A program made the translations under genes and the position numbers. Below the pieces are notes generated by a model that saw only the letters and a list, made by a program, of their open reading frames with translations, did not search any database and was not told the origin of the DNA. 64,000 nt of DNA from Minisyncoccota bacterium (GTDB lineage Bacteria > Patescibacteriota > Minisyncoccia > Phycocordibacterales > UBA9973): positions 1,094 through 65,093 of the forward strand of contig JBBABB010000001.1 of assembly GCA_041657885.1 (NCBI GenBank). Reading direction: 5' to 3'. Positions 1 through 64,000 of this stretch are shown here, piece after piece; position 1 is the stretch's first letter, and each line of letters starts with the position of its first letter.

Positions 1-1067
1 TCTTCTTCTATATCTAACATTTCAAAAAACTTTGTTGCCAATTCTTTCGGCATAATATATTCGCTTAATGTTGACGAAAGTTGTCGTTCCAGTTCTTCGC
101 CTCGTATGCACGGTTCAAAACATTTTTGCGTTTTAGATTTCTTTGAGCAGTGATAATAAGTATAAAAATGTTTATTCCCGTTCTTTTGTCGTTTTATTTT
201 TATCTCTCCAGTAATTCCCATACCACACGAACCACAAGAGAGAAGTCCACAAAATGGTCTTGGGTTAGCTTCCTTTTTTGGTTTGCGACCCTTGCCTCGT
301 AAAATAGCATTTGCTTTATCAAAAAGTTCTTTGGAAATAATCGGCTCATGCTTGCCCTCGTATATTTCGCCTGCGTGGCGAAAATGTCCGTAATAAATAG
401 GGTTGCTAATAATGTGCGATATTCGTGAAATATGTACACGATTATTATTTTTTGATTTTACATTTCCATTTTCTAAAACTTTTGCGAGGTCTTCAAGTCT
501 GACATTTCCCGTTGCATAAAGTTCAAATATTTTTTTCACGAGTTTTGCGTTTTTCTGATGAATAGCAATTTTCTTAATATTGGAATTATTTATATATCCA
601 AATGGAGCAAGTCCGGGATAGTCGCCATTTCGTGCTTTCTGTCGTAGTCCGCGGGCGGTATTCTCGCTTAATTGGCGGACATATTCATTTGCCATTCCTA
701 ACTCAATAGACATCATTAACACATTATCATTTGGATAATGACTTTGTCCGTGTGTTTGAATATGTTGGATAATTCCTTGTTGCAAAAGCCATTGTATTTT
801 TCCACTATCTACTGGATTGCGTGATAAGCGGTCAATTTTCCAGCAAACAATTCCTTGTGCTTCACCATTTTGTATACGCGAAAGCATATTGTTAAAAACT
901 GGACGGCCGGGGATTTTTGCTGACCGCTTTTCTATAAATTCATCAGAAATATAAATATTTTCTCGTTTGGCTAGTTCACGAAGTTCGGCGAGTTGTGATT
1001 CAATAGAGAGGATTTGTTTATCCTCAACGTCAGTGCTTTTGCGAGCATATAAAAAGTATTTAAGCAT
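1..1067 (-). CDS. Large serine recombinase (resolvase/invertase N-domain, recombinase domain and zinc beta-ribbon); 5' part only, continues past the window edge
   Basis: Minus-strand translation from ATG at 1067-1065 reads MLKYFLYARKSTDVEDKQILSIESQ...GIVCWKIDRLSRN...CGLLSCGSCG..YYHCSKK. This gives the catalytic Ser motif (YARKST), the DRLSR motif and a C-terminal Cys4 ribbon. It is absent from the ORF track because it has no in-window stop. Confidence 0.8.
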   Translation of the reverse strand, partial: MLKYFLYARKSTDVEDKQILSIESQLAELRELAKRENIYISDEFIEKRSAKIPGRPVFNNMLSRIQNGEAQGIVCWKIDRLSRNPVDSGKIQWLLQQGIIQHIQTHGQSHYPNDNVLMMSIELGMANEYVRQLSENTARGLRQKARNGDYPGLAPFGYINNSNIKKIAIHQKNAKLVKKIFELYATGNVRLEDLAKVLENGNVKSKNNNRVHISRISHIISNPIYYGHFRHAGEIYEGKHEPIISKELFDKANAILRGKGRKPKKEANPRPFCGLLSCGSCGMGITGEIKIKRQKNGNKHFYTYYHCSKKSKTQKCFEPCIRGEELERQLSSTLSEYIMPKELATKFFEMLDIEE

Positions 1068-1127
1068 AGTTGTATTATACCACAACTGATGACATAAAGC
1101 ACAACTATAGAGTATAATCTGTGTATA

Positions 1128-1331
1128 ATGAATGAATCAGAAAAACTGGGCGAAAATCTAAAACGTATTAGAACTGCAAAAGGTATCTCGCAAGGCGAGA
1201 TTGGCCGAATACTTGAAGTAGATAAAAGTTTTATAAGTAATATTGAAAATGGTAAAACAAATCCCACTCTTTCAACGATTGCAAAAATAGCAAAAGCGGT
1301 CGGGGTGTCGGTCGGGGAGTTAATGAAATAG
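1128..1331 (+). CDS. XRE/Cro-C1 family helix-turn-helix transcriptional regulator
   Basis: 67 aa. LKRIRTAKGISQGEIGRILEVDKSFISNIENGKTNPTLSTIAKIAKAVGVSVGEL is a canonical HTH_3 motif. The stop lies 2 nt before the next ORF, implying an operon. Confidence 0.8.
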   Translation: MNESEKLGENLKRIRTAKGISQGEIGRILEVDKSFISNIENGKTNPTLSTIAKIAKAVGVSVGELMK

Positions 1332-1333
1332 TT

Positions 1334-2923
1334 ATGAAAATAAAAGAAATTAAAATTATCAACAATACAGAAACTTGTGCTGATATAAACCTAATTCTAG
1401 GTGCTAACAACACGGGTAAAAGTACTTTTATAAGAGAGCTTGAAGAAGCAAGTAAAACCTGTCAAATTGGGTTAAAGAACAAATGGATAACAGGCGTAAA
1501 ATTTGAGGCGTCTGGAATCAAGACTAGATTTGATAGTTTATTTCCCGGAGTATCTGCCTTTGCTGTTTACGAGGGAACAGAACAAGAAATAAATAGTATT
1601 GGAGGAGCAAATATTTTTAGTTCAAACTGGAATAATGAAGTTTTTCAAGCAATGAAGGCAAAGCTGGATACTTCTGAAACATATGAAGCTATAACTCATC
1701 CATCAAAAGATAGGGATTGGCATTATTTTAGTTTTGTTAATAATATGTCTGTTTCTATGGAAAACTGTGATTCAAGATTATCAGGACCATTTTTTACTCA
1801 AATAAACAGGGTGGATGAAAATTATAAAGATATAGTTCATTACTTTTATTCACAAAACTCTCTTTTTCAAAAAATATCAGATCATATTAAAGATGTTTTT
1901 GGTATAGAAATTATTTTTGACGACTTAGAGCAAGGACAAAAAGATATCCGCTTAGCACCTGATGTTGCTAAACCTGCTTCTTTTCCAAACCGTAGAAATG
2001 AAGGTCAGTTTTGGGCAGAACATTCTCCGATATTAGCTTCTCAAGGTGATGGCTTGAAAGCTTACTTGAAAATATTATACGCTCTCTTTAATCCCGCAAA
2101 GGATGTGATCATAATTGATGAACCTGAAGCATTTTTACATTCACCTCAAAGAAGAAGTTTAGGTAAATTCATTGCCGATAACGCATCTAGTGGTAAGCAA
2201 ATATTTATTTCTACTCATGATAGTGAATTTTTAAGAGGAGTTCTCACAAATACTACCTGTGATACACAAGTAGTTCATTTAAAAGAGAAACTAGGTAAAA
2301 GAAGCTATACAGTTAATAGAACACCTTCAAATACCAGAACGAGAAATAATAATGAACTCATGCTTAATTCTTATTTTAATAAATTAACCGTATTATGCGA
2401 AGCCGAAGACGATAGAGTAATTTATCAATATGCAAGTCAATCTTTTTTCCCTACACCGACGGTTGATATTCATTTTCTTGGACTCAATGCTAAAAGTGAT
2501 TTGTTTCTAATATTCAAACATTTACAGAGTTTAGAAATTGAAACCGTAGGAATAGTGGATATCGATGTTCTTTATTCAGGAGAATGTTTAGGGCTTTCTC
2601 TTAACCAAACAGAAAAAAATTTAATAGAGGAGGTGAAAAACCTCTTAAATGCTTTATCACAAGCAGACAGAGATATATTTAAGGAAAATGGGGTTGTCTC
2701 TCTGTCGTCCAATGCTTCACTTAGTCAGAAGGTTCAAGATGCAATACAAATAGCGAAGAAATACAAAATTTTTATTGTACCCATAGGAGAACTTGAGAGT
2801 TGGCTAGATACACCAACCGCATCAAAAAGAAAAGTGCAGGCTATGAAAAATGAGATCGACACAAGTCCAACGACTACAAAAAAATCAACCTTAAAAAAAT
2901 TCATAGGAGAAGTTATTTCTTAA
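1334..2923 (+). CDS. OLD-family / PARIS-like ABC-type ATPase fused to a Toprim nuclease (putative anti-phage or abortive-infection effector)
   Basis: Walker A ILGANNTGKST, Walker B VIIIDEPEAFLHSPQ and H-loop ISTHDSEF. The C-terminal half carries Toprim-like acidic motifs (VLCEAEDD, GIVDIDVLYSGE). It is coupled to the upstream HTH gene. Confidence 0.6.
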   Translation: MKIKEIKIINNTETCADINLILGANNTGKSTFIRELEEASKTCQIGLKNKWITGVKFEASGIKTRFDSLFPGVSAFAVYEGTEQEINSIGGANIFSSNWNNEVFQAMKAKLDTSETYEAITHPSKDRDWHYFSFVNNMSVSMENCDSRLSGPFFTQINRVDENYKDIVHYFYSQNSLFQKISDHIKDVFGIEIIFDDLEQGQKDIRLAPDVAKPASFPNRRNEGQFWAEHSPILASQGDGLKAYLKILYALFNPAKDVIIIDEPEAFLHSPQRRSLGKFIADNASSGKQIFISTHDSEFLRGVLTNTTCDTQVVHLKEKLGKRSYTVNRTPSNTRTRNNNELMLNSYFNKLTVLCEAEDDRVIYQYASQSFFPTPTVDIHFLGLNAKSDLFLIFKHLQSLEIETVGIVDIDVLYSGECLGLSLNQTEKNLIEEVKNLLNALSQADRDIFKENGVVSLSSNASLSQKVQDAIQIAKKYKIFIVPIGELESWLDTPTASKRKVQAMKNEIDTSPTTTKKSTLKKFIGEVIS

Positions 2924-2942
2924 AATAAAACTACAAAGGGAG

Positions 2943-2966
2943 TTTGCCGATTCGCAAATCGGCAAA
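2943..2966 (+). terminator. Stem-loop (9-bp stem, CGCA loop) immediately after the OLD-like gene stop
   Basis: tttgccgatt cgca aatcggcaaa forms a perfect hairpin. There is no strong U-tract, so the terminator assignment is tentative. Confidence 0.35.
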
Positions 2967-3263
2967 GGTTAACACGCGCATGGGCGTGGGTGGGTGAGAA
3001 GCGAATACTTGGAGCTTCGCAAGGCCGGAGGCTGGCGAGCCGAGGCGGGGTCGCAGGATTTTTCCGCAGAAAAATACCTGTGACAATGACTAATACGTAC
3101 GACCTCCCCTCCAAAAAACTCTCCCTCCAAAAAATCTTGGGCTTTTGAATTTTTGAACCTCACCCTAAAAAAACGCGAAGCGTCCGGAAACCCTTTGCCA
3201 CACTACGCAGAGCTTCGCTCTGCTCGCGAAAATTTTTCTGAAAAACCCTTGAGTTTGATTGCG

Positions 3264-3496
3264 GAGTATCTTTTAAAATCAGCTAGAACCTATTTTAGTA
3301 AAAATTGTTCCTAAAAACCTATCAAACGAACTAATGCGCACGCTCCGCGTGCCTCTTAACTTTAAACTAATTACCACGCTCTACTAATGTGCTAATTCCA
3401 AATGGACTCAGAAAATGGAAACAAATATTTTGGGGATTAGGATTTCCATTTTCCTCGACTGTATCTTTTGGCGAGATTTCAAATTCTGCCCGCAGG
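3264..3496. repeat. Left copy of a ~233-bp inverted repeat bracketing the R-M module
   Basis: The reverse complement of 8829-9060 matches this segment with about 5 differences (1 indel, ~4 substitutions). It contains internal hairpins (gcacgc..gcgtgc; aaaatggaaa..tttccatttt). Confidence 0.85.
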
Positions 3497-3572
3497 AGGG
3501 GTTTGGGGAGGAATGCGGGCGAAATTTATTGGTAGGCTATGGAAAGAATGCAAAAAATGTTAGAATTACTCT

Positions 3573-4412
3573 GTGGAATATATAAACAAAGTTTATTTTA
3601 AAGATGCTAGAAAAATGACAGAATTACCAGACAATTCTGTACAGTTAATTGTAACTAGTCCTCCTTATTTCAATATAAAAGATTATTCTCTTGACGGATA
3701 TCAAAAAAATAAAAAAGCTCAAAAAGCAACTGGTCAAATTGGTGATATCGCAGATTATGAAAAATACATTGATGAAATGGTTTTGGTTTGGAAAGAATGT
3801 GAGCGTGTATTAAAACCGAATGGAAAGTTAATAATTAATACACCACTTATGCCGATGTTAAAAAAAAATCTGATCACTCATTACAACAGGCACATTTTTA
3901 ATATTAACAACGACATAGAACACTCAATATTAAAAAAAACTAATTTGTTTTTAATGGATGTTTATTTTTGGAATAGAACGAATCCGAGCAAAAAACTAAT
4001 GTTCGGTAGCTATCCATATCCGCGAAATTTTTATGCTCAAAATACAACAGAGTTTATAACTGTGTTTGTGAAAGACGGAATTCCAGAAAATAATCTCCCA
4101 GCAAAAATTAAAGATAGAAGTAAATTGAGCCAAAAAGAATGGGTAGAATTTACTAAGCAAATTTGGAATATTCCAATCCCCGGCAAAGGCGATTTGGCTT
4201 TTGGAGAACATTCAGCACTAATGCCAGAAGAAATTGTTAGGCGTTGTGTTAGATTATTTACCTTTGTTGAAGATGTTGTCTTAGACCCATTTGCAGGATC
4301 AGGGACTACTTTAAAAGTAGCAAAGGAATTAGAAAGAAATTTTGTCGGGTATGAGATTTCTAAAAGTTATGAGGATATTATAAAATTAAAGTTGCGACCT
4401 AAATTATTTTAA
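3573..4412 (+). CDS. DNA methyltransferase, beta-class amino-MTase (N6-adenine or N4-cytosine); M subunit 1 of a Type II R-M system
   Basis: Motif IV TSPPY lies N-terminal to motif I DPFAGSGTT, which is the beta permutation. The likely true start is ATG at 3615 (MTELPDNS), since the track start at 3573 is a GTG. Confidence 0.85.
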   Translation: MEYINKVYFKDARKMTELPDNSVQLIVTSPPYFNIKDYSLDGYQKNKKAQKATGQIGDIADYEKYIDEMVLVWKECERVLKPNGKLIINTPLMPMLKKNLITHYNRHIFNINNDIEHSILKKTNLFLMDVYFWNRTNPSKKLMFGSYPYPRNFYAQNTTEFITVFVKDGIPENNLPAKIKDRSKLSQKEWVEFTKQIWNIPIPGKGDLAFGEHSALMPEEIVRRCVRLFTFVEDVVLDPFAGSGTTLKVAKELERNFVGYEISKSYEDIIKLKLRPKLF

Positions 4413-4415
4413 TTT

Positions 4416-5198
4416 ATGCTTAAAATTAACAAAATCTATAATTTAGACTGCTTCGACTTTTTAAGTAAAGTTGATGATTCGTCAATCAATCTTGCTGTTA
4501 TTGATCCCCCTTATAATATGAGCAAGGCAGATTGGGATACATTCAAATCACATAAAGACTTTTTGGATTTTACTTACAAATGGATAGACGCATTATTACC
4601 GAAATTAACACAAAATGGAAGTTTGTATATTTTTAACACACCATTTAACTCAGCATATATTTTACAATATCTTACTTCAAAAAATATGGTTTTCCAAAAT
4701 TGGATTACTTGGGACAAAAGAGATGGGCTTGGAACATCAAAAAGAAAATATAGCAATGGACAAGAATCAATACTATTTTTCACAAAATCTGATAAACATA
4801 TTTTTAATTACAACGATATAAGAGTTCCTTATGAATCCACAGACAGAATAGAACACGCCGTTAAAAAAGGAATCTTAAAAAATGGTGAGAGATGGTTTCC
4901 TAACCCGAACGGAAGATTTTGTGGAGAAGTTTGGCACATCACTAGTGAACGACACAAAAGAAAAATAAATGGGAAAGTTCAAAAAATGGAACACTTAACA
5001 CCTAAGCCGTTGGATTTAATTGAAAGAATTGTAAAAGCAAGTTCTAAAAAAGGAGATTTAGTTTTGGATTGCTTCGTCGGTAGCGGAACGACAGCAGTTG
5101 CTTCAAAAATACTAGGTAGAAATTTTTTGTGTTCCGATATAGACAAAAAATATGTTAAATTAGCAGAAAAAAATTTATATTTATATGCCGATAAATAA
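4416..5198 (+). CDS. Second beta-class amino DNA methyltransferase (M subunit 2)
   Basis: IDPPYN (motif IV) is followed C-terminally by DCFVGSGTTAVAS (motif I). It starts 3 nt after the M1 stop. Confidence 0.85.
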   Translation: MLKINKIYNLDCFDFLSKVDDSSINLAVIDPPYNMSKADWDTFKSHKDFLDFTYKWIDALLPKLTQNGSLYIFNTPFNSAYILQYLTSKNMVFQNWITWDKRDGLGTSKRKYSNGQESILFFTKSDKHIFNYNDIRVPYESTDRIEHAVKKGILKNGERWFPNPNGRFCGEVWHITSERHKRKINGKVQKMEHLTPKPLDLIERIVKASSKKGDLVLDCFVGSGTTAVASKILGRNFLCSDIDKKYVKLAEKNLYLYADK

Positions 5199-6441
5199 TA
5201 TCAATCAAGGAAATAAGGCACTAGAATTTATAGATTTTAGAATTAAAGACGACAAATATCGTGGTTCTCGTTCTTCGCAACATAACAGATATATCATGCA
5301 ACAAGTTGTAGATATATTAAAACTTTTTAATCAATATGCTCCAAATAAAATGCTTATGCCTATTCGTACGGCTGATATTTCAAAAAGACCACAAAATACA
5401 GCAGAGGAAGCTACATACGCTCAATTTTGTAATGACGCAAAAGAAAAAACAAAAGGCATAACAAGTAAAGAAGGAATAGGAACGCAAGATGCTATGAGAA
5501 AAAATTTATTTCCCGATTTGCACAGAATGGGACTTATTGTTAGGTATGATAAAGATAAAAAACCAACAGACCCATTTTCAAAACAAGGTGTTAAATATGT
5601 ATCGCTGAGTAATCAAGGACTAAAGTTGATAAAAGGGAAAACTATTCTTGAGCAATACTTTATATTTTCAAAAGGAATAGATAATTTACTTGGTGGTTAT
5701 ATTGACATTATTTTGGATATATTAAGAGATAAAGAGTATGGAATAGATAACCTAAACATTTTTGAATATATGTTTTTTGTTTCAGCAGTAGGAACGGAAA
5801 CAAGTTTTAACAAAAGCACAGATGAAGCAGTCGATTTAATAAAAGAATATAGAAATTTAACATCCACACAAAGAAAATCTGTAATTGAAACTTTAAAAGT
5901 TGAGCTAAATCCTAAAAAGTTTGCAGGAAATAAGACAAAGAAAAGAGATTTTCATAATTGGCATAATAAAGCCGTACAAGTATTTTATCTTCTAAATCAA
6001 ACAGTTTATTTTGAAGTCAGGGGCGATCAATTAGTTCTTAAGGGAGGAATAAATGGTTTTGCTGAAACAGCAATAATAAGCACAAGACTAGATAGATCAT
6101 TAAATGAGAAATACCAGTATTTTGTAAAAAATGAAATTGAAAAAGTAACGGGATTTGAACTTCATCATGTTGTTCCTTTGGCGTGGTCAGAAAGTATCCA
6201 CCATTTCAAATTGTTAGATAAATGGGAAAATATGGTTTATATAGATGCGTTTAGTCATGCAAAAATTACACAAAACAGAAACCGTAATGTAATTATAGAT
6301 TTTGTGAGTGATGACATGACACTAACCGATCATTCAAAAAATCAGATATATTTAAAAGTTCAAGATAATATTGCATATAAACCAACAAACAAGACAGTGA
6401 TGAAAAAGTATAATAATGAATTGCTGAATACGGTGAAATAA
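5185..6441 (+). CDS. Putative restriction endonuclease with a C-terminal HNH-like motif
   Basis: It overlaps the M2 stop by 14 nt. The C-terminus ELHHVVPLAWSE...NMVYIDAFSHAKIT has an HNH-like His-His...Asn...His spacing. The N-terminus shows no recognisable similarity. Confidence 0.5.
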   Translation: MPINNINQGNKALEFIDFRIKDDKYRGSRSSQHNRYIMQQVVDILKLFNQYAPNKMLMPIRTADISKRPQNTAEEATYAQFCNDAKEKTKGITSKEGIGTQDAMRKNLFPDLHRMGLIVRYDKDKKPTDPFSKQGVKYVSLSNQGLKLIKGKTILEQYFIFSKGIDNLLGGYIDIILDILRDKEYGIDNLNIFEYMFFVSAVGTETSFNKSTDEAVDLIKEYRNLTSTQRKSVIETLKVELNPKKFAGNKTKKRDFHNWHNKAVQVFYLLNQTVYFEVRGDQLVLKGGINGFAETAIISTRLDRSLNEKYQYFVKNEIEKVTGFELHHVVPLAWSESIHHFKLLDKWENMVYIDAFSHAKITQNRNRNVIIDFVSDDMTLTDHSKNQIYLKVQDNIAYKPTNKTVMKKYNNELLNTVK

Positions 6442-6452
6442 AAAATCCCCTA

Positions 6453-6798
6453 AAATACTAGTGGGAAAGGTAAATGGCTAACTACTACTTGTGCTTTGTC
6501 TTATCGACAAGCACAAAGGTTTTCGCGTCGCCTCCGTAAGGAGGAACGCGCTCACCTTTAGTTAGAGTAATCTCGCGTTTCGTTCCCGAGACTTGATATT
6601 GCCCTGACTTAGGAGCAGTGCCACCTGTTTTGATTTTAGTCATAACAGTTATTTGCTTAATTCTAATAATCTAGGGGCTTATCGAACCTCTCACCCCCTC
6701 GTTTAAGCTTCGTAGAAGCACAAACGAGGGGGAGGAGGATAAGTTGATCCCATAGAGAATAAAATTCGGCACCTAAGTTTTTCCCACTAGTATTTTAA
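6453..6798. repeat. MITE-like or structured-RNA element bounded by perfect 16-bp terminal inverted repeats (TAAAATACTAGTGGGA)
   Basis: 6453-6468 is the exact reverse complement of 6783-6798. The interior has nested hairpins including GNRA-type loops (cctcc-gtaa-ggagg; ccccctcgttt...aaacgaggggg) and no ORF of 60 aa or more. Confidence 0.5.
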
Positions 6799-6892
6799 AG
6801 GACTTTAATTTTTGAATTATATACTTATTTTAAAATTTTACAATTTCAAGAAAGTGCTTTCTCGTGCGCGAACGTGAGAATGGGTTAAGTGT

Positions 6893-6901
6893 GCTATAAT
6901 A
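6893..6901 (+). promoter_or_regulatory. Extended -10 promoter (TGcTATAAT) upstream of the zinc-ribbon ORF
   Basis: tgctataat matches TGnTATAAT. It overlaps the 3' end of a recurrent 30-nt motif. Confidence 0.35.
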
Positions 6902-6929
6902 TACTTACAACTGAATAGTTCGATCAAGA

Positions 6930-7367
6930 GTGGTGGTAGAGAATTGGCTCGATGACCCCACAGCAACCTGCTTCGGTAAGGTGCTAAATCCAACCAGACA
7001 CGAAAGTGTCAGGAAAGATGTGTTTGTGCCTAGTCCGCACAAAAACTCTTTCCTCTTTATTAGAGGAATTTTTTATTTTATGAAGAAAATACCAGAAGGT
7101 TTAGTTAGGTGTGAAGTATGTGGAGAGTATAAAGGTGAGGTAAAAGAGAAAGACTTAAATTGGGGCGACTCTTGTTTTTACAAAGCAGAAGTAGAAAAGA
7201 GTGAAGAATACCTCTCTGTGTCTTGTCTTTGCGACGGCATCTTATGTCATAAGTGTAAGAAAAATAAAATTCATAGGCCTATATCAAATTCTTATGATGA
7301 GATTGATAATGACATTGGTCATTGGCCGTGGTTCACCGGAATGATGCCATGTAAAGAGTGTAAATAA
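6930..7367 (+). CDS. Small cysteine-rich zinc-ribbon protein; likely real start at ATG ~7080 (MKKIPEGL...)
   Basis: CEVCG...SCLCDGILCHKCKK...PCKECK gives three CxxC pairs. The upstream 150 nt of the track ORF looks like a structured 5' UTR rather than coding sequence. Confidence 0.4.
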   Translation: MVVENWLDDPTATCFGKVLNPTRHESVRKDVFVPSPHKNSFLFIRGIFYFMKKIPEGLVRCEVCGEYKGEVKEKDLNWGDSCFYKAEVEKSEEYLSVSCLCDGILCHKCKKNKIHRPISNSYDEIDNDIGHWPWFTGMMPCKECK

Positions 7368-7379
7368 TAAAAAATCATT

Positions 7380-7610
7380 ATGAAAAATATAGAAGAATAC
7401 AAAACAACCAGTGAGTGGTATAAAGATGCTCGAAGTGAAGGATATAATTTCCCCGTCTCAATGTGCCACGGATTAGATGTTGGACAAAGAAAATTAAAAT
7501 TAAGTTTTGCAGACGTTTTTCAATTGTTTGTAAAAAATAATATAATTATTCAAGTCAATGATAGGTTTATTTATAATTTGGAGGGATATCTCGCTATCAA
7601 AAACAACTAG
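7380..7610 (+). CDS. Hypothetical small protein (76 aa)
   Basis: An ORF only 13 nt after the previous stop, with no recognisable motif. Confidence 0.3.
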   Translation: MKNIEEYKTTSEWYKDARSEGYNFPVSMCHGLDVGQRKLKLSFADVFQLFVKNNIIIQVNDRFIYNLEGYLAIKNN

Positions 7611-7644
7611 GATTAAATTATAAAAGAATGATAAAATAAAATAT

Positions 7645-8337
7645 ATGCCCGACGACCAAAACGCATCTCAAAATCCAATTTCCGAAGAAAACCCTTCACC
7701 TACAAGCCCCCAAGAGTCCATAGAGCAAGGCACTGAAAACACAGCACATTCTGAACCTTCCGTTGCACCTCTTGATGCCCTAGAAAGCTCACCGAACGAC
7801 TTTTCAGTGAAAAGTAATGATATACCACCCTCAAATTCTACCCCTACGGAAGCAGTAAATGAGCCAGAAACTCTAGAAAAACAAGTCCCAAATGAACCTA
7901 ACCCCGAGCCAGTTTCTGAACCCATAGAATCTCCTGAACCCGAAACGGCTCAAATACCGGTATCTGAGCCGTTGAACTCTACGAGCGAGCCGTTAGGCGA
8001 GCAAGTAGAATTCCCAGAAACTAAAACAGAGACAAAACCAACCCCCGAAGTAAAACCTGAACCAGTAGAAACTAACCCCATTCTTGTTTCAACTAAACCC
8101 TCCCAAAAAAATTTATGGCAAAGATTTCTAAGTAAAATACAAATTGGAAAAAGAAAAAAGCTGGATCGTGTTATGACTTTATTTCTTAAACAATCTAAAA
8201 TCACAAACGACGAAGTCGAGAAATTTCTTCATGTCTCGGATGCAACTGCAACTAGATACCTTTCACAATTGGAGAAAGAAGGAAAAATAAAACAAGTTGG
8301 TAAAATTGGAAAAGCAGTTTCGTATTCCAGAATTTAA
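7645..8337 (+). CDS. Protein with a Pro/Glu/Ser-rich disordered N-terminal half and a C-terminal winged-HTH domain
   Basis: About 150 aa of low-complexity PEPV/SEP repeats precede LDRVMTLFLKQSKITNDEVEKFLHVSDATATRYLSQLEKEGKIKQVGKIGKAVSYSRI, a DeoR/MarR-like wHTH. Confidence 0.5.
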   Translation: MPDDQNASQNPISEENPSPTSPQESIEQGTENTAHSEPSVAPLDALESSPNDFSVKSNDIPPSNSTPTEAVNEPETLEKQVPNEPNPEPVSEPIESPEPETAQIPVSEPLNSTSEPLGEQVEFPETKTETKPTPEVKPEPVETNPILVSTKPSQKNLWQRFLSKIQIGKRKKLDRVMTLFLKQSKITNDEVEKFLHVSDATATRYLSQLEKEGKIKQVGKIGKAVSYSRI

Positions 8338-8418
8338 TTTTCGGGGAGTCGCCGTCCTTCTTTTCCTCACGGCGGTTTAGTGCGCGAACGGGAGGGTGGG
8401 TCAAGCACGAGTATTTCC

Positions 8419-8730
8419 GCCTCGGGCATTTCCGCTAGGGTGTCCATGACTAAAGGACGAGTGCCGCCCAGCTGGTGCAATACTAAAATCTAAAGGCGAA
8501 AGCTATACACACTAAACACGGATATGAATAAAGTAGAGTGGGGATGGCGAGGGCAGACTGCTGGTAATCCAGCAGAGCCCGACCCGGGGAGAGGAAACTT
8601 CCTCTCCCCAAGAAGTTGCGGGCAATCTAGTGAACGGCTCATTTACTGGTATTTGAGCCGTTCGGATATTTTGCTTGCCCGCTCATAGGCATCTAGGCAC
8701 TCGTAGCCCTAGCGGAAATGCCCGAGGCGG
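8419..8730. repeat. Second MITE-like or structured element, closed by a perfect 24-bp inverted repeat
   Basis: ccgcctcgggcatttccgctaggg (8420-8443) is the exact reverse complement of 8706-8729. The interior holds hairpins such as gggagagga-aactt-tcctctccc. Confidence 0.5.
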
Positions 8731-8781
8731 ATGCCGAGGGTGCACCTCAAAACTTTAAATAACCACCAAAGTAGAAAAATG

Positions 8782-8791
8782 GTATAATGCC
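8782..8791 (+). promoter_or_regulatory. Extended -10 promoter (TGgTATAAT) reading into the right inverted repeat
   Basis: tggtataatg is a perfect extended -10. A transcript would cover 8829-9060, which is complementary to the plus-strand RNA of the left repeat. Confidence 0.35.
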
Positions 8792-8828
8792 CGAGACAAT
8801 GATTTTTGTATTTTGATTTTGAGTTTTT

Positions 8829-9060
8829 CCTGCGGGCAGAATTTGAAATCTCGCCAAAAGATATAGCCGAGGAAAATGGAAATCCTAATCCCCAAAATTT
8901 TGTTTCCATTTTCCGAGTCCATTTGGAATTAGCACATTAGTAGAGCGTGGTAATTAGTTTAAAGTTAAGAGGCACGCGGAGCGTGCGCATTAGTTCGTTT
9001 GATAGGTTTTTAGGAACAATTTTTACTAAAATAGGTTCTAGCTGATTTTAAAAGATACTC
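8829..9060. repeat. Right copy of the ~233-bp inverted repeat
   Basis: See the left copy at 3264-3496. Its outer end lies 6 bp from the cysK-like stop codon. Confidence 0.85.
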
Positions 9061-9066
9061 ATTAAA

Positions 9067-10068
9067 TTAAATATAAAAATTTGCTAATTCTTGAGTTATT
9101 TTTTCATCTAAAAGTTCCTTTTCAGCCATCCAGTCATCATTAAAGGCGTGGGTAAGATAACTTTCACCACTGTCGCCAATAATTAAGACCATATTTTTTA
9201 TTTTTTCTGAAATCGGTTCTCCATTAATAAATTTCATCGCATAATAAAGAACCATTCCACTTGAATCTCCAACTAGCAATCCTTTCTGTTCAGCAAAAAA
9301 GCGCATAGTATTAAATGCTTCCTTATCCGCAACATAATCATGTTTATCAAAAATAGAAGTATTAATATTTTTAGGTGGAATAGCTCCGGCTGGATATCCT
9401 GGGCCGGAAATAAAATAACCATGTCCGCGTGGGGAGAAATGACTGGAACCTTTTGGCTCTAGGGCGATTACCTTAGTATGTCCATGTTCTTTTATATATC
9501 GGCCAGATCCAGATAGGGAACTACCAGTACCGATTGTTCCAACTAAATAATCAGCATCAGGTACTTGTTCAAAAATTTCTTTACCCAAAGTGTTGTAGTA
9601 GCCCTTGGGGTTTTCAGGGTTGTCGTACTGGTCAAGATTGATTCCGCCTTTTTCTTCAGCCAGTCGCTTAGCAGTTTTGCGACGGACATCAACCAAATGC
9701 CCACCCTTTGGGTCTTCTTCGTCACTACAGAAATGTAATTTGCCGCCATAGGCCTTGATTGACCTAAGCTTATCGGCTGGAGCATGTTTGTCAACGATAG
9801 CGGTGAATTTATATCCCCGAGCGGCTGACAGCATTGCTAGGGCCTTGGCTGTATTTCCAGAAGAAGATTCAAAAATTTCCATTCCTTTTTTTAATTGGCC
9901 AGATTGTTCGGCTGCATTCATTAAGACTTGAGCAGTCCTATCTTTAAAACTTCCAGCTGGGTTAAAATATTCCAGCTTTAAATAAATCTTCCAATCCGAC
10001 CTAGTGGTCGATATTTCAAGCATTGGGGTTTCCCCGATGAGTTCATCAATACTTTTATTAATAGTCAT
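9067..10068 (-). CDS. cysK: PLP-dependent cysteine synthase / cystathionine beta-synthase family enzyme (fold type II)
   Basis: SFKDR lysine motif, GNTAKALA, and a Gly-rich loop GTIGTGSSLSG. Confidence 0.75.
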   Translation of the reverse strand: MTINKSIDELIGETPMLEISTTRSDWKIYLKLEYFNPAGSFKDRTAQVLMNAAEQSGQLKKGMEIFESSSGNTAKALAMLSAARGYKFTAIVDKHAPADKLRSIKAYGGKLHFCSDEEDPKGGHLVDVRRKTAKRLAEEKGGINLDQYDNPENPKGYYNTLGKEIFEQVPDADYLVGTIGTGSSLSGSGRYIKEHGHTKVIALEPKGSSHFSPRGHGYFISGPGYPAGAIPPKNINTSIFDKHDYVADKEAFNTMRFFAEQKGLLVGDSSGMVLYYAMKFINGEPISEKIKNMVLIIGDSGESYLTHAFNDDWMAEKELLDEKITQELANFYI

Positions 10069-10119
10069 CTTCCTATTATATAGGGGTTTTTTATTTTTGT
10101 GAACTGTGGTATTTTATAA

Positions 10120-11034
10120 GTGATGGACAAAGAAAAAATTCAGAAAGAAATAGAAGAACTTGAGGCACAAACGGCGCAAGGGAATTTTTGGGATGATAAA
10201 ATTTCTGCACAAGCGACAATCAAACGGATTGCATTTTTGAAAGATGAAATTCTAGGAAATCAAAAATATGACAAAGGGAATTGCATACTTTCAATTCTTT
10301 CAGGCGCTGGGGGTGATGATGCCGAAGATTTTTCGGCGATGTTGCTTCGAATGTATACAAAATATTTTGAGAGAAAAGGTTGGTCTTGGGAGGTAATCCA
10401 TGAAAATAAAAATGACAACGATGGATATCGCAATGTTTCTGTTGAAGTTTCTTCTCCCCCTGCGAAGGGGGAGTGGCCGAAGGTCGAGGGGGTCTATGGC
10501 ACTTTAAAAAATGAATCAGGTGTACATCGATTAGTTCGAATATCTCCATTTAATGCGAATGCCAAAAGGCACACTTCTTTTTCTCTCGTTGAAGTGATTC
10601 CAGAATTTGCGAAAGATGATAGCGCCATAGAAATCCCCCCAAATGACCTTCGGATTGAGCTTTCAAAGTCAGGTGGCCCCGGTGGGCAAAATGTAAACAA
10701 ACGCGAGACCGCTGTCAGGGTAGTCCATTTGCCAACCAATCTGTCTGTTCATGTAACATCAGAGCGTTCTCAAGAACAAAACAAAGAAAAAGCCATTGAA
10801 ATGCTAAAAGGTAAACTTTTCAAGAAAAGAGAAGATGATAAAAAGAGAGAAAAAGACGGAATGTCCATCTCAAAGACGACAGATATAGAATGGGGAAGTC
10901 AAATTCGCTCTTATGTCCTTCATCCATATAAAATGGTCAAAGACCACCGCACGGGAGTTGAAATTAATAATGTTGACTCTGTTCTTTTGGATGGTCAGAT
11001 AGATGAATTTATTGAAACAGAACGCAATTTGTGA
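10120..11034 (+). CDS. prfB: Peptide chain release factor 2, with a short N-domain and no programmed frameshift
   Basis: SPF tripeptide, GGQ motif (GGPGGQNVNK) and GVHRLVRISPF. The N-terminal region is contiguous in a single frame. Confidence 0.85.
   Translation: MMDKEKIQKEIEELEAQTAQGNFWDDKISAQATIKRIAFLKDEILGNQKYDKGNCILSILSGAGGDDAEDFSAMLLRMYTKYFERKGWSWEVIHENKNDNDGYRNVSVEVSSPPAKGEWPKVEGVYGTLKNESGVHRLVRISPFNANAKRHTSFSLVEVIPEFAKDDSAIEIPPNDLRIELSKSGGPGGQNVNKRETAVRVVHLPTNLSVHVTSERSQEQNKEKAIEMLKGKLFKKREDDKKREKDGMSISKTTDIEWGSQIRSYVLHPYKMVKDHRTGVEINNVDSVLLDGQIDEFIETERNL
10450..10490 (+). repeat. GC-rich palindromic element (CTCCCCC-TGCGAA-GGGGGAG) inserted in-frame within prfB
   Basis: It encodes SSPPAKGEWPKVE between the conserved VEV and GVYGTLK..GVHRLVR segments. 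The hairpin core is 10454-10473. Confidence 0.6.
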
Positions 11035-11728
11035 TATTCTTAATAACGGGATGATTTATTTCAATAATGTTACAAAAAAATATTCAGGCAGTGTATCTCT
11101 AGAAGATATTAATATTACAATCACACAAGGGGAATTTGTGGCAATAGTAGGGCACTCAGGCGCTGGCAAAACTACACTAACTAAATTAATTTTAGCCGAA
11201 GAATCACCAACAGGCGGGACTGTCTTCTTTGAATCTAAAGATATTCACAAGCTTTCAAGTAAAGATTTGACAAAGTTTCGTCGTAAAGTAGGGATAGTTT
11301 TTCAAGATTTTCGTCTTTTGCCCAATAAGACGGCCTATGAAAATATTGCATTTGCCTTGGAAGCAATAGAGAAAAATGAACATGAAATTGCTCAAGATGT
11401 CCCTCATGTGCTTGAGTTAGTAGACCTGACCGCAAAAGCATCTCTTTTCCCTCACCAGCTTTCTGGTGGAGAAAAACAACGTCTTGCTATCGCTCGCGCA
11501 ATAATAACTCAACCTGATTTAATAATTGCCGATGAACCCACAGGAAACCTTGACCCTATAAATACCAGTGAGGTTATCAACCTTCTAAAAAAGATAAATG
11601 ATTTAGGAACTACAGTTATTCTAACTACTCACAATAGAAATGTAGTAGACCAGGTCAAAAAAAGAGTTATCACCCTAGAAAATGGCCGTGTGATTAGGGA
11701 TGATAAAGATGGTAAATATATGTTATAA
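11003..11728 (+). CDS. ftsE: Cell-division ABC transporter ATP-binding protein FtsE
   Basis: Walker A GHSGAGKTTL, signature LSGGEKQRLAIARA and Walker B IIADEPTGNLD. The likely start is ~11051 (MIYFNNVTKKY). Confidence 0.85.
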   Translation: MNLLKQNAICDILNNGMIYFNNVTKKYSGSVSLEDINITITQGEFVAIVGHSGAGKTTLTKLILAEESPTGGTVFFESKDIHKLSSKDLTKFRRKVGIVFQDFRLLPNKTAYENIAFALEAIEKNEHEIAQDVPHVLELVDLTAKASLFPHQLSGGEKQRLAIARAIITQPDLIIADEPTGNLDPINTSEVINLLKKINDLGTTVILTTHNRNVVDQVKKRVITLENGRVIRDDKDGKYML

Positions 11729-12659
11729 TACGCCTATGTTTTTTATTAAATTAAAAAGAATAATAGTTTCAGGTTATCGTAATTTTAAACGCAGTGGTTT
11801 TACTTCTGTCGCCAGTATTCTTGTCATGACCATAACTCTTTTTGTTGTCACATCTCTTATATTTATACAGGCCGCACTAAATTCTTCTCTCAATGATATA
11901 AAAGAAAAAGTTGATGTAACTGTTTATTTTGTTTCAGATACTCCAGAGTCCTCTATTAAAAATATTGAAGGAGCGTTAAAAAATCTGCCGGAAGTTAGAG
12001 ATGTAACTTATACTTCCCAAGATGATGCCTTAATAAAATTTAAAGAGAAACACTCAAATGATTATCTAACACTTCAAGCTCTTGATGAATTAGACTCAAA
12101 TCCACTAGGTGCGTCTCTTAATGTTAAAGCAAAAGACCCTTCTCAATATGAGAATATTGCCAAATATTTTGAGAGCGAAGATGCTCTTTCAAAAGGGGCT
12201 TTAACCATTATTGACAAAATTGATTATCACCAGAATAAGATTGTTATAGATAGACTTACTTCTATTATTAATGGAGCCAAAAAACTTGGTTTTGCTGTCT
12301 CTCTTATTCTTATTTTAATTTCTCTTCTTATTACATTTAATACCATCCGACTTATTATTTATATGTCTCGTGAAGAAATAAGTGTTATGAAGCTTGTGGG
12401 TGCTGAAGGCAGATATATTCGTGGACCGTTTATTGTTTCAGGTGTCCTTGTCGGTATTGTCGCTTCTCTTCTTACTGTTTTAATCTTTTTCCCTGTATCT
12501 ATTTGGTTGGGCAATCAAATGACGGATTTCGTTGGGATTAATTTATACACATACTTCAAATCAAATTTCTTCCAGTTGTTTATTATTATGCTTGGGTCTG
12601 GCGTGATTATTGGAAGTATTTCCAGTATCTTTGCTATTCACCGATACTTACGAAAGTAA
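11700..12659 (+). CDS. ftsX: Cell-division permease FtsX
   Basis: It follows ftsE. It has 4 predicted TM segments and an FtsX-like extracellular domain. The likely start is ~11735. Confidence 0.7.
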   Translation: MIKMVNICYNTPMFFIKLKRIIVSGYRNFKRSGFTSVASILVMTITLFVVTSLIFIQAALNSSLNDIKEKVDVTVYFVSDTPESSIKNIEGALKNLPEVRDVTYTSQDDALIKFKEKHSNDYLTLQALDELDSNPLGASLNVKAKDPSQYENIAKYFESEDALSKGALTIIDKIDYHQNKIVIDRLTSIINGAKKLGFAVSLILILISLLITFNTIRLIIYMSREEISVMKLVGAEGRYIRGPFIVSGVLVGIVASLLTVLIFFPVSIWLGNQMTDFVGINLYTYFKSNFFQLFIIMLGSGVIIGSISSIFAIHRYLRK

Positions 12660-12662
12660 TTT

Positions 12663-14342
12663 ATGATGAAAAATAAACGAGGAAAGACAGTAGAAAAAAA
12701 ACTATCTGAGTGCAAATATATATTTGTTGTTGGTGGAGTTATCTCTGGCGTTGGTAAAGGAGTAGCTGCTTCTTCTATTGGTAAAATAATGCAGGCACGT
12801 GGGCATGTTGTAACATCTATTAAAATTGATCCATATATAAATATTGACGCTGGGACCATGAATCCTACAGAACATGGAGAAGTTTTTGTTTTGGATGATG
12901 GTTATGAATGTGACCAAGATATGGGTAATTATGAGCGTTTCTTAGGTATAGACTTGTCTCGTATGAATTATATGACTACTGGTAGTGTGTATCAGGAAGT
13001 TATTCGTAAAGAGCGTAATTTAGAATACAAAGGTAAGAATGTCGAAGTTGTTCCTGATTTTCCTTTTGAAGTCATAAGAAGAATAGAAGAAGCTACAAAG
13101 AAAGCCAAAGCAAATATTACTATTATTGAGATTGGTGGTACTGTGGGTGAATATCAGAACATTTTGTTTCTAGAAGCAGCACGTATGCTTAAGACCAAAC
13201 ATCATAATGATGTAGCTTTCGTTCTAGTATCATATCTTCCTATTCCTTCAAGGTTAGGTGAGATGAAGACTAAACCAACTCAATATGCTTCACGAACCCT
13301 TAATTCGGCTGGAGTTCAAGCTGATGTTATTATTGCTCGTGGTGAAGTTCCTCTGGATAAGAAAAGAAAAGAAAAGATTGCCTTATTCTGTAATATTTCA
13401 GAAGAGAATGTTATATCTGCTCCAGATGTAGATAGTATATACGATGTAGCTTTAAATTTTGAGAAAGATAAATTAGGAGAAATATTAGAAAAAGTGCTTG
13501 GTCTTACTAAGAGTCGAGCTAATCTCTCAAAGTGGAGAAATTTTGTAGCTAAAACAAAGAATGGTAAAGATAAAATAAAAATAGCAGTTGTTGGTAAGTA
13601 TTTTGATTCAGGAGATTTTGTACTTTCAGATGTATATATATCAGTTCTTGAAGCTCTAAAGTTTTCAGCTTATAAATCTGGTGTTAAAGTAGAAATTGCT
13701 TGTGTTAATTCTAAACATTTTGAATCAAAAAAAATCCCATTATCTATCCTTAAGAAATATGATGGAATTCTTGTTCCAGGTGGTTTTGGAGAAAGTGGAA
13801 TTGAAGGTATAATCTCTACTATTGGTTATGTAAGACGTGAAAAGATTCCATACTTTGGATTATGTTATGGGATGCAACTTATGATTATTGAATATGCTCG
13901 AAATATACTGGGATTAAAAGATGCAAATACTCGTGAAATAAATCCAAACTCTAAAAATCTAGTTATTGATGTAATGGAAGACCAGAAAGAAAAAATTAAA
14001 AATAAAAATCTAGGTGGAAGTATGCGACTCGGGGCATACCCAGCACGTTTAAAAAAGGGGACTATTGCACAAAAAGCATACTTGAAATCGGAAATCTCAG
14101 AACGTCATCGTCATCGTTATGAGGTGAATAATGATTATAAGGAAGCTTTAGAAAAAGCTGGGCTAATATTCTCTGGAATGTCACCAGATGGTAAACTTTG
14201 TGAAATTGCCGAATTGCCATCAAATAAGCATCCATTTTTCTTGGGGACACAATTTCATCCAGAGTTTAAAGCAAGACCATTATCCCCTCATCCACTATTT
14301 ACTGCTTTTATTAAATCTTGTATTAAGAACAAAAAGAAATAA
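12663..14342 (+). CDS. pyrG: CTP synthase
   Basis: N-terminal synthetase (GGVISGVGKG) and C-terminal glutamine amidotransferase (GLCYGMQ, HPEF). Confidence 0.9.
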   Translation: MMKNKRGKTVEKKLSECKYIFVVGGVISGVGKGVAASSIGKIMQARGHVVTSIKIDPYINIDAGTMNPTEHGEVFVLDDGYECDQDMGNYERFLGIDLSRMNYMTTGSVYQEVIRKERNLEYKGKNVEVVPDFPFEVIRRIEEATKKAKANITIIEIGGTVGEYQNILFLEAARMLKTKHHNDVAFVLVSYLPIPSRLGEMKTKPTQYASRTLNSAGVQADVIIARGEVPLDKKRKEKIALFCNISEENVISAPDVDSIYDVALNFEKDKLGEILEKVLGLTKSRANLSKWRNFVAKTKNGKDKIKIAVVGKYFDSGDFVLSDVYISVLEALKFSAYKSGVKVEIACVNSKHFESKKIPLSILKKYDGILVPGGFGESGIEGIISTIGYVRREKIPYFGLCYGMQLMIIEYARNILGLKDANTREINPNSKNLVIDVMEDQKEKIKNKNLGGSMRLGAYPARLKKGTIAQKAYLKSEISERHRHRYEVNNDYKEALEKAGLIFSGMSPDGKLCEIAELPSNKHPFFLGTQFHPEFKARPLSPHPLFTAFIKSCIKNKKK

Positions 14343-14371
14343 CCCACCACAACTTCGCAGATGTCGGCGGG

Positions 14372-15040
14372 TTATTTTAATGAGTCGTCCCCGTTACGAA
14401 TTTTACTATTTTTGATTATTTCTAGGATTTCATCTTCATCATCTTTTACGATATACATATTTATATCTTCTTTGTTTATAGTTTGAAATTTTTCTAATAA
14501 ATTTTCTTTTATCATTTTTACTATTGGATTCCAATAATCAGACCCGAGAAGAATTACAGGAATTTTTCCTATTTTACCCGTTTGTTGCAATGTAAGAATT
14601 TCAAAAAGTTCATTAAGTGTTCCAAATCCACCAGGGCAGAAAATACAGACCTCTGTAGAATACGACATTGCCGATTGTCTTGTAAAAAAGAAATGGAATT
14701 GTATCTCATCTGTTATATAAGGATTAGCTATTTGTTCAGTTGGCAATTTTATGGTAAGTCCTACGGATTTACCTCCTGCTTCAAATGCTCCTCTATTTGC
14801 AGCTTCCATTATTCCCGGGCCTCCACCAGATAAAATAGCATAACCTAATTCCTTGGCAATTCTAAAGGTTAAATTTCTAACCTTTTCATAGTATGGATGA
14901 CCTTCATTTACTCGTGTTGACCCATAGAAAGAGACCGATGGATTAAATTTATTTACAGTATCTATCCCATTATGGAACTCCTCCTGAACCATTTTTAATT
15001 TTATTTCCTCCTCTATATTTCTTTCATTATTATTATTCAT
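14372..15040 (-). CDS. LOG-family (TIGR00730) cytokinin riboside 5'-monophosphate phosphoribohydrolase-like protein
   Basis: PGGxGTxxE motif (CPGGFGTLNELFE) and GYGILSGGGPGIMEA. Confidence 0.75.
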   Translation of the reverse strand: MNNNNERNIEEEIKLKMVQEEFHNGIDTVNKFNPSVSFYGSTRVNEGHPYYEKVRNLTFRIAKELGYAILSGGGPGIMEAANRGAFEAGGKSVGLTIKLPTEQIANPYITDEIQFHFFFTRQSAMSYSTEVCIFCPGGFGTLNELFEILTLQQTGKIGKIPVILLGSDYWNPIVKMIKENLLEKFQTINKEDINMYIVKDDEDEILEIIKNSKIRNGDDSLK

Positions 15041-15126
15041 AAAGGCTATTGTAACCTAATTTTAAACGTTTTTCAACCGTTGTTTTTTTATCATTTTGTG
15101 GTACTATGTTGGGGTCGTAGATATTT

Positions 15127-15200
15127 TGGGAGATCGTCTAATGGTCGGACAACGGTTTCTGGAACCGTTTATCTAGGTTCGAGCCCTAGTCTCCCAGCCA
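15127..15200 (+). tRNA. tRNA-Gln (anticodon CUG)
   Basis: Cloverleaf with U1:A72, anticodon loop TTCTGGA, T-arm CTAGG-TTCGAGC-CCTAG, discriminator G and an encoded CCA. Confidence 0.8.
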
Positions 15201-15248
15201 AAAAATAGACAATAGGGATTTTAACTATTAATTTAATATAATAAAAAT

Positions 15249-15827
15249 ATGAAAAAAATTATTCTCGCTTCCACTTCTTCACATAGAAAAGAATTACTTG
15301 AAAACGCCGGTTTGATTTTTGAAGTTGCATCAAGTGATTATGAGGAAGATATGACCTTGGATTTAATGCCCGATGAATTAGCGAAGTTTTTATCGAGAGG
15401 AAAAGCTGAAAGTGTTGCCAAAAATTTTGAAGATGCAATTATCATATCCGCAGATACATTTGTATCATTTCAGAATAAAGTTATAGGTAAACCGCATACA
15501 GAAGAAAAGGCGAAAATCACATTAAGGACACTAAGTGGAAATACTCATTCTGTTTTTACTGGTTTTACTATCATTGACACGAAGAAAGAGAAATCTATTT
15601 CAAAAGTAGTTGAAACAAAAGTTACTTTTAAAGAATTGTCAGACGAAATGATTGACGATTATATTAAAAATGGTAACCCACTCAAATATGCTGGTTCTTA
15701 TACCCTAAACGATATCGCAGATAAATTCATCGAAAGAATAGAAGGGGATTCGTCAAATATCATTGGTCTCCCCGTTGATACAGTAATGGAAACCCTAAAA
15801 GAATTTGGTATTATTGTAGATAAATAG
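15249..15827 (+). CDS. maf: Maf-like nucleoside triphosphate pyrophosphatase
   Basis: ILASTSSHRKELL N-terminus and the Maf fold length (192 aa). Confidence 0.8.
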   Translation: MKKIILASTSSHRKELLENAGLIFEVASSDYEEDMTLDLMPDELAKFLSRGKAESVAKNFEDAIIISADTFVSFQNKVIGKPHTEEKAKITLRTLSGNTHSVFTGFTIIDTKKEKSISKVVETKVTFKELSDEMIDDYIKNGNPLKYAGSYTLNDIADKFIERIEGDSSNIIGLPVDTVMETLKEFGIIVDK

Positions 15828-15965
15828 GTATAATAAAAATAGGATATGACACAACAAGTAGCTTTGTTGGGGGTGTTATGCTAGGGCGTATTTTAAGTTT
15901 GCGTTTTTATATTAATAAAGTTCTCACAGAACAAGGAAAGACTAAATTAGATTAGATTTAAAAAA

Positions 15966-15988
15966 GGGTGTTCGTTTAGCGAACACCC
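15966..15988 (-). terminator. Rho-independent terminator of the sigma-factor gene
   Basis: A 9-bp stem (gggtgttcg / cgaacaccc) is followed on the minus strand by a U-run. Confidence 0.5.
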
Positions 15989-15995
15989 CAATTCC

Positions 15996-16856
15996 CTATA
16001 ACTCATTTAGAATATTTAATTGTTTTTTTATACGGCGAATTGCGTTATTCATTAATTGCCTAACTCTTTCTTTTGTTAGGCCTAATTTAGAGGCAACCTC
16101 ACTTTTTGACATTTCTTGTTCATATTCACCGAGTCCGAAAAGCATCTCAATAACTTCTCTCTCACGTCCGTGGCCATGAAGTGTTTTTAATAATCTTTCA
16201 ACTTCCTTACGTGATGAGATCTTCATTAGATCACCATCAGCAGATGGGGAATTCTCGTCAGTCAAAATATCAAGTAATCTATTATTTTCATTTTCGCCCC
16301 AAGATGAGTCAAGTGAAAAATGACAACCTTGATTATTGAGTGCATCATTTATTTTATATTTAGGTAAATTAAATGATGTAGCAAGTTCATCAGATGATGG
16401 TTCTCGCTCGTATTCTTGCAAAAATCTTGAAGATAGTTTATTGATTTTACTCAATAAACTTGTCTGATTGATTGGAATGCGGACCATTCTAGCTTGTTCG
16501 GAAATTGCCTGTAAAATAGATTGTCTAATATACCAAACAGCATAAGAAATAAATTTAAAGCCCATGGTTTCATCAAACCTTTCAGCGGCTTTAATTAATC
16601 CTATATTCCCCTCATTAATAAGGTCAGGTAAAAGTAACCCTTGGTTCTGATACTGTTTTGAGACCGAAACTACGAAGCGCAGATTGGCCAGTACCAGTTT
16701 TTCCAGTGCTTTTTTATCGCCCTCTCTTATTCTTTGTGCCAATTCTAATTCTTCTTCAGGAGATATCATTTCTTCTCTAGCAATTTCCTGTAGATATTTA
16801 TCTAGAGAAGGGAGATCATGATTAGTGACCCGTTGAGTGATTTTTAATTGTCTCAT
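15996..16856 (-). CDS. rpoD: RNA polymerase sigma-70 family factor (compact RpoD-like, regions 2-4)
   Basis: Region 2 motifs (LINEGNIGLIKAAERFD, FISYAVWYIRQ) and region 4 HTH (EVASKLGLTKERVRQLMNNAIRRIK). Confidence 0.85.
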   Translation of the reverse strand: MRQLKITQRVTNHDLPSLDKYLQEIAREEMISPEEELELAQRIREGDKKALEKLVLANLRFVVSVSKQYQNQGLLLPDLINEGNIGLIKAAERFDETMGFKFISYAVWYIRQSILQAISEQARMVRIPINQTSLLSKINKLSSRFLQEYEREPSSDELATSFNLPKYKINDALNNQGCHFSLDSSWGENENNRLLDILTDENSPSADGDLMKISSRKEVERLLKTLHGHGREREVIEMLFGLGEYEQEMSKSEVASKLGLTKERVRQLMNNAIRRIKKQLNILNEL

Positions 16857-17085
16857 TGTAGATAGTGTTTTTTGGTTGTTTTTTAAAGGAAGTTTATTTT
16901 CTCAATTTATACCATAATTTTATAAAAATGCAAAGACAACATCGGCCTAGACAATCAACTTGAAAATTTAATATCATAAAAAAGAATTTTGCTTTCTTCT
17001 TGCATTTTGGGGTTAAAAAGCATAGAATCTAAATATAATCATAATAACTTGTCTAGTATAGGCAGGTAAAAACATATATAATTTT

Positions 17086-17601
17086 ATGGGAAATTTTCAA
17101 GGAGGAGGTAATAGAGGAGGAGGTAGTTTTAGGAGTGGTAATGGGGGAGGTAATCGTGGTGGAGGGTATCATAGTGGCAGTGGTAGTGATCGAGGAGAAA
17201 AAACTATGTATAAAGCAGTTTGTGATGAATGTCACAAAAGTTGTGAAGTTCCCTTCCGTCCATCAAGCGATAAGCCAGTATATTGCAACGATTGTTTTGC
17301 AAGTAAGAGAAAAGATGATGATAGAGCACCACGAAGAGATTTTGGGGACAGAGGGCCAAAAAGAGATTACAATGCAAGTCCTGCACAATCTTCCTTTGCA
17401 AAGCCTGCTGTTGTCCAAGGTGACATGTCTAAACAATTAGCAGATATAAGTGCAAAGCTTGATCGTCTAATAAGTGCAATAGAAAAGCTTACTCAACCTA
17501 AAGTGGAAACAAAACCCATGGCAAAAATTGTTCCAGTTATTAAAAAGACAATTGCAGTTAAAACAGTAACCAAAAAAGTAGTAGCTAAAAAGACTAAATA
17601 A
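17086..17601 (+). CDS. Hypothetical protein with an RGG/Gly-rich N-terminus, a CxxC-x17-CxxC zinc ribbon and a Lys-rich tail
   Basis: CDECHKSCEVPFRPSSDKPVYCNDCF, followed by a KK-rich histone-H1-like tail. Confidence 0.4.
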   Translation: MGNFQGGGNRGGGSFRSGNGGGNRGGGYHSGSGSDRGEKTMYKAVCDECHKSCEVPFRPSSDKPVYCNDCFASKRKDDDRAPRRDFGDRGPKRDYNASPAQSSFAKPAVVQGDMSKQLADISAKLDRLISAIEKLTQPKVETKPMAKIVPVIKKTIAVKTVTKKVVAKKTK

Positions 17602-17682
17602 AAGAATACTTTTATCGTCCGAACTTTTGTACTCAAAAGTTTTAGGAAATAATTAAACATAACAACAGTCCTCAAAAATAAA

Positions 17683-18078
17683 ATGAAAAAAGGATACAAA
17701 GATAATATAGAGAGTTTAACTACAGAAAATAATAATTTTCGCAAGGTTTTGTATACAGGTGAACATTGTCAGTTTGTTCTTATGAGTTTATTACCAAATG
17801 AAGAAATTGGTATGGAGGTACACGTTGATAATGATCAGTTTTTCCGTTTTGAAAAGGGTAGTGGTAAAGTTGTAATTAATGGAACAGAATATGAAGTAAA
17901 AGATGGAGATGCAGTTATTGTTCCATCCGGAGCAAATCATAATGTTATCGCGAATAGTGATGGACTTAAAATGTACACAATTTATTCTCCGGCTCATCAC
18001 AAAGATGGCATCGTTCGCGCGACTAAAAATGAAGCAGAAAGTAATAGGGCCGATTTTGATGGAGTTACTACTGAATAA
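17683..18078 (+). CDS. Cupin-domain protein
   Basis: Beta-barrel cupin motifs (G..HVD...F..G.G; AVIVPSGANHNV). Confidence 0.55.
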   Translation: MKKGYKDNIESLTTENNNFRKVLYTGEHCQFVLMSLLPNEEIGMEVHVDNDQFFRFEKGSGKVVINGTEYEVKDGDAVIVPSGANHNVIANSDGLKMYTIYSPAHHKDGIVRATKNEAESNRADFDGVTTE

Positions 18079-18131
18079 TAAATGATTGGAAAATTTTATA
18101 GAAAAATTCTTAAGTCAATAAACTGTAATTT

Positions 18132-19343
18132 ATGTTTAATATAGAGAAAATAAGGACAGATTTTAATATTTTAAATAGAAAGAATGGGTCTGTGCCTATA
18201 TATTTTGATAGTGCTTGTATGAGCTTAAAACCAAACCAAGTCATTGATGCTATAAATGACTACTATTTGAATTATCCCGCTTGTGCGGGTAGAAGTTCTC
18301 ATAAACTAGGGGACACTGTTACTAAAAAAGTAAAAGAAACAAGACAGCTTATTGCAAAATTTATAAATGCGAATGATGAGAACGAGATAATTTTTACACA
18401 TAATACTACTGAAGGAACAAATTTATTTGCGAATTCTATCGGTCTTAAAAAAGGAGATATTGTTTTAATTTCTGATAAGGAGCACAATTCAAATCTAGTT
18501 CCGTGGTTATTACTTCGAGACAAGATAGGTATTGTTGTGAAAATAATTCCTTCAAATGAAGATGATAGTTTCAACTTAAATAATTTATCTCAAATGATTG
18601 TTGGAGCTAAAATAGTTTCAATAGTTCATACTTCAAACTTAGATGGTGCTACAAATCCCATAAAAGAAATAGTAGAAATTGCTCACAAAAATAATGCTCT
18701 AGTTTTTTTAGATGCTGCTCAAAGTATCGCTCATAAGAAAATTGATGTTCAAGATTTAGATGTTGATTTTTTAGCCTTTTCTGGGCACAAAATGCTAGGG
18801 CCTACTGGCACTGGAGTTCTTTATGGTAAATACAAATTATTAGAGAAATTAGAACCTTTTATTGTTGGCGGAGATACAGTATTATATTCAACTTATACTA
18901 GTTATGAATTTTTGCCTGTCCCTGAGAAATTTGAAGCAGGGCTTCAAGATTATGCTGGAATAATAGGATTAGGGGAGGCCGTTAAATATTTGAGCCAGTT
19001 TGATTTTAATGATATAAAAGAGTATGAACTTAAATTAAACACTTATATCACAGAAGAATTACAAAAAATTCCACAAATAAAGATTATTGGGCCTAAAGAC
19101 CCAAAGGATAGGTCTGGAATTATTAATTTTTATATTGATGGCACAGATATGCATAAATTCGCAATCATGCTTGATGAAATGGCGAATATAGAAATACGCT
19201 CAGGGCAACACTGCGTGCATTCATGGTTTGATGGTAAAAAAATTTTCAATTCTGCACGTGTTTCTTTATATTTATATAATACAATGGAAGAAGCAGAAAT
19301 ATTTATTACAAATTTAAATAAGATTATAAAAATATTATCCTAG
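18132..19343 (+). CDS. Class V aminotransferase / cysteine desulfurase (SufS/NifS-like)
   Basis: PLP lysine motif FSGHKMLGPTGTGVLYGK and active-site Cys region RSGQHCVHS. Confidence 0.8.
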   Translation: MFNIEKIRTDFNILNRKNGSVPIYFDSACMSLKPNQVIDAINDYYLNYPACAGRSSHKLGDTVTKKVKETRQLIAKFINANDENEIIFTHNTTEGTNLFANSIGLKKGDIVLISDKEHNSNLVPWLLLRDKIGIVVKIIPSNEDDSFNLNNLSQMIVGAKIVSIVHTSNLDGATNPIKEIVEIAHKNNALVFLDAAQSIAHKKIDVQDLDVDFLAFSGHKMLGPTGTGVLYGKYKLLEKLEPFIVGGDTVLYSTYTSYEFLPVPEKFEAGLQDYAGIIGLGEAVKYLSQFDFNDIKEYELKLNTYITEELQKIPQIKIIGPKDPKDRSGIINFYIDGTDMHKFAIMLDEMANIEIRSGQHCVHSWFDGKKIFNSARVSLYLYNTMEEAEIFITNLNKIIKILS

Positions 19344-19379
19344 TACTAGAGCAAAGCTCAGTACCGGACACGTAAATAT

Positions 19380-20318
19380 ATGCCTTGCATACTAGCTTTA
19401 ATTATTTTTTCAATTTTAGGAATATTTAGCGCGACTCAAAGAGCATTAGCCAAGGAAGCCTTTGATTGTGTTTTTCGACGAATTACTTTCAGACCTTGTA
19501 ATACAGGTTTTCAAGAAAAAATAAAAGGAAAAATTTTATCAAAATTGATTGCTCGTTCTACCTTTCTCGCAAAGATGGTCAATAAACATTATGAAATATT
19601 ATCTTGGATATTTTTTATTTTAATGGTTGGAAGCGCTATATGGGTATTTAGAGGAGGATATAATTTTTATGTTTATGGAAGTTGTAATGGTTTAAATCAA
19701 AGTGGATTTTGTGCTTTCGACCCAAGTGGAGAGAATAATAAAGTCACGGCCCTAGGGGATGATACGACTTGCGGTATTACTCAACAAACAGAAGCAAATC
19801 TAACACTTAAAAATGTAGACCTTTCTAGCTTCCCAACTCAAAATATTGGAGAGAAAGACCAAGTTGTATTTATCGGTTGTTATGCTTGTGACTATAGTAG
19901 AAAGGCGTATCCTGATATTTTGAAATTAATAGAAAATAAAAATGCCAATTATGCTTTTGCTCATTATCCAGCAAAAGGAGATACTACTTTTCTTGGAGAT
20001 GCTGGATATTGTATAGATAAAATGTATGAAGATAAATATTGGGATTTTAATAGTTATTTATTTAGTACAGATAAAAATTATATTTTAGATAAATTAAATT
20101 TGGATAAAATACTAGAGAATTTTAGTTTTGATGTCAAAAAGGTCAATGAATGTATGGATAGTGTTGAAACGAAAACTATCATAGAAAATCAAGTGAAAGA
20201 ACTTAATAAAACTAATATATATGGTACTCCGACAATATTTATAAACGGTAAAGCGTTTGTAGGACCAAAACCATATAGAGTTTATAGAAGTGCCATAAAT
20301 AAATATATTTTTTTCTAA
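19380..20318 (+). CDS. Membrane-anchored thioredoxin-fold (DsbA-like) protein
   Basis: Two N-terminal TM helices, then a CxxC redox motif (GCYAC). Confidence 0.5.
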   Translation: MPCILALIIFSILGIFSATQRALAKEAFDCVFRRITFRPCNTGFQEKIKGKILSKLIARSTFLAKMVNKHYEILSWIFFILMVGSAIWVFRGGYNFYVYGSCNGLNQSGFCAFDPSGENNKVTALGDDTTCGITQQTEANLTLKNVDLSSFPTQNIGEKDQVVFIGCYACDYSRKAYPDILKLIENKNANYAFAHYPAKGDTTFLGDAGYCIDKMYEDKYWDFNSYLFSTDKNYILDKLNLDKILENFSFDVKKVNECMDSVETKTIIENQVKELNKTNIYGTPTIFINGKAFVGPKPYRVYRSAINKYIFF

Positions 20319-20407
20319 AATCAATAAAGAGCTCGCTCTATTACTCAAAAAAGATGGATTCAAAAATATAAAGGAAGTGGTAGGGAGTTATAAATAAAAA
20401 TAATAAG

Positions 20408-20444
20408 AAATTACCCACAAGTGCATGGTTAGCATTTGTGGGTA
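20408..20444. terminator. Bidirectional terminator hairpin between convergent genes
   Basis: aattacccacaa...ttgtgggtaatt forms an 11-bp stem. Confidence 0.5.
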
Positions 20445-20476
20445 ATTATTTGGATGAAACTAGTTACTTGTTTAAA

Positions 20477-20788
20477 TCAAGCGGGAACAACATGTTCCGC
20501 TTCGCGGTGCTCCCAGTTTAATTTTACCGGGTGAGGGACTTTCCTCGCTATGAGGTTTTTAAGAATAGTAATCTTGCCTTCGTTTATATTCGTTTTGAAG
20601 ACAATTTCTGTTGGTTTTACAGCAGTAACCATATCCAGTAATTCGTCTGGCGTGGCAAACTTTGCTGAAACTCCATTAGGGAGGGCATTTAAAATTTCTG
20701 CCCGGAGTTTTTTTTCATAGTCGATTCTCTTTCTTTTTTCACTCGGAAGAAAAGGAGGAATTTCAAAAATCCAACAATTTTTACACAT
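20477..20788 (-). CDS. Hypothetical protein (103 aa)
   Basis: ORF only; no motif recognised. Confidence 0.3.
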   Translation of the reverse strand: MCKNCWIFEIPPFLPSEKRKRIDYEKKLRAEILNALPNGVSAKFATPDELLDMVTAVKPTEIVFKTNINEGKITILKNLIARKVPHPVKLNWEHREAEHVVPA

Positions 20789-20907
20789 AGCTTTAAAATT
20801 TTAAAAGATCTAAAAATTATTTAAGTTCTTTATTACTATATCGCTTTTGAGATAATAGTCAACCTTTATCTTTCTGTTTCAAATAAAATCATGTTATAAT
20901 TTGAAAT

Positions 20908-21519
20908 ATGGAGAAAGCTCAAAAACACCTCAAAAAGGCCAAAAATACCTTATATACAGGCTTTGGAGATAAAGGTACAACCACTCTTTTTGGTTGCAAG
21001 CAAGGCCGTATTTCCAAAAGTTCTATCCTCATAGAAGCGCTTGGCTCAGTGGATGAGTTGAACGCATACTTGGGAATAATAAAAGTATATTCTCTCATTG
21101 ACAAAATAATGTTAAAAATTGGTAACAAGAAAATTTTATATAACGAGATTATAGAAGACATTCAACAAAATCTTTTTGTTATTCAAGCAGAACTTGGTGG
21201 GTCTAAAATGTCTATTGGGAAAAAAGAATTAACAAAAATTGAAAATATAATAAATAAGATTGGAGAAGTACTTCCTCCGATTACATCTTTTACGATTTCT
21301 GGTGGAAGTATTATTAGTTCAGGACTTGATTTTGCTCGAACCCTTGCTCGTAAATCTGAAAGAAGAATTATCTCTGTTTCTGACGAGGGGAGTAGAATTA
21401 TTAATCCCAATACTATTTCTTATATGAATAGATTATCAAGCATACTCTTTGCAATGTCTCGATATGCAAACTATCTTTTTTCTATTCCCGAAAGTCATCC
21501 AAAATATAATAAAAAATAG
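20908..21519 (+). CDS. PduO-type ATP:cob(I)alamin adenosyltransferase
   Basis: TGFGDKGTTTLFG and EALGSVDELNAYLG signature motifs. Confidence 0.8.
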   Translation: MEKAQKHLKKAKNTLYTGFGDKGTTTLFGCKQGRISKSSILIEALGSVDELNAYLGIIKVYSLIDKIMLKIGNKKILYNEIIEDIQQNLFVIQAELGGSKMSIGKKELTKIENIINKIGEVLPPITSFTISGGSIISSGLDFARTLARKSERRIISVSDEGSRIINPNTISYMNRLSSILFAMSRYANYLFSIPESHPKYNKK

Positions 21520-21531
21520 TATAATGTTTCT

Positions 21532-22146
21532 ATGGATTTAATTAAACACGAAAAAGAACTTGTTTGGCTACAAATCTTGTATTTGTTTCTTATTCCAACA
21601 CTTCTTTTATATTTCAAAATTATTCCAGGTAATTTTCGAGTATTAATTCTACTTTCGATTTCGATTTTAATTTATGGTATTGCTAGACATGAACAATGGA
21701 AAAATGAAGATTTTGGCATTAAAAAGAATTGGACAAAAGAATCTATCCCATATATTATTTTTACAATTATAGGTATTTTTTTTCTTGTGTTTCTTGCAAA
21801 GACAACTATTCATCAACCATTTTTAAACTGGTGGAAAAATGCTAGATTTTTGCTTTTATTTATTCCTCTCAGTGTCTTACAAGAATTTGTCTTTCGTGGG
21901 ATTTTAATGCACATGCTCCGTAGAGCATTTACCAGTCCTTTATTTATCATTTTACTTAATGCGGCATTATTTACTATTATTCATATCATTTACTTAAATT
22001 CATTTATTGTTTTACCCGCAATGTTCATTGCTGGAGTTGGTTTTGCTTGGATGTATTATAAATACAAAAATTTGGTTTTAATCTCAGTTTCTCATACAAT
22101 TCTTAATTTTGTTGCAATGATTTTAGGTTTTTTTATTATTAGATAA
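21532..22146 (+). CDS. CPBP-family (CAAX/Abi) intramembrane metalloprotease
   Basis: EExxxR-like QEFVFRGIL, FxxxH (FTIIH) and HxxxN (HTILNF) motifs in a polytopic membrane protein. Confidence 0.7.
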   Translation: MDLIKHEKELVWLQILYLFLIPTLLLYFKIIPGNFRVLILLSISILIYGIARHEQWKNEDFGIKKNWTKESIPYIIFTIIGIFFLVFLAKTTIHQPFLNWWKNARFLLLFIPLSVLQEFVFRGILMHMLRRAFTSPLFIILLNAALFTIIHIIYLNSFIVLPAMFIAGVGFAWMYYKYKNLVLISVSHTILNFVAMILGFFIIR

Positions 22147-22158
22147 TAATTTTAATTT

Positions 22159-23475
22159 ATGGGAGTTTTTAATATATATAAAAAAAATTTAATAAAATTC
22201 TTTCATCTTACCTCTGTAAGAATAGTAGTTACAAGTATTATAACTTTTGTAGTTTTGTTAGTAATCGGCATTGGATTTTTATGGTTTTATCGTGATGACA
22301 TTTCTAATTATATTGTTAAAAATTATTTAGAAAAACCAGAAGTTTCAAATGATTTAACTAAAATTAGTAATTTTAAAAAAGAAAATTCAATTGAACCAAC
22401 CAAAATTGTTAAAAGTGAAGAAGATACAGTTGTAAATGCAGTCAAGAAAGCTAGACCTGCTGTTGTTTCTATTGTGATAAGTAAACAAGTTCCAAAATAT
22501 ACGGTCACATATAAAGACGAAAATGTTCTGGATCAAAACGGTAATGCCATCCCTGGATTATCTATTACTACACCAGTATATACACCAAATGGCACTGAGA
22601 AAAAACAACTTGGCAGTGGTTCCGGTTTTCTTATATCTGCCGATGGTATGATTGTTACTAACCGTCATGTAGTAGAAAAAACAGATGTAGATTACACAGT
22701 TCTTCTTAATAATGGGAAAGAATATCCTGCTGTGGTTCTTGCTCGAGATAGTATTTTAGATGTTGCTTTGATTAAAATTTCGGCAAATAATCTTCCTTAT
22801 TTGCAATTTGCAGATTCAGATAAACTTGAGGTTGGACAAAGTGTTATCGCTATTGGTAACGCACTTGGTGAGTTTAAGAATACTGTTTCTGTTGGTGTGA
22901 TTTCTGATTTATCTAGATCTATTACTGCCGGGAATAATTCTGGTCAACAAGAATACTTAGATAAGGTTATTCAAACAGATGCTGCCATTAATCCAGGAAA
23001 TTCTGGAGGGCCACTTCTTAATCTTAAAGGAGAAGTTGTCGGAATTAATGTGGCTGTAGTGCAGGGGTCTTCAAGTATTGGTTTTTCTCTACCAATCAAC
23101 AGTGTTAAAAATGCTATTGATTCAGTCAAAAAAACGGGGAAAATTATTAGCCCTTATGTCGGAATAAGATATATAGTTATAAATGATGAATTAAAAGTTA
23201 AAAATAATTTACCAGTTAATTATGGAATATTAGTTCAAAGAGGAAAGACCGCGAGTGAGTTGGCGATTATTCCAGGTTCTTCTGCGGATAAAGCTGGTAT
23301 TTTGGAAAATGATATTATTCTTGAGATCGATGGAATAAAAATTGATAAAAATCAAAGCTTTCTTTTCATAATCCGTGGTAAAAATGTTGGAGACACAATA
23401 AGTATGAAAGTTTTATCAAAGGGAGTTTACAAAACTGTCTATTTAGTTCTTGATGCTGCTTCAGATAGCCAATAA
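22159..23475 (+). CDS. htrA: HtrA/DegP family serine protease with a PDZ domain
   Basis: N-terminal TM, trypsin-like catalytic triad region (NRHV, D, GNSGGPL) and a C-terminal PDZ. Confidence 0.85.
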   Translation: MGVFNIYKKNLIKFFHLTSVRIVVTSIITFVVLLVIGIGFLWFYRDDISNYIVKNYLEKPEVSNDLTKISNFKKENSIEPTKIVKSEEDTVVNAVKKARPAVVSIVISKQVPKYTVTYKDENVLDQNGNAIPGLSITTPVYTPNGTEKKQLGSGSGFLISADGMIVTNRHVVEKTDVDYTVLLNNGKEYPAVVLARDSILDVALIKISANNLPYLQFADSDKLEVGQSVIAIGNALGEFKNTVSVGVISDLSRSITAGNNSGQQEYLDKVIQTDAAINPGNSGGPLLNLKGEVVGINVAVVQGSSSIGFSLPINSVKNAIDSVKKTGKIISPYVGIRYIVINDELKVKNNLPVNYGILVQRGKTASELAIIPGSSADKAGILENDIILEIDGIKIDKNQSFLFIIRGKNVGDTISMKVLSKGVYKTVYLVLDAASDSQ

Positions 23476-23501
23476 ATTTTTTAGGAGTTATAATATGGAT
23501 T

Positions 23502-23984
23502 ATGAAAAACACAAAAAATAAAAAAGTGACAGAAGCTCGTAACCGTATTTCATGGGATGAGTGTTTTATAAGAATGGCTCATGTTATAGCAGATAGATCT
23601 CAAGACCCCTCTACTCAAGCGGGAGCAATAGTTGTTAATGAGAAGAATGTAGTTGTCGGGGCAGGATATAATGGTTGGCCGAGGGGAATAAAAAATGAAG
23701 ATCTTCCTTGGGACAGAGAGGGTAATTTTGAAAATACAAAATATGCCTATGTTTGTCATGCCGAAGAGAATGCTGTTTATAATGCTAATAATTCAACAGA
23801 GGGATGTAAAATATACTGTACTCTTTTCCCTTGTAATGAATGTGCAAAAACAATGATTCAAAATGGAATAAAAGAAGTTATTTATGAAAGTGATAAATAT
23901 GCAAATACTCCAGTAATAAGAGCTTCAAAAAGAATGTTTAAATTAGCTAAAGTAACTCTTAGACAATATATTAGTAAGAAATAA
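23502..23984 (+). CDS. dCMP deaminase (cytidine/deoxycytidylate deaminase family)
   Basis: CHAEENA and PCNECAK zinc-binding motifs. Confidence 0.8.
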   Translation: MKNTKNKKVTEARNRISWDECFIRMAHVIADRSQDPSTQAGAIVVNEKNVVVGAGYNGWPRGIKNEDLPWDREGNFENTKYAYVCHAEENAVYNANNSTEGCKIYCTLFPCNECAKTMIQNGIKEVIYESDKYANTPVIRASKRMFKLAKVTLRQYISKK

Positions 23985-23994
23985 AAAAACAAAA

Positions 23995-24546
23995 ATGCCA
24001 AAAATAATTTTAGCAGTCGTAGGATTGCCCGGAGCTGGTAAAACGGAAACAGTCAATTATTTAATAAAGAAAAAAAATTGGCCGAAAGTTTATTTCGGTG
24101 ATGTTACTTTAGATGAAGTAAAGAAAAGGGGGCTTGAAGTAAATGAAGTCAATGAGCGAAAAACCCGAGAAGAAATTAGGAAAAATTTAGGAATGGGTGC
24201 TTATGCTATTTTAAATTTACCAAAGATTAAAAAACTTTTTGAAAACGGAAGTGTGGTAGTTGAAAGTTTGTATAGCTGGGAAGAATATATAGAAGTTAAA
24301 AAAGAGTTTGGAGATGATTTCAAAGTTTTAGCTATATATTCTTCTCCAGAAACAAGAATAGCAAGGTTGACTAATCGTCCTATCCGACCTCTAAATAGAG
24401 AAGATGTGATTTTACGTGATTATGCACAGATACAAAATCTTAATATGACTGGACCTATTGCTCGCGCCGACTGGACTATTGTGAACGAAGGGACAAAGGA
24501 AAATTTATATAAACAAATAGATAAAATTCTAGAAAAAATTATTTAA
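23995..24546 (+). CDS. P-loop nucleotide/nucleoside kinase (CoaE/dNMP-kinase-like), function uncertain
   Basis: Walker A GLPGAGKTE. It sits within the dTMP-synthesis cluster. Confidence 0.45.
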   Translation: MPKIILAVVGLPGAGKTETVNYLIKKKNWPKVYFGDVTLDEVKKRGLEVNEVNERKTREEIRKNLGMGAYAILNLPKIKKLFENGSVVVESLYSWEEYIEVKKEFGDDFKVLAIYSSPETRIARLTNRPIRPLNREDVILRDYAQIQNLNMTGPIARADWTIVNEGTKENLYKQIDKILEKII

Positions 24547-24562
24547 AATTAAAAAATAAAAA

Positions 24563-24598
24563 CCTATACAAACTCTGCCATGGCAGAGTTTGTATAGG
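24563..24598. repeat. REP-like 36-bp palindrome, copy 1; acts as a bidirectional terminator between convergent genes
   Basis: cctatacaaactctgccatggcagagtttgtatagg is a perfect palindrome. Near-identical copies lie at 28823 and 29367. Confidence 0.6.
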
Positions 24599-24601
24599 TT
24601 T

Positions 24602-25102
24602 TTATTTTCTCTTATATTCCGCAAATGACAATCTATATTTATTTTTCTCATCAGCTTCGTGTTTTTCTTCGGAGATTTTTTGCCATTTAGTCATATCAAT
24701 TTGAGGGAAGAAAGTATCGGCATCGGGGAATTCTACTTCCACATGAGTAATATAAAGCTTATCCACTTTGTCCATGAATAGTTTGTATATTTGTCCTCCG
24801 CCGATTATAAAACATTCACTATCTTCCGGTTCTGTTTTTTCAAGTAATTCCATGAGTTCATCTACCCCGTATACTATTTCAATTCCTTCACTTTTAAAAT
24901 CAGCATCTTTTGTAAGAATTATATTTCGGCGATTTGGAAGTGGTCGCCCAATAGATTCAAAAGTTTTTTGCCCCATTATTACTGTGTGTCCACTTGTGGT
25001 CTCTCTGAAATGCTTCATGTCAGCAGGTAAATCCCAAAGAAGGGCATTTCCTTTTCCAATTTCATTATTTTTTCCTATGGCTGATATTATTGATAGAATC
25101 AT
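24602..25102 (-). CDS. folA: Dihydrofolate reductase
   Basis: IAAIGKNNEIG..LPW (substituted LLW here) and GRKTFESIGRPLPNRRNIILT. Confidence 0.85.
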   Translation of the reverse strand: MILSIISAIGKNNEIGKGNALLWDLPADMKHFRETTSGHTVIMGQKTFESIGRPLPNRRNIILTKDADFKSEGIEIVYGVDELMELLEKTEPEDSECFIIGGGQIYKLFMDKVDKLYITHVEVEFPDADTFFPQIDMTKWQKISEEKHEADEKNKYRLSFAEYKRK

Positions 25103-25215
25103 CCCAGTACTAAAATTTTAAATTTATAATTTTTCATATCTTTTTTAATCATTTTGTATTCATATTATACACGTTGAGCTATCTAATCGAAAATTTAGTA
25201 CGGGACAAGTAATTT

Positions 25216-26088
25216 TTATACTGCTATTTCAAATACTATTCTGTCGTAACTCTGATAGTTTAGTATTTTTGAATCTTCTATATGCCAATCAAAAATTGAT
25301 TTCCAATTTTCTGTTTCAATTTTTGACAATGGAAATTTTTCTGGATCACGCGACAATTGTTCTTTTGCTCCCTCTAAATGATTTTCGTATATATGAACAT
25401 CAGCCAGGAATCCAACAAGTTTACCTTCTTCAAATCCAGATTCTTTTGCTAGTAGGTGTAACAACAACGCGTAACTTGCGATATTGAAGGGGAGACCAAG
25501 CATTGTATCTACTGATCGCTGATTCCACAAAAGATTCAATTTATTATCTATCACTGTTATTTGAAATGCATAATGACATGGTGGCAAAGCCATCTCATTA
25601 AACTGTTGTGGATTCCAAGCACTGACAATCATCCGACGATCACGAGGATTTGTTTTTAGTGTTTCTATTATTTTTTTAATCTGGTCGATACCTTGTCCTG
25701 TGTAATCTGTATCATAATTTATGTAAGGAGCATTGAAATGTCTCCACTGAAAACCATAAATTGGTCCAAGGTCGCGTTCTTCTAACATTTTCTTTTTTGA
25801 AACTTCATCGTGTCCATAGGGGGCAAGCTGCGGTTTTGCCCACTCATCCCAAATATGATTGTTTTTATCCTGCAACCATTTTTTATCAGTGATGCCATTT
25901 ATGAAAAATTCTAATTCACTAGCTACTAGACGAAATGGAACTTTTTTGGTTGTCAGTAGTGGAAAACCTTTAGACATATCGTGTTCAAACATCGCCCCAG
26001 CTATTGTATAAGCTTTTACTCCAGTTCTTGTGTCAACTAATTTTCCATCATTTAATATTTTTTTAACGATATCTAAATAGCTTCTCAT
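25216..26088 (-). CDS. thyA: Thymidylate synthase (ThyA type)
   Basis: Active-site PPCHYAFQ and DRRMIVSAWNP. Confidence 0.9.
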   Translation of the reverse strand: MRSYLDIVKKILNDGKLVDTRTGVKAYTIAGAMFEHDMSKGFPLLTTKKVPFRLVASELEFFINGITDKKWLQDKNNHIWDEWAKPQLAPYGHDEVSKKKMLEERDLGPIYGFQWRHFNAPYINYDTDYTGQGIDQIKKIIETLKTNPRDRRMIVSAWNPQQFNEMALPPCHYAFQITVIDNKLNLLWNQRSVDTMLGLPFNIASYALLLHLLAKESGFEEGKLVGFLADVHIYENHLEGAKEQLSRDPEKFPLSKIETENWKSIFDWHIEDSKILNYQSYDRIVFEIAV

Positions 26089-26167
26089 ACACTTATTATA
26101 CCCTTTTCTTATTTTTTGCCAAACGTGTTAAAATCAGATTATTAACAAATTAATTACTAATAAAAAA

Positions 26168-27349
26168 ATGCACGATAAACAAGTAGAAAAGCTCATAAAA
26201 GCCGAAGAGAAAAGACAAAAAAGCGTTATAAATTTAATTGCTTCTGAAAACTATGTTTCTAATGACGTTTTAAGGGCTCTTGGCTCAAAATTGACCAATA
26301 AATACGCTGAAGGTTACCCAGGGCGCCGATATTACGGTGGAAATAAAATTATTGATAAAGTTGAAAATCTTTGCATTGAGAGGGCTTTAAAGCTGTTTAA
26401 ACTGAAAAAGGAAGATTGGCATGTAAATGTTCAACTTCTTTCTGGGAGCCCGGCCAATTTTGCTCTTTATTCGGCTTTAATGCCAACTGATCGACAAGGA
26501 AAGATTATGGGAATGAAATTATCATCTGGAGGGCATTTAACTCATGGCCATCCAGCTTCAATGACGGGTAAACTTTGGAAACCAATTCAATTTGAACTTG
26601 ATCCAAAAACAGAAATGATAGATTATGAAGCTTTAAAAAAGTTAGCCATCGCTGAAAAACCAGATATCATTGTTTGCGGATTTACGGCTTATCCAAGGAT
26701 TGTTGATTTCAAAAAGTTTCGTGAAATTGCTGATGCTTGCAGTGCAATTCTTCACGTTGATATGTCGCATTTCGCTGGACTTGTAGCCGGAGGAGCATAT
26801 CCATCACCTTTTTCGTATGCTGATAGTGTAATGACGACAACTCACAAGTCTCTTCGTGGGCCGAGGCATGCAATTCTTTTTGTGAAAAAAGATGACCGTG
26901 GTTTTGATAAAAAAATAGACAAAATGGTGATTCCCGGGCTCTTCGGTGGTCCTCATGAAAATAATATTGCAGCGGTCGCCGTAGCTTTAGCGGAGGCGAC
27001 CAGACCAGATTTTAAAAAATATGCAAAGCAAGTTGTAAAAAATGCAAAAGTTTTAGCAAAAGAATTGCAAAAACTCGGCTGGCATATTATTTCAGGCGGG
27101 ACAGATTCTCACTTAATACTGATGGATACATGGATGGAAGGGAAAGGAATTTCTGGAAAGGAGGCCAGTATTAAATTAGAAAAAGCTGGAATTATTGTAA
27201 ATATGAATACAATTCCAGGTGACCCTCGCTCTGTCATGGACCCATCAGGAATTCGTCTTGGCACTTGCGCCGAAACAACGCGAGGACGAAAAGAAAAAGA
27301 TATGATAAATATCGCCAAGAAAATGGATAAAATTTTACGAGGTAAATAA
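26168..27349 (+). CDS. glyA: Serine hydroxymethyltransferase
   Basis: PLP lysine motif TTTHKSLRGPR and YYGG motif. Confidence 0.9.
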   Translation: MHDKQVEKLIKAEEKRQKSVINLIASENYVSNDVLRALGSKLTNKYAEGYPGRRYYGGNKIIDKVENLCIERALKLFKLKKEDWHVNVQLLSGSPANFALYSALMPTDRQGKIMGMKLSSGGHLTHGHPASMTGKLWKPIQFELDPKTEMIDYEALKKLAIAEKPDIIVCGFTAYPRIVDFKKFREIADACSAILHVDMSHFAGLVAGGAYPSPFSYADSVMTTTHKSLRGPRHAILFVKKDDRGFDKKIDKMVIPGLFGGPHENNIAAVAVALAEATRPDFKKYAKQVVKNAKVLAKELQKLGWHIISGGTDSHLILMDTWMEGKGISGKEASIKLEKAGIIVNMNTIPGDPRSVMDPSGIRLGTCAETTRGRKEKDMINIAKKMDKILRGK

Positions 27350-27350
27350 A

Positions 27351-27920
27351 ATGAATGAAATAGAAGTAAAAGCAAAACTAAGAGATAAAGAGAAAGTGCT
27401 AGAATTTATTAAAAATTCTGGGGCAGAATTTTTAGGCAAAAAACACCAAAGAGATATTGTTTTTTGGCCAAACCATATTAGAAAAATAGAAGATGGTACA
27501 AATTTACTCGGTATCAACTATTTGAGAATTAGAAAACAGGAATCAGAAAATGGTAAAAAAGTAATTTTTACTCTCAAACAACCCACAACAAATCAATCAG
27601 ATTGCAAGGAGCACGAAATTGAAATAAAGGAAGAAGATGTAGCCAAATTAGAATCAATTATTCTTGCTTTGGGATTTTATGAATTTTGCGTAACCGAAAA
27701 AGATAGAGAAACTTATAAATTAGGAGAAATTGAAATTTGCATTGATAATGTTGTGGAACTGGGTCAGTATATAGAATTAGAAAAATTTGGAAATGTAGAT
27801 GAGACAGAAAAAATTCAAAAAGAATTAAGCGATGTATTAGAATCATGGGGTGTGGATAAAGAAGATCATACCGAAAATGGTTATGATATATTAGCGTATA
27901 AATTGAAAAATAATTTATGA
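27351..27920 (+). CDS. CYTH-domain triphosphate-tunnel metalloenzyme
   Basis: N-terminal EIEVK(A)KL signature and length (189 aa). Confidence 0.65.
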   Translation: MNEIEVKAKLRDKEKVLEFIKNSGAEFLGKKHQRDIVFWPNHIRKIEDGTNLLGINYLRIRKQESENGKKVIFTLKQPTTNQSDCKEHEIEIKEEDVAKLESIILALGFYEFCVTEKDRETYKLGEIEICIDNVVELGQYIELEKFGNVDETEKIQKELSDVLESWGVDKEDHTENGYDILAYKLKNNL

Positions 27921-28369
27921 AAAGAAAGAATAAAAAAACAATTGTTATATGTTCAAGCGCTTCTTTTTATGAAAAAGTCGCTGAAGTGGAAACTAAACTG
28001 AAAGGTATAGGTTTTAAAGTTAAATCTCCTCTAAATGTATCGAAAATGAAAAAAAGCGGTAATTATAAAGTTGAATCATATAAGACCTGGTATAAAAATC
28101 CAGATGATTACAAAAGAAAAGCCTTTTTAACTCGAAAACATTTTAATGAAGTTATTAAAGGTGATGCAGTGCTTGTACTAAATTATGAAAAGAATGGTAA
28201 GCTTGGATATATAGGAGGTGCGGTTTTAATGGAAATGGGAATCGCTTTTCATTTTAAGAAACCAATTTATATTTTAAATAAAATTGATGAAAGTTCAAAT
28301 TTAAAAGAAGAAATTTATGGTTTTCTACCAACTATTCTAAATGGTGATTTTAATTTAATTAAAAAATAA
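27917..28369 (+). CDS. Nucleoside 2-deoxyribosyltransferase-like protein
   Basis: N-terminal strand IVICSSASF and C-terminal E(M)G(I)A..KPIYIL motif of the NDT family. Confidence 0.45.
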   Translation: MKRKNKKTIVICSSASFYEKVAEVETKLKGIGFKVKSPLNVSKMKKSGNYKVESYKTWYKNPDDYKRKAFLTRKHFNEVIKGDAVLVLNYEKNGKLGYIGGAVLMEMGIAFHFKKPIYILNKIDESSNLKEEIYGFLPTILNGDFNLIKK

Positions 28370-28372
28370 TTT

Positions 28373-28813
28373 ATGAGTAATCACAAAGATGGGATAGCAT
28401 CAAATGGAGAGTTACTTCACTATTCTGTGGGGGCTGTTATTGAAAAAGATGGAAAATATTTGCTAATTGATCGAGTTAATCCACCCTTTGGCTTCGCAGG
28501 GCTTGCTGGTCATGTGGATGAAGGTGAATCGGAAGATGATGCAATCACACGAGAAGTGACAGAAGAATCTGGGTTGAAAGTATTGTCTTATAAACTTCTT
28601 TTTGAAGAAGAAATTCTTTGGAATTATTGTCGTGGTGTTAGCCGTGGGGCTACAGCACATAAATGGCGTTTATATGAATGTGAGGTTGAAGGAGAAGTTA
28701 TTCATAACAAAGAGGAAACTAAATCAATCGGATGGTATAGTATTGATGAAATCAAAAAGATGAATCTTGAGCCAGTTTGGGAGTATTGGTTCGAAAAATT
28801 AAAAATAATTTAA
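28373..28813 (+). CDS. NUDIX hydrolase
   Basis: Nudix box GHVDEGESEDDAITREVTEESGL. Confidence 0.8.
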   Translation: MSNHKDGIASNGELLHYSVGAVIEKDGKYLLIDRVNPPFGFAGLAGHVDEGESEDDAITREVTEESGLKVLSYKLLFEEEILWNYCRGVSRGATAHKWRLYECEVEGEVIHNKEETKSIGWYSIDEIKKMNLEPVWEYWFEKLKII

Positions 28814-28822
28814 ATATAAAAA

Positions 28823-28858
28823 CCTATACATTTTCTGCCATGGCAGAGAATGTATAGG
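28823..28858. repeat. REP-like palindrome, copy 2
   Basis: cctatacattttctgccatggcagagaatgtatagg shares the core CTCTGCCATGGCAGAG with copies 1 and 3 and has compensatory arm changes. Confidence 0.6.
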
Positions 28859-28861
28859 TTT

Positions 28862-29338
28862 TTATTTGTATGGTTTTTCTAATTTGAAAGTTTTAATACA
28901 CTTATCTAATTTAATTTCCTTAATATAATCTTTAAATTCTTTTGGCATAGGAGATGGTCCCACCCAAACACTTTTTTGAATCATAATGTAATTAAATTTT
29001 TTCAAATGCCATCTCAACCATTCCCTATGAGCTTTCTTCTCTGTTGGTACATCAAACATCACCAATAGAGTTTTATCTTTGGAAATATTTTCTGGTCGAT
29101 CGAATTGTTTTAATGAATCAAATTTTCTTTTCACATATTCTTTCCCATATTTTGATAAAACTATTCCCGCCAATTCTTTTTCAATTAAACCTCTTTTCCT
29201 CAATCTACTTATAGTGTTATACATGACATCTTTTTTGTATTTCTTAAAACGGGGGATTCCAAAAAGATTTACCCTAACTCCTTTGTAGTTAAGTTCGGTA
29301 TTCCACAACTCTTCTAATAGTTCACTTACAATAGACAT
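28862..29338 (-). CDS. Small winged-HTH plus Cas2/VapD-like-pattern protein (paralog A)
   Basis: N-terminal YNTISRLRKRGLIEK (wHTH-like) and C-terminal LLVMFDVPTEKKAHREWLRWHLKKFNYIMIQKSVWVG. The ORF at 40491 is a paralog. The gene is bracketed by REP-like palindromes. Confidence 0.35.
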   Translation of the reverse strand: MSIVSELLEELWNTELNYKGVRVNLFGIPRFKKYKKDVMYNTISRLRKRGLIEKELAGIVLSKYGKEYVKRKFDSLKQFDRPENISKDKTLLVMFDVPTEKKAHREWLRWHLKKFNYIMIQKSVWVGPSPMPKEFKDYIKEIKLDKCIKTFKLEKPYK

Positions 29339-29366
29339 ACAATATATATTATATACTCTTGATAAA

Positions 29367-29404
29367 ATCTATACAAACTCTGCCATGGCAGAGATTGTAT
29401 AGAT
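29367..29404. repeat. REP-like palindrome, copy 3, in a divergent promoter region
   Basis: atctatacaaactctgccatggcagagattgtatagat. Confidence 0.6.
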
Positions 29405-29443
29405 TTCTCGAGATTAGATTTTAGTGATATAATTTAACTTAAT

Positions 29444-30145
29444 ATGAAACAAAAATATAAGGGAAAACTAATTGTTATAGATGGGACAGATGGAAGTGGA
29501 AAGGCGACGCAAGTTGCTTATTTAACAAAACATCTTAAAAAGGATGGACATACTGTAAAAATTGTAGATTTTCCCGAATATTATAAAAACTTTTTCGGTA
29601 AGTTTATTGGGCATTGTTTGAGCGAACAATACTATAATTGGCTCAATATACACTCTAAAATCGCTTCTGTGATGTATGCAGCGGACAGGTGGGAATCAAG
29701 TGACGAGATAAGAAAATGGCTTAAAAAGGGCTATATAGTCATTGCCAATAGATATGTTTCAGCCAACCAGATTCATCAAGGTGGTAAAATCAAAAGTGCA
29801 AAAAAACGAGCTAATTTTATGAAATGGCTTAATCAAATGGAATATGAAGTTTTTGGAATTCCAAGACCAGATTTAACATTGTATTTGAGTTTGCCGATAG
29901 ATATTGTTCTCAAGCTTTTGAAGAATCGAGATAGTAGTAAGATGAAAAGAGAATATTTGAAAAAGAAAAAAGATGTTCACGAGAGTGATGTAAATCATCT
30001 AATTAATTCCCGCAAAAGTGCATTAAAGTTAGTTAAAGAAATACCCCATTTTATTAAAATAGAATGTGCCGAAGGTGGCAAAATTTTGTCTCGTGAGGAA
30101 ATTCACGAAATTATTTATCAGAAAGTTAAAAAAATATTAAGATAG
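29444..30145 (+). CDS. tmk: Thymidylate kinase
   Basis: P-loop IVIDGTDGSGKAT, DRY-like motif and LID region. Confidence 0.85.
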   Translation: MKQKYKGKLIVIDGTDGSGKATQVAYLTKHLKKDGHTVKIVDFPEYYKNFFGKFIGHCLSEQYYNWLNIHSKIASVMYAADRWESSDEIRKWLKKGYIVIANRYVSANQIHQGGKIKSAKKRANFMKWLNQMEYEVFGIPRPDLTLYLSLPIDIVLKLLKNRDSSKMKREYLKKKKDVHESDVNHLINSRKSALKLVKEIPHFIKIECAEGGKILSREEIHEIIYQKVKKILR

Positions 30146-30148
30146 TTT

Positions 30149-30763
30149 ATGAAATTTGAAGAAAATGTATTTAAAAACATAAAAGAGACTGTAGAAAAAA
30201 AGGTTGAAAAAGCTGTAGCAAATTATTTTACCGTTGGACAGAACTTGGAGCAAGATTTGACTGACGATGCTTTAAGGGGGGAGATATTCTCTAAACTTGA
30301 AAATGCAACAATAAAAGTGAATACATTAAATGAATTTCGTCTTGCCTTAGAAAAATTAAAAAATCTGCGAATTTTTAAGGATTTTGGGGAAAAACAAATT
30401 AATGAGTTGATTTCTCATGAGAATGCCCACGCTAACAAGGCAGAAGAGTTAGGGGCTGAACATAAGTCTTTCAAAATAGTTATTATAAAAAATAATGAAA
30501 ATGATTATGCTCTGTCAACGACAACGGCAGAAATTTATATTCCTGAAGAATGGGATGCAAAAAAGAAAAGAGAAGTTTTGGTACAAATTTTTAAGGCTCC
30601 AGAAATTTATGGAGGTAGTAATATGTCTTCTTACGATAAGAAAATGTTACTTGAAATTTTATACGAAGAAAGAGAGGCTTTATTGAAAGAAAGAGAAGTT
30701 TTGTTGAAAGAAATTAAAGATAGGCAAAAAGATAATGAAATAATTAAATCAAATGAAAATTAA
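30149..30763 (+). CDS. Hypothetical coiled-coil protein with an HExxH motif (possible small metallopeptidase)
   Basis: LISHENAHANKAEELG has HExxH spacing. There is no further homology, so confidence is low. Confidence 0.3.
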   Translation: MKFEENVFKNIKETVEKKVEKAVANYFTVGQNLEQDLTDDALRGEIFSKLENATIKVNTLNEFRLALEKLKNLRIFKDFGEKQINELISHENAHANKAEELGAEHKSFKIVIIKNNENDYALSTTTAEIYIPEEWDAKKKREVLVQIFKAPEIYGGSNMSSYDKKMLLEILYEEREALLKEREVLLKEIKDRQKDNEIIKSNEN

Positions 30764-31175
30764 AATTAAAAAATTAAAAGAAGGAGCCAAATTGCCGAAA
30801 TATCACCATCCGGGAGATGTGGGGATGGATATGTATGCTATGGAGACAGTTGTGGTTCCACCAGGTGGGCATGTTAGACTCTATCATGGGTTTGCTCTAG
30901 AATTTCCGGATGGATATGCAGCTGTTATAATGGATAAAAGTAGTATTTCTAAAGCAGGATTAACCAAAATGGGTGGAATTTTTGATGCTGGTTTTCGTGG
31001 AGAATATAATACTCATCTTGTTAATCTTTCAGATAAATCTTATACAATAGAAGAAGGAGATAAAGTATCTCAACTTATAATTTTTCCAGTAAGTATAGTA
31101 GAATTAGAAGAGACTGATATTTTGAGTGAATCGGCTAGGGGAATAGATGGTTTTGGTTCAACAGGGAGGAAATAA
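30753..31175 (+). CDS. dut: dUTP diphosphatase
   Basis: dUTPase motifs (DKSSISKAGL; GIFDAGFRGE). Confidence 0.8.
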   Translation: MKIKIKKLKEGAKLPKYHHPGDVGMDMYAMETVVVPPGGHVRLYHGFALEFPDGYAAVIMDKSSISKAGLTKMGGIFDAGFRGEYNTHLVNLSDKSYTIEEGDKVSQLIIFPVSIVELEETDILSESARGIDGFGSTGRK

Positions 31176-31184
31176 ATTCCCCTC

Positions 31185-32975
31185 TTGAGGGGTGGACTCT
31201 GTAATCAGAGGACGGGGTGGAAAATCATTATGAAAGAAAAGATACAAAAATTAATACAAGAGATATTGAAAAAACTCGATATAGATGAGTGTGATTTTTC
31301 AGTTGAACATCCAGATGATTTTAAAAATGGAGATTATTCGACAAATGTGGCGATGGTTTGTGCTAAGCAATTGAAAACTAATTCAAAGGAATTTGCAGAG
31401 AAAATAGTTATAGAATTAAGGGGTTTACCGAAGCAAGGCTTCGGTGGAATTGAAAAAATGGAAGTTGCCGGTCTTGGATTTATAAATTTCTATTTATCAC
31501 GAGAATTTTTTACAGATAGTATCAAAGAGATTTTGGAACAAAAAGAAGATTGGGGAAAGAATAATTTATTAAAAGGGAAGAAAATTATGGTTGAATATAC
31601 AGACCCGAATCCTTTTAAACCCTTTCATATAGGGCATTTAATGGCGAATACAATAGGTGAATCAATATCTCGAATTGTGGAATTCTCTGGCGCAAAAACC
31701 ATAAGAGCGAATTATCAGGGTGATGTAGGTCCCCATGTGGCAAAAGCAATATACGGGCTTATGAAATTTGGAATGCCTGATTTATCGAAGTCTATATCAG
31801 AACAAGCTCAATATATTGGTGAATGTTATTCAAAGGGAAGTAATCTATATGATACAGATGAAAATGCAAAAAAAGAAATAGATGAAATAAATAAAAAAAT
31901 TTACGACAAGACAAATCCCGATATAAATAAAATTTATGATTGGGGGAAAAAGGCAACTCTTGATGCTTTTGAAGAAATTTATAAAATTCTGGGAACAAAA
32001 TTTGATTACTATTTCTTTGAAAGTGAAATGACAATAATAGGTGAAAAAATTGTTAGGGAAAATATTGGAAAAGTTTTTGATGAATCAGATGGCGCAATAA
32101 TATTTCACGGTGAAAACTATGATAAAAAACTTCACACTCGTGTTTTTATAAATTCTCAAGGATTGCCGACTTATGAGACAAAGGAAATTGGTCTCACCGT
32201 TACAAAGTTTGAAAAAGAAAACCCTGATATTTCAATAATAACAACAGCGATAGAGCAAGCTGAATATATGAAAGTTGTCCAGAAAGCAATTTCTATAATG
32301 CATCCAAATCTTGAATCAAGAATGAAACATATTACGCACGGCATGATGCGCCTTTCAACTGGGAAGATGTCTTCAAGAAAAGGTAATGTCATTACCGGTG
32401 AGTCACTTTTACGTGATTCGATGGATGTTGTATATGAAAAAGTCAAAAATCGTGAACTAACAGATGAAGAAAAAAAGAAAATTTCTGAGATTGTTGGAGT
32501 TGCGGCGCTCAAATATTCAATACTTCGTTCATCACTTGGTAGTGATATTGTTTATGATTTTGAAAAATCAATTTCTTTTGATGGAGATTCAGGTCCATAT
32601 TTACAATATACTGCTGTTCGCGCAAATTCTATTTTGTTGAAAGCAGATAGTTTTAAAAAAGTAGGAGTTGGAATTCCAGAAGAAATAACTGAATTAGAAA
32701 AAATATTATATCAATTTCCTGAAGTTGTAGAACAATCATATAATCTTCTTGAACCTCACCACATCGCCACTTATCTCACCCAACTTGCAAGTGCATTTAA
32801 TACTTTCTATGGAAACACAAAAATATTGCCTGCCCGCCCTCACGATGGTTCGGGAGCAAGTGGGGAGAGTGGCAATAAATACATGAGCTATCATCTTGAA
32901 CTCGTAAAAGCGTTTTATCAAACCATGAAGAATGGTCTCTGGCTACTAGGTATTGAAACACCAGAAAAAATGTAA
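31185..32975 (+). CDS. argS: Arginyl-tRNA synthetase
   Basis: HIGH motif (PFHIGHLM) and anticodon-binding DALK-like C-terminus. The likely start is ~31230 (MKEKIQKL). Confidence 0.9.
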   Translation: MRGGLCNQRTGWKIIMKEKIQKLIQEILKKLDIDECDFSVEHPDDFKNGDYSTNVAMVCAKQLKTNSKEFAEKIVIELRGLPKQGFGGIEKMEVAGLGFINFYLSREFFTDSIKEILEQKEDWGKNNLLKGKKIMVEYTDPNPFKPFHIGHLMANTIGESISRIVEFSGAKTIRANYQGDVGPHVAKAIYGLMKFGMPDLSKSISEQAQYIGECYSKGSNLYDTDENAKKEIDEINKKIYDKTNPDINKIYDWGKKATLDAFEEIYKILGTKFDYYFFESEMTIIGEKIVRENIGKVFDESDGAIIFHGENYDKKLHTRVFINSQGLPTYETKEIGLTVTKFEKENPDISIITTAIEQAEYMKVVQKAISIMHPNLESRMKHITHGMMRLSTGKMSSRKGNVITGESLLRDSMDVVYEKVKNRELTDEEKKKISEIVGVAALKYSILRSSLGSDIVYDFEKSISFDGDSGPYLQYTAVRANSILLKADSFKKVGVGIPEEITELEKILYQFPEVVEQSYNLLEPHHIATYLTQLASAFNTFYGNTKILPARPHDGSGASGESGNKYMSYHLELVKAFYQTMKNGLWLLGIETPEKM

Positions 32976-32983
32976 GCTAAAAA

Positions 32984-33011
32984 GTAGTAAGTAGTAAGTA
33001 GTAAGTAGTAT
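32984..33011. repeat. GTAGTAA heptamer tandem array (about 4 copies) abutting the start codon of the next gene
   Basis: gtagtaa gtagtaa gtagtaa gtagtATG. Confidence 0.7.
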
Positions 33012-34746
33012 GGAATATAAATCAGAAAATCGAATATGCCAAAACTGCAAAAATGACTTCACTATTGAGCCAGATGATTTTTTGTTTTATGAAAAAATTA
33101 AAGTTCCCCCGCCTACATTTTGTCCAAATTGTAGACGAATCAGAAGATGGGTGTGGAGGAATGAAAGAACTTACTATAAAAGAAAGTGTAATGTGCCTAA
33201 CCATTCTGAGGAAATTGTCAGTCTTTATAGTCCAGAGCAACCATTTTTTGTGTATGACCAAAAATATTGGTGGTCTGACCAATGGGACCCCTTAGATTAC
33301 GGTGTGGATTATGATTTTTCGGAATCATTTTTTAAACAATTTTCGAAACTACTTAAGAATATTCCATTGATAACTTTATCAAACACCGAGGCTATAAATA
33401 GTGAATATTGCAGTTCTACTGCTTGGAATAAGGATTGTTACTTAATAAGTGCAAGTGGCTGGAACGAAAAAGTTTTATACTCTAATAGACTAGCAAAAAA
33501 TAAAGATTCGATGGATTTATATATAGCTGATAATAACGAATTGTGTTATGAGGATTTATATTGCAATAAATGTTACCAAACTTGTTACTCTAATCAGTGT
33601 GAAGGATGTAGTGATTCAATGTTTTTACACAATTGTCGTAATTGCTCCAATTGTTTTGGATGTACTAATTTAATGGGGCAAGATCATTGTTTTTTCAATA
33701 AGAAATTACCTAAAGAAGAATATAAAAGAAAAATTGCACAGCTTAATCTAGGAAGTTCAAAAGAAATTCAAAAGATAAAAAGAAAATTTTACGAAGAAAT
33801 ATATCTTAATACAATAAATAAATACTCCGACCAAATAAATTGTATCAATTCAACTGGTGACCACTTGCGTAACACAAAAAATTGCCACGAGTGTTATGAT
33901 TTTCCCGGTGATAATAATGAAGATTGTAAATTTGTAGATTGGGGGGGTTTTAAATCAAAAGATATATATGATACTGGGCCAGGTGTCGGCTGGAATACTG
34001 AACTTGTCTATGAGGGGGTAGATAATAACGACGACTCAAATATGATAGGTTGTATCGTCTGTTATAATTCAAATAATTTGTTTTATTGTATGAATTGTCA
34101 TGGTTCTTCAAATTTATTTGCTTGCATAGGGCTTCGTAATAAAAAGTACTGTATTCTTAATAAACAATATACAAAAGAAGAGTACGATGAAATAATTTTA
34201 AAAATAAAAAAACAAATGGAAGAAATTCCTTATATTGATAGAAGAGGAATGATTTATAAATATGGAGAATTTTTTCCATCAGAATTATCGCCATTTGCTT
34301 ACAATGAAACAGTAGCCCAAGAATATAACCCATTAACCAAGGAGCAAGCTCTAGAACAAGGTTACAAATGGAAAGACAAAGAAGAAAGAAACTATCAAAT
34401 AGACATTAAGAACGAAGACATTCCTGATAATATTAAAGATATAACTGATGATATCATCGGTAAAGTCATTGAATGTGGTCATAAAGGAGAATGTAACCAA
34501 CAATGTACCGAAGCCTTCAAGATAATTCCCGAAGAACTTCAATTCTACCAACGGATGAACCTTCCTCTACCTCGTCTCTGTCCTAATTGTCGTCATTATG
34601 AACGACTCTCCCAACGTAATCCTCTTAAACTCTGGCACCGTTCCTGTATGAAAGAGGGATGTAATAATGAATTTGAAACTAGCTACTCACCAGATCGACC
34701 TGAGATAGTATATTGTGAACGTTGTTATCAGAATGAAGTGTATTAA
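33010..34746 (+). CDS. Large cysteine-rich protein with duplicated N- and C-terminal zinc ribbons and internal Cys-rich repeats (unknown function)
   Basis: N-terminal FLFYEKIKVPPPTFCPNCRRIRR resembles C-terminal LQFYQRMNLPLPRLCPNCRHYER. The interior has many Cys clusters. Confidence 0.5.
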   Translation: MEYKSENRICQNCKNDFTIEPDDFLFYEKIKVPPPTFCPNCRRIRRWVWRNERTYYKRKCNVPNHSEEIVSLYSPEQPFFVYDQKYWWSDQWDPLDYGVDYDFSESFFKQFSKLLKNIPLITLSNTEAINSEYCSSTAWNKDCYLISASGWNEKVLYSNRLAKNKDSMDLYIADNNELCYEDLYCNKCYQTCYSNQCEGCSDSMFLHNCRNCSNCFGCTNLMGQDHCFFNKKLPKEEYKRKIAQLNLGSSKEIQKIKRKFYEEIYLNTINKYSDQINCINSTGDHLRNTKNCHECYDFPGDNNEDCKFVDWGGFKSKDIYDTGPGVGWNTELVYEGVDNNDDSNMIGCIVCYNSNNLFYCMNCHGSSNLFACIGLRNKKYCILNKQYTKEEYDEIILKIKKQMEEIPYIDRRGMIYKYGEFFPSELSPFAYNETVAQEYNPLTKEQALEQGYKWKDKEERNYQIDIKNEDIPDNIKDITDDIIGKVIECGHKGECNQQCTEAFKIIPEELQFYQRMNLPLPRLCPNCRHYERLSQRNPLKLWHRSCMKEGCNNEFETSYSPDRPEIVYCERCYQNEVY

Positions 34747-35141
34747 GAATAAGTAGTATGTAGAATGTAGAAAGTAATATTAAAGCAATTAAGAATTAAA
34801 ATGAAAGAAGAAAAAAGGGCTCAGCACATCAATGTTGAGCCCATAACCTTCGAGGGGTAGAGTAAGTGGTGTTTGTTTTTAAACCCCAGAAAGGTTTATT
34901 CCTCGACATCAGTAGACCGTTTTTTACGGCCGTCGGGGTTTGCCTTGGGCAGTGTCTGCAAGGAACAGATTTAATGTTATATATTCCCCAAGGAGATATA
35001 TAGAACAAAAAGATTGCCCTAATAAGGCTGAACTATTATGTTCTGCTCGCATACCGTTAGGCGCATCTCAAAAGGGCAATCTATTTAATATATTACATAA
35101 ACCTATGAAAAAAGCAATATTTCTGTTAAAATCATCCATAT

Positions 35142-38100
35142 ATGGATAAGAACAACGAAAAGAGCCCACCCGCCTCCGCACAAGGCTATGGCGAGGCAAA
35201 GTCAGCGTTACCCGCCTCTGCAGAACGCTCCGGCGTGGCAAAGCGAGAAGAGGCAATTTTACAATTCTGGAAAGAAAATAAAATTTTTGAAAAAAGTTTA
35301 GAAAAAGAAGCACCAAAAGGAAAGTATGTTTTTTATGATGGTCCTCCTTTTGCTTCTGGTCTTCCTCATTATGGACATATACTTGGCAGTACGGCTAAAG
35401 ATGTAATTGGCAGATATAAAACTATGTGCGGATTTAATGTTCCACGACGTTGGGGTTGGGATTGTCATGGTTTACCAATTGAAAATATTGTTGAAAAAGA
35501 TTTGGGAATTTCTGGAAAGAAAGCCATTGAAGCACTGGGAATTGATAAATTCACCGAACATGCGCGCAGTAAAGTTTTAACTTATGTAAGCGAATGGAAA
35601 AAGACGATAGATCGTATGGGGCGCTGGGTAGATTTTAATAATTCTTACAAAACTATGGACAACACTTTCATTGAAAGTGTTTGGTGGGCTCTTGGTGAGA
35701 TGAATAAAAAAGAATTACTTTATGAAGGAGTCCGAGTGCTTGCTTATTGTCCTCGTTGTGAGACACCGATTGCAAATTCTGAAATTGCCATGGATAATAG
35801 TTATAAAGATATTACAGATATTTCTGTATATGTGAAATTCCAACTTACAGAGGCTTCACATTCTCAAATTTCTTCGTGCTTTACCCTAAAGGGCTCCGAC
35901 GCGACGAAGAAATTAGAAAATGTTTTGACTATTTATCTATTGGCTTGGACGACGACTCCGTGGACGCTTCCCGGGAACACTGCTATTGCTATCAATAAAA
36001 AATTAAATTATGTATTAGTAAAAAATAAAATAGAGACAGGAGAAGAAATATTAATAGTGGCAAAAGAACTATTTGAAGGATTAAAAAATAAATTTAACAA
36101 TCCTGAGATAGTAAAAGAAGTGAAAGGCAGTGAACTTATAGGTCTTTCTTATGAACCATTATTCTCATATTATAAAAATAAAGACGTGGCAAAAAATCCA
36201 AATATTTGGAAAATTTGGCATGCCGATTTCGTAACGCTTGATAAGGGAACGGGTGTTGCTCATCAGGCTCCAGCTTTTGGAGAGGATGATATGGACCTTG
36301 CCAAGAAAAATAATGTTCCATTTATTCGTCATGTTGAACCGAATGGTGATTTCTCAAAAGAGATTACCGATTTCCCAAATGTAAAAGTCAAACCCAAAGA
36401 AGACCATCAATCTACAGATATCCTTATTATCAAACACCTTGCCCATGCTGGGCTTCTGTTTGCCAAAGAAAAAATTATTCACTCATATCCGTATTGTTAT
36501 CGTTGCGAGACACCGCTTCTTTACTATGCGTTGCCATCTTGGTTTGTGAATATTCAAAAAGTTAAAAATGATTTAGTAAAAAAAGGTGAAGAGATGAATT
36601 GGATTCCAGCGCATTTGAAAGAAGGACGTTTCAAAAATACAATGGAAAGTGCGCCTGATTGGACCATATCTAGGAATCGTTATTGGGCAAGCCCACTTCC
36701 TATTTGGAAAAATAAAGAGGGTAGGGTGATGGTAGTAAATTCACTTGAAGATTTAAAAATAAAAACAAAAAAATCAGGGAATAAATATTTTGTGATGAGG
36801 CATGGAGAATCAGAAGGAAATCTCAATGGACTTGTCAGTTCTTCTTATGAAGAAGATGATAATTTAACGGAAAATGGAAAAAGACAAGCTGAAGAAGCAT
36901 CTATAGGGTTAAAAAATAAAAAAATTGATTTAATTTTTTCTTCTCCCATTAAAAGAACCAAAGAAACAGCTGAAATTATGTGTTCCGCATTAGGTTTAGA
37001 TAAAAAAAATATTATTATAGATGATAGAATTCGTGAAATTTCTATTCCTGATTATGAAGGAAAAACATGGACAGAGTTTCGTAAAGATTTTCCTAATACA
37101 ATAGAAAACTTTTATCATATTAAAGAAAACAATGAATCATACAATGATGTTAAAAAAAGAGTTATGAATTTTCTTTATGAAATAGAAGAAAAATATAAAG
37201 ATAAAAATATTCTGATTGTTACTCATGCAGGTCCAATATGGCTTGCAATTTCAGGGGCTATGGGTTTTGATGCTAAAGAATCACTGAATATAAAGAATAT
37301 AGATACTTCTGGTAAAAATGCGGAATATCGAGAATTAGATTTTACTTTTATTCCTCACAATGAAAATTATGAGCTTGATTTACATAGGCCATATATTGAT
37401 TCTGTAACACTTGTTGATGAAAAAGGGGAAGAATATAAAAGAATTCCAGAGGTTGTGGATTGTTGGTTTGAGTCTGGCTCAATGCCATTCGCGCAAGACC
37501 ATTATCCATTTGAAAATAAAAATTGGCAAAAAGAAAATTTCCCAGCAGGATTTGTGGCTGAATATATAGCTCAAACAAGGACATGGTTTTACTATACTCA
37601 CACTATTTCAACAATACTTTTTGGGCATGCTCCATTTGAAAATGTGGTAACGACAGGAACTATTTTGGCAGAGGATGGGAGTAAAATGTCAAAATCAAAA
37701 AATAATTATCCAGACCCTTGGCTTTTGTTTGATAAATATGGAGTGGATGCTCTTCGTTTTTATCTGATGTCTAGTACTTTAATGAAAGGGGAAGATGTAA
37801 ATTTTTCTGAAAAATTAGTTCAAGAAGTTGCCAGTAAAATAGTTAACCGTTTTGACAATGTCATGGCTTTTTATGAATTGTATAGGAGTAAAGAAGTAGA
37901 AAGTAGTAAGGAAAAAATAGTAAGTAAAAATATTTTAGACCAGTGGATAATCGCGCGAACTTCACAATTTATTAATGAAGTGAAAGACAGTATGGAAATT
38001 TATGATATGGCACAAGCTGCAAAACCTTTTGATTTATTTGTTGAAGATCTCTCAACTTGGTATTTGCGTCGTTCGCGTGAAAGAATAAAAAATGGAGATG

Positions 38101-38789
38101 AAAATGCAAAACAGACACTATATTTTGTTTTAAAAACCGCCATTCAACCCTTCGCACCATTTATGCCTTTTATTGCAGAAGATATTTGGCAGAAATTAAA
38201 ATTTAATTCTGATCCAGAGAGTGTCCACTTAACAAACTTTTTCTTAGATGTTGAAACTAAAAAAATTGATAATAAAATTATCGAAGAAATGCAAAAAGCG
38301 CGTGAGGTTGTGACGCTTGGATTACAAGCTCGGCAGAAAGCGGGGATTCCGGTGAGACAACCGTTAAAAGAATTACGAATTACGAATTACGAATTACGAA
38401 AAGAATACGAGGAGATAATAAAAGATGAATTAAATGTAAAAGAAATTAAAATAATTAAAGGCGAAGAAGAGAAAGTTGAATTGGATACAAATATTACAGA
38501 AGAATTAAAGAAAGAAGGGCAATATCGCGAGCTTGTTCGAGCCATACAAGATATTCGTAAGAAAAATGGATTAAATCCAAATGATATTGTAACTCTCCAG
38601 ATTTCTGCTTCAACAGAAGGACAAGAATTGATAAATAAATTTAAAAAAGAATTAATGAAGGCAGTTAGTGCAAAAGAAATACAAATTAAAGAAAATAATG
38701 GGGTACCTGCCCGCAATACTTCTGGTACAGCTGATGCAGGCGGGGAAATAAAAATTGATGAATTAATATTTATAATTAGTCTTATATAA
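35142..38789 (+). CDS. ileS: Isoleucyl-tRNA synthetase carrying an embedded histidine-phosphatase-superfamily domain
   Basis: Class I motifs HYGH and KMSKS, plus WTISRNRYW and DCWFESGS. A ~190-aa insert between these two blocks (~36760-37340) carries RHGESEGN and THAG motifs. Confidence 0.9.
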   Translation: MDKNNEKSPPASAQGYGEAKSALPASAERSGVAKREEAILQFWKENKIFEKSLEKEAPKGKYVFYDGPPFASGLPHYGHILGSTAKDVIGRYKTMCGFNVPRRWGWDCHGLPIENIVEKDLGISGKKAIEALGIDKFTEHARSKVLTYVSEWKKTIDRMGRWVDFNNSYKTMDNTFIESVWWALGEMNKKELLYEGVRVLAYCPRCETPIANSEIAMDNSYKDITDISVYVKFQLTEASHSQISSCFTLKGSDATKKLENVLTIYLLAWTTTPWTLPGNTAIAINKKLNYVLVKNKIETGEEILIVAKELFEGLKNKFNNPEIVKEVKGSELIGLSYEPLFSYYKNKDVAKNPNIWKIWHADFVTLDKGTGVAHQAPAFGEDDMDLAKKNNVPFIRHVEPNGDFSKEITDFPNVKVKPKEDHQSTDILIIKHLAHAGLLFAKEKIIHSYPYCYRCETPLLYYALPSWFVNIQKVKNDLVKKGEEMNWIPAHLKEGRFKNTMESAPDWTISRNRYWASPLPIWKNKEGRVMVVNSLEDLKIKTKKSGNKYFVMRHGESEGNLNGLVSSSYEEDDNLTENGKRQAEEASIGLKNKKIDLIFSSPIKRTKETAEIMCSALGLDKKNIIIDDRIREISIPDYEGKTWTEFRKDFPNTIENFYHIKENNESYNDVKKRVMNFLYEIEEKYKDKNILIVTHAGPIWLAISGAMGFDAKESLNIKNIDTSGKNAEYRELDFTFIPHNENYELDLHRPYIDSVTLVDEKGEEYKRIPEVVDCWFESGSMPFAQDHYPFENKNWQKENFPAGFVAEYIAQTRTWFYYTHTISTILFGHAPFENVVTTGTILAEDGSKMSKSKNNYPDPWLLFDKYGVDALRFYLMSSTLMKGEDVNFSEKLVQEVASKIVNRFDNVMAFYELYRSKEVESSKEKIVSKNILDQWIIARTSQFINEVKDSMEIYDMAQAAKPFDLFVEDLSTWYLRRSRERIKNGDENAKQTLYFVLKTAIQPFAPFMPFIAEDIWQKLKFNSDPESVHLTNFFLDVETKKIDNKIIEEMQKAREVVTLGLQARQKAGIPVRQPLKELRITNYELRKEYEEIIKDELNVKEIKIIKGEEEKVELDTNITEELKKEGQYRELVRAIQDIRKKNGLNPNDIVTLQISASTEGQELINKFKKELMKAVSAKEIQIKENNGVPARNTSGTADAGGEIKIDELIFIISLI
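38371..38398 (+). repeat. GAATTAC heptamer x4 in-frame inside ileS
   Basis: gaattacgaattacgaattacgaattac encodes ELRITNYEL. Confidence 0.6.
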
Positions 38790-38790
38790 T

Positions 38791-39234
38791 ATGTTACCAA
38801 TTAAGCAATGTTATGGAATTGTTGTTGTTCTTAAAGAAGAACAATATAAATTTCTAATTCTAAAACAAGAAGATACTAAAGATAATAATAACTGGAGTTT
38901 TGCAAAAGGTCACGCAGAAGAAGGTGAGACACCAAAAGAAACAGCGATTAGAGAGTTGGAAGAAGAAACGGGAATAACAAAAATTGATATTCTTGATTTT
39001 CCACTTATTCATGAAGAATATGAGCTTATTTATCATGATGGGAAACATTTAAAAGTGAATGGATATTTTATAGGCTTTGTTAAAGAAAAAAAAGTTAAAA
39101 TTGATGAAAAAGAACTTAATTCTTATAAATGGGCAACATATGAAGAAGCTTTAAATACTTTTAGTCATGAAAGTCGCAAACAAGTGTTAAAAGAAGCTCA
39201 AAAATATATAAATAAAAATGGACTCACAAAATAA
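38791..39234 (+). CDS. NUDIX hydrolase
   Basis: Nudix box GHAEEGETPKETAIRELEEETGI. Confidence 0.75.
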   Translation: MLPIKQCYGIVVVLKEEQYKFLILKQEDTKDNNNWSFAKGHAEEGETPKETAIRELEEETGITKIDILDFPLIHEEYELIYHDGKHLKVNGYFIGFVKEKKVKIDEKELNSYKWATYEEALNTFSHESRKQVLKEAQKYINKNGLTK

Positions 39235-39850
39235 AAAATTAGTTATATTTGATTTTGATGGAGTATTGGTGGATACTTTGATTATGCACTATAAGATAAG
39301 TAGTAAAGTTAATAAAGGCATATCTCTCAACACGTTTAAATCATTTTTTGAGGGAAATATTCACAAAGCAATTAGGTTTGACGGAACACCAAAAATTCGA
39401 CACCATAATTTCAATGAGCTTTATAAACAACATACTCGTGAGTTGGTAATCCCTGAAATATTAAAAAATATTTTAAAAAATCTATCTGAAATGTATAACT
39501 TAGTAATAATTTCTTCGGCAGATACTTTTTTAATAAATGATATTTTGAATAAAGAATGTGTTGGAGTTTATTTCCAAGATATTTTGGGGGCAGATATGGC
39601 TCGTGATAAAACTGAAAAGATAAAAACTATTCTAAATAAATATAATATTGGATCTGAGAATTCAGTATTTGTTACTGATACATCTGGGGATGTCAGAGAA
39701 GGTTTTAAATGTGGAGTAAAATCTATCGCAGTAACGTGGGGATTCCATGACAGAAAAACGCTAGAAAACGCTAATCCTATCGCTATTATTGATGACCCAA
39801 GAGATTTATTGGGTGCGATAAAAAATGCCTGCCCCGTAGGAGATTTTTAA
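39218..39850 (+). CDS. HAD-superfamily hydrolase
   Basis: Motif I LVIFDFDGVLVD. Confidence 0.75.
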   Translation: MDSQNKKLVIFDFDGVLVDTLIMHYKISSKVNKGISLNTFKSFFEGNIHKAIRFDGTPKIRHHNFNELYKQHTRELVIPEILKNILKNLSEMYNLVIISSADTFLINDILNKECVGVYFQDILGADMARDKTEKIKTILNKYNIGSENSVFVTDTSGDVREGFKCGVKSIAVTWGFHDRKTLENANPIAIIDDPRDLLGAIKNACPVGDF

Positions 39851-39879
39851 AATCTCGTTCGGGGTGTTAAAATAGGGAT

Positions 39880-40446
39880 ATGAAAAAAGTATTTATGGTA
39901 CATGGATTTAAGGGAGAGCCAAATGGAGGTTGGCGACCTTGGCTTATGGGGGAACTTGCAAAGAAAGATATATACGCTTGTGCTTTACCAATGCCAAATC
40001 CTAATGCACCAGATAAAGAAGAATGGGTAAAAACAATAAAAGATGCAGTTGGAGAACCCACAGAAGAAATATTTTTGATTGGGCATTCTCTTGGTGTTCC
40101 TGCTATTTTAAGATATTTAGAAACTTTACCAAGTGAATCAAAAATTGGTGGAGCTGTCCTTGTGTCTGGTTTAATATATGAGATTAAAGAAAATGGTTAT
40201 GATTCTCTGAATAGTTTCTTAAACACACCATTTGATTTTAAGAAAATAAAAAGTGTTTGTGAAAATTTTGTAGTAATTCATGGTGATAATGATAAATCTG
40301 TTTCATTTGAAGAAGGGCAAGCTCTTTCTAAAATACTTTATTGTAATTTAATTTCTATACCTAATGGTAGCCACTTAAATGGATCTGCTAGGTTTTATAA
40401 ATTACCTGAAGCACTGGATTCTTTACTAAAAATGATAAAAAACTAA
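39880..40446 (+). CDS. Alpha/beta serine hydrolase (YdeN/RBBP9-like)
   Basis: GHSLG nucleophile elbow. Confidence 0.55.
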   Translation: MKKVFMVHGFKGEPNGGWRPWLMGELAKKDIYACALPMPNPNAPDKEEWVKTIKDAVGEPTEEIFLIGHSLGVPAILRYLETLPSESKIGGAVLVSGLIYEIKENGYDSLNSFLNTPFDFKKIKSVCENFVVIHGDNDKSVSFEEGQALSKILYCNLISIPNGSHLNGSARFYKLPEALDSLLKMIKN

Positions 40447-40490
40447 CATAACGACTTTTCGCGGTCGTCAAAAAGTGTTATACTTATTAT

Positions 40491-40982
40491 ATGAACAATA
40501 AATATAGAAATACTTTTTCTGAAGAGCTAATTGCTTTTTTGTTTTCGTGTAAATCTCATAAAATGCGAAGAGCGATTCTATATGAATTTGCTAAAAAAAG
40601 ATTTGAGATGGAAAAGTCTGTTTATAATCAGAATATATATCGTCTAAAAAAGAATGGTTTTTTAATTCAGGACGAAGATGTTTTTTTTCTTTCTTTAAAG
40701 GGGGTTTCTTATTACACTAATCCGTATAGACATATTAAAGAAAAAATAGATAAGAAAAATAAAATAATTATTATTTTTGATATACCGGAAAATAAAAGAA
40801 AAGTTAGAGAATGGATAAGAAGCCAAATAAAATTTTGGGATTTTGAAATGATCCAGAAGAGTGTATGGGTGGGGTATGGGCCATTACCATCTGAATTTAT
40901 GAGTCGTTTAAGGATGTTGGGAGTATATGATGGAGTGAGGATTTTTAACGTACAAAGTAAAAATAGTACCGTAACGAAATAA
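40491..40982 (+). CDS. Small winged-HTH plus Cas2/VapD-like-pattern protein (paralog B)
   Basis: IIIIFDIPENKRKVREWIRSQIKFWDFEMIQKSVWVG matches paralog A (28862-29338). It is flanked by ~21-bp direct repeats (40460-40481 / 40985-41004). Confidence 0.35.
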   Translation: MNNKYRNTFSEELIAFLFSCKSHKMRRAILYEFAKKRFEMEKSVYNQNIYRLKKNGFLIQDEDVFFLSLKGVSYYTNPYRHIKEKIDKKNKIIIIFDIPENKRKVREWIRSQIKFWDFEMIQKSVWVGYGPLPSEFMSRLRMLGVYDGVRIFNVQSKNSTVTK

Positions 40983-41040
40983 TGCGGTCGCGAAATAGTG
41001 TTATGGTTTAGTTTTAGGAAATTTGTGCTAAAATAAAGGT

Positions 41041-41433
41041 ATGAAAACTATTTTAGTTGATGCTGTACATTGTTTTATAATAGAAAGAAAAGGAAAATTT
41101 GTCGTTTTTGCAGATATGTATAAATTACTTGAAGAGTACCTGAACAGAAAGATTGTCTTAACTGGTGCAAATGACGAGGAAATAAAAAAATTTGAATTAG
41201 ATAATATACCTTATCAATACTTTACTCTAAAACATAACCCTGAAAAAACTAATCCTGAGTATTATAAAACACTACTGGCTAACCTAAATTTAAAGGAAAA
41301 TGGAGTAATTTATTTTGAACATAATATAAATGCTGTTAAAAGTGCTCAATCTATTGGAATGAATACTTATCATTATGATAATGATAAAAAAGATTTAGAA
41401 AGTTTAAAAAATTTTCTAGACGATAATTTGTAA
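41041..41433 (+). CDS. Hypothetical, HAD-like small protein
   Basis: ILVDAVH near the N-terminus; weak evidence. Confidence 0.3.
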   Translation: MKTILVDAVHCFIIERKGKFVVFADMYKLLEEYLNRKIVLTGANDEEIKKFELDNIPYQYFTLKHNPEKTNPEYYKTLLANLNLKENGVIYFEHNINAVKSAQSIGMNTYHYDNDKKDLESLKNFLDDNL

Positions 41434-41476
41434 TAAGAATATTTTCCTAGAACCTAATCACTAGAACCTAACTCAC

Positions 41477-42061
41477 ATGCATCACATTTATCACACACAT
41501 GGATTTATATTAAGCTCTCGAAACACTGGCGAGGCGAATAAAATGTTCACGATTTACACTCGCGAGATGGGACTTGTGCGTGCAATGGCTCAAGGTATAC
41601 GGTTACACAAATCAAAACTTCGTTTTACCCTTCAAGATTTTTCTTATATTAATGTTGACTTAGTTAAAGGTAGGGAATTGTGGCGAGTTACTTCAGCCAA
41701 ACATATTTCTTCATTCCCATTTGCAAGAAGTAGTACTCCATCTCTTCTTTTGATTACAAGAATTAGTAAATTACTAGAACGACTTTGTACTGGAGAAAGC
41801 CCAAGTGAAAATATTTTTAATGATTTTATTCAAGCACTTTATTTATTAGATGATGAAAACATGACACCTCATTCTCGAGAAGCGCTTGAGTTACACCTTG
41901 TGCTTAGGATTATGAATAGTCTCGGATATATAGGAGATTCAGATATTTTGTCAAAGTATTTGTCTTCTTCGTTTGATTATAATAAAACAGAGATGTTACT
42001 TAAAGAGCGACAGTCCATAATTGCTTATATAAATAAAGCACTAAATGAGAGTCAATTATAA
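41477..42061 (+). CDS. recO: DNA repair protein RecO-like (short form)
   Basis: N-terminal OB-fold pattern (GFILSSRNTGEANKMFTIYTREMGLVRAMAQGIR). Confidence 0.55.
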   Translation: MHHIYHTHGFILSSRNTGEANKMFTIYTREMGLVRAMAQGIRLHKSKLRFTLQDFSYINVDLVKGRELWRVTSAKHISSFPFARSSTPSLLLITRISKLLERLCTGESPSENIFNDFIQALYLLDDENMTPHSREALELHLVLRIMNSLGYIGDSDILSKYLSSSFDYNKTEMLLKERQSIIAYINKALNESQL

Positions 42062-42087
42062 AGTTAAATTATGATATAATAAAACGT

Positions 42088-43974
42088 ATGCCCGAAGATA
42101 GTAAAAATAAAATTGAAGATGTAAAAAGACACCTCTATGACCCAAATGATAAATCAATGACCCACCAAAGAGAGGGTATATTACACCAGATAAGTCACAA
42201 TGTACCGCTTGAATGGAAAGAAGATAGTCAAACTAAATCGGAAGATAATATGAAGAATAAATTTAAAAAACCACCAGTATCAATATTTAAAAAGTTTTTT
42301 GTTGTCTCAATTATTTTTTTTATAGGAGCTTTGGGTTTTGCTTTCTATAAATTTTCTAATAATGATGTATCCGTATCAAGCGATAAGATAGATATAGAGG
42401 TTATTGGTAATTCTTTTACTAAAGGTGGAGATGAGTTGCCTCTTCAAATTGAAATTACTAATAATAATAATGCTAGTCTTGAACTCGCAAACCTTGTTAT
42501 AGAATATCCCAAAGGGGCAGATGATAGTGTTAATGATGTTGTTCGTCTACCTCGAGATGCTATAGGCACAGTAAAGCCCGGGGAAAGTATTATTAGAAAT
42601 ATTAAAGTTAAACTTTTTGGAGAAGAGAAATCAATTCGTAATATTAAAGTTAGCTTAGAATATCACCCCGAGGGTTCTAATGCAATTTTTACTAAAGACA
42701 AATTATATCCTGTCACAATAAGTTTGGCGCCGCTGTCTCTCATCATAGTGGCTCCTACTAGTATCTCTTCTGACCAGCCTATTTCATTTGAGATAACAGC
42801 TACATTAAATACTTCTTTACCAAACGAGAATACAATGTTGCAAGTGTCATACCCTAATAATTTCGTTTTTGATAGTGCTATACCAGCTCCTTCCTTAGGA
42901 AATTCTACTTGGGACCTTTCATCTATTACGGTCACAAACCCAGTAACCGTTGAAGTTAAAGGGCGTCTCATAGGTGAGGATGGCGATGAACAAGTATTTC
43001 ATGTTTATGCGGGGACAACCAATCAAACTAACCGGTCAGTAATAAATGTAATTTACAGTTCTATTTTGCAGAAAATTTTAATAACAAAGCCATTCCTTGA
43101 AGCGCATATTTTAGTTAATGGTCAAGACCAGACAGAGTACGCTGTTTCGGGAGGAACAACAGTTAACGGAGAGATAGCTTGGGCAAATAATTTACCAACA
43201 CGAATAACAGATGGACAAATTATTGTAAGTTTATCTGGTAATGTTTTTGATAAGAGTATGGTTAATTCAACTAATGGTTTTTATGATTCAGCGAATAATC
43301 AAATTATATGGGACAAGAATTCAGTCTCTGAATTATCAGAAATAAATCCCGGGGAAAAAGGAACAGCTTCATTTAGCTTTAAAATACCTTCTCTCGTTGG
43401 TTTATTAAATACTATTAAAGACCCACAAGTTTCTATTAAGGTCAGTATCAAAGGGAGACAACCACAACTTGGTTCTACTTATACTGATGTGAATAATTTT
43501 TCTGAAAAAGTGGTAAAGGTATTGTCTGATTTTCAGATTGCTTCATCTGCAACTTATCTTTTGGGAAGCATACCACCAAAAGCAGAAACTGAAACAAAGT
43601 ATACGGTTACTTGGACGCTTTCAAACTCTGCAAACAATATATCGGGAGCTCAAGCACGTTCTACATTACCAATATATATAAACTGGACTGGTGTTACAAC
43701 TGGAGAAAATGAAAATGTGACCTATAATGAAGTTTCTCGTGAAGTAATCTGGAATATAGGTTCGGTTCTTCCCAATACAGGGATAGATTCAAATCGCGAA
43801 GTTTCTTTTATTATTTCTCTTAAACCATCTTTATCTCAAGTAGGTAGTGTCCCTCAACTTATGAAAGAGATTTATCTTTCAGGGATGGATTCATTTGCTA
43901 ATGCTTTAATTAAAAATACTCGTGGCGTCATTACAACCTCATCAATTGGTGGTGATGGAAGGGTTACACAGTAA
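42088..43974 (+). CDS. Membrane-anchored cell-surface protein (unknown function)
   Basis: Single TM after ~75 aa, then a long beta-rich extracellular region. Confidence 0.4.
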   Translation: MPEDSKNKIEDVKRHLYDPNDKSMTHQREGILHQISHNVPLEWKEDSQTKSEDNMKNKFKKPPVSIFKKFFVVSIIFFIGALGFAFYKFSNNDVSVSSDKIDIEVIGNSFTKGGDELPLQIEITNNNNASLELANLVIEYPKGADDSVNDVVRLPRDAIGTVKPGESIIRNIKVKLFGEEKSIRNIKVSLEYHPEGSNAIFTKDKLYPVTISLAPLSLIIVAPTSISSDQPISFEITATLNTSLPNENTMLQVSYPNNFVFDSAIPAPSLGNSTWDLSSITVTNPVTVEVKGRLIGEDGDEQVFHVYAGTTNQTNRSVINVIYSSILQKILITKPFLEAHILVNGQDQTEYAVSGGTTVNGEIAWANNLPTRITDGQIIVSLSGNVFDKSMVNSTNGFYDSANNQIIWDKNSVSELSEINPGEKGTASFSFKIPSLVGLLNTIKDPQVSIKVSIKGRQPQLGSTYTDVNNFSEKVVKVLSDFQIASSATYLLGSIPPKAETETKYTVTWTLSNSANNISGAQARSTLPIYINWTGVTTGENENVTYNEVSREVIWNIGSVLPNTGIDSNREVSFIISLKPSLSQVGSVPQLMKEIYLSGMDSFANALIKNTRGVITTSSIGGDGRVTQ

Positions 43975-44032
43975 TTAAGAATTAAGAATTAAGAATTAAG
44001 AATTAAGAATTAAGAATTAAGAATTAAGAATT
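43973..44032. repeat. AATTAAG heptamer tandem array (7 full copies plus 1 partial) filling the intergenic spacer upstream of glyQS
   Basis: Exact 7-nt period; every unit contains TAA. Confidence 0.8.
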
Positions 44033-44035
44033 AAA

Positions 44036-45391
44036 ATGGAAAAAAAAGAAAACAACTTAATGGAAAAGATAATCTCACTTTGTAAAAGAAGAGGTTTTGT
44101 TTATCCCGGGTCAGAGATTTATGGTGGGTTAGCGGGGACATATGATTATGGTCCACTCGGGGTAGCTTTAAAGAATAATATAAAAAATCTTTGGTGGAAG
44201 AAGTTTGTCGATTCTCGAGAAGATATATACCCTATAGATGCTGCAATACTGATGCGTCAAGAAGTTTGGCAAAAAGTAGGGCATGTTGCTAATTTTGCGG
44301 ATCCGATGGTGGAATGCAAAAGATGTCATGAAAAATTTCGTATTGAGTTTGAAATGTCTAGTCAAAAAATACCTAAAGAAATCTATGAACATCAAGAGAC
44401 TAAACATAAATTAGGGGTGGATACTTATGAATCAATAAAACAAGATTTTTCCGAAACAAAACAATTTAATATGATGTTTAAGACCCAGATTGGAGCAGTT
44501 CTAGATTCTTCTGCCACGGTTTATCTTCGTCCAGAGACGGCGCAAGGAATGTTTGTCAATTTCAAAAATGTAGTTGATTCTTTCCACCCTAAATTACCTT
44601 TTGGTATGGCACAAATTGGGAAGGCCTTCAGGAATGAAATTACACCACGTGATTTTATTTTTCGAGTTCGTGAAATTGAACAAATGGAGATAGAGTATTT
44701 CTTGAGACCTGAGGATTGGGAAAAATATTTTGAATATTGGCGAAATGAAATGCTTGCGTGGATAGAAATGATAGGTATTGATATGAACAAAATCCACGAG
44801 CTTGAAGTGAAAGGGGCAGATCTCGCACATTATTCTAAACGCACGATAGATTTTGAATTTGATTTTCCATTTGGACGAAGTGAACTTTACGGATTAGCTT
44901 ACAGAACTGATTTTGATTTGAAGAATCACAATCTCTCATATCTTGACGAAGAGACAAATACGAAAATTGTTCCGCATGTTGTTGAACCTACTTTTGGTGT
45001 AGAAAGAACTTTTCTTGCCCTTTTGCTCTCTGCTTATACCGAAGATATAAGTGGTGAAGAAGTAAGGCTGTATTTGGCATTCAATCCAACTGTTGCACCG
45101 GTTATATGTGCAGTGTCGCCACTTCTTAAAAATAAACCAGAACTTCGTGATTATGCGCATTTAGTTTATCGTACGCTTAAAGATGAGTTCGGACGTGTGA
45201 TGTGGGATGATAACGGTAATATTGGCAAACGTTATCGTCGACAAGATGAAATCGGTACCCCTTGGTGTATTGTTATAGACTTTGACACCCTCACAGATGA
45301 TTCTGTAACTATCCGCGACCGCGATACAGGCAAGCAAGAAAGAATTAAAAAAGAAGATATTGTGGATTATATAAAAGACAAGATGAATTAA
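44036..45391 (+). CDS. glyQS: Glycyl-tRNA synthetase (class II, alpha2 type)
   Basis: Motif 2/3 regions ([35 protein letters not shown]). Confidence 0.9.
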   Translation: [451 protein letters not shown]

Positions 45392-45398
45392 AAACTAA

Positions 45399-46670
45399 AT
45401 GCAAAAAGCTAAAAAGAAAACATATAAAAATGGGTTGCGGGTTGTAACTGTACCAATGAAGGACAATCCGACCGTGACCGTACTTGTCCTTGTGGGAACG
45501 GGGAGCAATTATGAAACGAAAGATATAAATGGTATTTCTCATTTCTTGGAGCATATGTGTTTCAAGGGAACTGTAAAGCGTAAAAATTTTCAGGTTATCT
45601 CTCACGAATTAGATTCACTTGGTTGCCAGTATAATGCTTTTACGGACCACGAAATGACTGGATATTATGCAAAAGGGGATGCAAAGAATTTCAAACAAAT
45701 ATTTGATGTTGTTTCGGATATTTATCTAAATTCTACTTTTCCAGAAGCTGAAATGGAAAAAGAAAAAGGTGTAATAATAGAAGAAATAAATATGTATGAA
45801 GATATGCCACAGCGACACGTAAATGATTTATTTGAAGAAGTGCTCTATGGTAATCAACCCGCAGGATGGAGTGTCGCAGGCACCAAAGAAAATATTCGTA
45901 AAATGAAACGTCCCAATCTTGTGAATTATAAAGGAAGTCACTATGTGGCATCCAATACTCTTATTGTAGTGTCTGGAAATATTACAAATGATGAAGTTTA
46001 CAAAGAAGTAGATAAATATTTTAAAGATATAAAATCTACAAAAAAAGTCAAAAAATTAAAGACAAAAGATGAGCAAGTTAGTCCAAGAGTTTTAATTAAA
46101 TACAAAAAAACAGACCAGACACATTTTGTGCTTGGGGTACGCACTTTCTCATTATTTGATAAAAGAAATATGGCACTTTCTTTACTCTCTGGTATTCTTG
46201 GAGCAGGGATGAGTTCACGATTATTTATTAAACTTCGTGAAGAAATGGGTGTGGCATACTATGTGAGAGCTTATAATGAGCCATCACTTGACCATGGGGC
46301 TTTTCAAATATCAGCTGGAGTAAATAATACGCGAACTGCAGAAGTGATAATAGAAATTCTAAAAGAGTGTAAAGATTTGATGAATCAAAAAGTAAGTGAG
46401 AAAGAACTTAATAAAGTAAAATCATACCTCGTAGGAAATATGAAGATGTCTCTTGAAGCAACTGATGATATTGCAAATTTTTATGGTGGGCAAGAACTTA
46501 TGAAGAATGAAATAAAAACATTGGAAGAAAAAATAAAAGAAATAAAAAAAGTGACAGCGAACAACATACAAAAAATGGCAAAAACAATATTTAAGACCAA
46601 GAATCTTAACCTCGCTATTATTGGGCCCCTTAAAGACAACTCAAAATTCAAAGAAATATTGAAATTCTAA
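45399..46670 (+). CDS. M16-family zinc peptidase (pitrilysin-like)
   Basis: Inverted zincin HxxEH motif (HFLEHM). Confidence 0.8.
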   Translation: MQKAKKKTYKNGLRVVTVPMKDNPTVTVLVLVGTGSNYETKDINGISHFLEHMCFKGTVKRKNFQVISHELDSLGCQYNAFTDHEMTGYYAKGDAKNFKQIFDVVSDIYLNSTFPEAEMEKEKGVIIEEINMYEDMPQRHVNDLFEEVLYGNQPAGWSVAGTKENIRKMKRPNLVNYKGSHYVASNTLIVVSGNITNDEVYKEVDKYFKDIKSTKKVKKLKTKDEQVSPRVLIKYKKTDQTHFVLGVRTFSLFDKRNMALSLLSGILGAGMSSRLFIKLREEMGVAYYVRAYNEPSLDHGAFQISAGVNNTRTAEVIIEILKECKDLMNQKVSEKELNKVKSYLVGNMKMSLEATDDIANFYGGQELMKNEIKTLEEKIKEIKKVTANNIQKMAKTIFKTKNLNLAIIGPLKDNSKFKEILKF

Positions 46671-46705
46671 TTCTCATCATAATGTGTTATTATGAGAGTA
46701 TATGG

Positions 46706-46818
46706 ATCCCGTACGAAACGTTTATCACTCGTAACGGGGAATAAAATACGAGTTTTTATTTATGTCGAGTTTATTTAATCAATAATAACAACGGAAATGT
46801 AAACATTTCCTGCTTCGT
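46706..46818 (+). ncRNA. Candidate cis-regulatory RNA (three-way junction) upstream of the AI-2E transporter gene
   Basis: A 12-bp closing stem (atcccgtacgaa / ttcgtacgggat) encloses two hairpins (actcgta..tacgagt; ggaaatgt..acatttcc). The 3' strand overlaps the annotated start codon. Confidence 0.35.
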
Positions 46819-46823
46819 ACGGG

Positions 46824-47891
46824 ATGGACGAAAAGGTTAAAAATATGCATATAAGTATTTCTACAAATACTCTAATAAAAATACTTCTTTTGGGGGTACT
46901 GGTTTTTGTTGTTATAAAATTATTTAATGTCGTTCTTATTATTCTTGTGGCCATAGTGCTTGCTTCTTTTGTGGAATCAGCCGTTAGGAAACTTAAGCGT
47001 TTTATAAAGAATCGTTCCATTGCAGTTTTCCTTATATATGTCATAACTCTCGGCATAATAGTTGGTTTGTCATCTGTATTCATGCCTGTTTTTATTGAAG
47101 AAATGTCTGCCCTTGTCACATCACTTTCCCAATATATTCCTCACGGTAGTATTTTAAATACTTTTCAAGCTGATACTATTTCCGGGGCAAAAGATGTGGT
47201 TTCTAGCTTATCACACAATGCATCTTTGAGTGATGTTGTAAAAAGTGTGCAGAGTTTAGTCTCTGGTTTGTCTGGTGGTTTTATGGATATTTTTAATGGA
47301 GCTTTTGGTGGTATTCTTAATTTTATACTGATTGTAATTATTTCTTTTTACTTATCGGTTACAGAAAAAGGTATTGAGAATTTCTTGCGTATTATTACTC
47401 CAAGAAAAAGCGAAGAATATATAATTGACTTATGGCAAAGGACAGAACACAAAATCGGGTTATGGATTCAAGGTCAGATGCTTCTAGGACTTATTATTGG
47501 TGTTTTAGCTTATCTAGGACTTACTATCATAGGGGTTAAGTATTCACTTGTTCTTGCCATATTAACTGCATTTTGTGAGCTTGTGCCATTTGGAATATAT
47601 TTGGCTGTAATTCCAGTTGTTCTCTTTAGTTTTTTGGGCGGTGGAATGACGATGGCGATGCTTTCTTTCGGATTATATTTTATCCTTCACCAATTTGAAA
47701 ATTATTTAATATATCCTTTAATTATAAAAAAAGTTATTGGCATATCACCACTTGTGGTTATTCTTTCTATTATTATCGGAGCAGAACTCGCAGGATTTCT
47801 AGGTGTGATTTTGGCAATACCCGCGGCCGTTTGTTTATTAGAATTTTTAGATGATCTTGAAAAGAAAAAGATTCTTTCAAAGACGGAGTAG
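46824..47891 (+). CDS. AI-2E family transporter (PerM/YhhT-like permease)
   Basis: Eight predicted TM helices with the typical family topology. Confidence 0.6.
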   Translation: MDEKVKNMHISISTNTLIKILLLGVLVFVVIKLFNVVLIILVAIVLASFVESAVRKLKRFIKNRSIAVFLIYVITLGIIVGLSSVFMPVFIEEMSALVTSLSQYIPHGSILNTFQADTISGAKDVVSSLSHNASLSDVVKSVQSLVSGLSGGFMDIFNGAFGGILNFILIVIISFYLSVTEKGIENFLRIITPRKSEEYIIDLWQRTEHKIGLWIQGQMLLGLIIGVLAYLGLTIIGVKYSLVLAILTAFCELVPFGIYLAVIPVVLFSFLGGGMTMAMLSFGLYFILHQFENYLIYPLIIKKVIGISPLVVILSIIIGAELAGFLGVILAIPAAVCLLEFLDDLEKKKILSKTE

Positions 47892-49401
47892 TATGCAAAA
47901 ATCATTTTTTCTAACAACAACGCTCCCTTATATAAATGCGCCACTTCATATGGGTAATGCGCTTGAATTTGTGCGCGCTGATACGATTGCCCGCTACAAA
48001 AAGCTTCTTGGTTTTGATGTATATTTTAATACGGGAACAGATGAGCATGGAATAAAAAATTATCTAAAAGCCGAAGAAAAAAAGATATCGGTAGAAAATT
48101 TTGTGGACCTTGGTTTTGCAACTTTTAAAGAGCAACTTAAAATGTTTGGAGTAAGCGATGATATACATTTCGTTCGCACAACAGATAAACATCACGAATT
48201 CGCAGCGCAGGAATTTTGGAAGAAAGTAGCAAACAACGGTTACATTTATAAGAAAAATTATGAAGCTAAATATTGTGTTGGTTGCGAGAGTGAAAAAACT
48301 GATTCGGAGTTGAATGATGCAGGTGAATGTCCAGAGCACCCGGGTAAAAAACTTGAGACAATAAATGAAGAGAATTATTTTTTTAAATATTCAGCCTTCC
48401 AACAACAACTTTTAGATTTTTATGAGAAAAATCCAAGTTTTGTAATTCCAGATTTTCGTTTTAATGAAATGAAAAATTTTGTCAAAAATGGATTACGTGA
48501 TTTTTCAATTTCAAGGTTAAAATCAAAAATGCCTTGGGGAATAGAAGTGCCAGGAGATAAAAATCACGTAATGTATGTTTGGTTTGATGCACTTGTAAAT
48601 TATATTTCAACGCTTGGTTGGCCTAAAACACGTGCTAATGGCACGTGTTCGACCGAACATTCATCTACTGATGAATGTTTTAGGCCAGATGAAGAAGATT
48701 TATTTACTAAGTATTGGGTCAATGGTACTCCCACGCAGTATTGCGGAAAAGATAATACTCGTTTTCAAGGTGCAATGTGGCAAGCTATGCTTATGGCAGC
48801 AGGATTACCGAACTCGCACCAAATAGTTGTGAATGGATTTATCACAGCCGAAGGAGGAGTACGAATGTCAAAAACTATTGGGAACGTAGTTGACCCAAGG
48901 GATATTGTAAAAGAGTATGGGACAGACGCATTGCGATATTTTCTCTTGCGAGAAGTCGGAAGTTTTGAAGATAGTCCATTTACAATTGAACGTTTTAAAG
49001 ATGCGTACAATTCAGGTCTTGCAAACGGGCTGGGGAATTTGGTGAGTCGCGTGATGACTATGGCTGTGAGTTATGGAGTAAAACTTTCAGGTATTGATTT
49101 GGAAGTTAAATATTATACAAATCCAATTGAAGAATTAGAAAGTTTTGATATAAATAAATTTATAAATAAAATTTGGGCAGATTTAAAAAGTTTGGATGAA
49201 TATATACAAAAGAACGAACCATTTAAGAAAATAAAAATAAACAAAGAAGAAGCCAAAAAAGATGTTTATTATTTACTTTTTCATTTGTATAAATGCGCAT
49301 TGGCTATTGAACCGTTGTTGCCTGAAACATCAAAGAAAATTCAAGAATTAATAAAAGAGAATAAAAAACCAAAGCAACCATTATTTTTAAGGAAAGAATA
49401 A
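47851..49401 (+). CDS. metG: Methionyl-tRNA synthetase
   Basis: PYINAPLHMGNALE (variant of the HLGH motif), zinc knuckle CVGCESEKTD...ECPEHPG and KMSKS variant VRMSKT. The likely start is 47893. Confidence 0.85.
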   Translation: MILKRKRFFQRRSSMQKSFFLTTTLPYINAPLHMGNALEFVRADTIARYKKLLGFDVYFNTGTDEHGIKNYLKAEEKKISVENFVDLGFATFKEQLKMFGVSDDIHFVRTTDKHHEFAAQEFWKKVANNGYIYKKNYEAKYCVGCESEKTDSELNDAGECPEHPGKKLETINEENYFFKYSAFQQQLLDFYEKNPSFVIPDFRFNEMKNFVKNGLRDFSISRLKSKMPWGIEVPGDKNHVMYVWFDALVNYISTLGWPKTRANGTCSTEHSSTDECFRPDEEDLFTKYWVNGTPTQYCGKDNTRFQGAMWQAMLMAAGLPNSHQIVVNGFITAEGGVRMSKTIGNVVDPRDIVKEYGTDALRYFLLREVGSFEDSPFTIERFKDAYNSGLANGLGNLVSRVMTMAVSYGVKLSGIDLEVKYYTNPIEELESFDINKFINKIWADLKSLDEYIQKNEPFKKIKINKEEAKKDVYYLLFHLYKCALAIEPLLPETSKKIQELIKENKKPKQPLFLRKE

Positions 49402-49402
49402 T

Positions 49403-50035
49403 ATGAAAAAGAAAGTAATAATTTTTGATATGGATGGAGTGCTTTTTGATACTATTCCTTTTGCTGAAGAATTTTTTTTAAATAACCATCCAGGCATAAC
49501 CAGTGAAATGTACAAAGATATGCATACCGGCAATTTTCACGAAGGGACTCAAAAATATTCTCACCTCAAAAAATCTGAAACAGAGGAAGAAAGATCTCAG
49601 CGACTTATTTTTTACGCTGAGAAAAAAAGCAAAACTCCTTTATTTGAAGGGATAAAAGAATTTTTAGAAACTTTACATAATAGTGGATACTTCTTGGCAT
49701 TAAATACAAATGCTTATGATCGTAATTGTTTACCATTACTGGAAAGTACTGGAATCAAATCGTTATTTGATTTTTTAGCTACTGCTGAACTATCTAAGGA
49801 CAAAGTAGAAAAATTTAGATTAATTAAAGAAAAATATAAAGTAGATGAAAAAGAGATGCTATTTATAACAGATGCACTTGGAGATGTTAAGGATGCAGAT
49901 ATTGCCAGAGTTCCAACCATTGCTGTTACTTGGGGTGTTCACGATAAAACATTTTTTGAGCGAGAAAAACACGACAATCTAATTGGTATTGTTAACACAG
50001 TAAAAGAATTGAGTAATTTTATAAAAAAACAATAA
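49403..50035 (+). CDS. HAD-superfamily hydrolase
   Basis: VIIFDMDGVLFD. Confidence 0.7.
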   Translation: MKKKVIIFDMDGVLFDTIPFAEEFFLNNHPGITSEMYKDMHTGNFHEGTQKYSHLKKSETEEERSQRLIFYAEKKSKTPLFEGIKEFLETLHNSGYFLALNTNAYDRNCLPLLESTGIKSLFDFLATAELSKDKVEKFRLIKEKYKVDEKEMLFITDALGDVKDADIARVPTIAVTWGVHDKTFFEREKHDNLIGIVNTVKELSNFIKKQ

Positions 50036-50038
50036 TTT

Positions 50039-51007
50039 ATGCCTAAATACATTGATATACATTCACACGTAAATTTCAAAGCATTTGATGAGGACAGGGA
50101 TGCGGTTATTCGTCATGCCCTCGACAATGATACTTGGGTCATAAATATCGGCACACAATTTGATACTTCAAAAAAGGCAGTTGAGATGACGAACGATTAT
50201 AAGGAAGGAATTTATGCAACAATTGGGCTACATCCGATTCACACTGATGTTTCGTATCATGATGAAAATGAATTGGGTGCTGAGGCTAGCGAATTTATCT
50301 CTCGTGGAGAAATTTTTGACAAAGAAAAATATAGAGAGCTCGCAAAACTTGGTAAGGTTGTCGCAATAGGGGAATGCGGACTTGATTATTATAGAATGGA
50401 ACTAGAATCTATTGAAAAACAAAAAGTTGCTTTTATTGCTCAGATTGAATTGGCTAATGAACTTAATCTTCCACTTATGCTCCATGTTAGAAATCCTTCA
50501 CCCCTCAGTCCCTTGGACAGCTCCTTACAGGAGCAGTACACCTTTCGCATTTTGATTACAAAAATGCTCAAGGTCTTGCACTTGGGTCCCTTTCCCAAGC
50601 TCACCCCTTCGCAGGGGAGCAAGAATGCTTATGCCGATGTTGCTGATTTATTAAAAAAATATTCAAAAAGAGAAATAAAAGGTGTGTCACATTTCTTTGC
50701 AGGAAATGTGGAAGATATGAAAAGATTTATTGAGATAGGTGTATATGTTTCTTTTGCTGGTCCAATAACTTATAAACCAAAACCAGAAATTTGTGATTAT
50801 ATAAGTGTTATAAAAGAAACCCCCGTGGATATGATATTGGCTGATACAGACAGCCCCTATGTCGCTCCAGTGCCTCACAGGGGAGAGAGAAATGAACCAA
50901 GCAATGTTTGTGATATAGTAGCTAAAATAGCTGAAATTAAAGAGTTATCGAAAGAAGAAGTTGCAACAGTAATTCTCTCTAATGCAAAAAAACTCTTTGA
51001 CTTATAG
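50039..51007 (+). CDS. tatD: TatD-family metal-dependent DNase with an in-frame insertion
   Basis: IDIHSHV N-terminus and GECGLDY. A ~46-aa GC-rich insert lies at ~50487-50625. Confidence 0.8.
   Translation: MPKYIDIHSHVNFKAFDEDRDAVIRHALDNDTWVINIGTQFDTSKKAVEMTNDYKEGIYATIGLHPIHTDVSYHDENELGAEASEFISRGEIFDKEKYRELAKLGKVVAIGECGLDYYRMELESIEKQKVAFIAQIELANELNLPLMLHVRNPSPLSPLDSSLQEQYTFRILITKMLKVLHLGPFPKLTPSQGSKNAYADVADLLKKYSKREIKGVSHFFAGNVEDMKRFIEIGVYVSFAGPITYKPKPEICDYISVIKETPVDMILADTDSPYVAPVPHRGERNEPSNVCDIVAKIAEIKELSKEEVATVILSNAKKLFDL
50487..50625 (+). repeat. GC-rich palindromic element cluster inserted in-frame within tatD
   Basis: cttgggtccctttcccaag and ccccttcgcagggg hairpins encode PSPLSPLDSS...LTPSQGSKN. 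Confidence 0.6.
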
Positions 51008-51127
51008 CTAAATCTTTGTTAGTATATAGCTCATCTCGTTTGTCCCGACCCTGAAGTCGGTACACACAGGTCCATAGCGAGATAATATTAAAATTAATAA
51101 TTTATTGCGTTTTTACGCGTTTATCGG

Positions 51128-51634
51128 ATGGCAAAAACAAAAAAAGACACAGAAACAGAGGAAAATACCCCTGAAGAAGTAGAGTTTCGTGTGAGTGTCT
51201 ATGAAGTGGGTTACATTCTAGTGCCTACAATTGCAGAAGAAAACCTTGGTGGTGAGGTAACACTATTTAAGGATATGTTCACAGAAAATGGAGCGGTGTT
51301 CATTTCTGATGAATATCCTAAACTCATAGAATTGGCATATGAAATGTCACGTGCTATCAATAATAAAAAACAAAAGTTTTCTTATGGTTATTTTGGTTGG
51401 GTAAAGTTTGAGTGTACAACTATAGAAGCTAAAGTTATAAAAGATATTTTGGACAAGAATGAAAAGCTTGTCCGCTATCTTATGATTAAGACAGTTCGTG
51501 AGAACACTATGTCGATCAGGCGTTCTTATAGTAAGCAAGATGGCAGAAGTCGTCGTCCTATCCAAAAACACGAAGCAATTGAGAAAATAAATGAGGAAAC
51601 AATAGACAGAGAAATTGACGCTTTGGTGGTATAA
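51128..51634 (+). CDS. rpsF: Ribosomal protein S6 (extended termini)
   Basis: YE..YIL.P pattern. It is followed by ssb and rpsR, the canonical operon order. Confidence 0.7.
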   Translation: MAKTKKDTETEENTPEEVEFRVSVYEVGYILVPTIAEENLGGEVTLFKDMFTENGAVFISDEYPKLIELAYEMSRAINNKKQKFSYGYFGWVKFECTTIEAKVIKDILDKNEKLVRYLMIKTVRENTMSIRRSYSKQDGRSRRPIQKHEAIEKINEETIDREIDALVV

Positions 51635-51664
51635 TAAAATTATTAATAATTTAACTATTTATTT

Positions 51665-52129
51665 ATGTATTTAAACAAAGTATTTATAATAGGTAACCTT
51701 ACTCGTGACCCAGAATTGAAAGCAATTCCCTCAGGTATAAAAGTTTGTAGTTTCTCTGTCGCAACTAATCGTGTCTGGAAAGATAAAAATGGAGCCAAAC
51801 AAGAAGCAGCGGACTTTCACAATGTAGTTGTCTTTGGTCGCCAAGCAGAGACGACGGCTCAATATATGAAAAAGGGTAGTCAAGTTATGGTAGAGGGTCG
51901 CATGCAGACCAGAAGTTGGGATGATGCAGCGACAAACACTAAGAAATATCGTACCGAAGTTATCGCCGACAGAGTCCAATTTGGTTCAAATAGTGGGGGA
52001 GCTAAAAGTGGAGGAAATTTTGACCAATCAGCTTCACCTAAAAGTGCTCAACCAGAAGCAAAAGAAGAAGAACTAGATACTATTGAATATCCAGAAGAAC
52101 AAATAAACGCAGAAGATATACCGTTCTAG
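51665..52129 (+). CDS. ssb: Single-stranded DNA-binding protein
   Basis: OB-fold with an acidic C-terminal tail ending DIPF. Confidence 0.85.
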   Translation: MYLNKVFIIGNLTRDPELKAIPSGIKVCSFSVATNRVWKDKNGAKQEAADFHNVVVFGRQAETTAQYMKKGSQVMVEGRMQTRSWDDAATNTKKYRTEVIADRVQFGSNSGGAKSGGNFDQSASPKSAQPEAKEEELDTIEYPEEQINAEDIPF

Positions 52130-52147
52130 ACCCCTCCGCCTACGGCA

Positions 52148-52167
52148 CCTCCCCTTCGCAGGGGAGG
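52148..52167. repeat. GC-rich palindromic element (CCTCCCC-TTCGCA-GGGGAGG), intergenic between ssb and rpsR
   Basis: Same core as the elements in prfB, tatD and the infB-rbfA spacer. Confidence 0.6.
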
Positions 52168-52205
52168 AAGAATACAAAAAATTAAAAATTTAACAAATCA
52201 CTAAC

Positions 52206-52406
52206 ATGAAACAAGATTATTTTTCATCGAATAATATAAAACATATTGACTACAAAGACATAGAAGTATTAAAAAGATTTCTAACTCCAAGTGCCCGTAT
52301 GCTTGCACGCCGACGTACAGATGTGACAGCTAAGAATCAACGCAAGCTTTCTATGGCAATCAAGCGTGCAAGATTTATGGGGTTATTGCCCTATATAGCA
52401 AAGTAA
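52206..52406 (+). CDS. rpsR: Ribosomal protein S18
   Basis: DYKDIEVLKRFLT...RRTDVTAKNQRKLSMAIKRARFMGLLPY. Confidence 0.85.
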   Translation: MKQDYFSSNNIKHIDYKDIEVLKRFLTPSARMLARRRTDVTAKNQRKLSMAIKRARFMGLLPYIAK

Positions 52407-52424
52407 AAGAATCACCACCCCCTG

Positions 52425-52484
52425 CCCCCTCCTCAATAAGGAGGGGGTTTTGGATTTCCCAGACAGTGCTTTAGGCGCTGTCTG
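52425..52484 (+). terminator. Tandem GC hairpins after rpsR (ccccctcc-tcaataa-ggaggggg then cagacag..ctgtctg)
   Basis: The first hairpin is followed by TTTTGG. Confidence 0.5.
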
Positions 52485-52565
52485 AACTTGTGTATAACTT
52501 CCTTGCGGGGGGGGTATTTGTGATACAATATGAGTATATTAATAATCATAATTTTTTAAATATAT

Positions 52566-54233
52566 ATGAAAAAAATATTATTAGGATTGTTTGTTTTGAG
52601 TTTTTTGGTGGTTGGTTATAATGCCTATGCTGAAAGTGCTGTTGATTGCCCCGCAGATCAAAATTACAGCTCTCTAACAGGAGAGCTTTGTGGTTGTTCA
52701 CATAATGAAGTTTATAGTTCAACAACAGGACAGACATGTCCAGTTATTGTTCCTTCTATTAAGGTCACATCTCCTAACAGTGGCTTTGAAGCGATAGAAT
52801 CAGGTCAAAAAGTAGAAATAAGATGGGAATCAAACGTTTCAATAAATGCTTTGGTAGACGTTTACGTTTCAGACAGGATTCATACAGGAGAAGTAGTAAG
52901 GACCAATAATAATGGTGCTCATGGTTTAATATATACTCTCGATAACAGTTTAACTCCGGGTTCAAATTATAGAGCTTATGTTTCTCTCGTTTCCGAAAAC
53001 CCAGTTAGTGATTCGTCAGATAATCCATTTATCATTAAACCCGCAAATTCTGGTTGTTTAAATGGCGAAGTTTTTAGTTCTACCACAGGAGCAATTTGTC
53101 CTACTACTCCTTATAAAATTACTACTACGACAGATTTAACTCCTCGTATTTCATATTGGCAAGGTAAGGTGAATCAACATGTAAGTGTAAGTGAGGGCAT
53201 GTGGCAAACAGATTCGGATGGAGTTTCGGGAGCTGAAATCAACAAGCTCACATATTGTAAAAAGTTTTATCCAAATACGACGAGTGTAGTTGAATACAAG
53301 AAGGAATATATAAATGCTTGGCATGATAGGGGTAATGTAAATGATTATTTAGGTCTGAACATGTCTTATCAATGCGTGGGAATAGATGCTGGTTGTTCAA
53401 ATGGCCAAGTTTATAGTTCAACAACAGGGCAAAGATGTCTTGTAAATACAAATCCAATAATTTCAGGAATTTCTGGTCCACAAACATTAGCCATAACTCA
53501 ATCTGGAACATGGAAGGTTACAGCTTCAAGTTCAAGTGGAGGAAATCTAACATATTCTGTTGTTTGGGGAGATGAAGCTGTTCAAACAAATTATTCCACT
53601 GCAACAAGGCAAATACCTCAGCAATCAGCAACATTTACTCACAGTTATTCACAAATAGGAACATATACACCAACATTTACTGTTACAAATAGTAATGGTG
53701 GAAGTGCAAAGACAAGTATCACAGTAAAAGTAAATAATTTAACAAATACTTGCCCTGTTGTATTGACAGATTGTATAGTTGGTTATTCTGCTGTACTTTC
53801 GGGTAAAGATTCCAATGGTTGTAATTCTTGGTCCTGCAAAAAAGATTCTGAATCAGATAATGGATGTCATTTAGGTAACATATATAGTGTTACGACTGGC
53901 AAAATGTGTCCTATCAAAGATGATGGGTGTCTTCTCGGTTATAACTATAGTCCAATAACAGGAAAAGCATGTGTTGAATATTTTATTTATCCATGTACCT
54001 CTTCATCAGAATCTAATTGTTTTAATCCAACTACTTCCATAACTAGAACCCTCAAGGTTGGTACGACAGGGGAGGATGTTAAAACATTACAGTCATTCCT
54101 TGGGATAAACGCAGATGGAGTATTCGGTCGCGGAACGCAAGCCAGTGTTATAAACTGGCAAACATCAAAGGGTCTCACTGCTGATGGTGCATTTGGAAGT
54201 ATGAGTCGTGCAAAAGCAGGATTTACTCAATAA
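52566..54233 (+). CDS. Secreted protein with about 6 cysteine-containing YSSTTGQxCP repeats, an Ig/PKD-like segment and a C-terminal peptidoglycan-binding domain
   Basis: Signal peptide, repeats of C..G.VYSSTTGQ.CP, and a PG_binding_1-like C-terminus (GEDVKTLQSFLG...DGVFG). Confidence 0.6.
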   Translation: MKKILLGLFVLSFLVVGYNAYAESAVDCPADQNYSSLTGELCGCSHNEVYSSTTGQTCPVIVPSIKVTSPNSGFEAIESGQKVEIRWESNVSINALVDVYVSDRIHTGEVVRTNNNGAHGLIYTLDNSLTPGSNYRAYVSLVSENPVSDSSDNPFIIKPANSGCLNGEVFSSTTGAICPTTPYKITTTTDLTPRISYWQGKVNQHVSVSEGMWQTDSDGVSGAEINKLTYCKKFYPNTTSVVEYKKEYINAWHDRGNVNDYLGLNMSYQCVGIDAGCSNGQVYSSTTGQRCLVNTNPIISGISGPQTLAITQSGTWKVTASSSSGGNLTYSVVWGDEAVQTNYSTATRQIPQQSATFTHSYSQIGTYTPTFTVTNSNGGSAKTSITVKVNNLTNTCPVVLTDCIVGYSAVLSGKDSNGCNSWSCKKDSESDNGCHLGNIYSVTTGKMCPIKDDGCLLGYNYSPITGKACVEYFIYPCTSSSESNCFNPTTSITRTLKVGTTGEDVKTLQSFLGINADGVFGRGTQASVINWQTSKGLTADGAFGSMSRAKAGFTQ

Positions 54234-54234
54234 T

Positions 54235-54272
54235 TAAGAATTAAAAATTAATAATTAAAAATTAAATGCAAA
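54235..54272. repeat. Degenerate AATTAAN heptamer array (about 5 copies)
   Basis: aattaag aattaaa aattaat aattaaa aattaaa. Confidence 0.6.
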
Positions 54273-54274
54273 AT

Positions 54275-54299
54275 GCCCCCGAACCTACGGTTCGGGGGC
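54275..54299 (+). terminator. Rho-independent terminator
   Basis: gcccccgaacc tac ggttcgggggc followed by a T-rich run. Confidence 0.7.
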
Positions 54300-54348
54300 A
54301 TTTTAATTTGCAATAAATATACAGGGGTGTATTTTTTGCAAATTATTT

Positions 54349-55098
54349 TTATATTAGTTGTAAGGATTTAAGAAATTCTTTTAATTCTTTTTCTTTGATT
54401 TCTTGAAACTCTCCAAGGGGTATTTTATCAAGCACTATGTTCATTATACGTATTCGTTTTAAGTTGATGACATTATGGTGTAATGCCTCACACATGCGTC
54501 TTATTTGGCGTTTTTTACCCTCTGTGAGGACTATATGGAAGGTATCTTTGGACTTTGGCTTGCGGAATACTTCGCACTTCCTACTGATAAATCCGTCAAA
54601 GTGAACACCGTTTGACATTAATTCTACAAATTTATCTGAAAAGTTTGGCTCTACTTTTACAACATATTCTTTTTCATGAACATATTTGGGAGAAAGAAGT
54701 CGGTCTGTTACTCGGCCATCGTTTGTCATTATCATTAGCCCATGCGAATCTTTATCAAGTCGGCCAACAGGGAAGACAGAATTCCCCCTCCCCTTACTAA
54801 GGGGAGGGTTGGGGAGGGGTATTGGAAATTTTGTGACTGATAAAATATCTTTGGAATTGAGCTCGGGATTAGTTGCAATTCCAATCGGTTTATTGTAAGC
54901 ATAATAAACAAAATCTTTGTGGATACCTTTTGATTTTACAACTACTTGATCTCCCTCATTTACTTTATCTCCTAAAACTGCCTTTCTGCCATTTATAGAA
55001 ACAAGACCTTTTTTGATAAGGTCGTCTCCACCCACGCGAGTAGAGTAATTATTCATTGCGAGATATTTATTTATTCGGATCGGGTAAAATATTTTCAT
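54349..55098 (-). CDS. rluB: Pseudouridine synthase, RsuA/RluB family (S4 domain plus catalytic domain) with an in-frame insert
   Basis: S4 domain (RINKYLA..GRKAV) and catalytic PVGRLDKDSHGLMIMTNDG. Confidence 0.8.
   Translation of the reverse strand: MKIFYPIRINKYLAMNNYSTRVGGDDLIKKGLVSINGRKAVLGDKVNEGDQVVVKSKGIHKDFVYYAYNKPIGIATNPELNSKDILSVTKFPIPLPNPPLSKGRGNSVFPVGRLDKDSHGLMIMTNDGRVTDRLLSPKYVHEKEYVVKVEPNFSDKFVELMSNGVHFDGFISRKCEVFRKPKSKDTFHIVLTEGKKRQIRRMCEALHHNVINLKRIRIMNIVLDKIPLGEFQEIKEKELKEFLKSLQLI
54785..54821. repeat. GC-rich element (CCCCCTCCCC-TTACTAA-GGGGAGGG-TT-GGGGAGGGG) in-frame within rluB
   Basis: It encodes PLPNPPLSKGRGNS immediately before the conserved FPVGRLD. A near-identical element lies at 63284-63319. 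Confidence 0.6.
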
Positions 55099-56263
55099 TA
55101 GGATATTCGTGACTATGTTTTAAGTGTGGAATATAATATAGGCCAGACAGTAAAATGATACTTAAAATAATAAACAAAAATTTGAATGGTAAGAAAATAA
55201 ATATCAAAGTACTTATGAGTGGAGCAATAATGTATGCAACAGGCATCATATCTCGGAATACACTAAGTAAATATGCCTCTTCCTCTTTTATGTGTGTAAA
55301 GAAATAAATTTCTGAAGTTGTTTCTATTATACTTGCTCCAACTCTTGTTATAAATAATACTGCGCCCCATAGAATAACATTTTTAGTAGTTATCCCAGCT
55401 ATTAAGAGTGTAGATACACTTATAATAATAAATCCAATATATAGTAACGTTCTTTTACTTACATGATATTTGTCTATTAATATTCCAATAGGAAAACCAA
55501 AAATGACAAACGGAGTAAGCATTATCGTAAATATAATACCAATTTGACCCCACTCCAATCCTATATGTTGATATAAGTATATTGGAGTATAAACAACCAT
55601 CCAAGCATAGAAGAATTGCAAAATAAAATTAATTATTGCGATTGCAAGCATGTGGTGATTTGTTTTTAGATATCTATATGTTTCTAAAAATGGAGTTTTT
55701 TTGTAGGTTCTATCTTTGAAAGTTTTTACTGAAAACATTAACCCGATTGTCATTATAATTACTGTGGCAAAAGCTAAAATATATATTGTCTTATATCCTC
55801 CTTCTTTTGTTATTAGAAATGCGGCTAAAAGAGGAGAGGCCATCCACGCAAGATTTATTATTGTTAGGTAAAGTCCACGATTTTTCCCGACGGTCTTTTT
55901 ATCTCCAAAATGCTGAATAAATATATCAATACAGAAAAGTATTTGGGTGTTTGTAGAGACAAATAAAACAAAAGAAGCTCCAACTATATAGGGATTTGCC
56001 GATGTTATCATTCCCGCCAATGACAACATATTTACTAAAAGAAGTATCAATGTTAATCTTTTATTACCAAAATGCTTTAATATATTTGAACTTTTTGAGA
56101 GAAGCAGTAGCGTTACGAGAGAAGCTATTGTAAACAATATACCAACATATTTTTCTGAAATAATATTAGTTAAGAAAGTAGAATTTACATATGCAGAAAG
56201 TGCTATGTGTAAAGAGAAAAGAAATGATAAAACATACATTCTTTTGATTTTTGTTGTTTTCAT
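55067..56263 (-). CDS. MFS transporter
   Basis: About 12 TM helices with an MFS loop pattern. Confidence 0.7.
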   Translation of the reverse strand: MKTTKIKRMYVLSFLFSLHIALSAYVNSTFLTNIISEKYVGILFTIASLVTLLLLSKSSNILKHFGNKRLTLILLLVNMLSLAGMITSANPYIVGASFVLFVSTNTQILFCIDIFIQHFGDKKTVGKNRGLYLTIINLAWMASPLLAAFLITKEGGYKTIYILAFATVIIMTIGLMFSVKTFKDRTYKKTPFLETYRYLKTNHHMLAIAIINFILQFFYAWMVVYTPIYLYQHIGLEWGQIGIIFTIMLTPFVIFGFPIGILIDKYHVSKRTLLYIGFIIISVSTLLIAGITTKNVILWGAVLFITRVGASIIETTSEIYFFTHIKEEEAYLLSVFRDMMPVAYIIAPLISTLIFIFLPFKFLFIILSIILLSGLYYIPHLKHSHEYPNENILPDPNK

Positions 56264-56317
56264 TTTATTTTTTAGTAGTCCGACTACTAAAATTTTAATT
56301 TGTGTTATAATATTTTT

Positions 56318-58303
56318 TTATATGCTTAATAATACTGGTATAACAATTGGTCTCTTGGCTGTTTTTTGGAAAAGAAATTTTGATATATTGTCTCCCAGTG
56401 CAGTTTTTATAACGTCAAAATTGATAGGGTTCATCCCATGAGTTTCATCTTCAACAGTTTTCTTGATGATAAGCCTGACTTGATGTAACAACTCTTGATT
56501 TTCTTTTAAATAAATAAATCCACGAGATATTATATCGGGTGATTTCCTTAACTTTCCTGTGGCAGAATCAATAGTTGCAATTAAAACAAACATTCCATCT
56601 TGGGCAAGCATTACTCTATCTCTGATAACCACATCTTGTTCATCTCCAATTGAGAATCCATCTACCATCATTGGGCCTGAAGGTGCTTTTTCTTTTCGAA
56701 GAATCATTTTATTTCCATTATCAACAATTTCAATAATTGAACCATTATCAGGCACGATTATATTTTCTTCAGACATTCCGAGCAACATTGCAATTTCTTT
56801 GTGTTTAACTAGCATTGAATGCCATCCGTGGATAGGAATAAAAAATTTAGGATGTGTTTTTCTATGTAACCACTTAATATCTTCTTGATTACCATGTCCA
56901 GTCGCATGAATATATTCTTCACTTGTTCGGTAACTTATAAGACGAACACCGTGACGAGTTAAATTATCTTTTAAATGTTGGACGGCAATTTCATTTCCTG
57001 GAACAATGGAAGCCGAAAGAATTATTGTATCACCAGCTTTAATTTGGAATTTTTTATGAGTTTTATTTGCTGCTCTGGAAAGAGCAGCAAATTCTTCGCC
57101 TTGAGCTCCAGTCATCATAATAAGAATTTTATTTGGAGGATATTTATCAGCATCTTCAACAGGAATAATAGTACCTTTTTTCGGTTTAAAAATTCCAGCT
57201 TGTTCACAGACCTCCATATTTGTTTTTAGAGACCTTCCATCGAGCACTACTTTTTTATTAAGAGATTCAGCGATCTCAACGATTTTCATCAGACGAGTAA
57301 TAGACGAAGCAAAAGCTGAAATAATAACACGACCAGTTACTTGTTTTATAAGTTTATCTAAACCTTCATGGACTTTAATTTCTGGAAGAGCAAATCCTTC
57401 GTTCTCAATGTTGGTTGAGTCAGTCATAAGCAAAAGTACTTTTTCTTTATCAAAAAAGGCATACTCTTTTTCCTCTTCCTCTGTTGCTTTTCCATCTATT
57501 TGGTCAAGTTTAAAATCTCCCGGTGTAACGATTGACCCATAAGGAGTTTCAATTACTATGCCCATAGAATCAGGGAAAGTATGTGTTACTCCAAAAAAAC
57601 GAATACGAATATTTCCAGCATAGACAACAGAATCTTTTTCAACAATATGAGTATTAAGAGGAAGTAAATGTGAAAATTCCTCTTGGCGTTTTTTTATTAA
57701 TAAAATTGAAAGGTTGCGAGAATAAAGTGGGGGATTACCAATACGACTCATTACAAGAGGAACACCTCCAATATGGTCTAGATGTCCATGGGTTATAAAC
57801 ATACCTCGTATTTTATCTTTACGTTCTTCTAGGTATGTTGTGTTTGGTATAATGTAATCAATTCCAGGAGTATCTTCTGTCTTGAATTGCATTCCAGCAT
57901 CGATAACGATAATATCGTCACCAATTTCAATAGCTGTCATATTTTTCCCGATTTCTTCTGCTCCTCCAAGGGGGATTATTCTAATAACTCCTTTTTCTGG
58001 AGACGGTATTGGATTTGTTTTGTTTTTTTGTAAAGTTATTTTGTTTTGAATTCCTTCCATTTCTTTTCTCGAACGGCTGTTGCCTCTTTTAATATTGCTG
58101 TATTGATAACTTCCACGACTTATTCTCTTATTAATTACTTGTGTTTTATCACTAGTGTAATTTTGTTTAATTGTTGAACCGATTATATTATTGGTAGGTT
58201 GCTGTGTCTTATGCATAACACGGATGTTGCCTTGTTTGCGATAACTGAATCTTTGACCGCTTTTTAATTTAGGGTTTTGAATTTGTTTAGGTATTTCATT
58301 CAT
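56318..58303 (-). CDS. rnj: Ribonuclease J (with a basic N-terminal extension)
   Basis: Metallo-beta-lactamase HGHLDHIG, beta-CASP and the RNase J C-domain. Confidence 0.85.
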   Translation of the reverse strand: MNEIPKQIQNPKLKSGQRFSYRKQGNIRVMHKTQQPTNNIIGSTIKQNYTSDKTQVINKRISRGSYQYSNIKRGNSRSRKEMEGIQNKITLQKNKTNPIPSPEKGVIRIIPLGGAEEIGKNMTAIEIGDDIIVIDAGMQFKTEDTPGIDYIIPNTTYLEERKDKIRGMFITHGHLDHIGGVPLVMSRIGNPPLYSRNLSILLIKKRQEEFSHLLPLNTHIVEKDSVVYAGNIRIRFFGVTHTFPDSMGIVIETPYGSIVTPGDFKLDQIDGKATEEEEKEYAFFDKEKVLLLMTDSTNIENEGFALPEIKVHEGLDKLIKQVTGRVIISAFASSITRLMKIVEIAESLNKKVVLDGRSLKTNMEVCEQAGIFKPKKGTIIPVEDADKYPPNKILIMMTGAQGEEFAALSRAANKTHKKFQIKAGDTIILSASIVPGNEIAVQHLKDNLTRHGVRLISYRTSEEYIHATGHGNQEDIKWLHRKTHPKFFIPIHGWHSMLVKHKEIAMLLGMSEENIIVPDNGSIIEIVDNGNKMILRKEKAPSGPMMVDGFSIGDEQDVVIRDRVMLAQDGMFVLIATIDSATGKLRKSPDIISRGFIYLKENQELLHQVRLIIKKTVEDETHGMNPINFDVIKTALGDNISKFLFQKTAKRPIVIPVLLSI

Positions 58304-58343
58304 CTTTTTCTTTGGCTCGCCGAAGCAAAAGCGTAGGCGGCTG

Positions 58344-60155
58344 TTATTTAGTAAAAATTTTCCACACTTTGTCTGTATCAGCAGACCATGTATAGATTTC
58401 AGAAAAACGATCTGATGGTATCGTTATATTTTCAATTGAAAAATTATTAAGATTAGGTGAAGTTACATACAAATATTCTGGAGAATAAATTAATATTGCT
58501 GGTATATTAATAGTAAATTCTTTTGCAAGATCCTCATATTTATTTATACGATCTTCGATTTTTAGTGTTTTTTGGATTGATTCAAGAATAGTATCTGCCT
58601 TCTTATCATTATACATTGCGATGTTTAATCCGGGGTCTGTTCGTTGAGTTGAGTGCCAAAATGAATATAAGTCAGATTCATGATTTACAACTTGCCCAAA
58701 GAATAATGCTTCATACTCACGAGCTCGGATAAGTTGGTTTAATTGGCCAGTCTCATAAACCTTTTTTATATCTACTTCAACACCAATTTTTGCTAATTGT
58801 TCTTGGATTAATAATGCTGTTTGTTTGAGTTCTGGGGTATCTCCAGTGGTTAGAGAAAAAGAAAGTCTGGTGACTGGAGTTGTACTTTTCACTGCTTGTG
58901 TGACTGTTTTTCCGCCCACTTTTTTCGTTACAGTTTTGGTAGTTGTTCCTCCTTTTGTACGAATACCATCATCTCCTTTCACCCACCCCGCTTTTTCAAG
59001 TAGAAGATTAGCTTCTTCTATTGTTGCATTATTATACTTTTCTTTAGATTCACTTGGAATAATTTTTTCTGGTATTGGACTATAAACCATAGACCCATAA
59101 CCTCCTAATACTTGGTCTACGATTTCTTGTTTATTTATCGCTTTATCAAAAGCTTTAACAATTGTCTGGTCGGTAAAAATTTTATTTTTACTACTATTAA
59201 AAAAGATTCCGAAGATTCTAGGTAATGTTGCTGTGCGGATTACGTATTTACCCTTTTTTATGCTTTCTGTGTTTTCTGAACTTATTCCGCCTGCTTGGTC
59301 AATTGAATGATTGAGCAATGCTTTTACTAAATCTTTTTCATTAGCATAAGAAATAATATTGAAATATTTAATGCGTGGTTTACCAAGAGAAAAATTATTA
59401 AAACGTTCAAGCTTATATTCCAAAGATATTCCATCTTTATTTTTTAAAACAGATTTAATTTTATAAGGACCTGTTCCTATGGCTTTAGTGTTGAGAGGGG
59501 ATAAATTAAATTCATTTACATTAACACTTTTCCATAAACTAGAAGGAAGTATTCCGATAGTTGTGTTATCTAGGAAAGATATATAAGGTTGAGCGAGTGT
59601 AAAGACAATTGTATAATCATCTTTTTTACTAACACTAATCCCATCCCATCCCATTTTGCGAGGGCTCTTTATTATCGGGTCTTTTATTTTTTCTATTGTA
59701 AAAATAACATCGTCGGCTGTAACTTTTGTGCCATTATGGAATTTCGCATTTTTTTTAATTATAAAAGTATAACTTGTGCCGTCAGGGGATACTGTAAATG
59801 ATTCAGCGATGTCTGGTATAAATTTACCTTCAGGGGTTTTTCTCATTAAACCAGAATAAACAAGCGAGGTTAAGTCTTTATCTGCATCAGATAAAGAAAT
59901 AACTGGGCTAATCAGTGTTGGAACACCAATAATGCCCTCCGTGATGGTTCCTCCGTTTGTTGGGATATTAATCATGAATACAGAATTAATTTTCCCCAGT
60001 AAAACTATCATAAAAATAAAAGCAACAAATAAAATTGTTACGAAAACTAGAAATTGCTTCTTAGAAAAAGATGCAACAGCCTCCAGGAGTTCTTTTTTCT
60101 TATAAATATGGAATTCTTTAATGAATAGAATAAATTTACGCATAAAAGCACTCAA
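58344..60155 (-). CDS. ABC transporter substrate-binding protein, family 5 (OppA/DppA-like), membrane-anchored
   Basis: N-terminal TM, SBP_bac_5 architecture and an internal Thr/Lys-rich linker. Confidence 0.7.
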   Translation of the reverse strand: MSAFMRKFILFIKEFHIYKKKELLEAVASFSKKQFLVFVTILFVAFIFMIVLLGKINSVFMINIPTNGGTITEGIIGVPTLISPVISLSDADKDLTSLVYSGLMRKTPEGKFIPDIAESFTVSPDGTSYTFIIKKNAKFHNGTKVTADDVIFTIEKIKDPIIKSPRKMGWDGISVSKKDDYTIVFTLAQPYISFLDNTTIGILPSSLWKSVNVNEFNLSPLNTKAIGTGPYKIKSVLKNKDGISLEYKLERFNNFSLGKPRIKYFNIISYANEKDLVKALLNHSIDQAGGISSENTESIKKGKYVIRTATLPRIFGIFFNSSKNKIFTDQTIVKAFDKAINKQEIVDQVLGGYGSMVYSPIPEKIIPSESKEKYNNATIEEANLLLEKAGWVKGDDGIRTKGGTTTKTVTKKVGGKTVTQAVKSTTPVTRLSFSLTTGDTPELKQTALLIQEQLAKIGVEVDIKKVYETGQLNQLIRAREYEALFFGQVVNHESDLYSFWHSTQRTDPGLNIAMYNDKKADTILESIQKTLKIEDRINKYEDLAKEFTINIPAILIYSPEYLYVTSPNLNNFSIENITIPSDRFSEIYTWSADTDKVWKIFTK

Positions 60156-60188
60156 TCAAAATAGTTAGCTAGAGATAACAACCTTTAA

Positions 60189-60458
60189 TTATTTGATGAA
60201 TATAGCTATGAACGATGACACGGCGAAAATGATACCAATAACTATTGTTAAGATAAAGAGAAATTTCTCAAAACCACGGCGTGTACTATAAAGTCCACCT
60301 CCATCTCCTCCACCTAGAGCACCCCCGACCCCAGCACTTGATTGCTGAAGCAAGATTGCAGCTATTAAAATAATGGACAGTATAATCTGTAAATAAGGCA
60401 ATATATTAGCAATAATCGTCATGCTTTTGAGTATACTATATTTGGATAAGATAAGCAA
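60189..60458 (-). CDS. secG: Preprotein translocase subunit SecG
   Basis: LLQQSSAGVGGALGGG motif between two TM helices. Confidence 0.6.
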   Translation of the reverse strand: MLILSKYSILKSMTIIANILPYLQIILSIILIAAILLQQSSAGVGGALGGGDGGGLYSTRRGFEKFLFILTIVIGIIFAVSSFIAIFIK

Positions 60459-60478
60459 ACAAAAAATGATATTTTTAC

Positions 60479-60565
60479 TGGTGCTGGGGAGAGGATTTGA
60501 ACCTCCATGAGATGAATCTCGTTGCGTCCTAAGCGCAGTGCGTCTACCAGTTTCGCCACCCCAGC
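60479..60565 (-). tRNA. tRNA-Leu (anticodon UAG), class II with a long variable arm
   Basis: Acceptor GCTGGGG/CCCCAGC, anticodon loop CTTAGGA, T-arm GAGG-TTCAAAT-CCTC and an encoded CCA. Confidence 0.8.
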
Positions 60566-60614
60566 AATAAAATTATACTAACAAAAATTTGTATAAATTG
60601 CTACTTTATTTTTG

Positions 60615-60686
60615 AGGCCTGGGGCGGAATTGAACCGCCGTATAGAGATTTTGCAGATCTCTGCCTTACCACTTGGCTACCAGGCC
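60615..60686 (-). tRNA. tRNA-Cys (anticodon GCA)
   Basis: Acceptor GGCCTGG/CCAGGCC, anticodon loop CTGCAAA and discriminator U. CCA is not encoded. Confidence 0.8.
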
Positions 60687-60724
60687 TTGATTTTTACTAT
60701 AACCTAGAAACTATAACCTAGCAA

Positions 60725-61048
60725 CTAACTCTTCAGCAACTCGTCAATTTTTTGGCGATTTTTTTCGCCCTCGTCTATTACTACATCTAAAAATGGGATA
60801 GGGTTTATTTTTAGATTTTTAGAAACATACTTTCTCAATTCCCCCAGATTTCTTTTTATAAATCCATAAGCGGCATTTTCTTTTTCTCTAGGTAAGACGC
60901 TTATCATAATCGTTGCTCTTTTTCCGTCAGGAGAGAGAATAACTCTAGTGACTGTAATCATAGATGTAGGTCCCGCTTCGCGCTCTATATAAAGGGCTGC
61001 GAGTTCTTTCACATTATTTTTTATTTTTTCATTTCTAAATTCAGACAT
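60725..61048 (-). CDS. rbfA: Ribosome-binding factor A
   Basis: KH-like RbfA pattern (RVILSPDGKRATIMISVL). Confidence 0.8.
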   Translation of the reverse strand: MSEFRNEKIKNNVKELAALYIEREAGPTSMITVTRVILSPDGKRATIMISVLPREKENAAYGFIKRNLGELRKYVSKNLKINPIPFLDVVIDEGEKNRQKIDELLKS

Positions 61049-61055
61049 AATTTAT

Positions 61056-61141
61056 GCTCCCCTGCGAAGGGGAGCTGTCGCTTGCGACTGAGGGGTGATA
61101 CACCCCCTCGTCCTCCGGGCACTCCCCCTTCGCAGGGGGAG
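61056..61141. repeat. Three tandem GC-rich palindromic hairpins in the infB-rbfA spacer
   Basis: gctcccc-tgcgaa-ggggagc; gagggg-tgatacac-cccctc; ctccccc-ttcgca-gggggag. Confidence 0.7.
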
Positions 61142-61150
61142 AAAAATACG

Positions 61151-62680
61151 TTACTTAATTACTATTTCAAAAACTTCTAAAACATCACCTGCTGAAATGT
61201 CTATTTTGGTTTCTACTTGAATTCCACAATCAGAGCCCTCTAAAACTTCTCTTGATTTTAATTTGTTCACTTGTAATTCTACAATTTTTCCAGTTCCTAT
61301 TTCAAAATCACGACGAATTATACGGATTTTACTGCCGAGAGCTATTCTTCCAGTTGTAACTTTTCCCCCGACGATATGCTTATCCTTTGTTGACCCAAAT
61401 GTTTTTAGAACTTTGAGAGACCCTATTACTTCTATAGTTTCAAGACGAGGACGACGAATTTCTACGAGTTCTTTTAGCCAATCAGTAAGTTTATAAATAA
61501 TATTAAATATTTCCACATTTACCTTCAGGGTCTCATTCAAATCCCCAGCTCCACTGTCCATCTTTGTATTAAATCCAACAATTATACTTTCTTTATTCAC
61601 ATTTCCCATTTTGAGGTCTGATTCATTTATCGCTCCAACTCCCTTACTAATTATTTTGAATGAAATTTCTTCGGTATTTAATTTTGCTATTTCTTTTTCT
61701 ATGGCTTCGATTGTTCCAGAAACATCTGTTTTTATTATTATCGGAATTATTTTACCTGCCTTGCCGGTAGGCAGGCTCCCGACGTTTACAGTCGAGACCC
61801 CGACTCCTTTGGACTTCGGGGCAGTAACGCTCAATTTTACATAATTTTCAGCTTCTTTTTTTGTGTTAAATGACTCAAATACATTACCCACTTCTGGCAT
61901 TGATTCAAATCCAACAAGTTTAATAGGGGACGAGAAGGTGGCTTCTTTTATGGGTTTACCCAAGAAGTTCTCCATTATACGGGTGTTAACTATGGCTTCT
62001 CCACAGGCTACAAACATTCCAGCACGAAGTGTCCCGTCTTTTATCACACATGTTGCAGAAACTCCTCGTTTTGGTTCACGTTTTGCTTCTATTATTACGC
62101 CCGTAGCATTTAGTTCTCTGTTTCCGGTGAGTCCTTGTAGGTCAGCAACAAGAATAATCATCTCTAAAAGCTCGGATACACCTGTTCCTGCTTTAGCTGA
62201 AATAAGAACAAAAGGAATATCGCCACCCATTCCTTCTAAATATATTTCTTTTTCAGATAAATCCATTTTTGTTTTTTCAATGTTGGCATTTGGTTTATCT
62301 ATTTTATTTATAGCTACAATATATGGAATTTTACTTTCCATTATTGTTTTGTAGGCTTCAAGTGTTTGAGCCTTAACTCCATCTTCAGCTGATACGACTA
62401 GTATTGCAATGTCTGCGGCTTGTGCGCCACGAGTTCGCATTTTTGAAAATGCTTCGTGTCCGGGTGTATCTAAAAATGTGATTAGTCGATTTTCACCTTT
62501 ATCATCCTTAGCCACAACTTCATACGCACTAATATGCTGAGTTATTCCACCCGCTTCACCTTCGACGATATTTGATTTCCTAATATAGTCAAGAAGAGTT
62601 GATTTTCCATGGTCAACGTGCCCCATAACAACTACTACGGGAGGGCGAACCTTTTCAATTGTTTTTGTTTCTGTTGACAT
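61151..62680 (-). CDS. infB: Translation initiation factor IF-2 (short form)
   Basis: G-domain [25 protein letters not shown], and C-terminal beta-barrel domains. Confidence 0.9.
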
Positions 62681-62790
62681 AAATGAAATTGGAGCAGAAA
62701 ATGAAATTTTATGAGTCGCGTCGGAGCCCTTTAGGGTAAAGCGCGAATAAAATTATATTTTCTGCGGAAATAATTATTATCTTGCTATTT

Positions 62791-63237
62791 TTATTTAATG
62801 GTTTTTTCTAGAACCTCTTTTTCTTCACTAGACAATTCAAATTCTGATTTACCATTTACTATTGGCTTTGCAAAGATGCTCATACGGTCCCGTGCATAAA
62901 GGCTCGACATCACGACTCCATTTTTTTCATCATTCATAAAGGCGATTGCAAAACTTTGGTTTCCACCGGCATCTATAAATGGATTAAAACGTACCATCTC
63001 AACATTTCTAATGGATTTATCCAATCTACTATCTATGGTGACTAAATGCTTATCTATCTTTACTTGAGTCTCTTCTAATTGATTTATCTTTTTACCAACA
63101 ATAACGATCATTTCTTCTAAATTGCGGGCCTTTGTTCCAGCAAAGATTTTATTCAATCTGAGCTCAATTATTAAAATCCATAATAAGATGATAACAACAG
63201 CCCCGGAAATTATATAAAATAAGATAATAGTATTCAT
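62791..63237 (-). CDS. Hypothetical membrane-anchored coiled-coil protein
   Basis: N-terminal TM, then a coiled-coil region. Confidence 0.3.
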   Translation of the reverse strand: MNTIILFYIISGAVVIILLWILIIELRLNKIFAGTKARNLEEMIVIVGKKINQLEETQVKIDKHLVTIDSRLDKSIRNVEMVRFNPFIDAGGNQSFAIAFMNDEKNGVVMSSLYARDRMSIFAKPIVNGKSEFELSSEEKEVLEKTIK

Positions 63238-63283
63238 ATATTAAAAGAGTATATACCAATAAGGCTTTTTTTACAATAAGAAC

Positions 63284-63319
63284 TCCCTCCCTCTGCCAAG
63301 GGGAGGGTTGGGGAGGGGT
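63284..63319. repeat. GC-rich element (CTCCCTCCCTC-TGCCAA-GGGGAGGG-TT-GGGGAGGGG), intergenic copy
   Basis: Near-identical 3' half to the element at 54802-54821. Confidence 0.6.
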
Positions 63320-63342
63320 GAAAATATGGTATAGTAATAAGC

Positions 63343-64000
63343 ATGTTTAGAAATAAAAATATTTATCTTGATTATGCAAGTGCTACGCCGATAGATAAAA
63401 GTGTGGCACGGAAAATGGCTCTTTATGAGTGTAATTTTTTTACTAATTCAAGTGCGATACACCAAGAAGGGGTTAAAGTAAGAAATGTTATAGAGGAATC
63501 AAGGAATAAAATTGCGAAGCTTATAAATGCTCATAATGATGAGATTATTTTTACAGGGAGTGGAACAGAAAGCATTGCCCTCGCTTTGCTCGGGCTAATT
63601 AAGAATTATGAATTAAGAATTAAGAATGAAAATTCCGAATTCGAATATAAAAAGCCACATATAATTACTACAAAAATAGAACATCCTGCAGTACTTGAAA
63701 ATTGTAAAATGCTCGAAGAGAGCGGGGAAGCTGAAGTCACTTATATTTCTGTTGATAAATCTGGAATTGTAAATCTCGAAGAATTAAAAGATTCTTTGAA
63801 AGAAAATACGGTTTTAGTTTCGGTAATGTATGCGAACAATGAAATTGGGACGGTCCAACCGATACAGGAGATTGCAAAAATAATTCGGCATTTTAAGAAG
63901 AATTACCTTACCCCAGCCCTCTCCAAAGGAGAGGGAGCTCCTTCCCCTTTGGGGAAGGCGGGGGATGGGGTTTTCCCTGTTTTCCACACAGATGCATGTC
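63343..64000 (+). CDS. Cysteine desulfurase (IscS/NifS-like), 5' part, with two in-frame low-complexity inserts
   Basis: IYLDYASATP, FTGSGTESI and ..HTDA motifs. Inserted segments are IKNYELRIKNENSEFEYKK and LTPALSKGEGAPSPLGKAGDG. Confidence 0.75.
   Translation, partial: MFRNKNIYLDYASATPIDKSVARKMALYECNFFTNSSAIHQEGVKVRNVIEESRNKIAKLINAHNDEIIFTGSGTESIALALLGLIKNYELRIKNENSEFEYKKPHIITTKIEHPAVLENCKMLEESGEAEVTYISVDKSGIVNLEELKDSLKENTVLVSVMYANNEIGTVQPIQEIAKIIRHFKKNYLTPALSKGEGAPSPLGKAGDGVFPVFHTDAC

What the first reader, a model, noticed from the sequence alone, without database searches (positions are those of the whole stretch)
54785..54821. Palindromic element encoding PLPNPPLSKGRGNS in-frame in rluB; a twin element lies intergenically at 63284-63319
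On the coding (minus) strand the element reads ccctccccttagtaaggggaggggg. It inserts 14-16 residues directly before the universally conserved PVGRLD catalytic motif. The 3' half GGGGAGGGTTGGGGAGGGG is reproduced exactly at 63301-63319 in an intergenic spacer, showing the element is an independent DNA unit. The iscS-like gene at 63917-63958 carries a related insertion encoding PALSKGEGAPSPLGKAGDG. In-frame copies consistently encode an LSKG(R/E)G peptide.
Basis: seen in the sequence. Interest (0 to 1): 0.65.

Follow-up and report, generated by a model that had tools for sequence, protein, structure and literature searches.

The report
Triplex-forming DNA repeat inside a gene
A 36-base repeat that can fold into a three-stranded DNA structure, of a kind already known from E. 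coli and cyanobacteria, sits in-frame inside an essential RNA-modifying enzyme gene of an ultra-small (CPR) bacterium and is read as a 13-residue extra loop.

Summary
Window 54786-54821 (+) is a repeat, and its 21-mer AAGGGGAGGGTTGGGGAGGGG recurs exactly at 63298-63318 (0 expected by chance).

It is more than a palindrome. The G-rich "tail" is the mirror image of the purine arm. The unit CCCTCCCCTT-act-AAGGGGAGGG-ttg-GGGAGGGGTA is therefore a perfect 10-triad class II intrastrand triplex motif. This kind is known as BoxC/PIT/TM elements (Holder et al. 2015, PMC4666352).

The host gene is RluF-like, not RluB. The insert is 13 codons. It is absent from 103 of the 121 orthologues compared and from E. 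coli RluF, and present with variation in seven other orthologues.

The insert is conserved at nucleotide level beyond codon needs. It keeps both Watson-Crick and Hoogsteen complementarity, including one C-G*G to T-A*A triple change.

The window holds seven such motifs (none in shuffles). Three lie in-frame in two further genes: one in a release factor and two in a cysteine desulfurase. The exact 21-mer occurs in more than 120 loci across many phyla.

No transposase is associated, and how the element spreads is unknown. The shared "LSKG" peptide is a by-product of base composition.

Verdict: a new member of a known kind. The new aspects are the CPR host and the in-frame copies in essential genes.

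The parts
54786..54795 (+). Pyrimidine (Y) domain CCCTCCCCTT of the triplex motif
   Evidence: It is the reverse complement of 54799-54808: a perfect 10-bp stem.
54796..54798 (+). Loop 1 (ACT)
   Evidence: The apex is free to vary. Among cross-phylum copies there are 22 different 3-nt loops, or self-complementary 9-13-nt inner stems.
54799..54808 (+). Purine (R) domain AAGGGGAGGG
   Evidence: It pairs with the Y domain by Watson-Crick pairing and with the H domain by reverse-Hoogsteen rules.
54809..54811 (+). Loop 2 (TTG)
   Evidence: A 2-4-nt spacer sits between the R domain and its mirror copy in family members.
54812..54821 (+). Reverse-Hoogsteen (H) domain GGGAGGGGTA, the mirror image of the R domain
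   Evidence: 10/10 allowed triads (G*G-C, A*A-T, T*A-T). Mirror-not-direct covariation holds across 19 arm types.
54781..54819 (-). The 13 extra codons (PLPNPPLSKGRGN) in the RluF-like gene
   Evidence: Alignment A1. Empty sites in more than 40 orthologous loci. Codon-level comparison.
54349..55098 (-). RluF-type 23S rRNA pseudouridine synthase gene (S4 + PseudoU_synth_2 domains); the catalytic Asp is in VGRLD at residue 115
63285..63320 (+). Intergenic twin: CCCTCCCTCT-gcc-AAGGGGAGGG-ttg-GGGAGGGGTG, with an imperfect Y domain
   Evidence: Exact 21-mer shared. It lies between divergent genes. Its Y arm + loop are identical to the RluF insert of another genome, L122.
63906..63935 (-). Class II triplex motif (8 triads, 1 mismatch); left half of the in-frame cysteine desulfurase insert
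   Evidence: Insert relative to orthologues.
63940..63970 (+). Class II triplex motif (8 perfect triads); right half of the desulfurase insert, head-to-head with 63906-63935
   Evidence: The pair folds as one long hairpin of -44.6 kcal/mol, z -3.8.
52413..52447 (-). Class II triplex motif (10 triads, 1 mismatch) just after rpsR (S18). On the + strand its hairpin is followed by TTTT and looks terminator-like.
10454..10493 (+). Subfamily B motif (CTCCCCCT-gcga-AGGGGGAG-[12-nt mini-hairpin]-GAGGGGGT), in-frame in the peptide chain release factor gene
61056..61141 (.). Two inverted subfamily B motifs filling the infB-rbfA spacer. The spacer is 102 nt here and 5-6 nt in syntenic relatives.
52130..52167 (-). 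Subfamily B motif in the ssb-rpsR spacer. The spacer is 77 nt here and 21 nt in relative L204.

Best explanation
What it is. The unit at 54786-54821 is a G/C-rich class II intrastrand triplex motif. This is a short dispersed repeat of the kind described as BoxC, then PIT, then TM/TMECO elements.

Structure. On the + strand it has three domains:
- a pyrimidine arm, CCCTCCCCTT;
- a purine arm, AAGGGGAGGG;
- a third domain, GGGAGGGGTA, which is the mirror image of the purine arm.

The domains are separated by two 3-nt loops. When that strand is single-stranded, during replication, repair or transcription, it can fold twice. The first fold is a hairpin. The third domain then lies in the hairpin's major groove, giving 10 C-G*G / T-A*A / T-A*T triads. 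The complementary strand, which is the rluF mRNA sense, has the matching pyrimidine-motif (class IV) arrangement.

How it came to be in the gene. One copy became inserted in the part of an RluF-type pseudouridine synthase gene that encodes a variable loop 8 residues upstream of the catalytic Asp. It adds 39 nt with no stop codon in that frame, so the reading frame survives. The element is most likely simply translated as a 13-residue Pro/Gly-rich loop.

Wider pattern. The same happened in the release factor and cysteine desulfurase genes. Other copies sit between genes.

Shown here:
- the three-domain architecture;
- repetition within the window and across genomes;
- presence/absence at orthologous sites;
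- nucleotide-level conservation and three-way covariation;
- the lack of an associated transposase.

Inferred, not shown:
- triplex folding in vivo;
- translation and tolerance of the loop;
- the way copies arise. My best guess is host replication/repair events (template switching, slippage or recombination) at forks stalled by the structure, rather than a dedicated transposase.
For: Architecture.
- An ITxF-like scan (stems 8-12, loops 1-6, at most 1 mismatch) finds 54786-54821 as a perfect 10-triad class II motif, plus 3 more in the window.
- Three further copies appear if loop 2 may be a 10-12-nt mini-hairpin.
- None is found in 10 shuffles.

Mirror rule.
- I compared 66 distinct arm/flank combinations with 19 non-self-mirror arm cores, excluding the searched sequence.
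- The tail matches the mirror of the arm better than a direct copy in 42 cases, against 5 the other way.
- There are 44 perfect mirrors and 17 perfect direct copies.
- No permutation of tails among arms, out of 2000, reaches the observed score.

Known family.
- Holder et al. 2015 (PMC4666352) describe the same Y-loop-R-loop-R' design: CCCTCNCCC N3-6 GGGNGAGGG N3 GGGNGAGGG.
- They report a stable triplex in vitro by CD and NMR, variable loops, inverted pairs, no link to transposons, phages or plasmids, and local deletions.

Insertion.
- 103 of the 121 orthologues compared have the 2-residue empty site, as does E. coli RluF. The window and seven other orthologues carry the insert.
- Insert lengths are 39, 39, 36, 39 and 39 nt, all stop-free.

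Nucleotide-level constraint.
- Identity is 80-96% in the insert against 69-85% in the rest of the gene.
- Third codon positions are 73-100% identical against 46-73% (binomial P 0.007-0.03 per pair).
- Orthologous inserts keep 8-10/10 Watson-Crick and 8-10/10 Hoogsteen matches, with one C-G*G to T-A*A triple change that alters the peptide (P to L, G to E).

Dispersal.
- The core 35-37 nt, including the loop, is identical to copies in a Nomurabacteria release factor gene and in cyanobacteria. An intergenic copy in L147 is 40/41 identical.
- The exact 21-mer occurs in more than 120 loci of many phyla. In 130 of 140 occurrences a complementary Y arm lies upstream.
- There are presence/absence differences against syntenic relatives.

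No mobilising gene.
- No transposase appears among about 57 window ORFs.
- No recurrent neighbouring protein appears at the 120 loci.
Against: - Triplex folding was not and cannot be tested here.
- For the E. coli family, in vivo DMS footprinting did not show protection, and the duplex wins when the complementary strand is present (PMC4666352).
- G-rich low-complexity sequences are nearly self-mirror. For this very copy, mirror and direct-repeat readings are both possible at 7-8 nt, and the distinction rests on other family members.
- Copies used for the covariation test are not phylogenetically independent.
- Within the five orthologous inserts, covariation is a single event: hairpin pairs give 56/500 shuffles as good.
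- The strict TMECO pattern is not matched, and E. coli copies are always intergenic.
- Whether the insert is really translated is inferred only from frame and stop-codon statistics.
- The unsupported NJ tree places insert-bearing orthologues in at least two groups. The history (one gain with several exact losses, recombination, or repeated gain) is unresolved.
Confidence: 0.75

Rival explanations
1. It is a plain REP/REPIN- or RPE-like palindromic selfish element. Only the hairpin matters, the G-rich tail is incidental, and copies are made by a tyrosine/HUH transposase (RAYT or IS200-type) acting in trans on single-stranded hairpins.
For: - The unit is a hairpin-centred short dispersed repeat with a variable apex and conserved stem.
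- Inverted pairs resemble REPINs.
- In Stenotrophomonas the copies sit next to GTAG-type REPs (GCCGAGCATGGCTCGGCACTAC).
- In-frame tolerance in genes is as for Rickettsia palindromic elements (PMC10969869).
Against: - No GTAG/CGTC tag is present (survey PMC3733652, holds no such sequence).
- No transposase of any kind appears among about 57 ORFs of the window.
- No recurrent neighbouring protein appears in 120 loci.
- The tail follows the mirror rule, which a hairpin-only model does not predict.
- The E. coli relatives were found not to be linked to mobile elements.
Confidence: 0.12
2. It is a G-quadruplex element. The four G-tracts GGGG-A-GGG-TT-GGGG-A-GGGG on the + strand form a G4 that regulates replication or transcription, and the C-rich arm only modulates it.
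For: - The tract pattern fits the canonical G4 motif.
- A near-identical oligonucleotide, GGGGAGGGGTTGGGGAGGGG, is listed among the variants of a yeast G-quadruplex sequence tested in PMC9794070.
Against: - Family members with arms such as GGGGAGA/AGAGGGG or GGGGGGA/AGGGGGG have only two usable G-tracts, yet keep the mirror arrangement.
- The complementary C-rich arm is present in 130/140 copies and would compete with a G4.
- For TMECO, NMR showed a triplex, not a G4.
Confidence: 0.05
3. The 13 residues are a lineage-specific functional loop of RluF kept by selection on the protein, and the DNA symmetry is secondary.
For: - The insert is shared by the window and seven other orthologues, and lies next to the catalytic motif.
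- It has been stably in-frame over 72-86% protein divergence.
Against: - The same 35-37 nt occur in intergenic DNA and in unrelated genes, on either strand and in other frames.
- Third codon positions are the most conserved.
- Non-conservative changes (P to L, G to E) accompany triad-preserving changes.
- The AlphaFold2 model gives pLDDT < 50 for residues 95-110.
- One lineage lost 33 nt of it cleanly (L162/P0016).
Confidence: 0.04
4. It is an intragenic attenuator/terminator or mRNA-stability hairpin acting at the RNA level.
For: - The consensus scan flags a weak terminator-like site on the minus strand at 54805-54784.
- The copy after rpsR (52424-52448 + TTTT) looks like a real terminator.
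- The RNA hairpin has a free energy of about -21 kcal/mol.
Against: - There is no U-tract after the rluF copy. The gene's own strong terminator is at 54305-54269.
- PIT elements showed no promoter or terminator activity in E. coli (cited in PMC4666352).
- Copies occur in both orientations relative to transcription.
Confidence: 0.03

Closest known systems
G/C-rich class II intrastrand triplex motifs: BoxC (Bachellier et al., 1990s), PIT elements (Hoyne & Maher 2000/2002), TM/TMECO (Holder et al. 2015, NAR 43:10126, PMC4666352)
   Same: - Same design on one strand: a 9-10-nt C-rich arm, a short variable loop, a G-rich arm, a 3-nt loop, and a G-rich reverse-Hoogsteen domain with A or T opposite A.
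- About 36-37 nt long.
- Many dispersed copies, with stems conserved and loops variable.
- Occasional inverted pairs.
- No link to transposases, phages or plasmids.
- Copies gained, lost or partly deleted between relatives.
   Different: - The stem sequence differs (GGGGAGGG type against GGGNGAGGG), so the strict TMECO pattern is not matched.
- The host is a CPR/Paceibacterota genome of 34% G+C, whereas TMECO was reported in Proteobacteria.
- This copy and three others lie in-frame inside protein-coding genes, whereas the 23 E. coli MG1655 copies are all intergenic.
- A second local subfamily has a 10-12-nt mini-hairpin as loop 2, outside the ITxF loop limit of 6.
Rickettsia palindromic elements (RPEs; Ogata et al. 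2000, 2002, as reviewed in PMC10969869)
   Same: Both are selfish-looking palindromic repeats in an A+T-rich reduced genome. They are inserted in-frame into unrelated housekeeping genes and apparently tolerated as extra peptide segments. Other copies are intergenic.
   Different: RPEs are about 100-150 bp, restricted to Rickettsia, and unrelated in sequence. They have no purine/pyrimidine mirror design and encode family-specific conserved peptides. Here the unit is 36-41 nt and the peptide depends on frame and strand.
REP/REPIN elements with RAYT transposases (PMC3116915; PMC3733652)
   Same: Both are 20-40-bp imperfect palindromes in high copy number, often as inverted doublets, with hairpin-forming single strands.
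   Different: Here there is no GTAG/CGTC tag, no RAYT in the window, a conserved third (mirror) domain, and copies that are not confined to extragenic space.
G+C-rich clusters and 'byp' elements in A+T-rich yeast mitochondrial genes (from my own knowledge; not checked in the library)
   Same: Both are short G+C-rich palindromic inserts that invade coding sequences of an A+T-rich genome.
   Different: Byp elements are skipped by the ribosome and need not be in-frame. Here all five orthologous inserts are multiples of 3 and stop-free, which argues for ordinary translation.

Membership tests
Class II intrastrand triplex motif (ITxF definition, PMC4666352) | Three consecutive domains on one strand, in the order 5' pyrimidine-rich, purine-rich, reverse-Hoogsteen | tested here: met
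   CCCTCCCCTT / AAGGGGAGGG / GGGAGGGGTA at 54786-54821 (+).
Class II intrastrand triplex motif (ITxF definition, PMC4666352) | Stem 6-15 nt with at most one mismatch; loops 1-6 nt | tested here: met
   Stem 10, loops 3 and 3, 0 mismatches. Subfamily B copies fail the loop-2 limit, with loops of 10-12 nt.
Class II intrastrand triplex motif (ITxF definition, PMC4666352) | Only C-G*G, T-A*A and T-A*T triads | tested here: met
   10/10 allowed triads in the window copy and 8-10/10 in four orthologous inserts.
Class II intrastrand triplex motif (ITxF definition, PMC4666352) | Over-represented relative to scrambled sequence | tested here: met
   4 (or 7 with long loop 2) in 64 kb against 0 in each of 10 shuffles.
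Class II intrastrand triplex motif (ITxF definition, PMC4666352) | The single strand actually folds into a triplex (CD, NMR, melting) | not testable with these tools
   Shown only for E. coli TMECO oligonucleotides.
TMECO / BoxC / PIT (E. coli type) | Pattern CCCTCNCCC N3-6 GGGNGAGGG N3 GGGNGAGGG | tested here: not met
   0 matches in the window. The arms here are of the GGGGAGGG type.
TMECO / BoxC / PIT (E. coli type) | Located intergenically | tested here: not met
   This copy, 10454-10493 and 63906-63970 lie inside intact ORFs. Other copies are intergenic.
REP / REPIN | Conserved GTAG or CGTC tetranucleotide at one end of the palindrome | tested here: not met
   Flanks are GAATTCC... and ...GGGGTATTGG. 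No such tag appears in cross-phylum copies of the core.
REP / REPIN | Cognate RAYT transposase gene flanked by the repeats | tested here: inconclusive
   None among about 57 ORFs of the 64-kb window, and none recurrent at 120 loci. The rest of the source genome could not be read.
Rickettsia palindromic elements | Sequence family of about 100-150 bp, specific to Rickettsia, encoding a conserved peptide | tested here: not met
   The unit is 36-41 nt, the host is a CPR bacterium, and the peptide varies with frame and strand.
MITE | Terminal inverted repeats plus target-site duplication; derived from an IS | tested here: inconclusive
   No clear duplication at filled/empty junctions, and no IS in the window. 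The nearest empty sites are too diverged for base-exact junctions.
Intrinsic terminator | G+C-rich hairpin directly followed by a U-tract on the transcribed strand | tested here: not met
   In rluF the hairpin is followed by GGAAUUCUGUC, which is only a weak consensus hit. The rpsR copy does have TTTT.

The most novel reading that the evidence does not exclude
Natural variation shows three-way covariation: pyrimidine arm, purine arm and mirror domain change together. A copy has been kept inside an essential gene with its third codon positions conserved over deep divergence. This would mean the triple-helical fold itself is under selection in vivo, which experiments on the E. coli elements could not show. 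It would also mean these about 36-nt units form a structure-driven, transposase-independent repeat class. That class would spread or be maintained across very distant phyla (CPR, cyanobacteria, Xanthomonadales, Betaproteobacteria, Bacteroidota), even into coding sequence.
Probability: 0.25. Interest if true: 0.7.

Novelty: new member of a known kind. Interest (0 to 1): 0.42.

Why it matters
Intrastrand triplex motifs (BoxC/PIT/TM) are abundant in bacteria, but their function is unknown and there is no in vivo evidence of folding. They were described as intergenic.

This window shows three things:
1. The same design occurs in a Candidate Phyla Radiation genome.
2. Copies survive in-frame inside essential genes (pseudouridine synthase, release factor, cysteine desulfurase), in the manner of Rickettsia palindromic elements.
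3. Coding copies give a natural experiment. Codon third positions and amino-acid-changing but triad-preserving substitutions separate selection on the DNA from selection on the protein.

If the three-way covariation holds up with proper phylogenetic controls, it would be the first evolutionary evidence that the triplex fold matters in cells.

There are two practical points. These inserts inflate protein length variation in CPR orthologue alignments. They are also likely sources of spurious Pro/Gly-rich ORFs in annotation.

Tried and rejected
- Rfam. Gathering thresholds on the window and on 12 loci from other phyla, and E-value mode on 54700-54900, gave no family for the element. Only chance hits at or below 20 bits appeared.
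- Literature searches for the sequence itself. These returned only human, yeast or aptamer papers. A CPR + palindrome search found nothing relevant. Elhai et al. 2008 on cyanobacterial small dispersed repeats is not held, so overlap with their families could not be checked.
- Search for a mobilising gene. Pfam on about 57 window ORFs found no transposase, RAYT or homing endonuclease. All-against-all clustering of 1296 ORFs from the 120 cross-phylum loci gave only generic families.
- Phage vector idea. Only 3 of 2.9 million viral contigs hold the 21-mer, all G+C-rich proteobacterial types.
- Hairpin covariation within the five orthologous inserts. This is weak, with one pair changed on both sides and 56/500 shuffles as good.
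- RNA folding z-scores of single copies. These are uninformative because shuffled C-run/G-run sequences also pair.
- AlphaFold2 model. It is mediocre (pLDDT 67) and shows only that the insert is low-confidence. I did not pursue fold searches.
- NJ tree of 120 orthologues. It has no support values and was used only as a hint.
- Source genome. Its 362-kb contig could not be fetched; only a 3-kb independent contig was obtained. A true genome-wide census was therefore not possible.
- First working ideas dropped. Tail as a direct duplicate for an alternative hairpin was rejected by mirror > direct. Tail as a target-site duplication was not supported by the filled/empty comparisons. SD/anti-SD mimicry had no supporting spacing.
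Full report
**1. Observation.**

The window is A+T-rich (33.8% G+C). From its protein matches it comes from a Candidatus Paceibacterota (CPR/Patescibacteria) genome.

At 54784-54821 the + strand reads CCCCCTCCCCTTACTAAGGGGAGGGTTGGGGAGGGGTA. A perfect 10-bp stem with a 3-nt loop lies at 54786-54808.

The 21-mer AAGGGGAGGGTTGGGGAGGGG recurs exactly at 63298-63318. There are no matches in 100 dinucleotide-preserving shuffles.

The second copy lies between divergently transcribed genes. These are a DUF4446 gene at 62791-63237 (-) and a cysteine desulfurase gene starting at 63343 (+).

An independent metagenome contig (L208) is 99.6% identical over window 54126-57102 and carries the same element. 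The insert is therefore not an assembly artefact.

**2. The host gene and the insert.**

ORF 54349-55098 (-) has S4 and PseudoU_synth_2 domains. It is RluF-like rather than RluB:
- NCBIfam scores RluF at 183.6 bits and RluB at 81.5 bits.
- The best solved structure is E. coli RluF 3DH3, E=3e-43.

I compared the window protein with its 120 closest database relatives, 121 sequences in all. Of these, 103 have the short site F-P-[VT]-[RK]-V-F-P-V-G-R-L-D. The window and seven others (P0002, P0003, P0009, P0017, P0019, P0023 and the identical P0001) carry 12-13 extra residues at exactly this place. More than 40 related loci show the empty site at DNA level. E. coli RluF has only FVNHSKRVFPIGRLD here.

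The insert is 39 nt (about 54781-54819) and ends 3 residues before FPVGRLD. The five orthologous inserts whose DNA I could read are 39, 39, 36, 39 and 39 nt, and all are stop-free. This is what selection on a translated sequence predicts and what splicing or ribosomal bypass would not require.

An AlphaFold2 model gives pLDDT < 50 for residues 95-110. That is compatible with a floppy surface loop, but the model is mediocre overall.

One lineage (L162/P0016, FP-RENS-VFP) equals the L122 type minus 33 nt, between short GAG repeats. It retains the GGAGAATTC end, so it is a partial deletion derivative.

**3. The element is a dispersed repeat, in this genome and far beyond.**

Perfect pyrimidine-arm/purine-arm hairpins number 9 in the 64-kb window and 9 more in 489 kb of related Paceibacterota loci. 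Shuffles give 0-1.

Two subfamilies are present in the window.

Subfamily A has the form CCCTCCCCTT-nnn-AAGGGGAGGG-TT-GGGGAGGGGT. Its copies are:
- the rluF copy;
- the intergenic twin;
- a head-to-head pair inside the cysteine desulfurase gene (63906-63970);
- a copy after rpsR (52413-52447).

Subfamily B has the form CTCCCCCT-GCGA-AGGGGGAG-[TGSCCGRAGGNC]-GAGGGGGT. Its copies are:
- one in-frame in the release factor gene (10454-10493);
- an inverted pair filling the infB-rbfA spacer (61056-61141);
- one in the ssb-rpsR spacer (52130-52167).

Syntenic relatives L204 and L201 lack several of these:
- The infB-rbfA spacer is 5-6 nt there against 102 nt here.
- The ssb-rpsR spacer is 21 nt in L204 against 77 nt here.
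- TatD is 36 residues longer here.

The cysteine desulfurase insert (PALSKGEGAPSPLGKAGDG) is absent from most orthologues. It lies in a length-variable loop just before FHTDA.

A Nomurabacteria genome (L077) has a subfamily A copy at the same release factor site where this window has a subfamily B copy.

These include Stenotrophomonas and other Xanthomonadales, Nostoc, Fischerella and other cyanobacteria, Rhodocyclaceae, Bacteroidales, Chloroflexia, Alphaproteobacteria, Vampirovibrio and Patescibacteria.

The search pattern contained only the purine arm and the tail. Even so, 130 of 140 occurrences have the complementary pyrimidine arm (at least 8/10) just upstream. The apex is free: 22 different 3-nt loops, or 9-13-nt inner stems of more than 25 different self-complementary sequences.

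The core 35-37 nt, including the ACT loop, is identical between the rluF copy, the L077 release factor copy and several cyanobacterial copies. An intergenic copy in L147 matches 40/41, including the AATTCC end.

**4. What the "tail" is.**

I first read the tail as a duplicate of the purine arm, either a G4 motif or an alternative pairing partner. Family members with other arm sequences show instead that it is the mirror image of the arm. Examples:

| Purine arm | Spacer | Tail |
|---|---|---|
| GGGGAGGA | TAA | AGGAGGGG |
| GGGGAGAG | C | GAGAGGGG |
| GGAGGGGG | TTA | GGGGGAGG |
| GGGGGGA | TTA | AGGGGGG |

Where the arm has A, the tail has A or T.

I tested 66 distinct arm/flank combinations with 19 non-self-mirror arm cores, excluding all copies that contain the searched sequence:
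- The mirror fits better than a direct copy in 42 cases, against 5 the other way.
- There are 44 perfect mirrors and 17 perfect direct copies.
- None of 2000 permutations of tails among arms reaches the observed mirror score.

There are caveats. The copies are related to each other, and G-rich runs are nearly self-mirror.

A pyrimidine arm, its complementary purine arm and a mirror copy of the purine arm on one strand is the textbook layout of an intramolecular purine-motif triple helix, with G*G-C, A*A-T and T*A-T triads.

**5. This is a known kind.**

A literature search on that idea led to Holder et al. [quoted passage not shown] The E. coli BoxC repeat was re-described as PIT elements by Hoyne and Maher, and then as TMECO. 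Its pattern is CCCTCNCCC N3-6 GGGNGAGGG N3 GGGNGAGGG.

According to that paper:
- There are 3610 copies in 262 proteobacterial genomes, and many other G/C-rich motifs in cyanobacteria.
- The single strand forms a very stable class II triplex in vitro (CD, NMR, Tm 70-82 °C).
- Loops are less conserved than stems.
- Inverted pairs occur.
- The 23 E. coli MG1655 copies are all intergenic.
- No link to transposons, phages or plasmids was found.
- No promoter or terminator activity was found.
- In vivo DMS footprinting did not show folding.
- Loci with the motif are more often rearranged or carry small deletions.

I implemented their definition: stems 8-12, loops 1-6, at most 1 mismatch, allowed triads only. 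Results:
- 54786-54821 is a perfect 10-triad class II motif, CCCTCCCCTT-act-AAGGGGAGGG-ttg-GGGAGGGGTA.
- Three more motifs in the window qualify.
- The three subfamily B copies also qualify if loop 2 may be a 10-12-nt mini-hairpin.
- Ten shuffles give none.

The strict TMECO pattern is not matched. This is therefore a different sequence type of the same design.

On the mRNA-sense strand the order (pyrimidine third strand, pyrimidine arm, purine arm) corresponds to the class IV pyrimidine motif. According to the same paper, this is the only type able to form in RNA.

**6. Evidence that the DNA, not the peptide, is what is conserved.**

| Comparison with the window copy | Insert | Rest of gene |
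|---|---|---|
| Nucleotide identity (four orthologues) | 80-96% | 69-85% |
| Third codon position identity | 73-100% | 46-73% |

The third-position excess gives a binomial P of 0.007-0.03 per pair.

All five inserts keep 8-10/10 Watson-Crick and 8-10/10 Hoogsteen matches. Between the window type (CCCTCCCCTT/AAGGGGAGGG/GGGAGGGG) and the L204/L201 type (CCCTCTCCTT/AAGGAGAGGG/GGGAGAGG), one triad has changed on all three strands, from C-G*G to T-A*A. This turns P into L and G into E in the protein.

This is a single event, and the hairpin-only statistic is weak. It should be taken as suggestive. Alternatives to selection on structure are homogenisation by recombination with other copies, or re-insertion.

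The Y arm + loop of the intergenic twin (CCCTCCCTCTGCC) is identical to that of the rluF insert of another genome, L122. This hints that variants travel as units.

The NJ tree has no support values. It puts insert-bearing orthologues in at least two groups, and the window protein is closer to several empty-site proteins (81-82%) than to most insert-bearing ones (72-78%). The history is unresolved.

**7. The "LSKG" peptide.**

The hairpin reads the same on both strands. A C/T arm gives P/L/S, an A-rich loop gives K/T/S, and a G/A arm gives G/R/E.

In rluF, L-S-K-G is CTT AGT AAG GGG. In the desulfurase it is CTC TCC AAA GGA, which is a different register of the arm. Other genomes read the same DNA as PPLTKGRVGEG or LPLTRGGRRVG. 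The resemblance is compositional and is not a conserved peptide.

**8. Mechanism and its limits.**

Shown:
- the architecture;
- repetition;
- insertion and partial deletion;
- nucleotide-level conservation;
- absence of any transposase among about 57 window ORFs;
- absence of a recurrent neighbouring protein at 120 loci;
- rarity in viral contigs.

Inferred:
- The + strand folds transiently into a triplex when single-stranded.
- The element is translated into a tolerated loop.
- Copies arise and vanish through host replication or repair at structure-stalled forks, or by recombination.

The RNA hairpin has a free energy of about -21 kcal/mol. The double desulfurase insert folds at -44.6 kcal/mol. 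The rluF copy is not followed by a U-tract, and the gene's real terminator is at 54305-54269.

**9. Verdict.**

The element is a member of the described intrastrand triplex motif (BoxC/PIT/TM) class. It is not a new kind of palindrome.

Within the literature I could search, three aspects appear new:
- the CPR host;
- the in-frame copies in essential genes, which is RPE-like behaviour;
- the use of coding copies and cross-family mirror covariation as evidence that the three-domain design is maintained.

Interest is moderate.

Noticed in passing
window 8416-8731 (within 8345-8765): Perfect 25-bp inverted repeats (TCCGCCTCGGGCATTTCCGCTAGGG) at 8416-8440 and 8707-8731 enclose about 265 nt of G+C-rich, strongly structured sequence in an ORF-free gap. 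The fold is -190 kcal/mol with z -7.8. There is no Rfam match and no copy in any fetched locus. It is a MITE-like element or an unknown structured RNA.
   Followed up: partly
window 35142-38789 (+): The isoleucyl-tRNA synthetase-like ORF (1215 aa) has a complete histidine phosphatase domain (His_Phos_1, residues 550-723) inserted between the two halves of its tRNA-synt_1 catalytic domain.
   Followed up: no
window about 50496-50623 (+), in TatD gene 50039-51007: TatD carries a 36-residue in-frame insert (PSPLSPLDSS...KLTPSQGSK) that is absent from the syntenic relative L201. The insert ends in a CACCCCTTCGCAGGGGAG hairpin of the same G+C-rich family but has an A+T-rich interior.
   Followed up: partly
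RluF orthologues, after KCKVW (window residues about 175-180; empty in the window); e.g. L122, L145, L203: This is a second insertion hotspot in the same protein. At least 12 of 26 aligned orthologues carry 4-14 extra residues (PASPSQGG, AASAKAS, PARHVSQGDAGGP...). They are encoded by a different G+C-rich hairpin family (GGCCTGCC...GGCGGGC). P0079 and P0004 have yet other inserts at or next to the first site.
   Followed up: partly
window 52497-52546 (+): A G8 run (GCGGGGGGGGT, 52505-52515) sits between a TTGCGG -35-like and a TACAAT -10-like hexamer. It lies upstream of the PKD/peptidoglycan-binding surface protein gene (52566-54233). The relative L201 has G7 at the same place. This looks like a homopolymer in a promoter spacer, with possible phase variation.
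   Followed up: no
window 61755-61775 (-), in infB: IF-2 contains a CCTGCCT-TGCCGGT-AGGCAGG hairpin encoding ...SLPTGKAG.... It lies in a short region that is 3-7 residues longer than in relative L201. This is another small G+C-rich in-frame insert, of a third hairpin type.
   Followed up: no
window 63308-63343 (+): The tail of the intergenic twin supplies TTGGGG 16 nt upstream of TGGTATAGT, an extended -10-like sequence. That sequence ends 7 nt before the ATG of the cysteine desulfurase gene. The element may contribute a -35-like TTG to a promoter giving a leaderless or near-leaderless mRNA. This was not picked up by the consensus scan.
   Followed up: no
window 1334-6441 (+) and 6918-7024 (+): A defence-like island holds an AAA_21/AbiEii-type ATPase, two adjacent N6_N4 DNA methylases and a 418-aa ORF with no Pfam match. 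It is followed by a SAM riboswitch (56 bits).
   Followed up: no
window 28862-29338 (-) and 40491-40982 (+): Two small paralogous ORFs have a PaaX_M / Cas2-like domain. They lie far from any CRISPR array in the window.
   Followed up: no
loci L001, L018, L046, L054, L064, L072 etc. (Stenotrophomonas): In Stenotrophomonas the same triplex-type unit has a longer apex (for example CCCTCCCTTTCGCGCAGCGAAGGGGAGGG) with many covarying inner stems. It often lies directly next to the GTAG-type REP GCCGAGCATGGCTCGGCACTAC, sometimes in tandem arrays with 120-240-nt spacing (L044).
   Followed up: no
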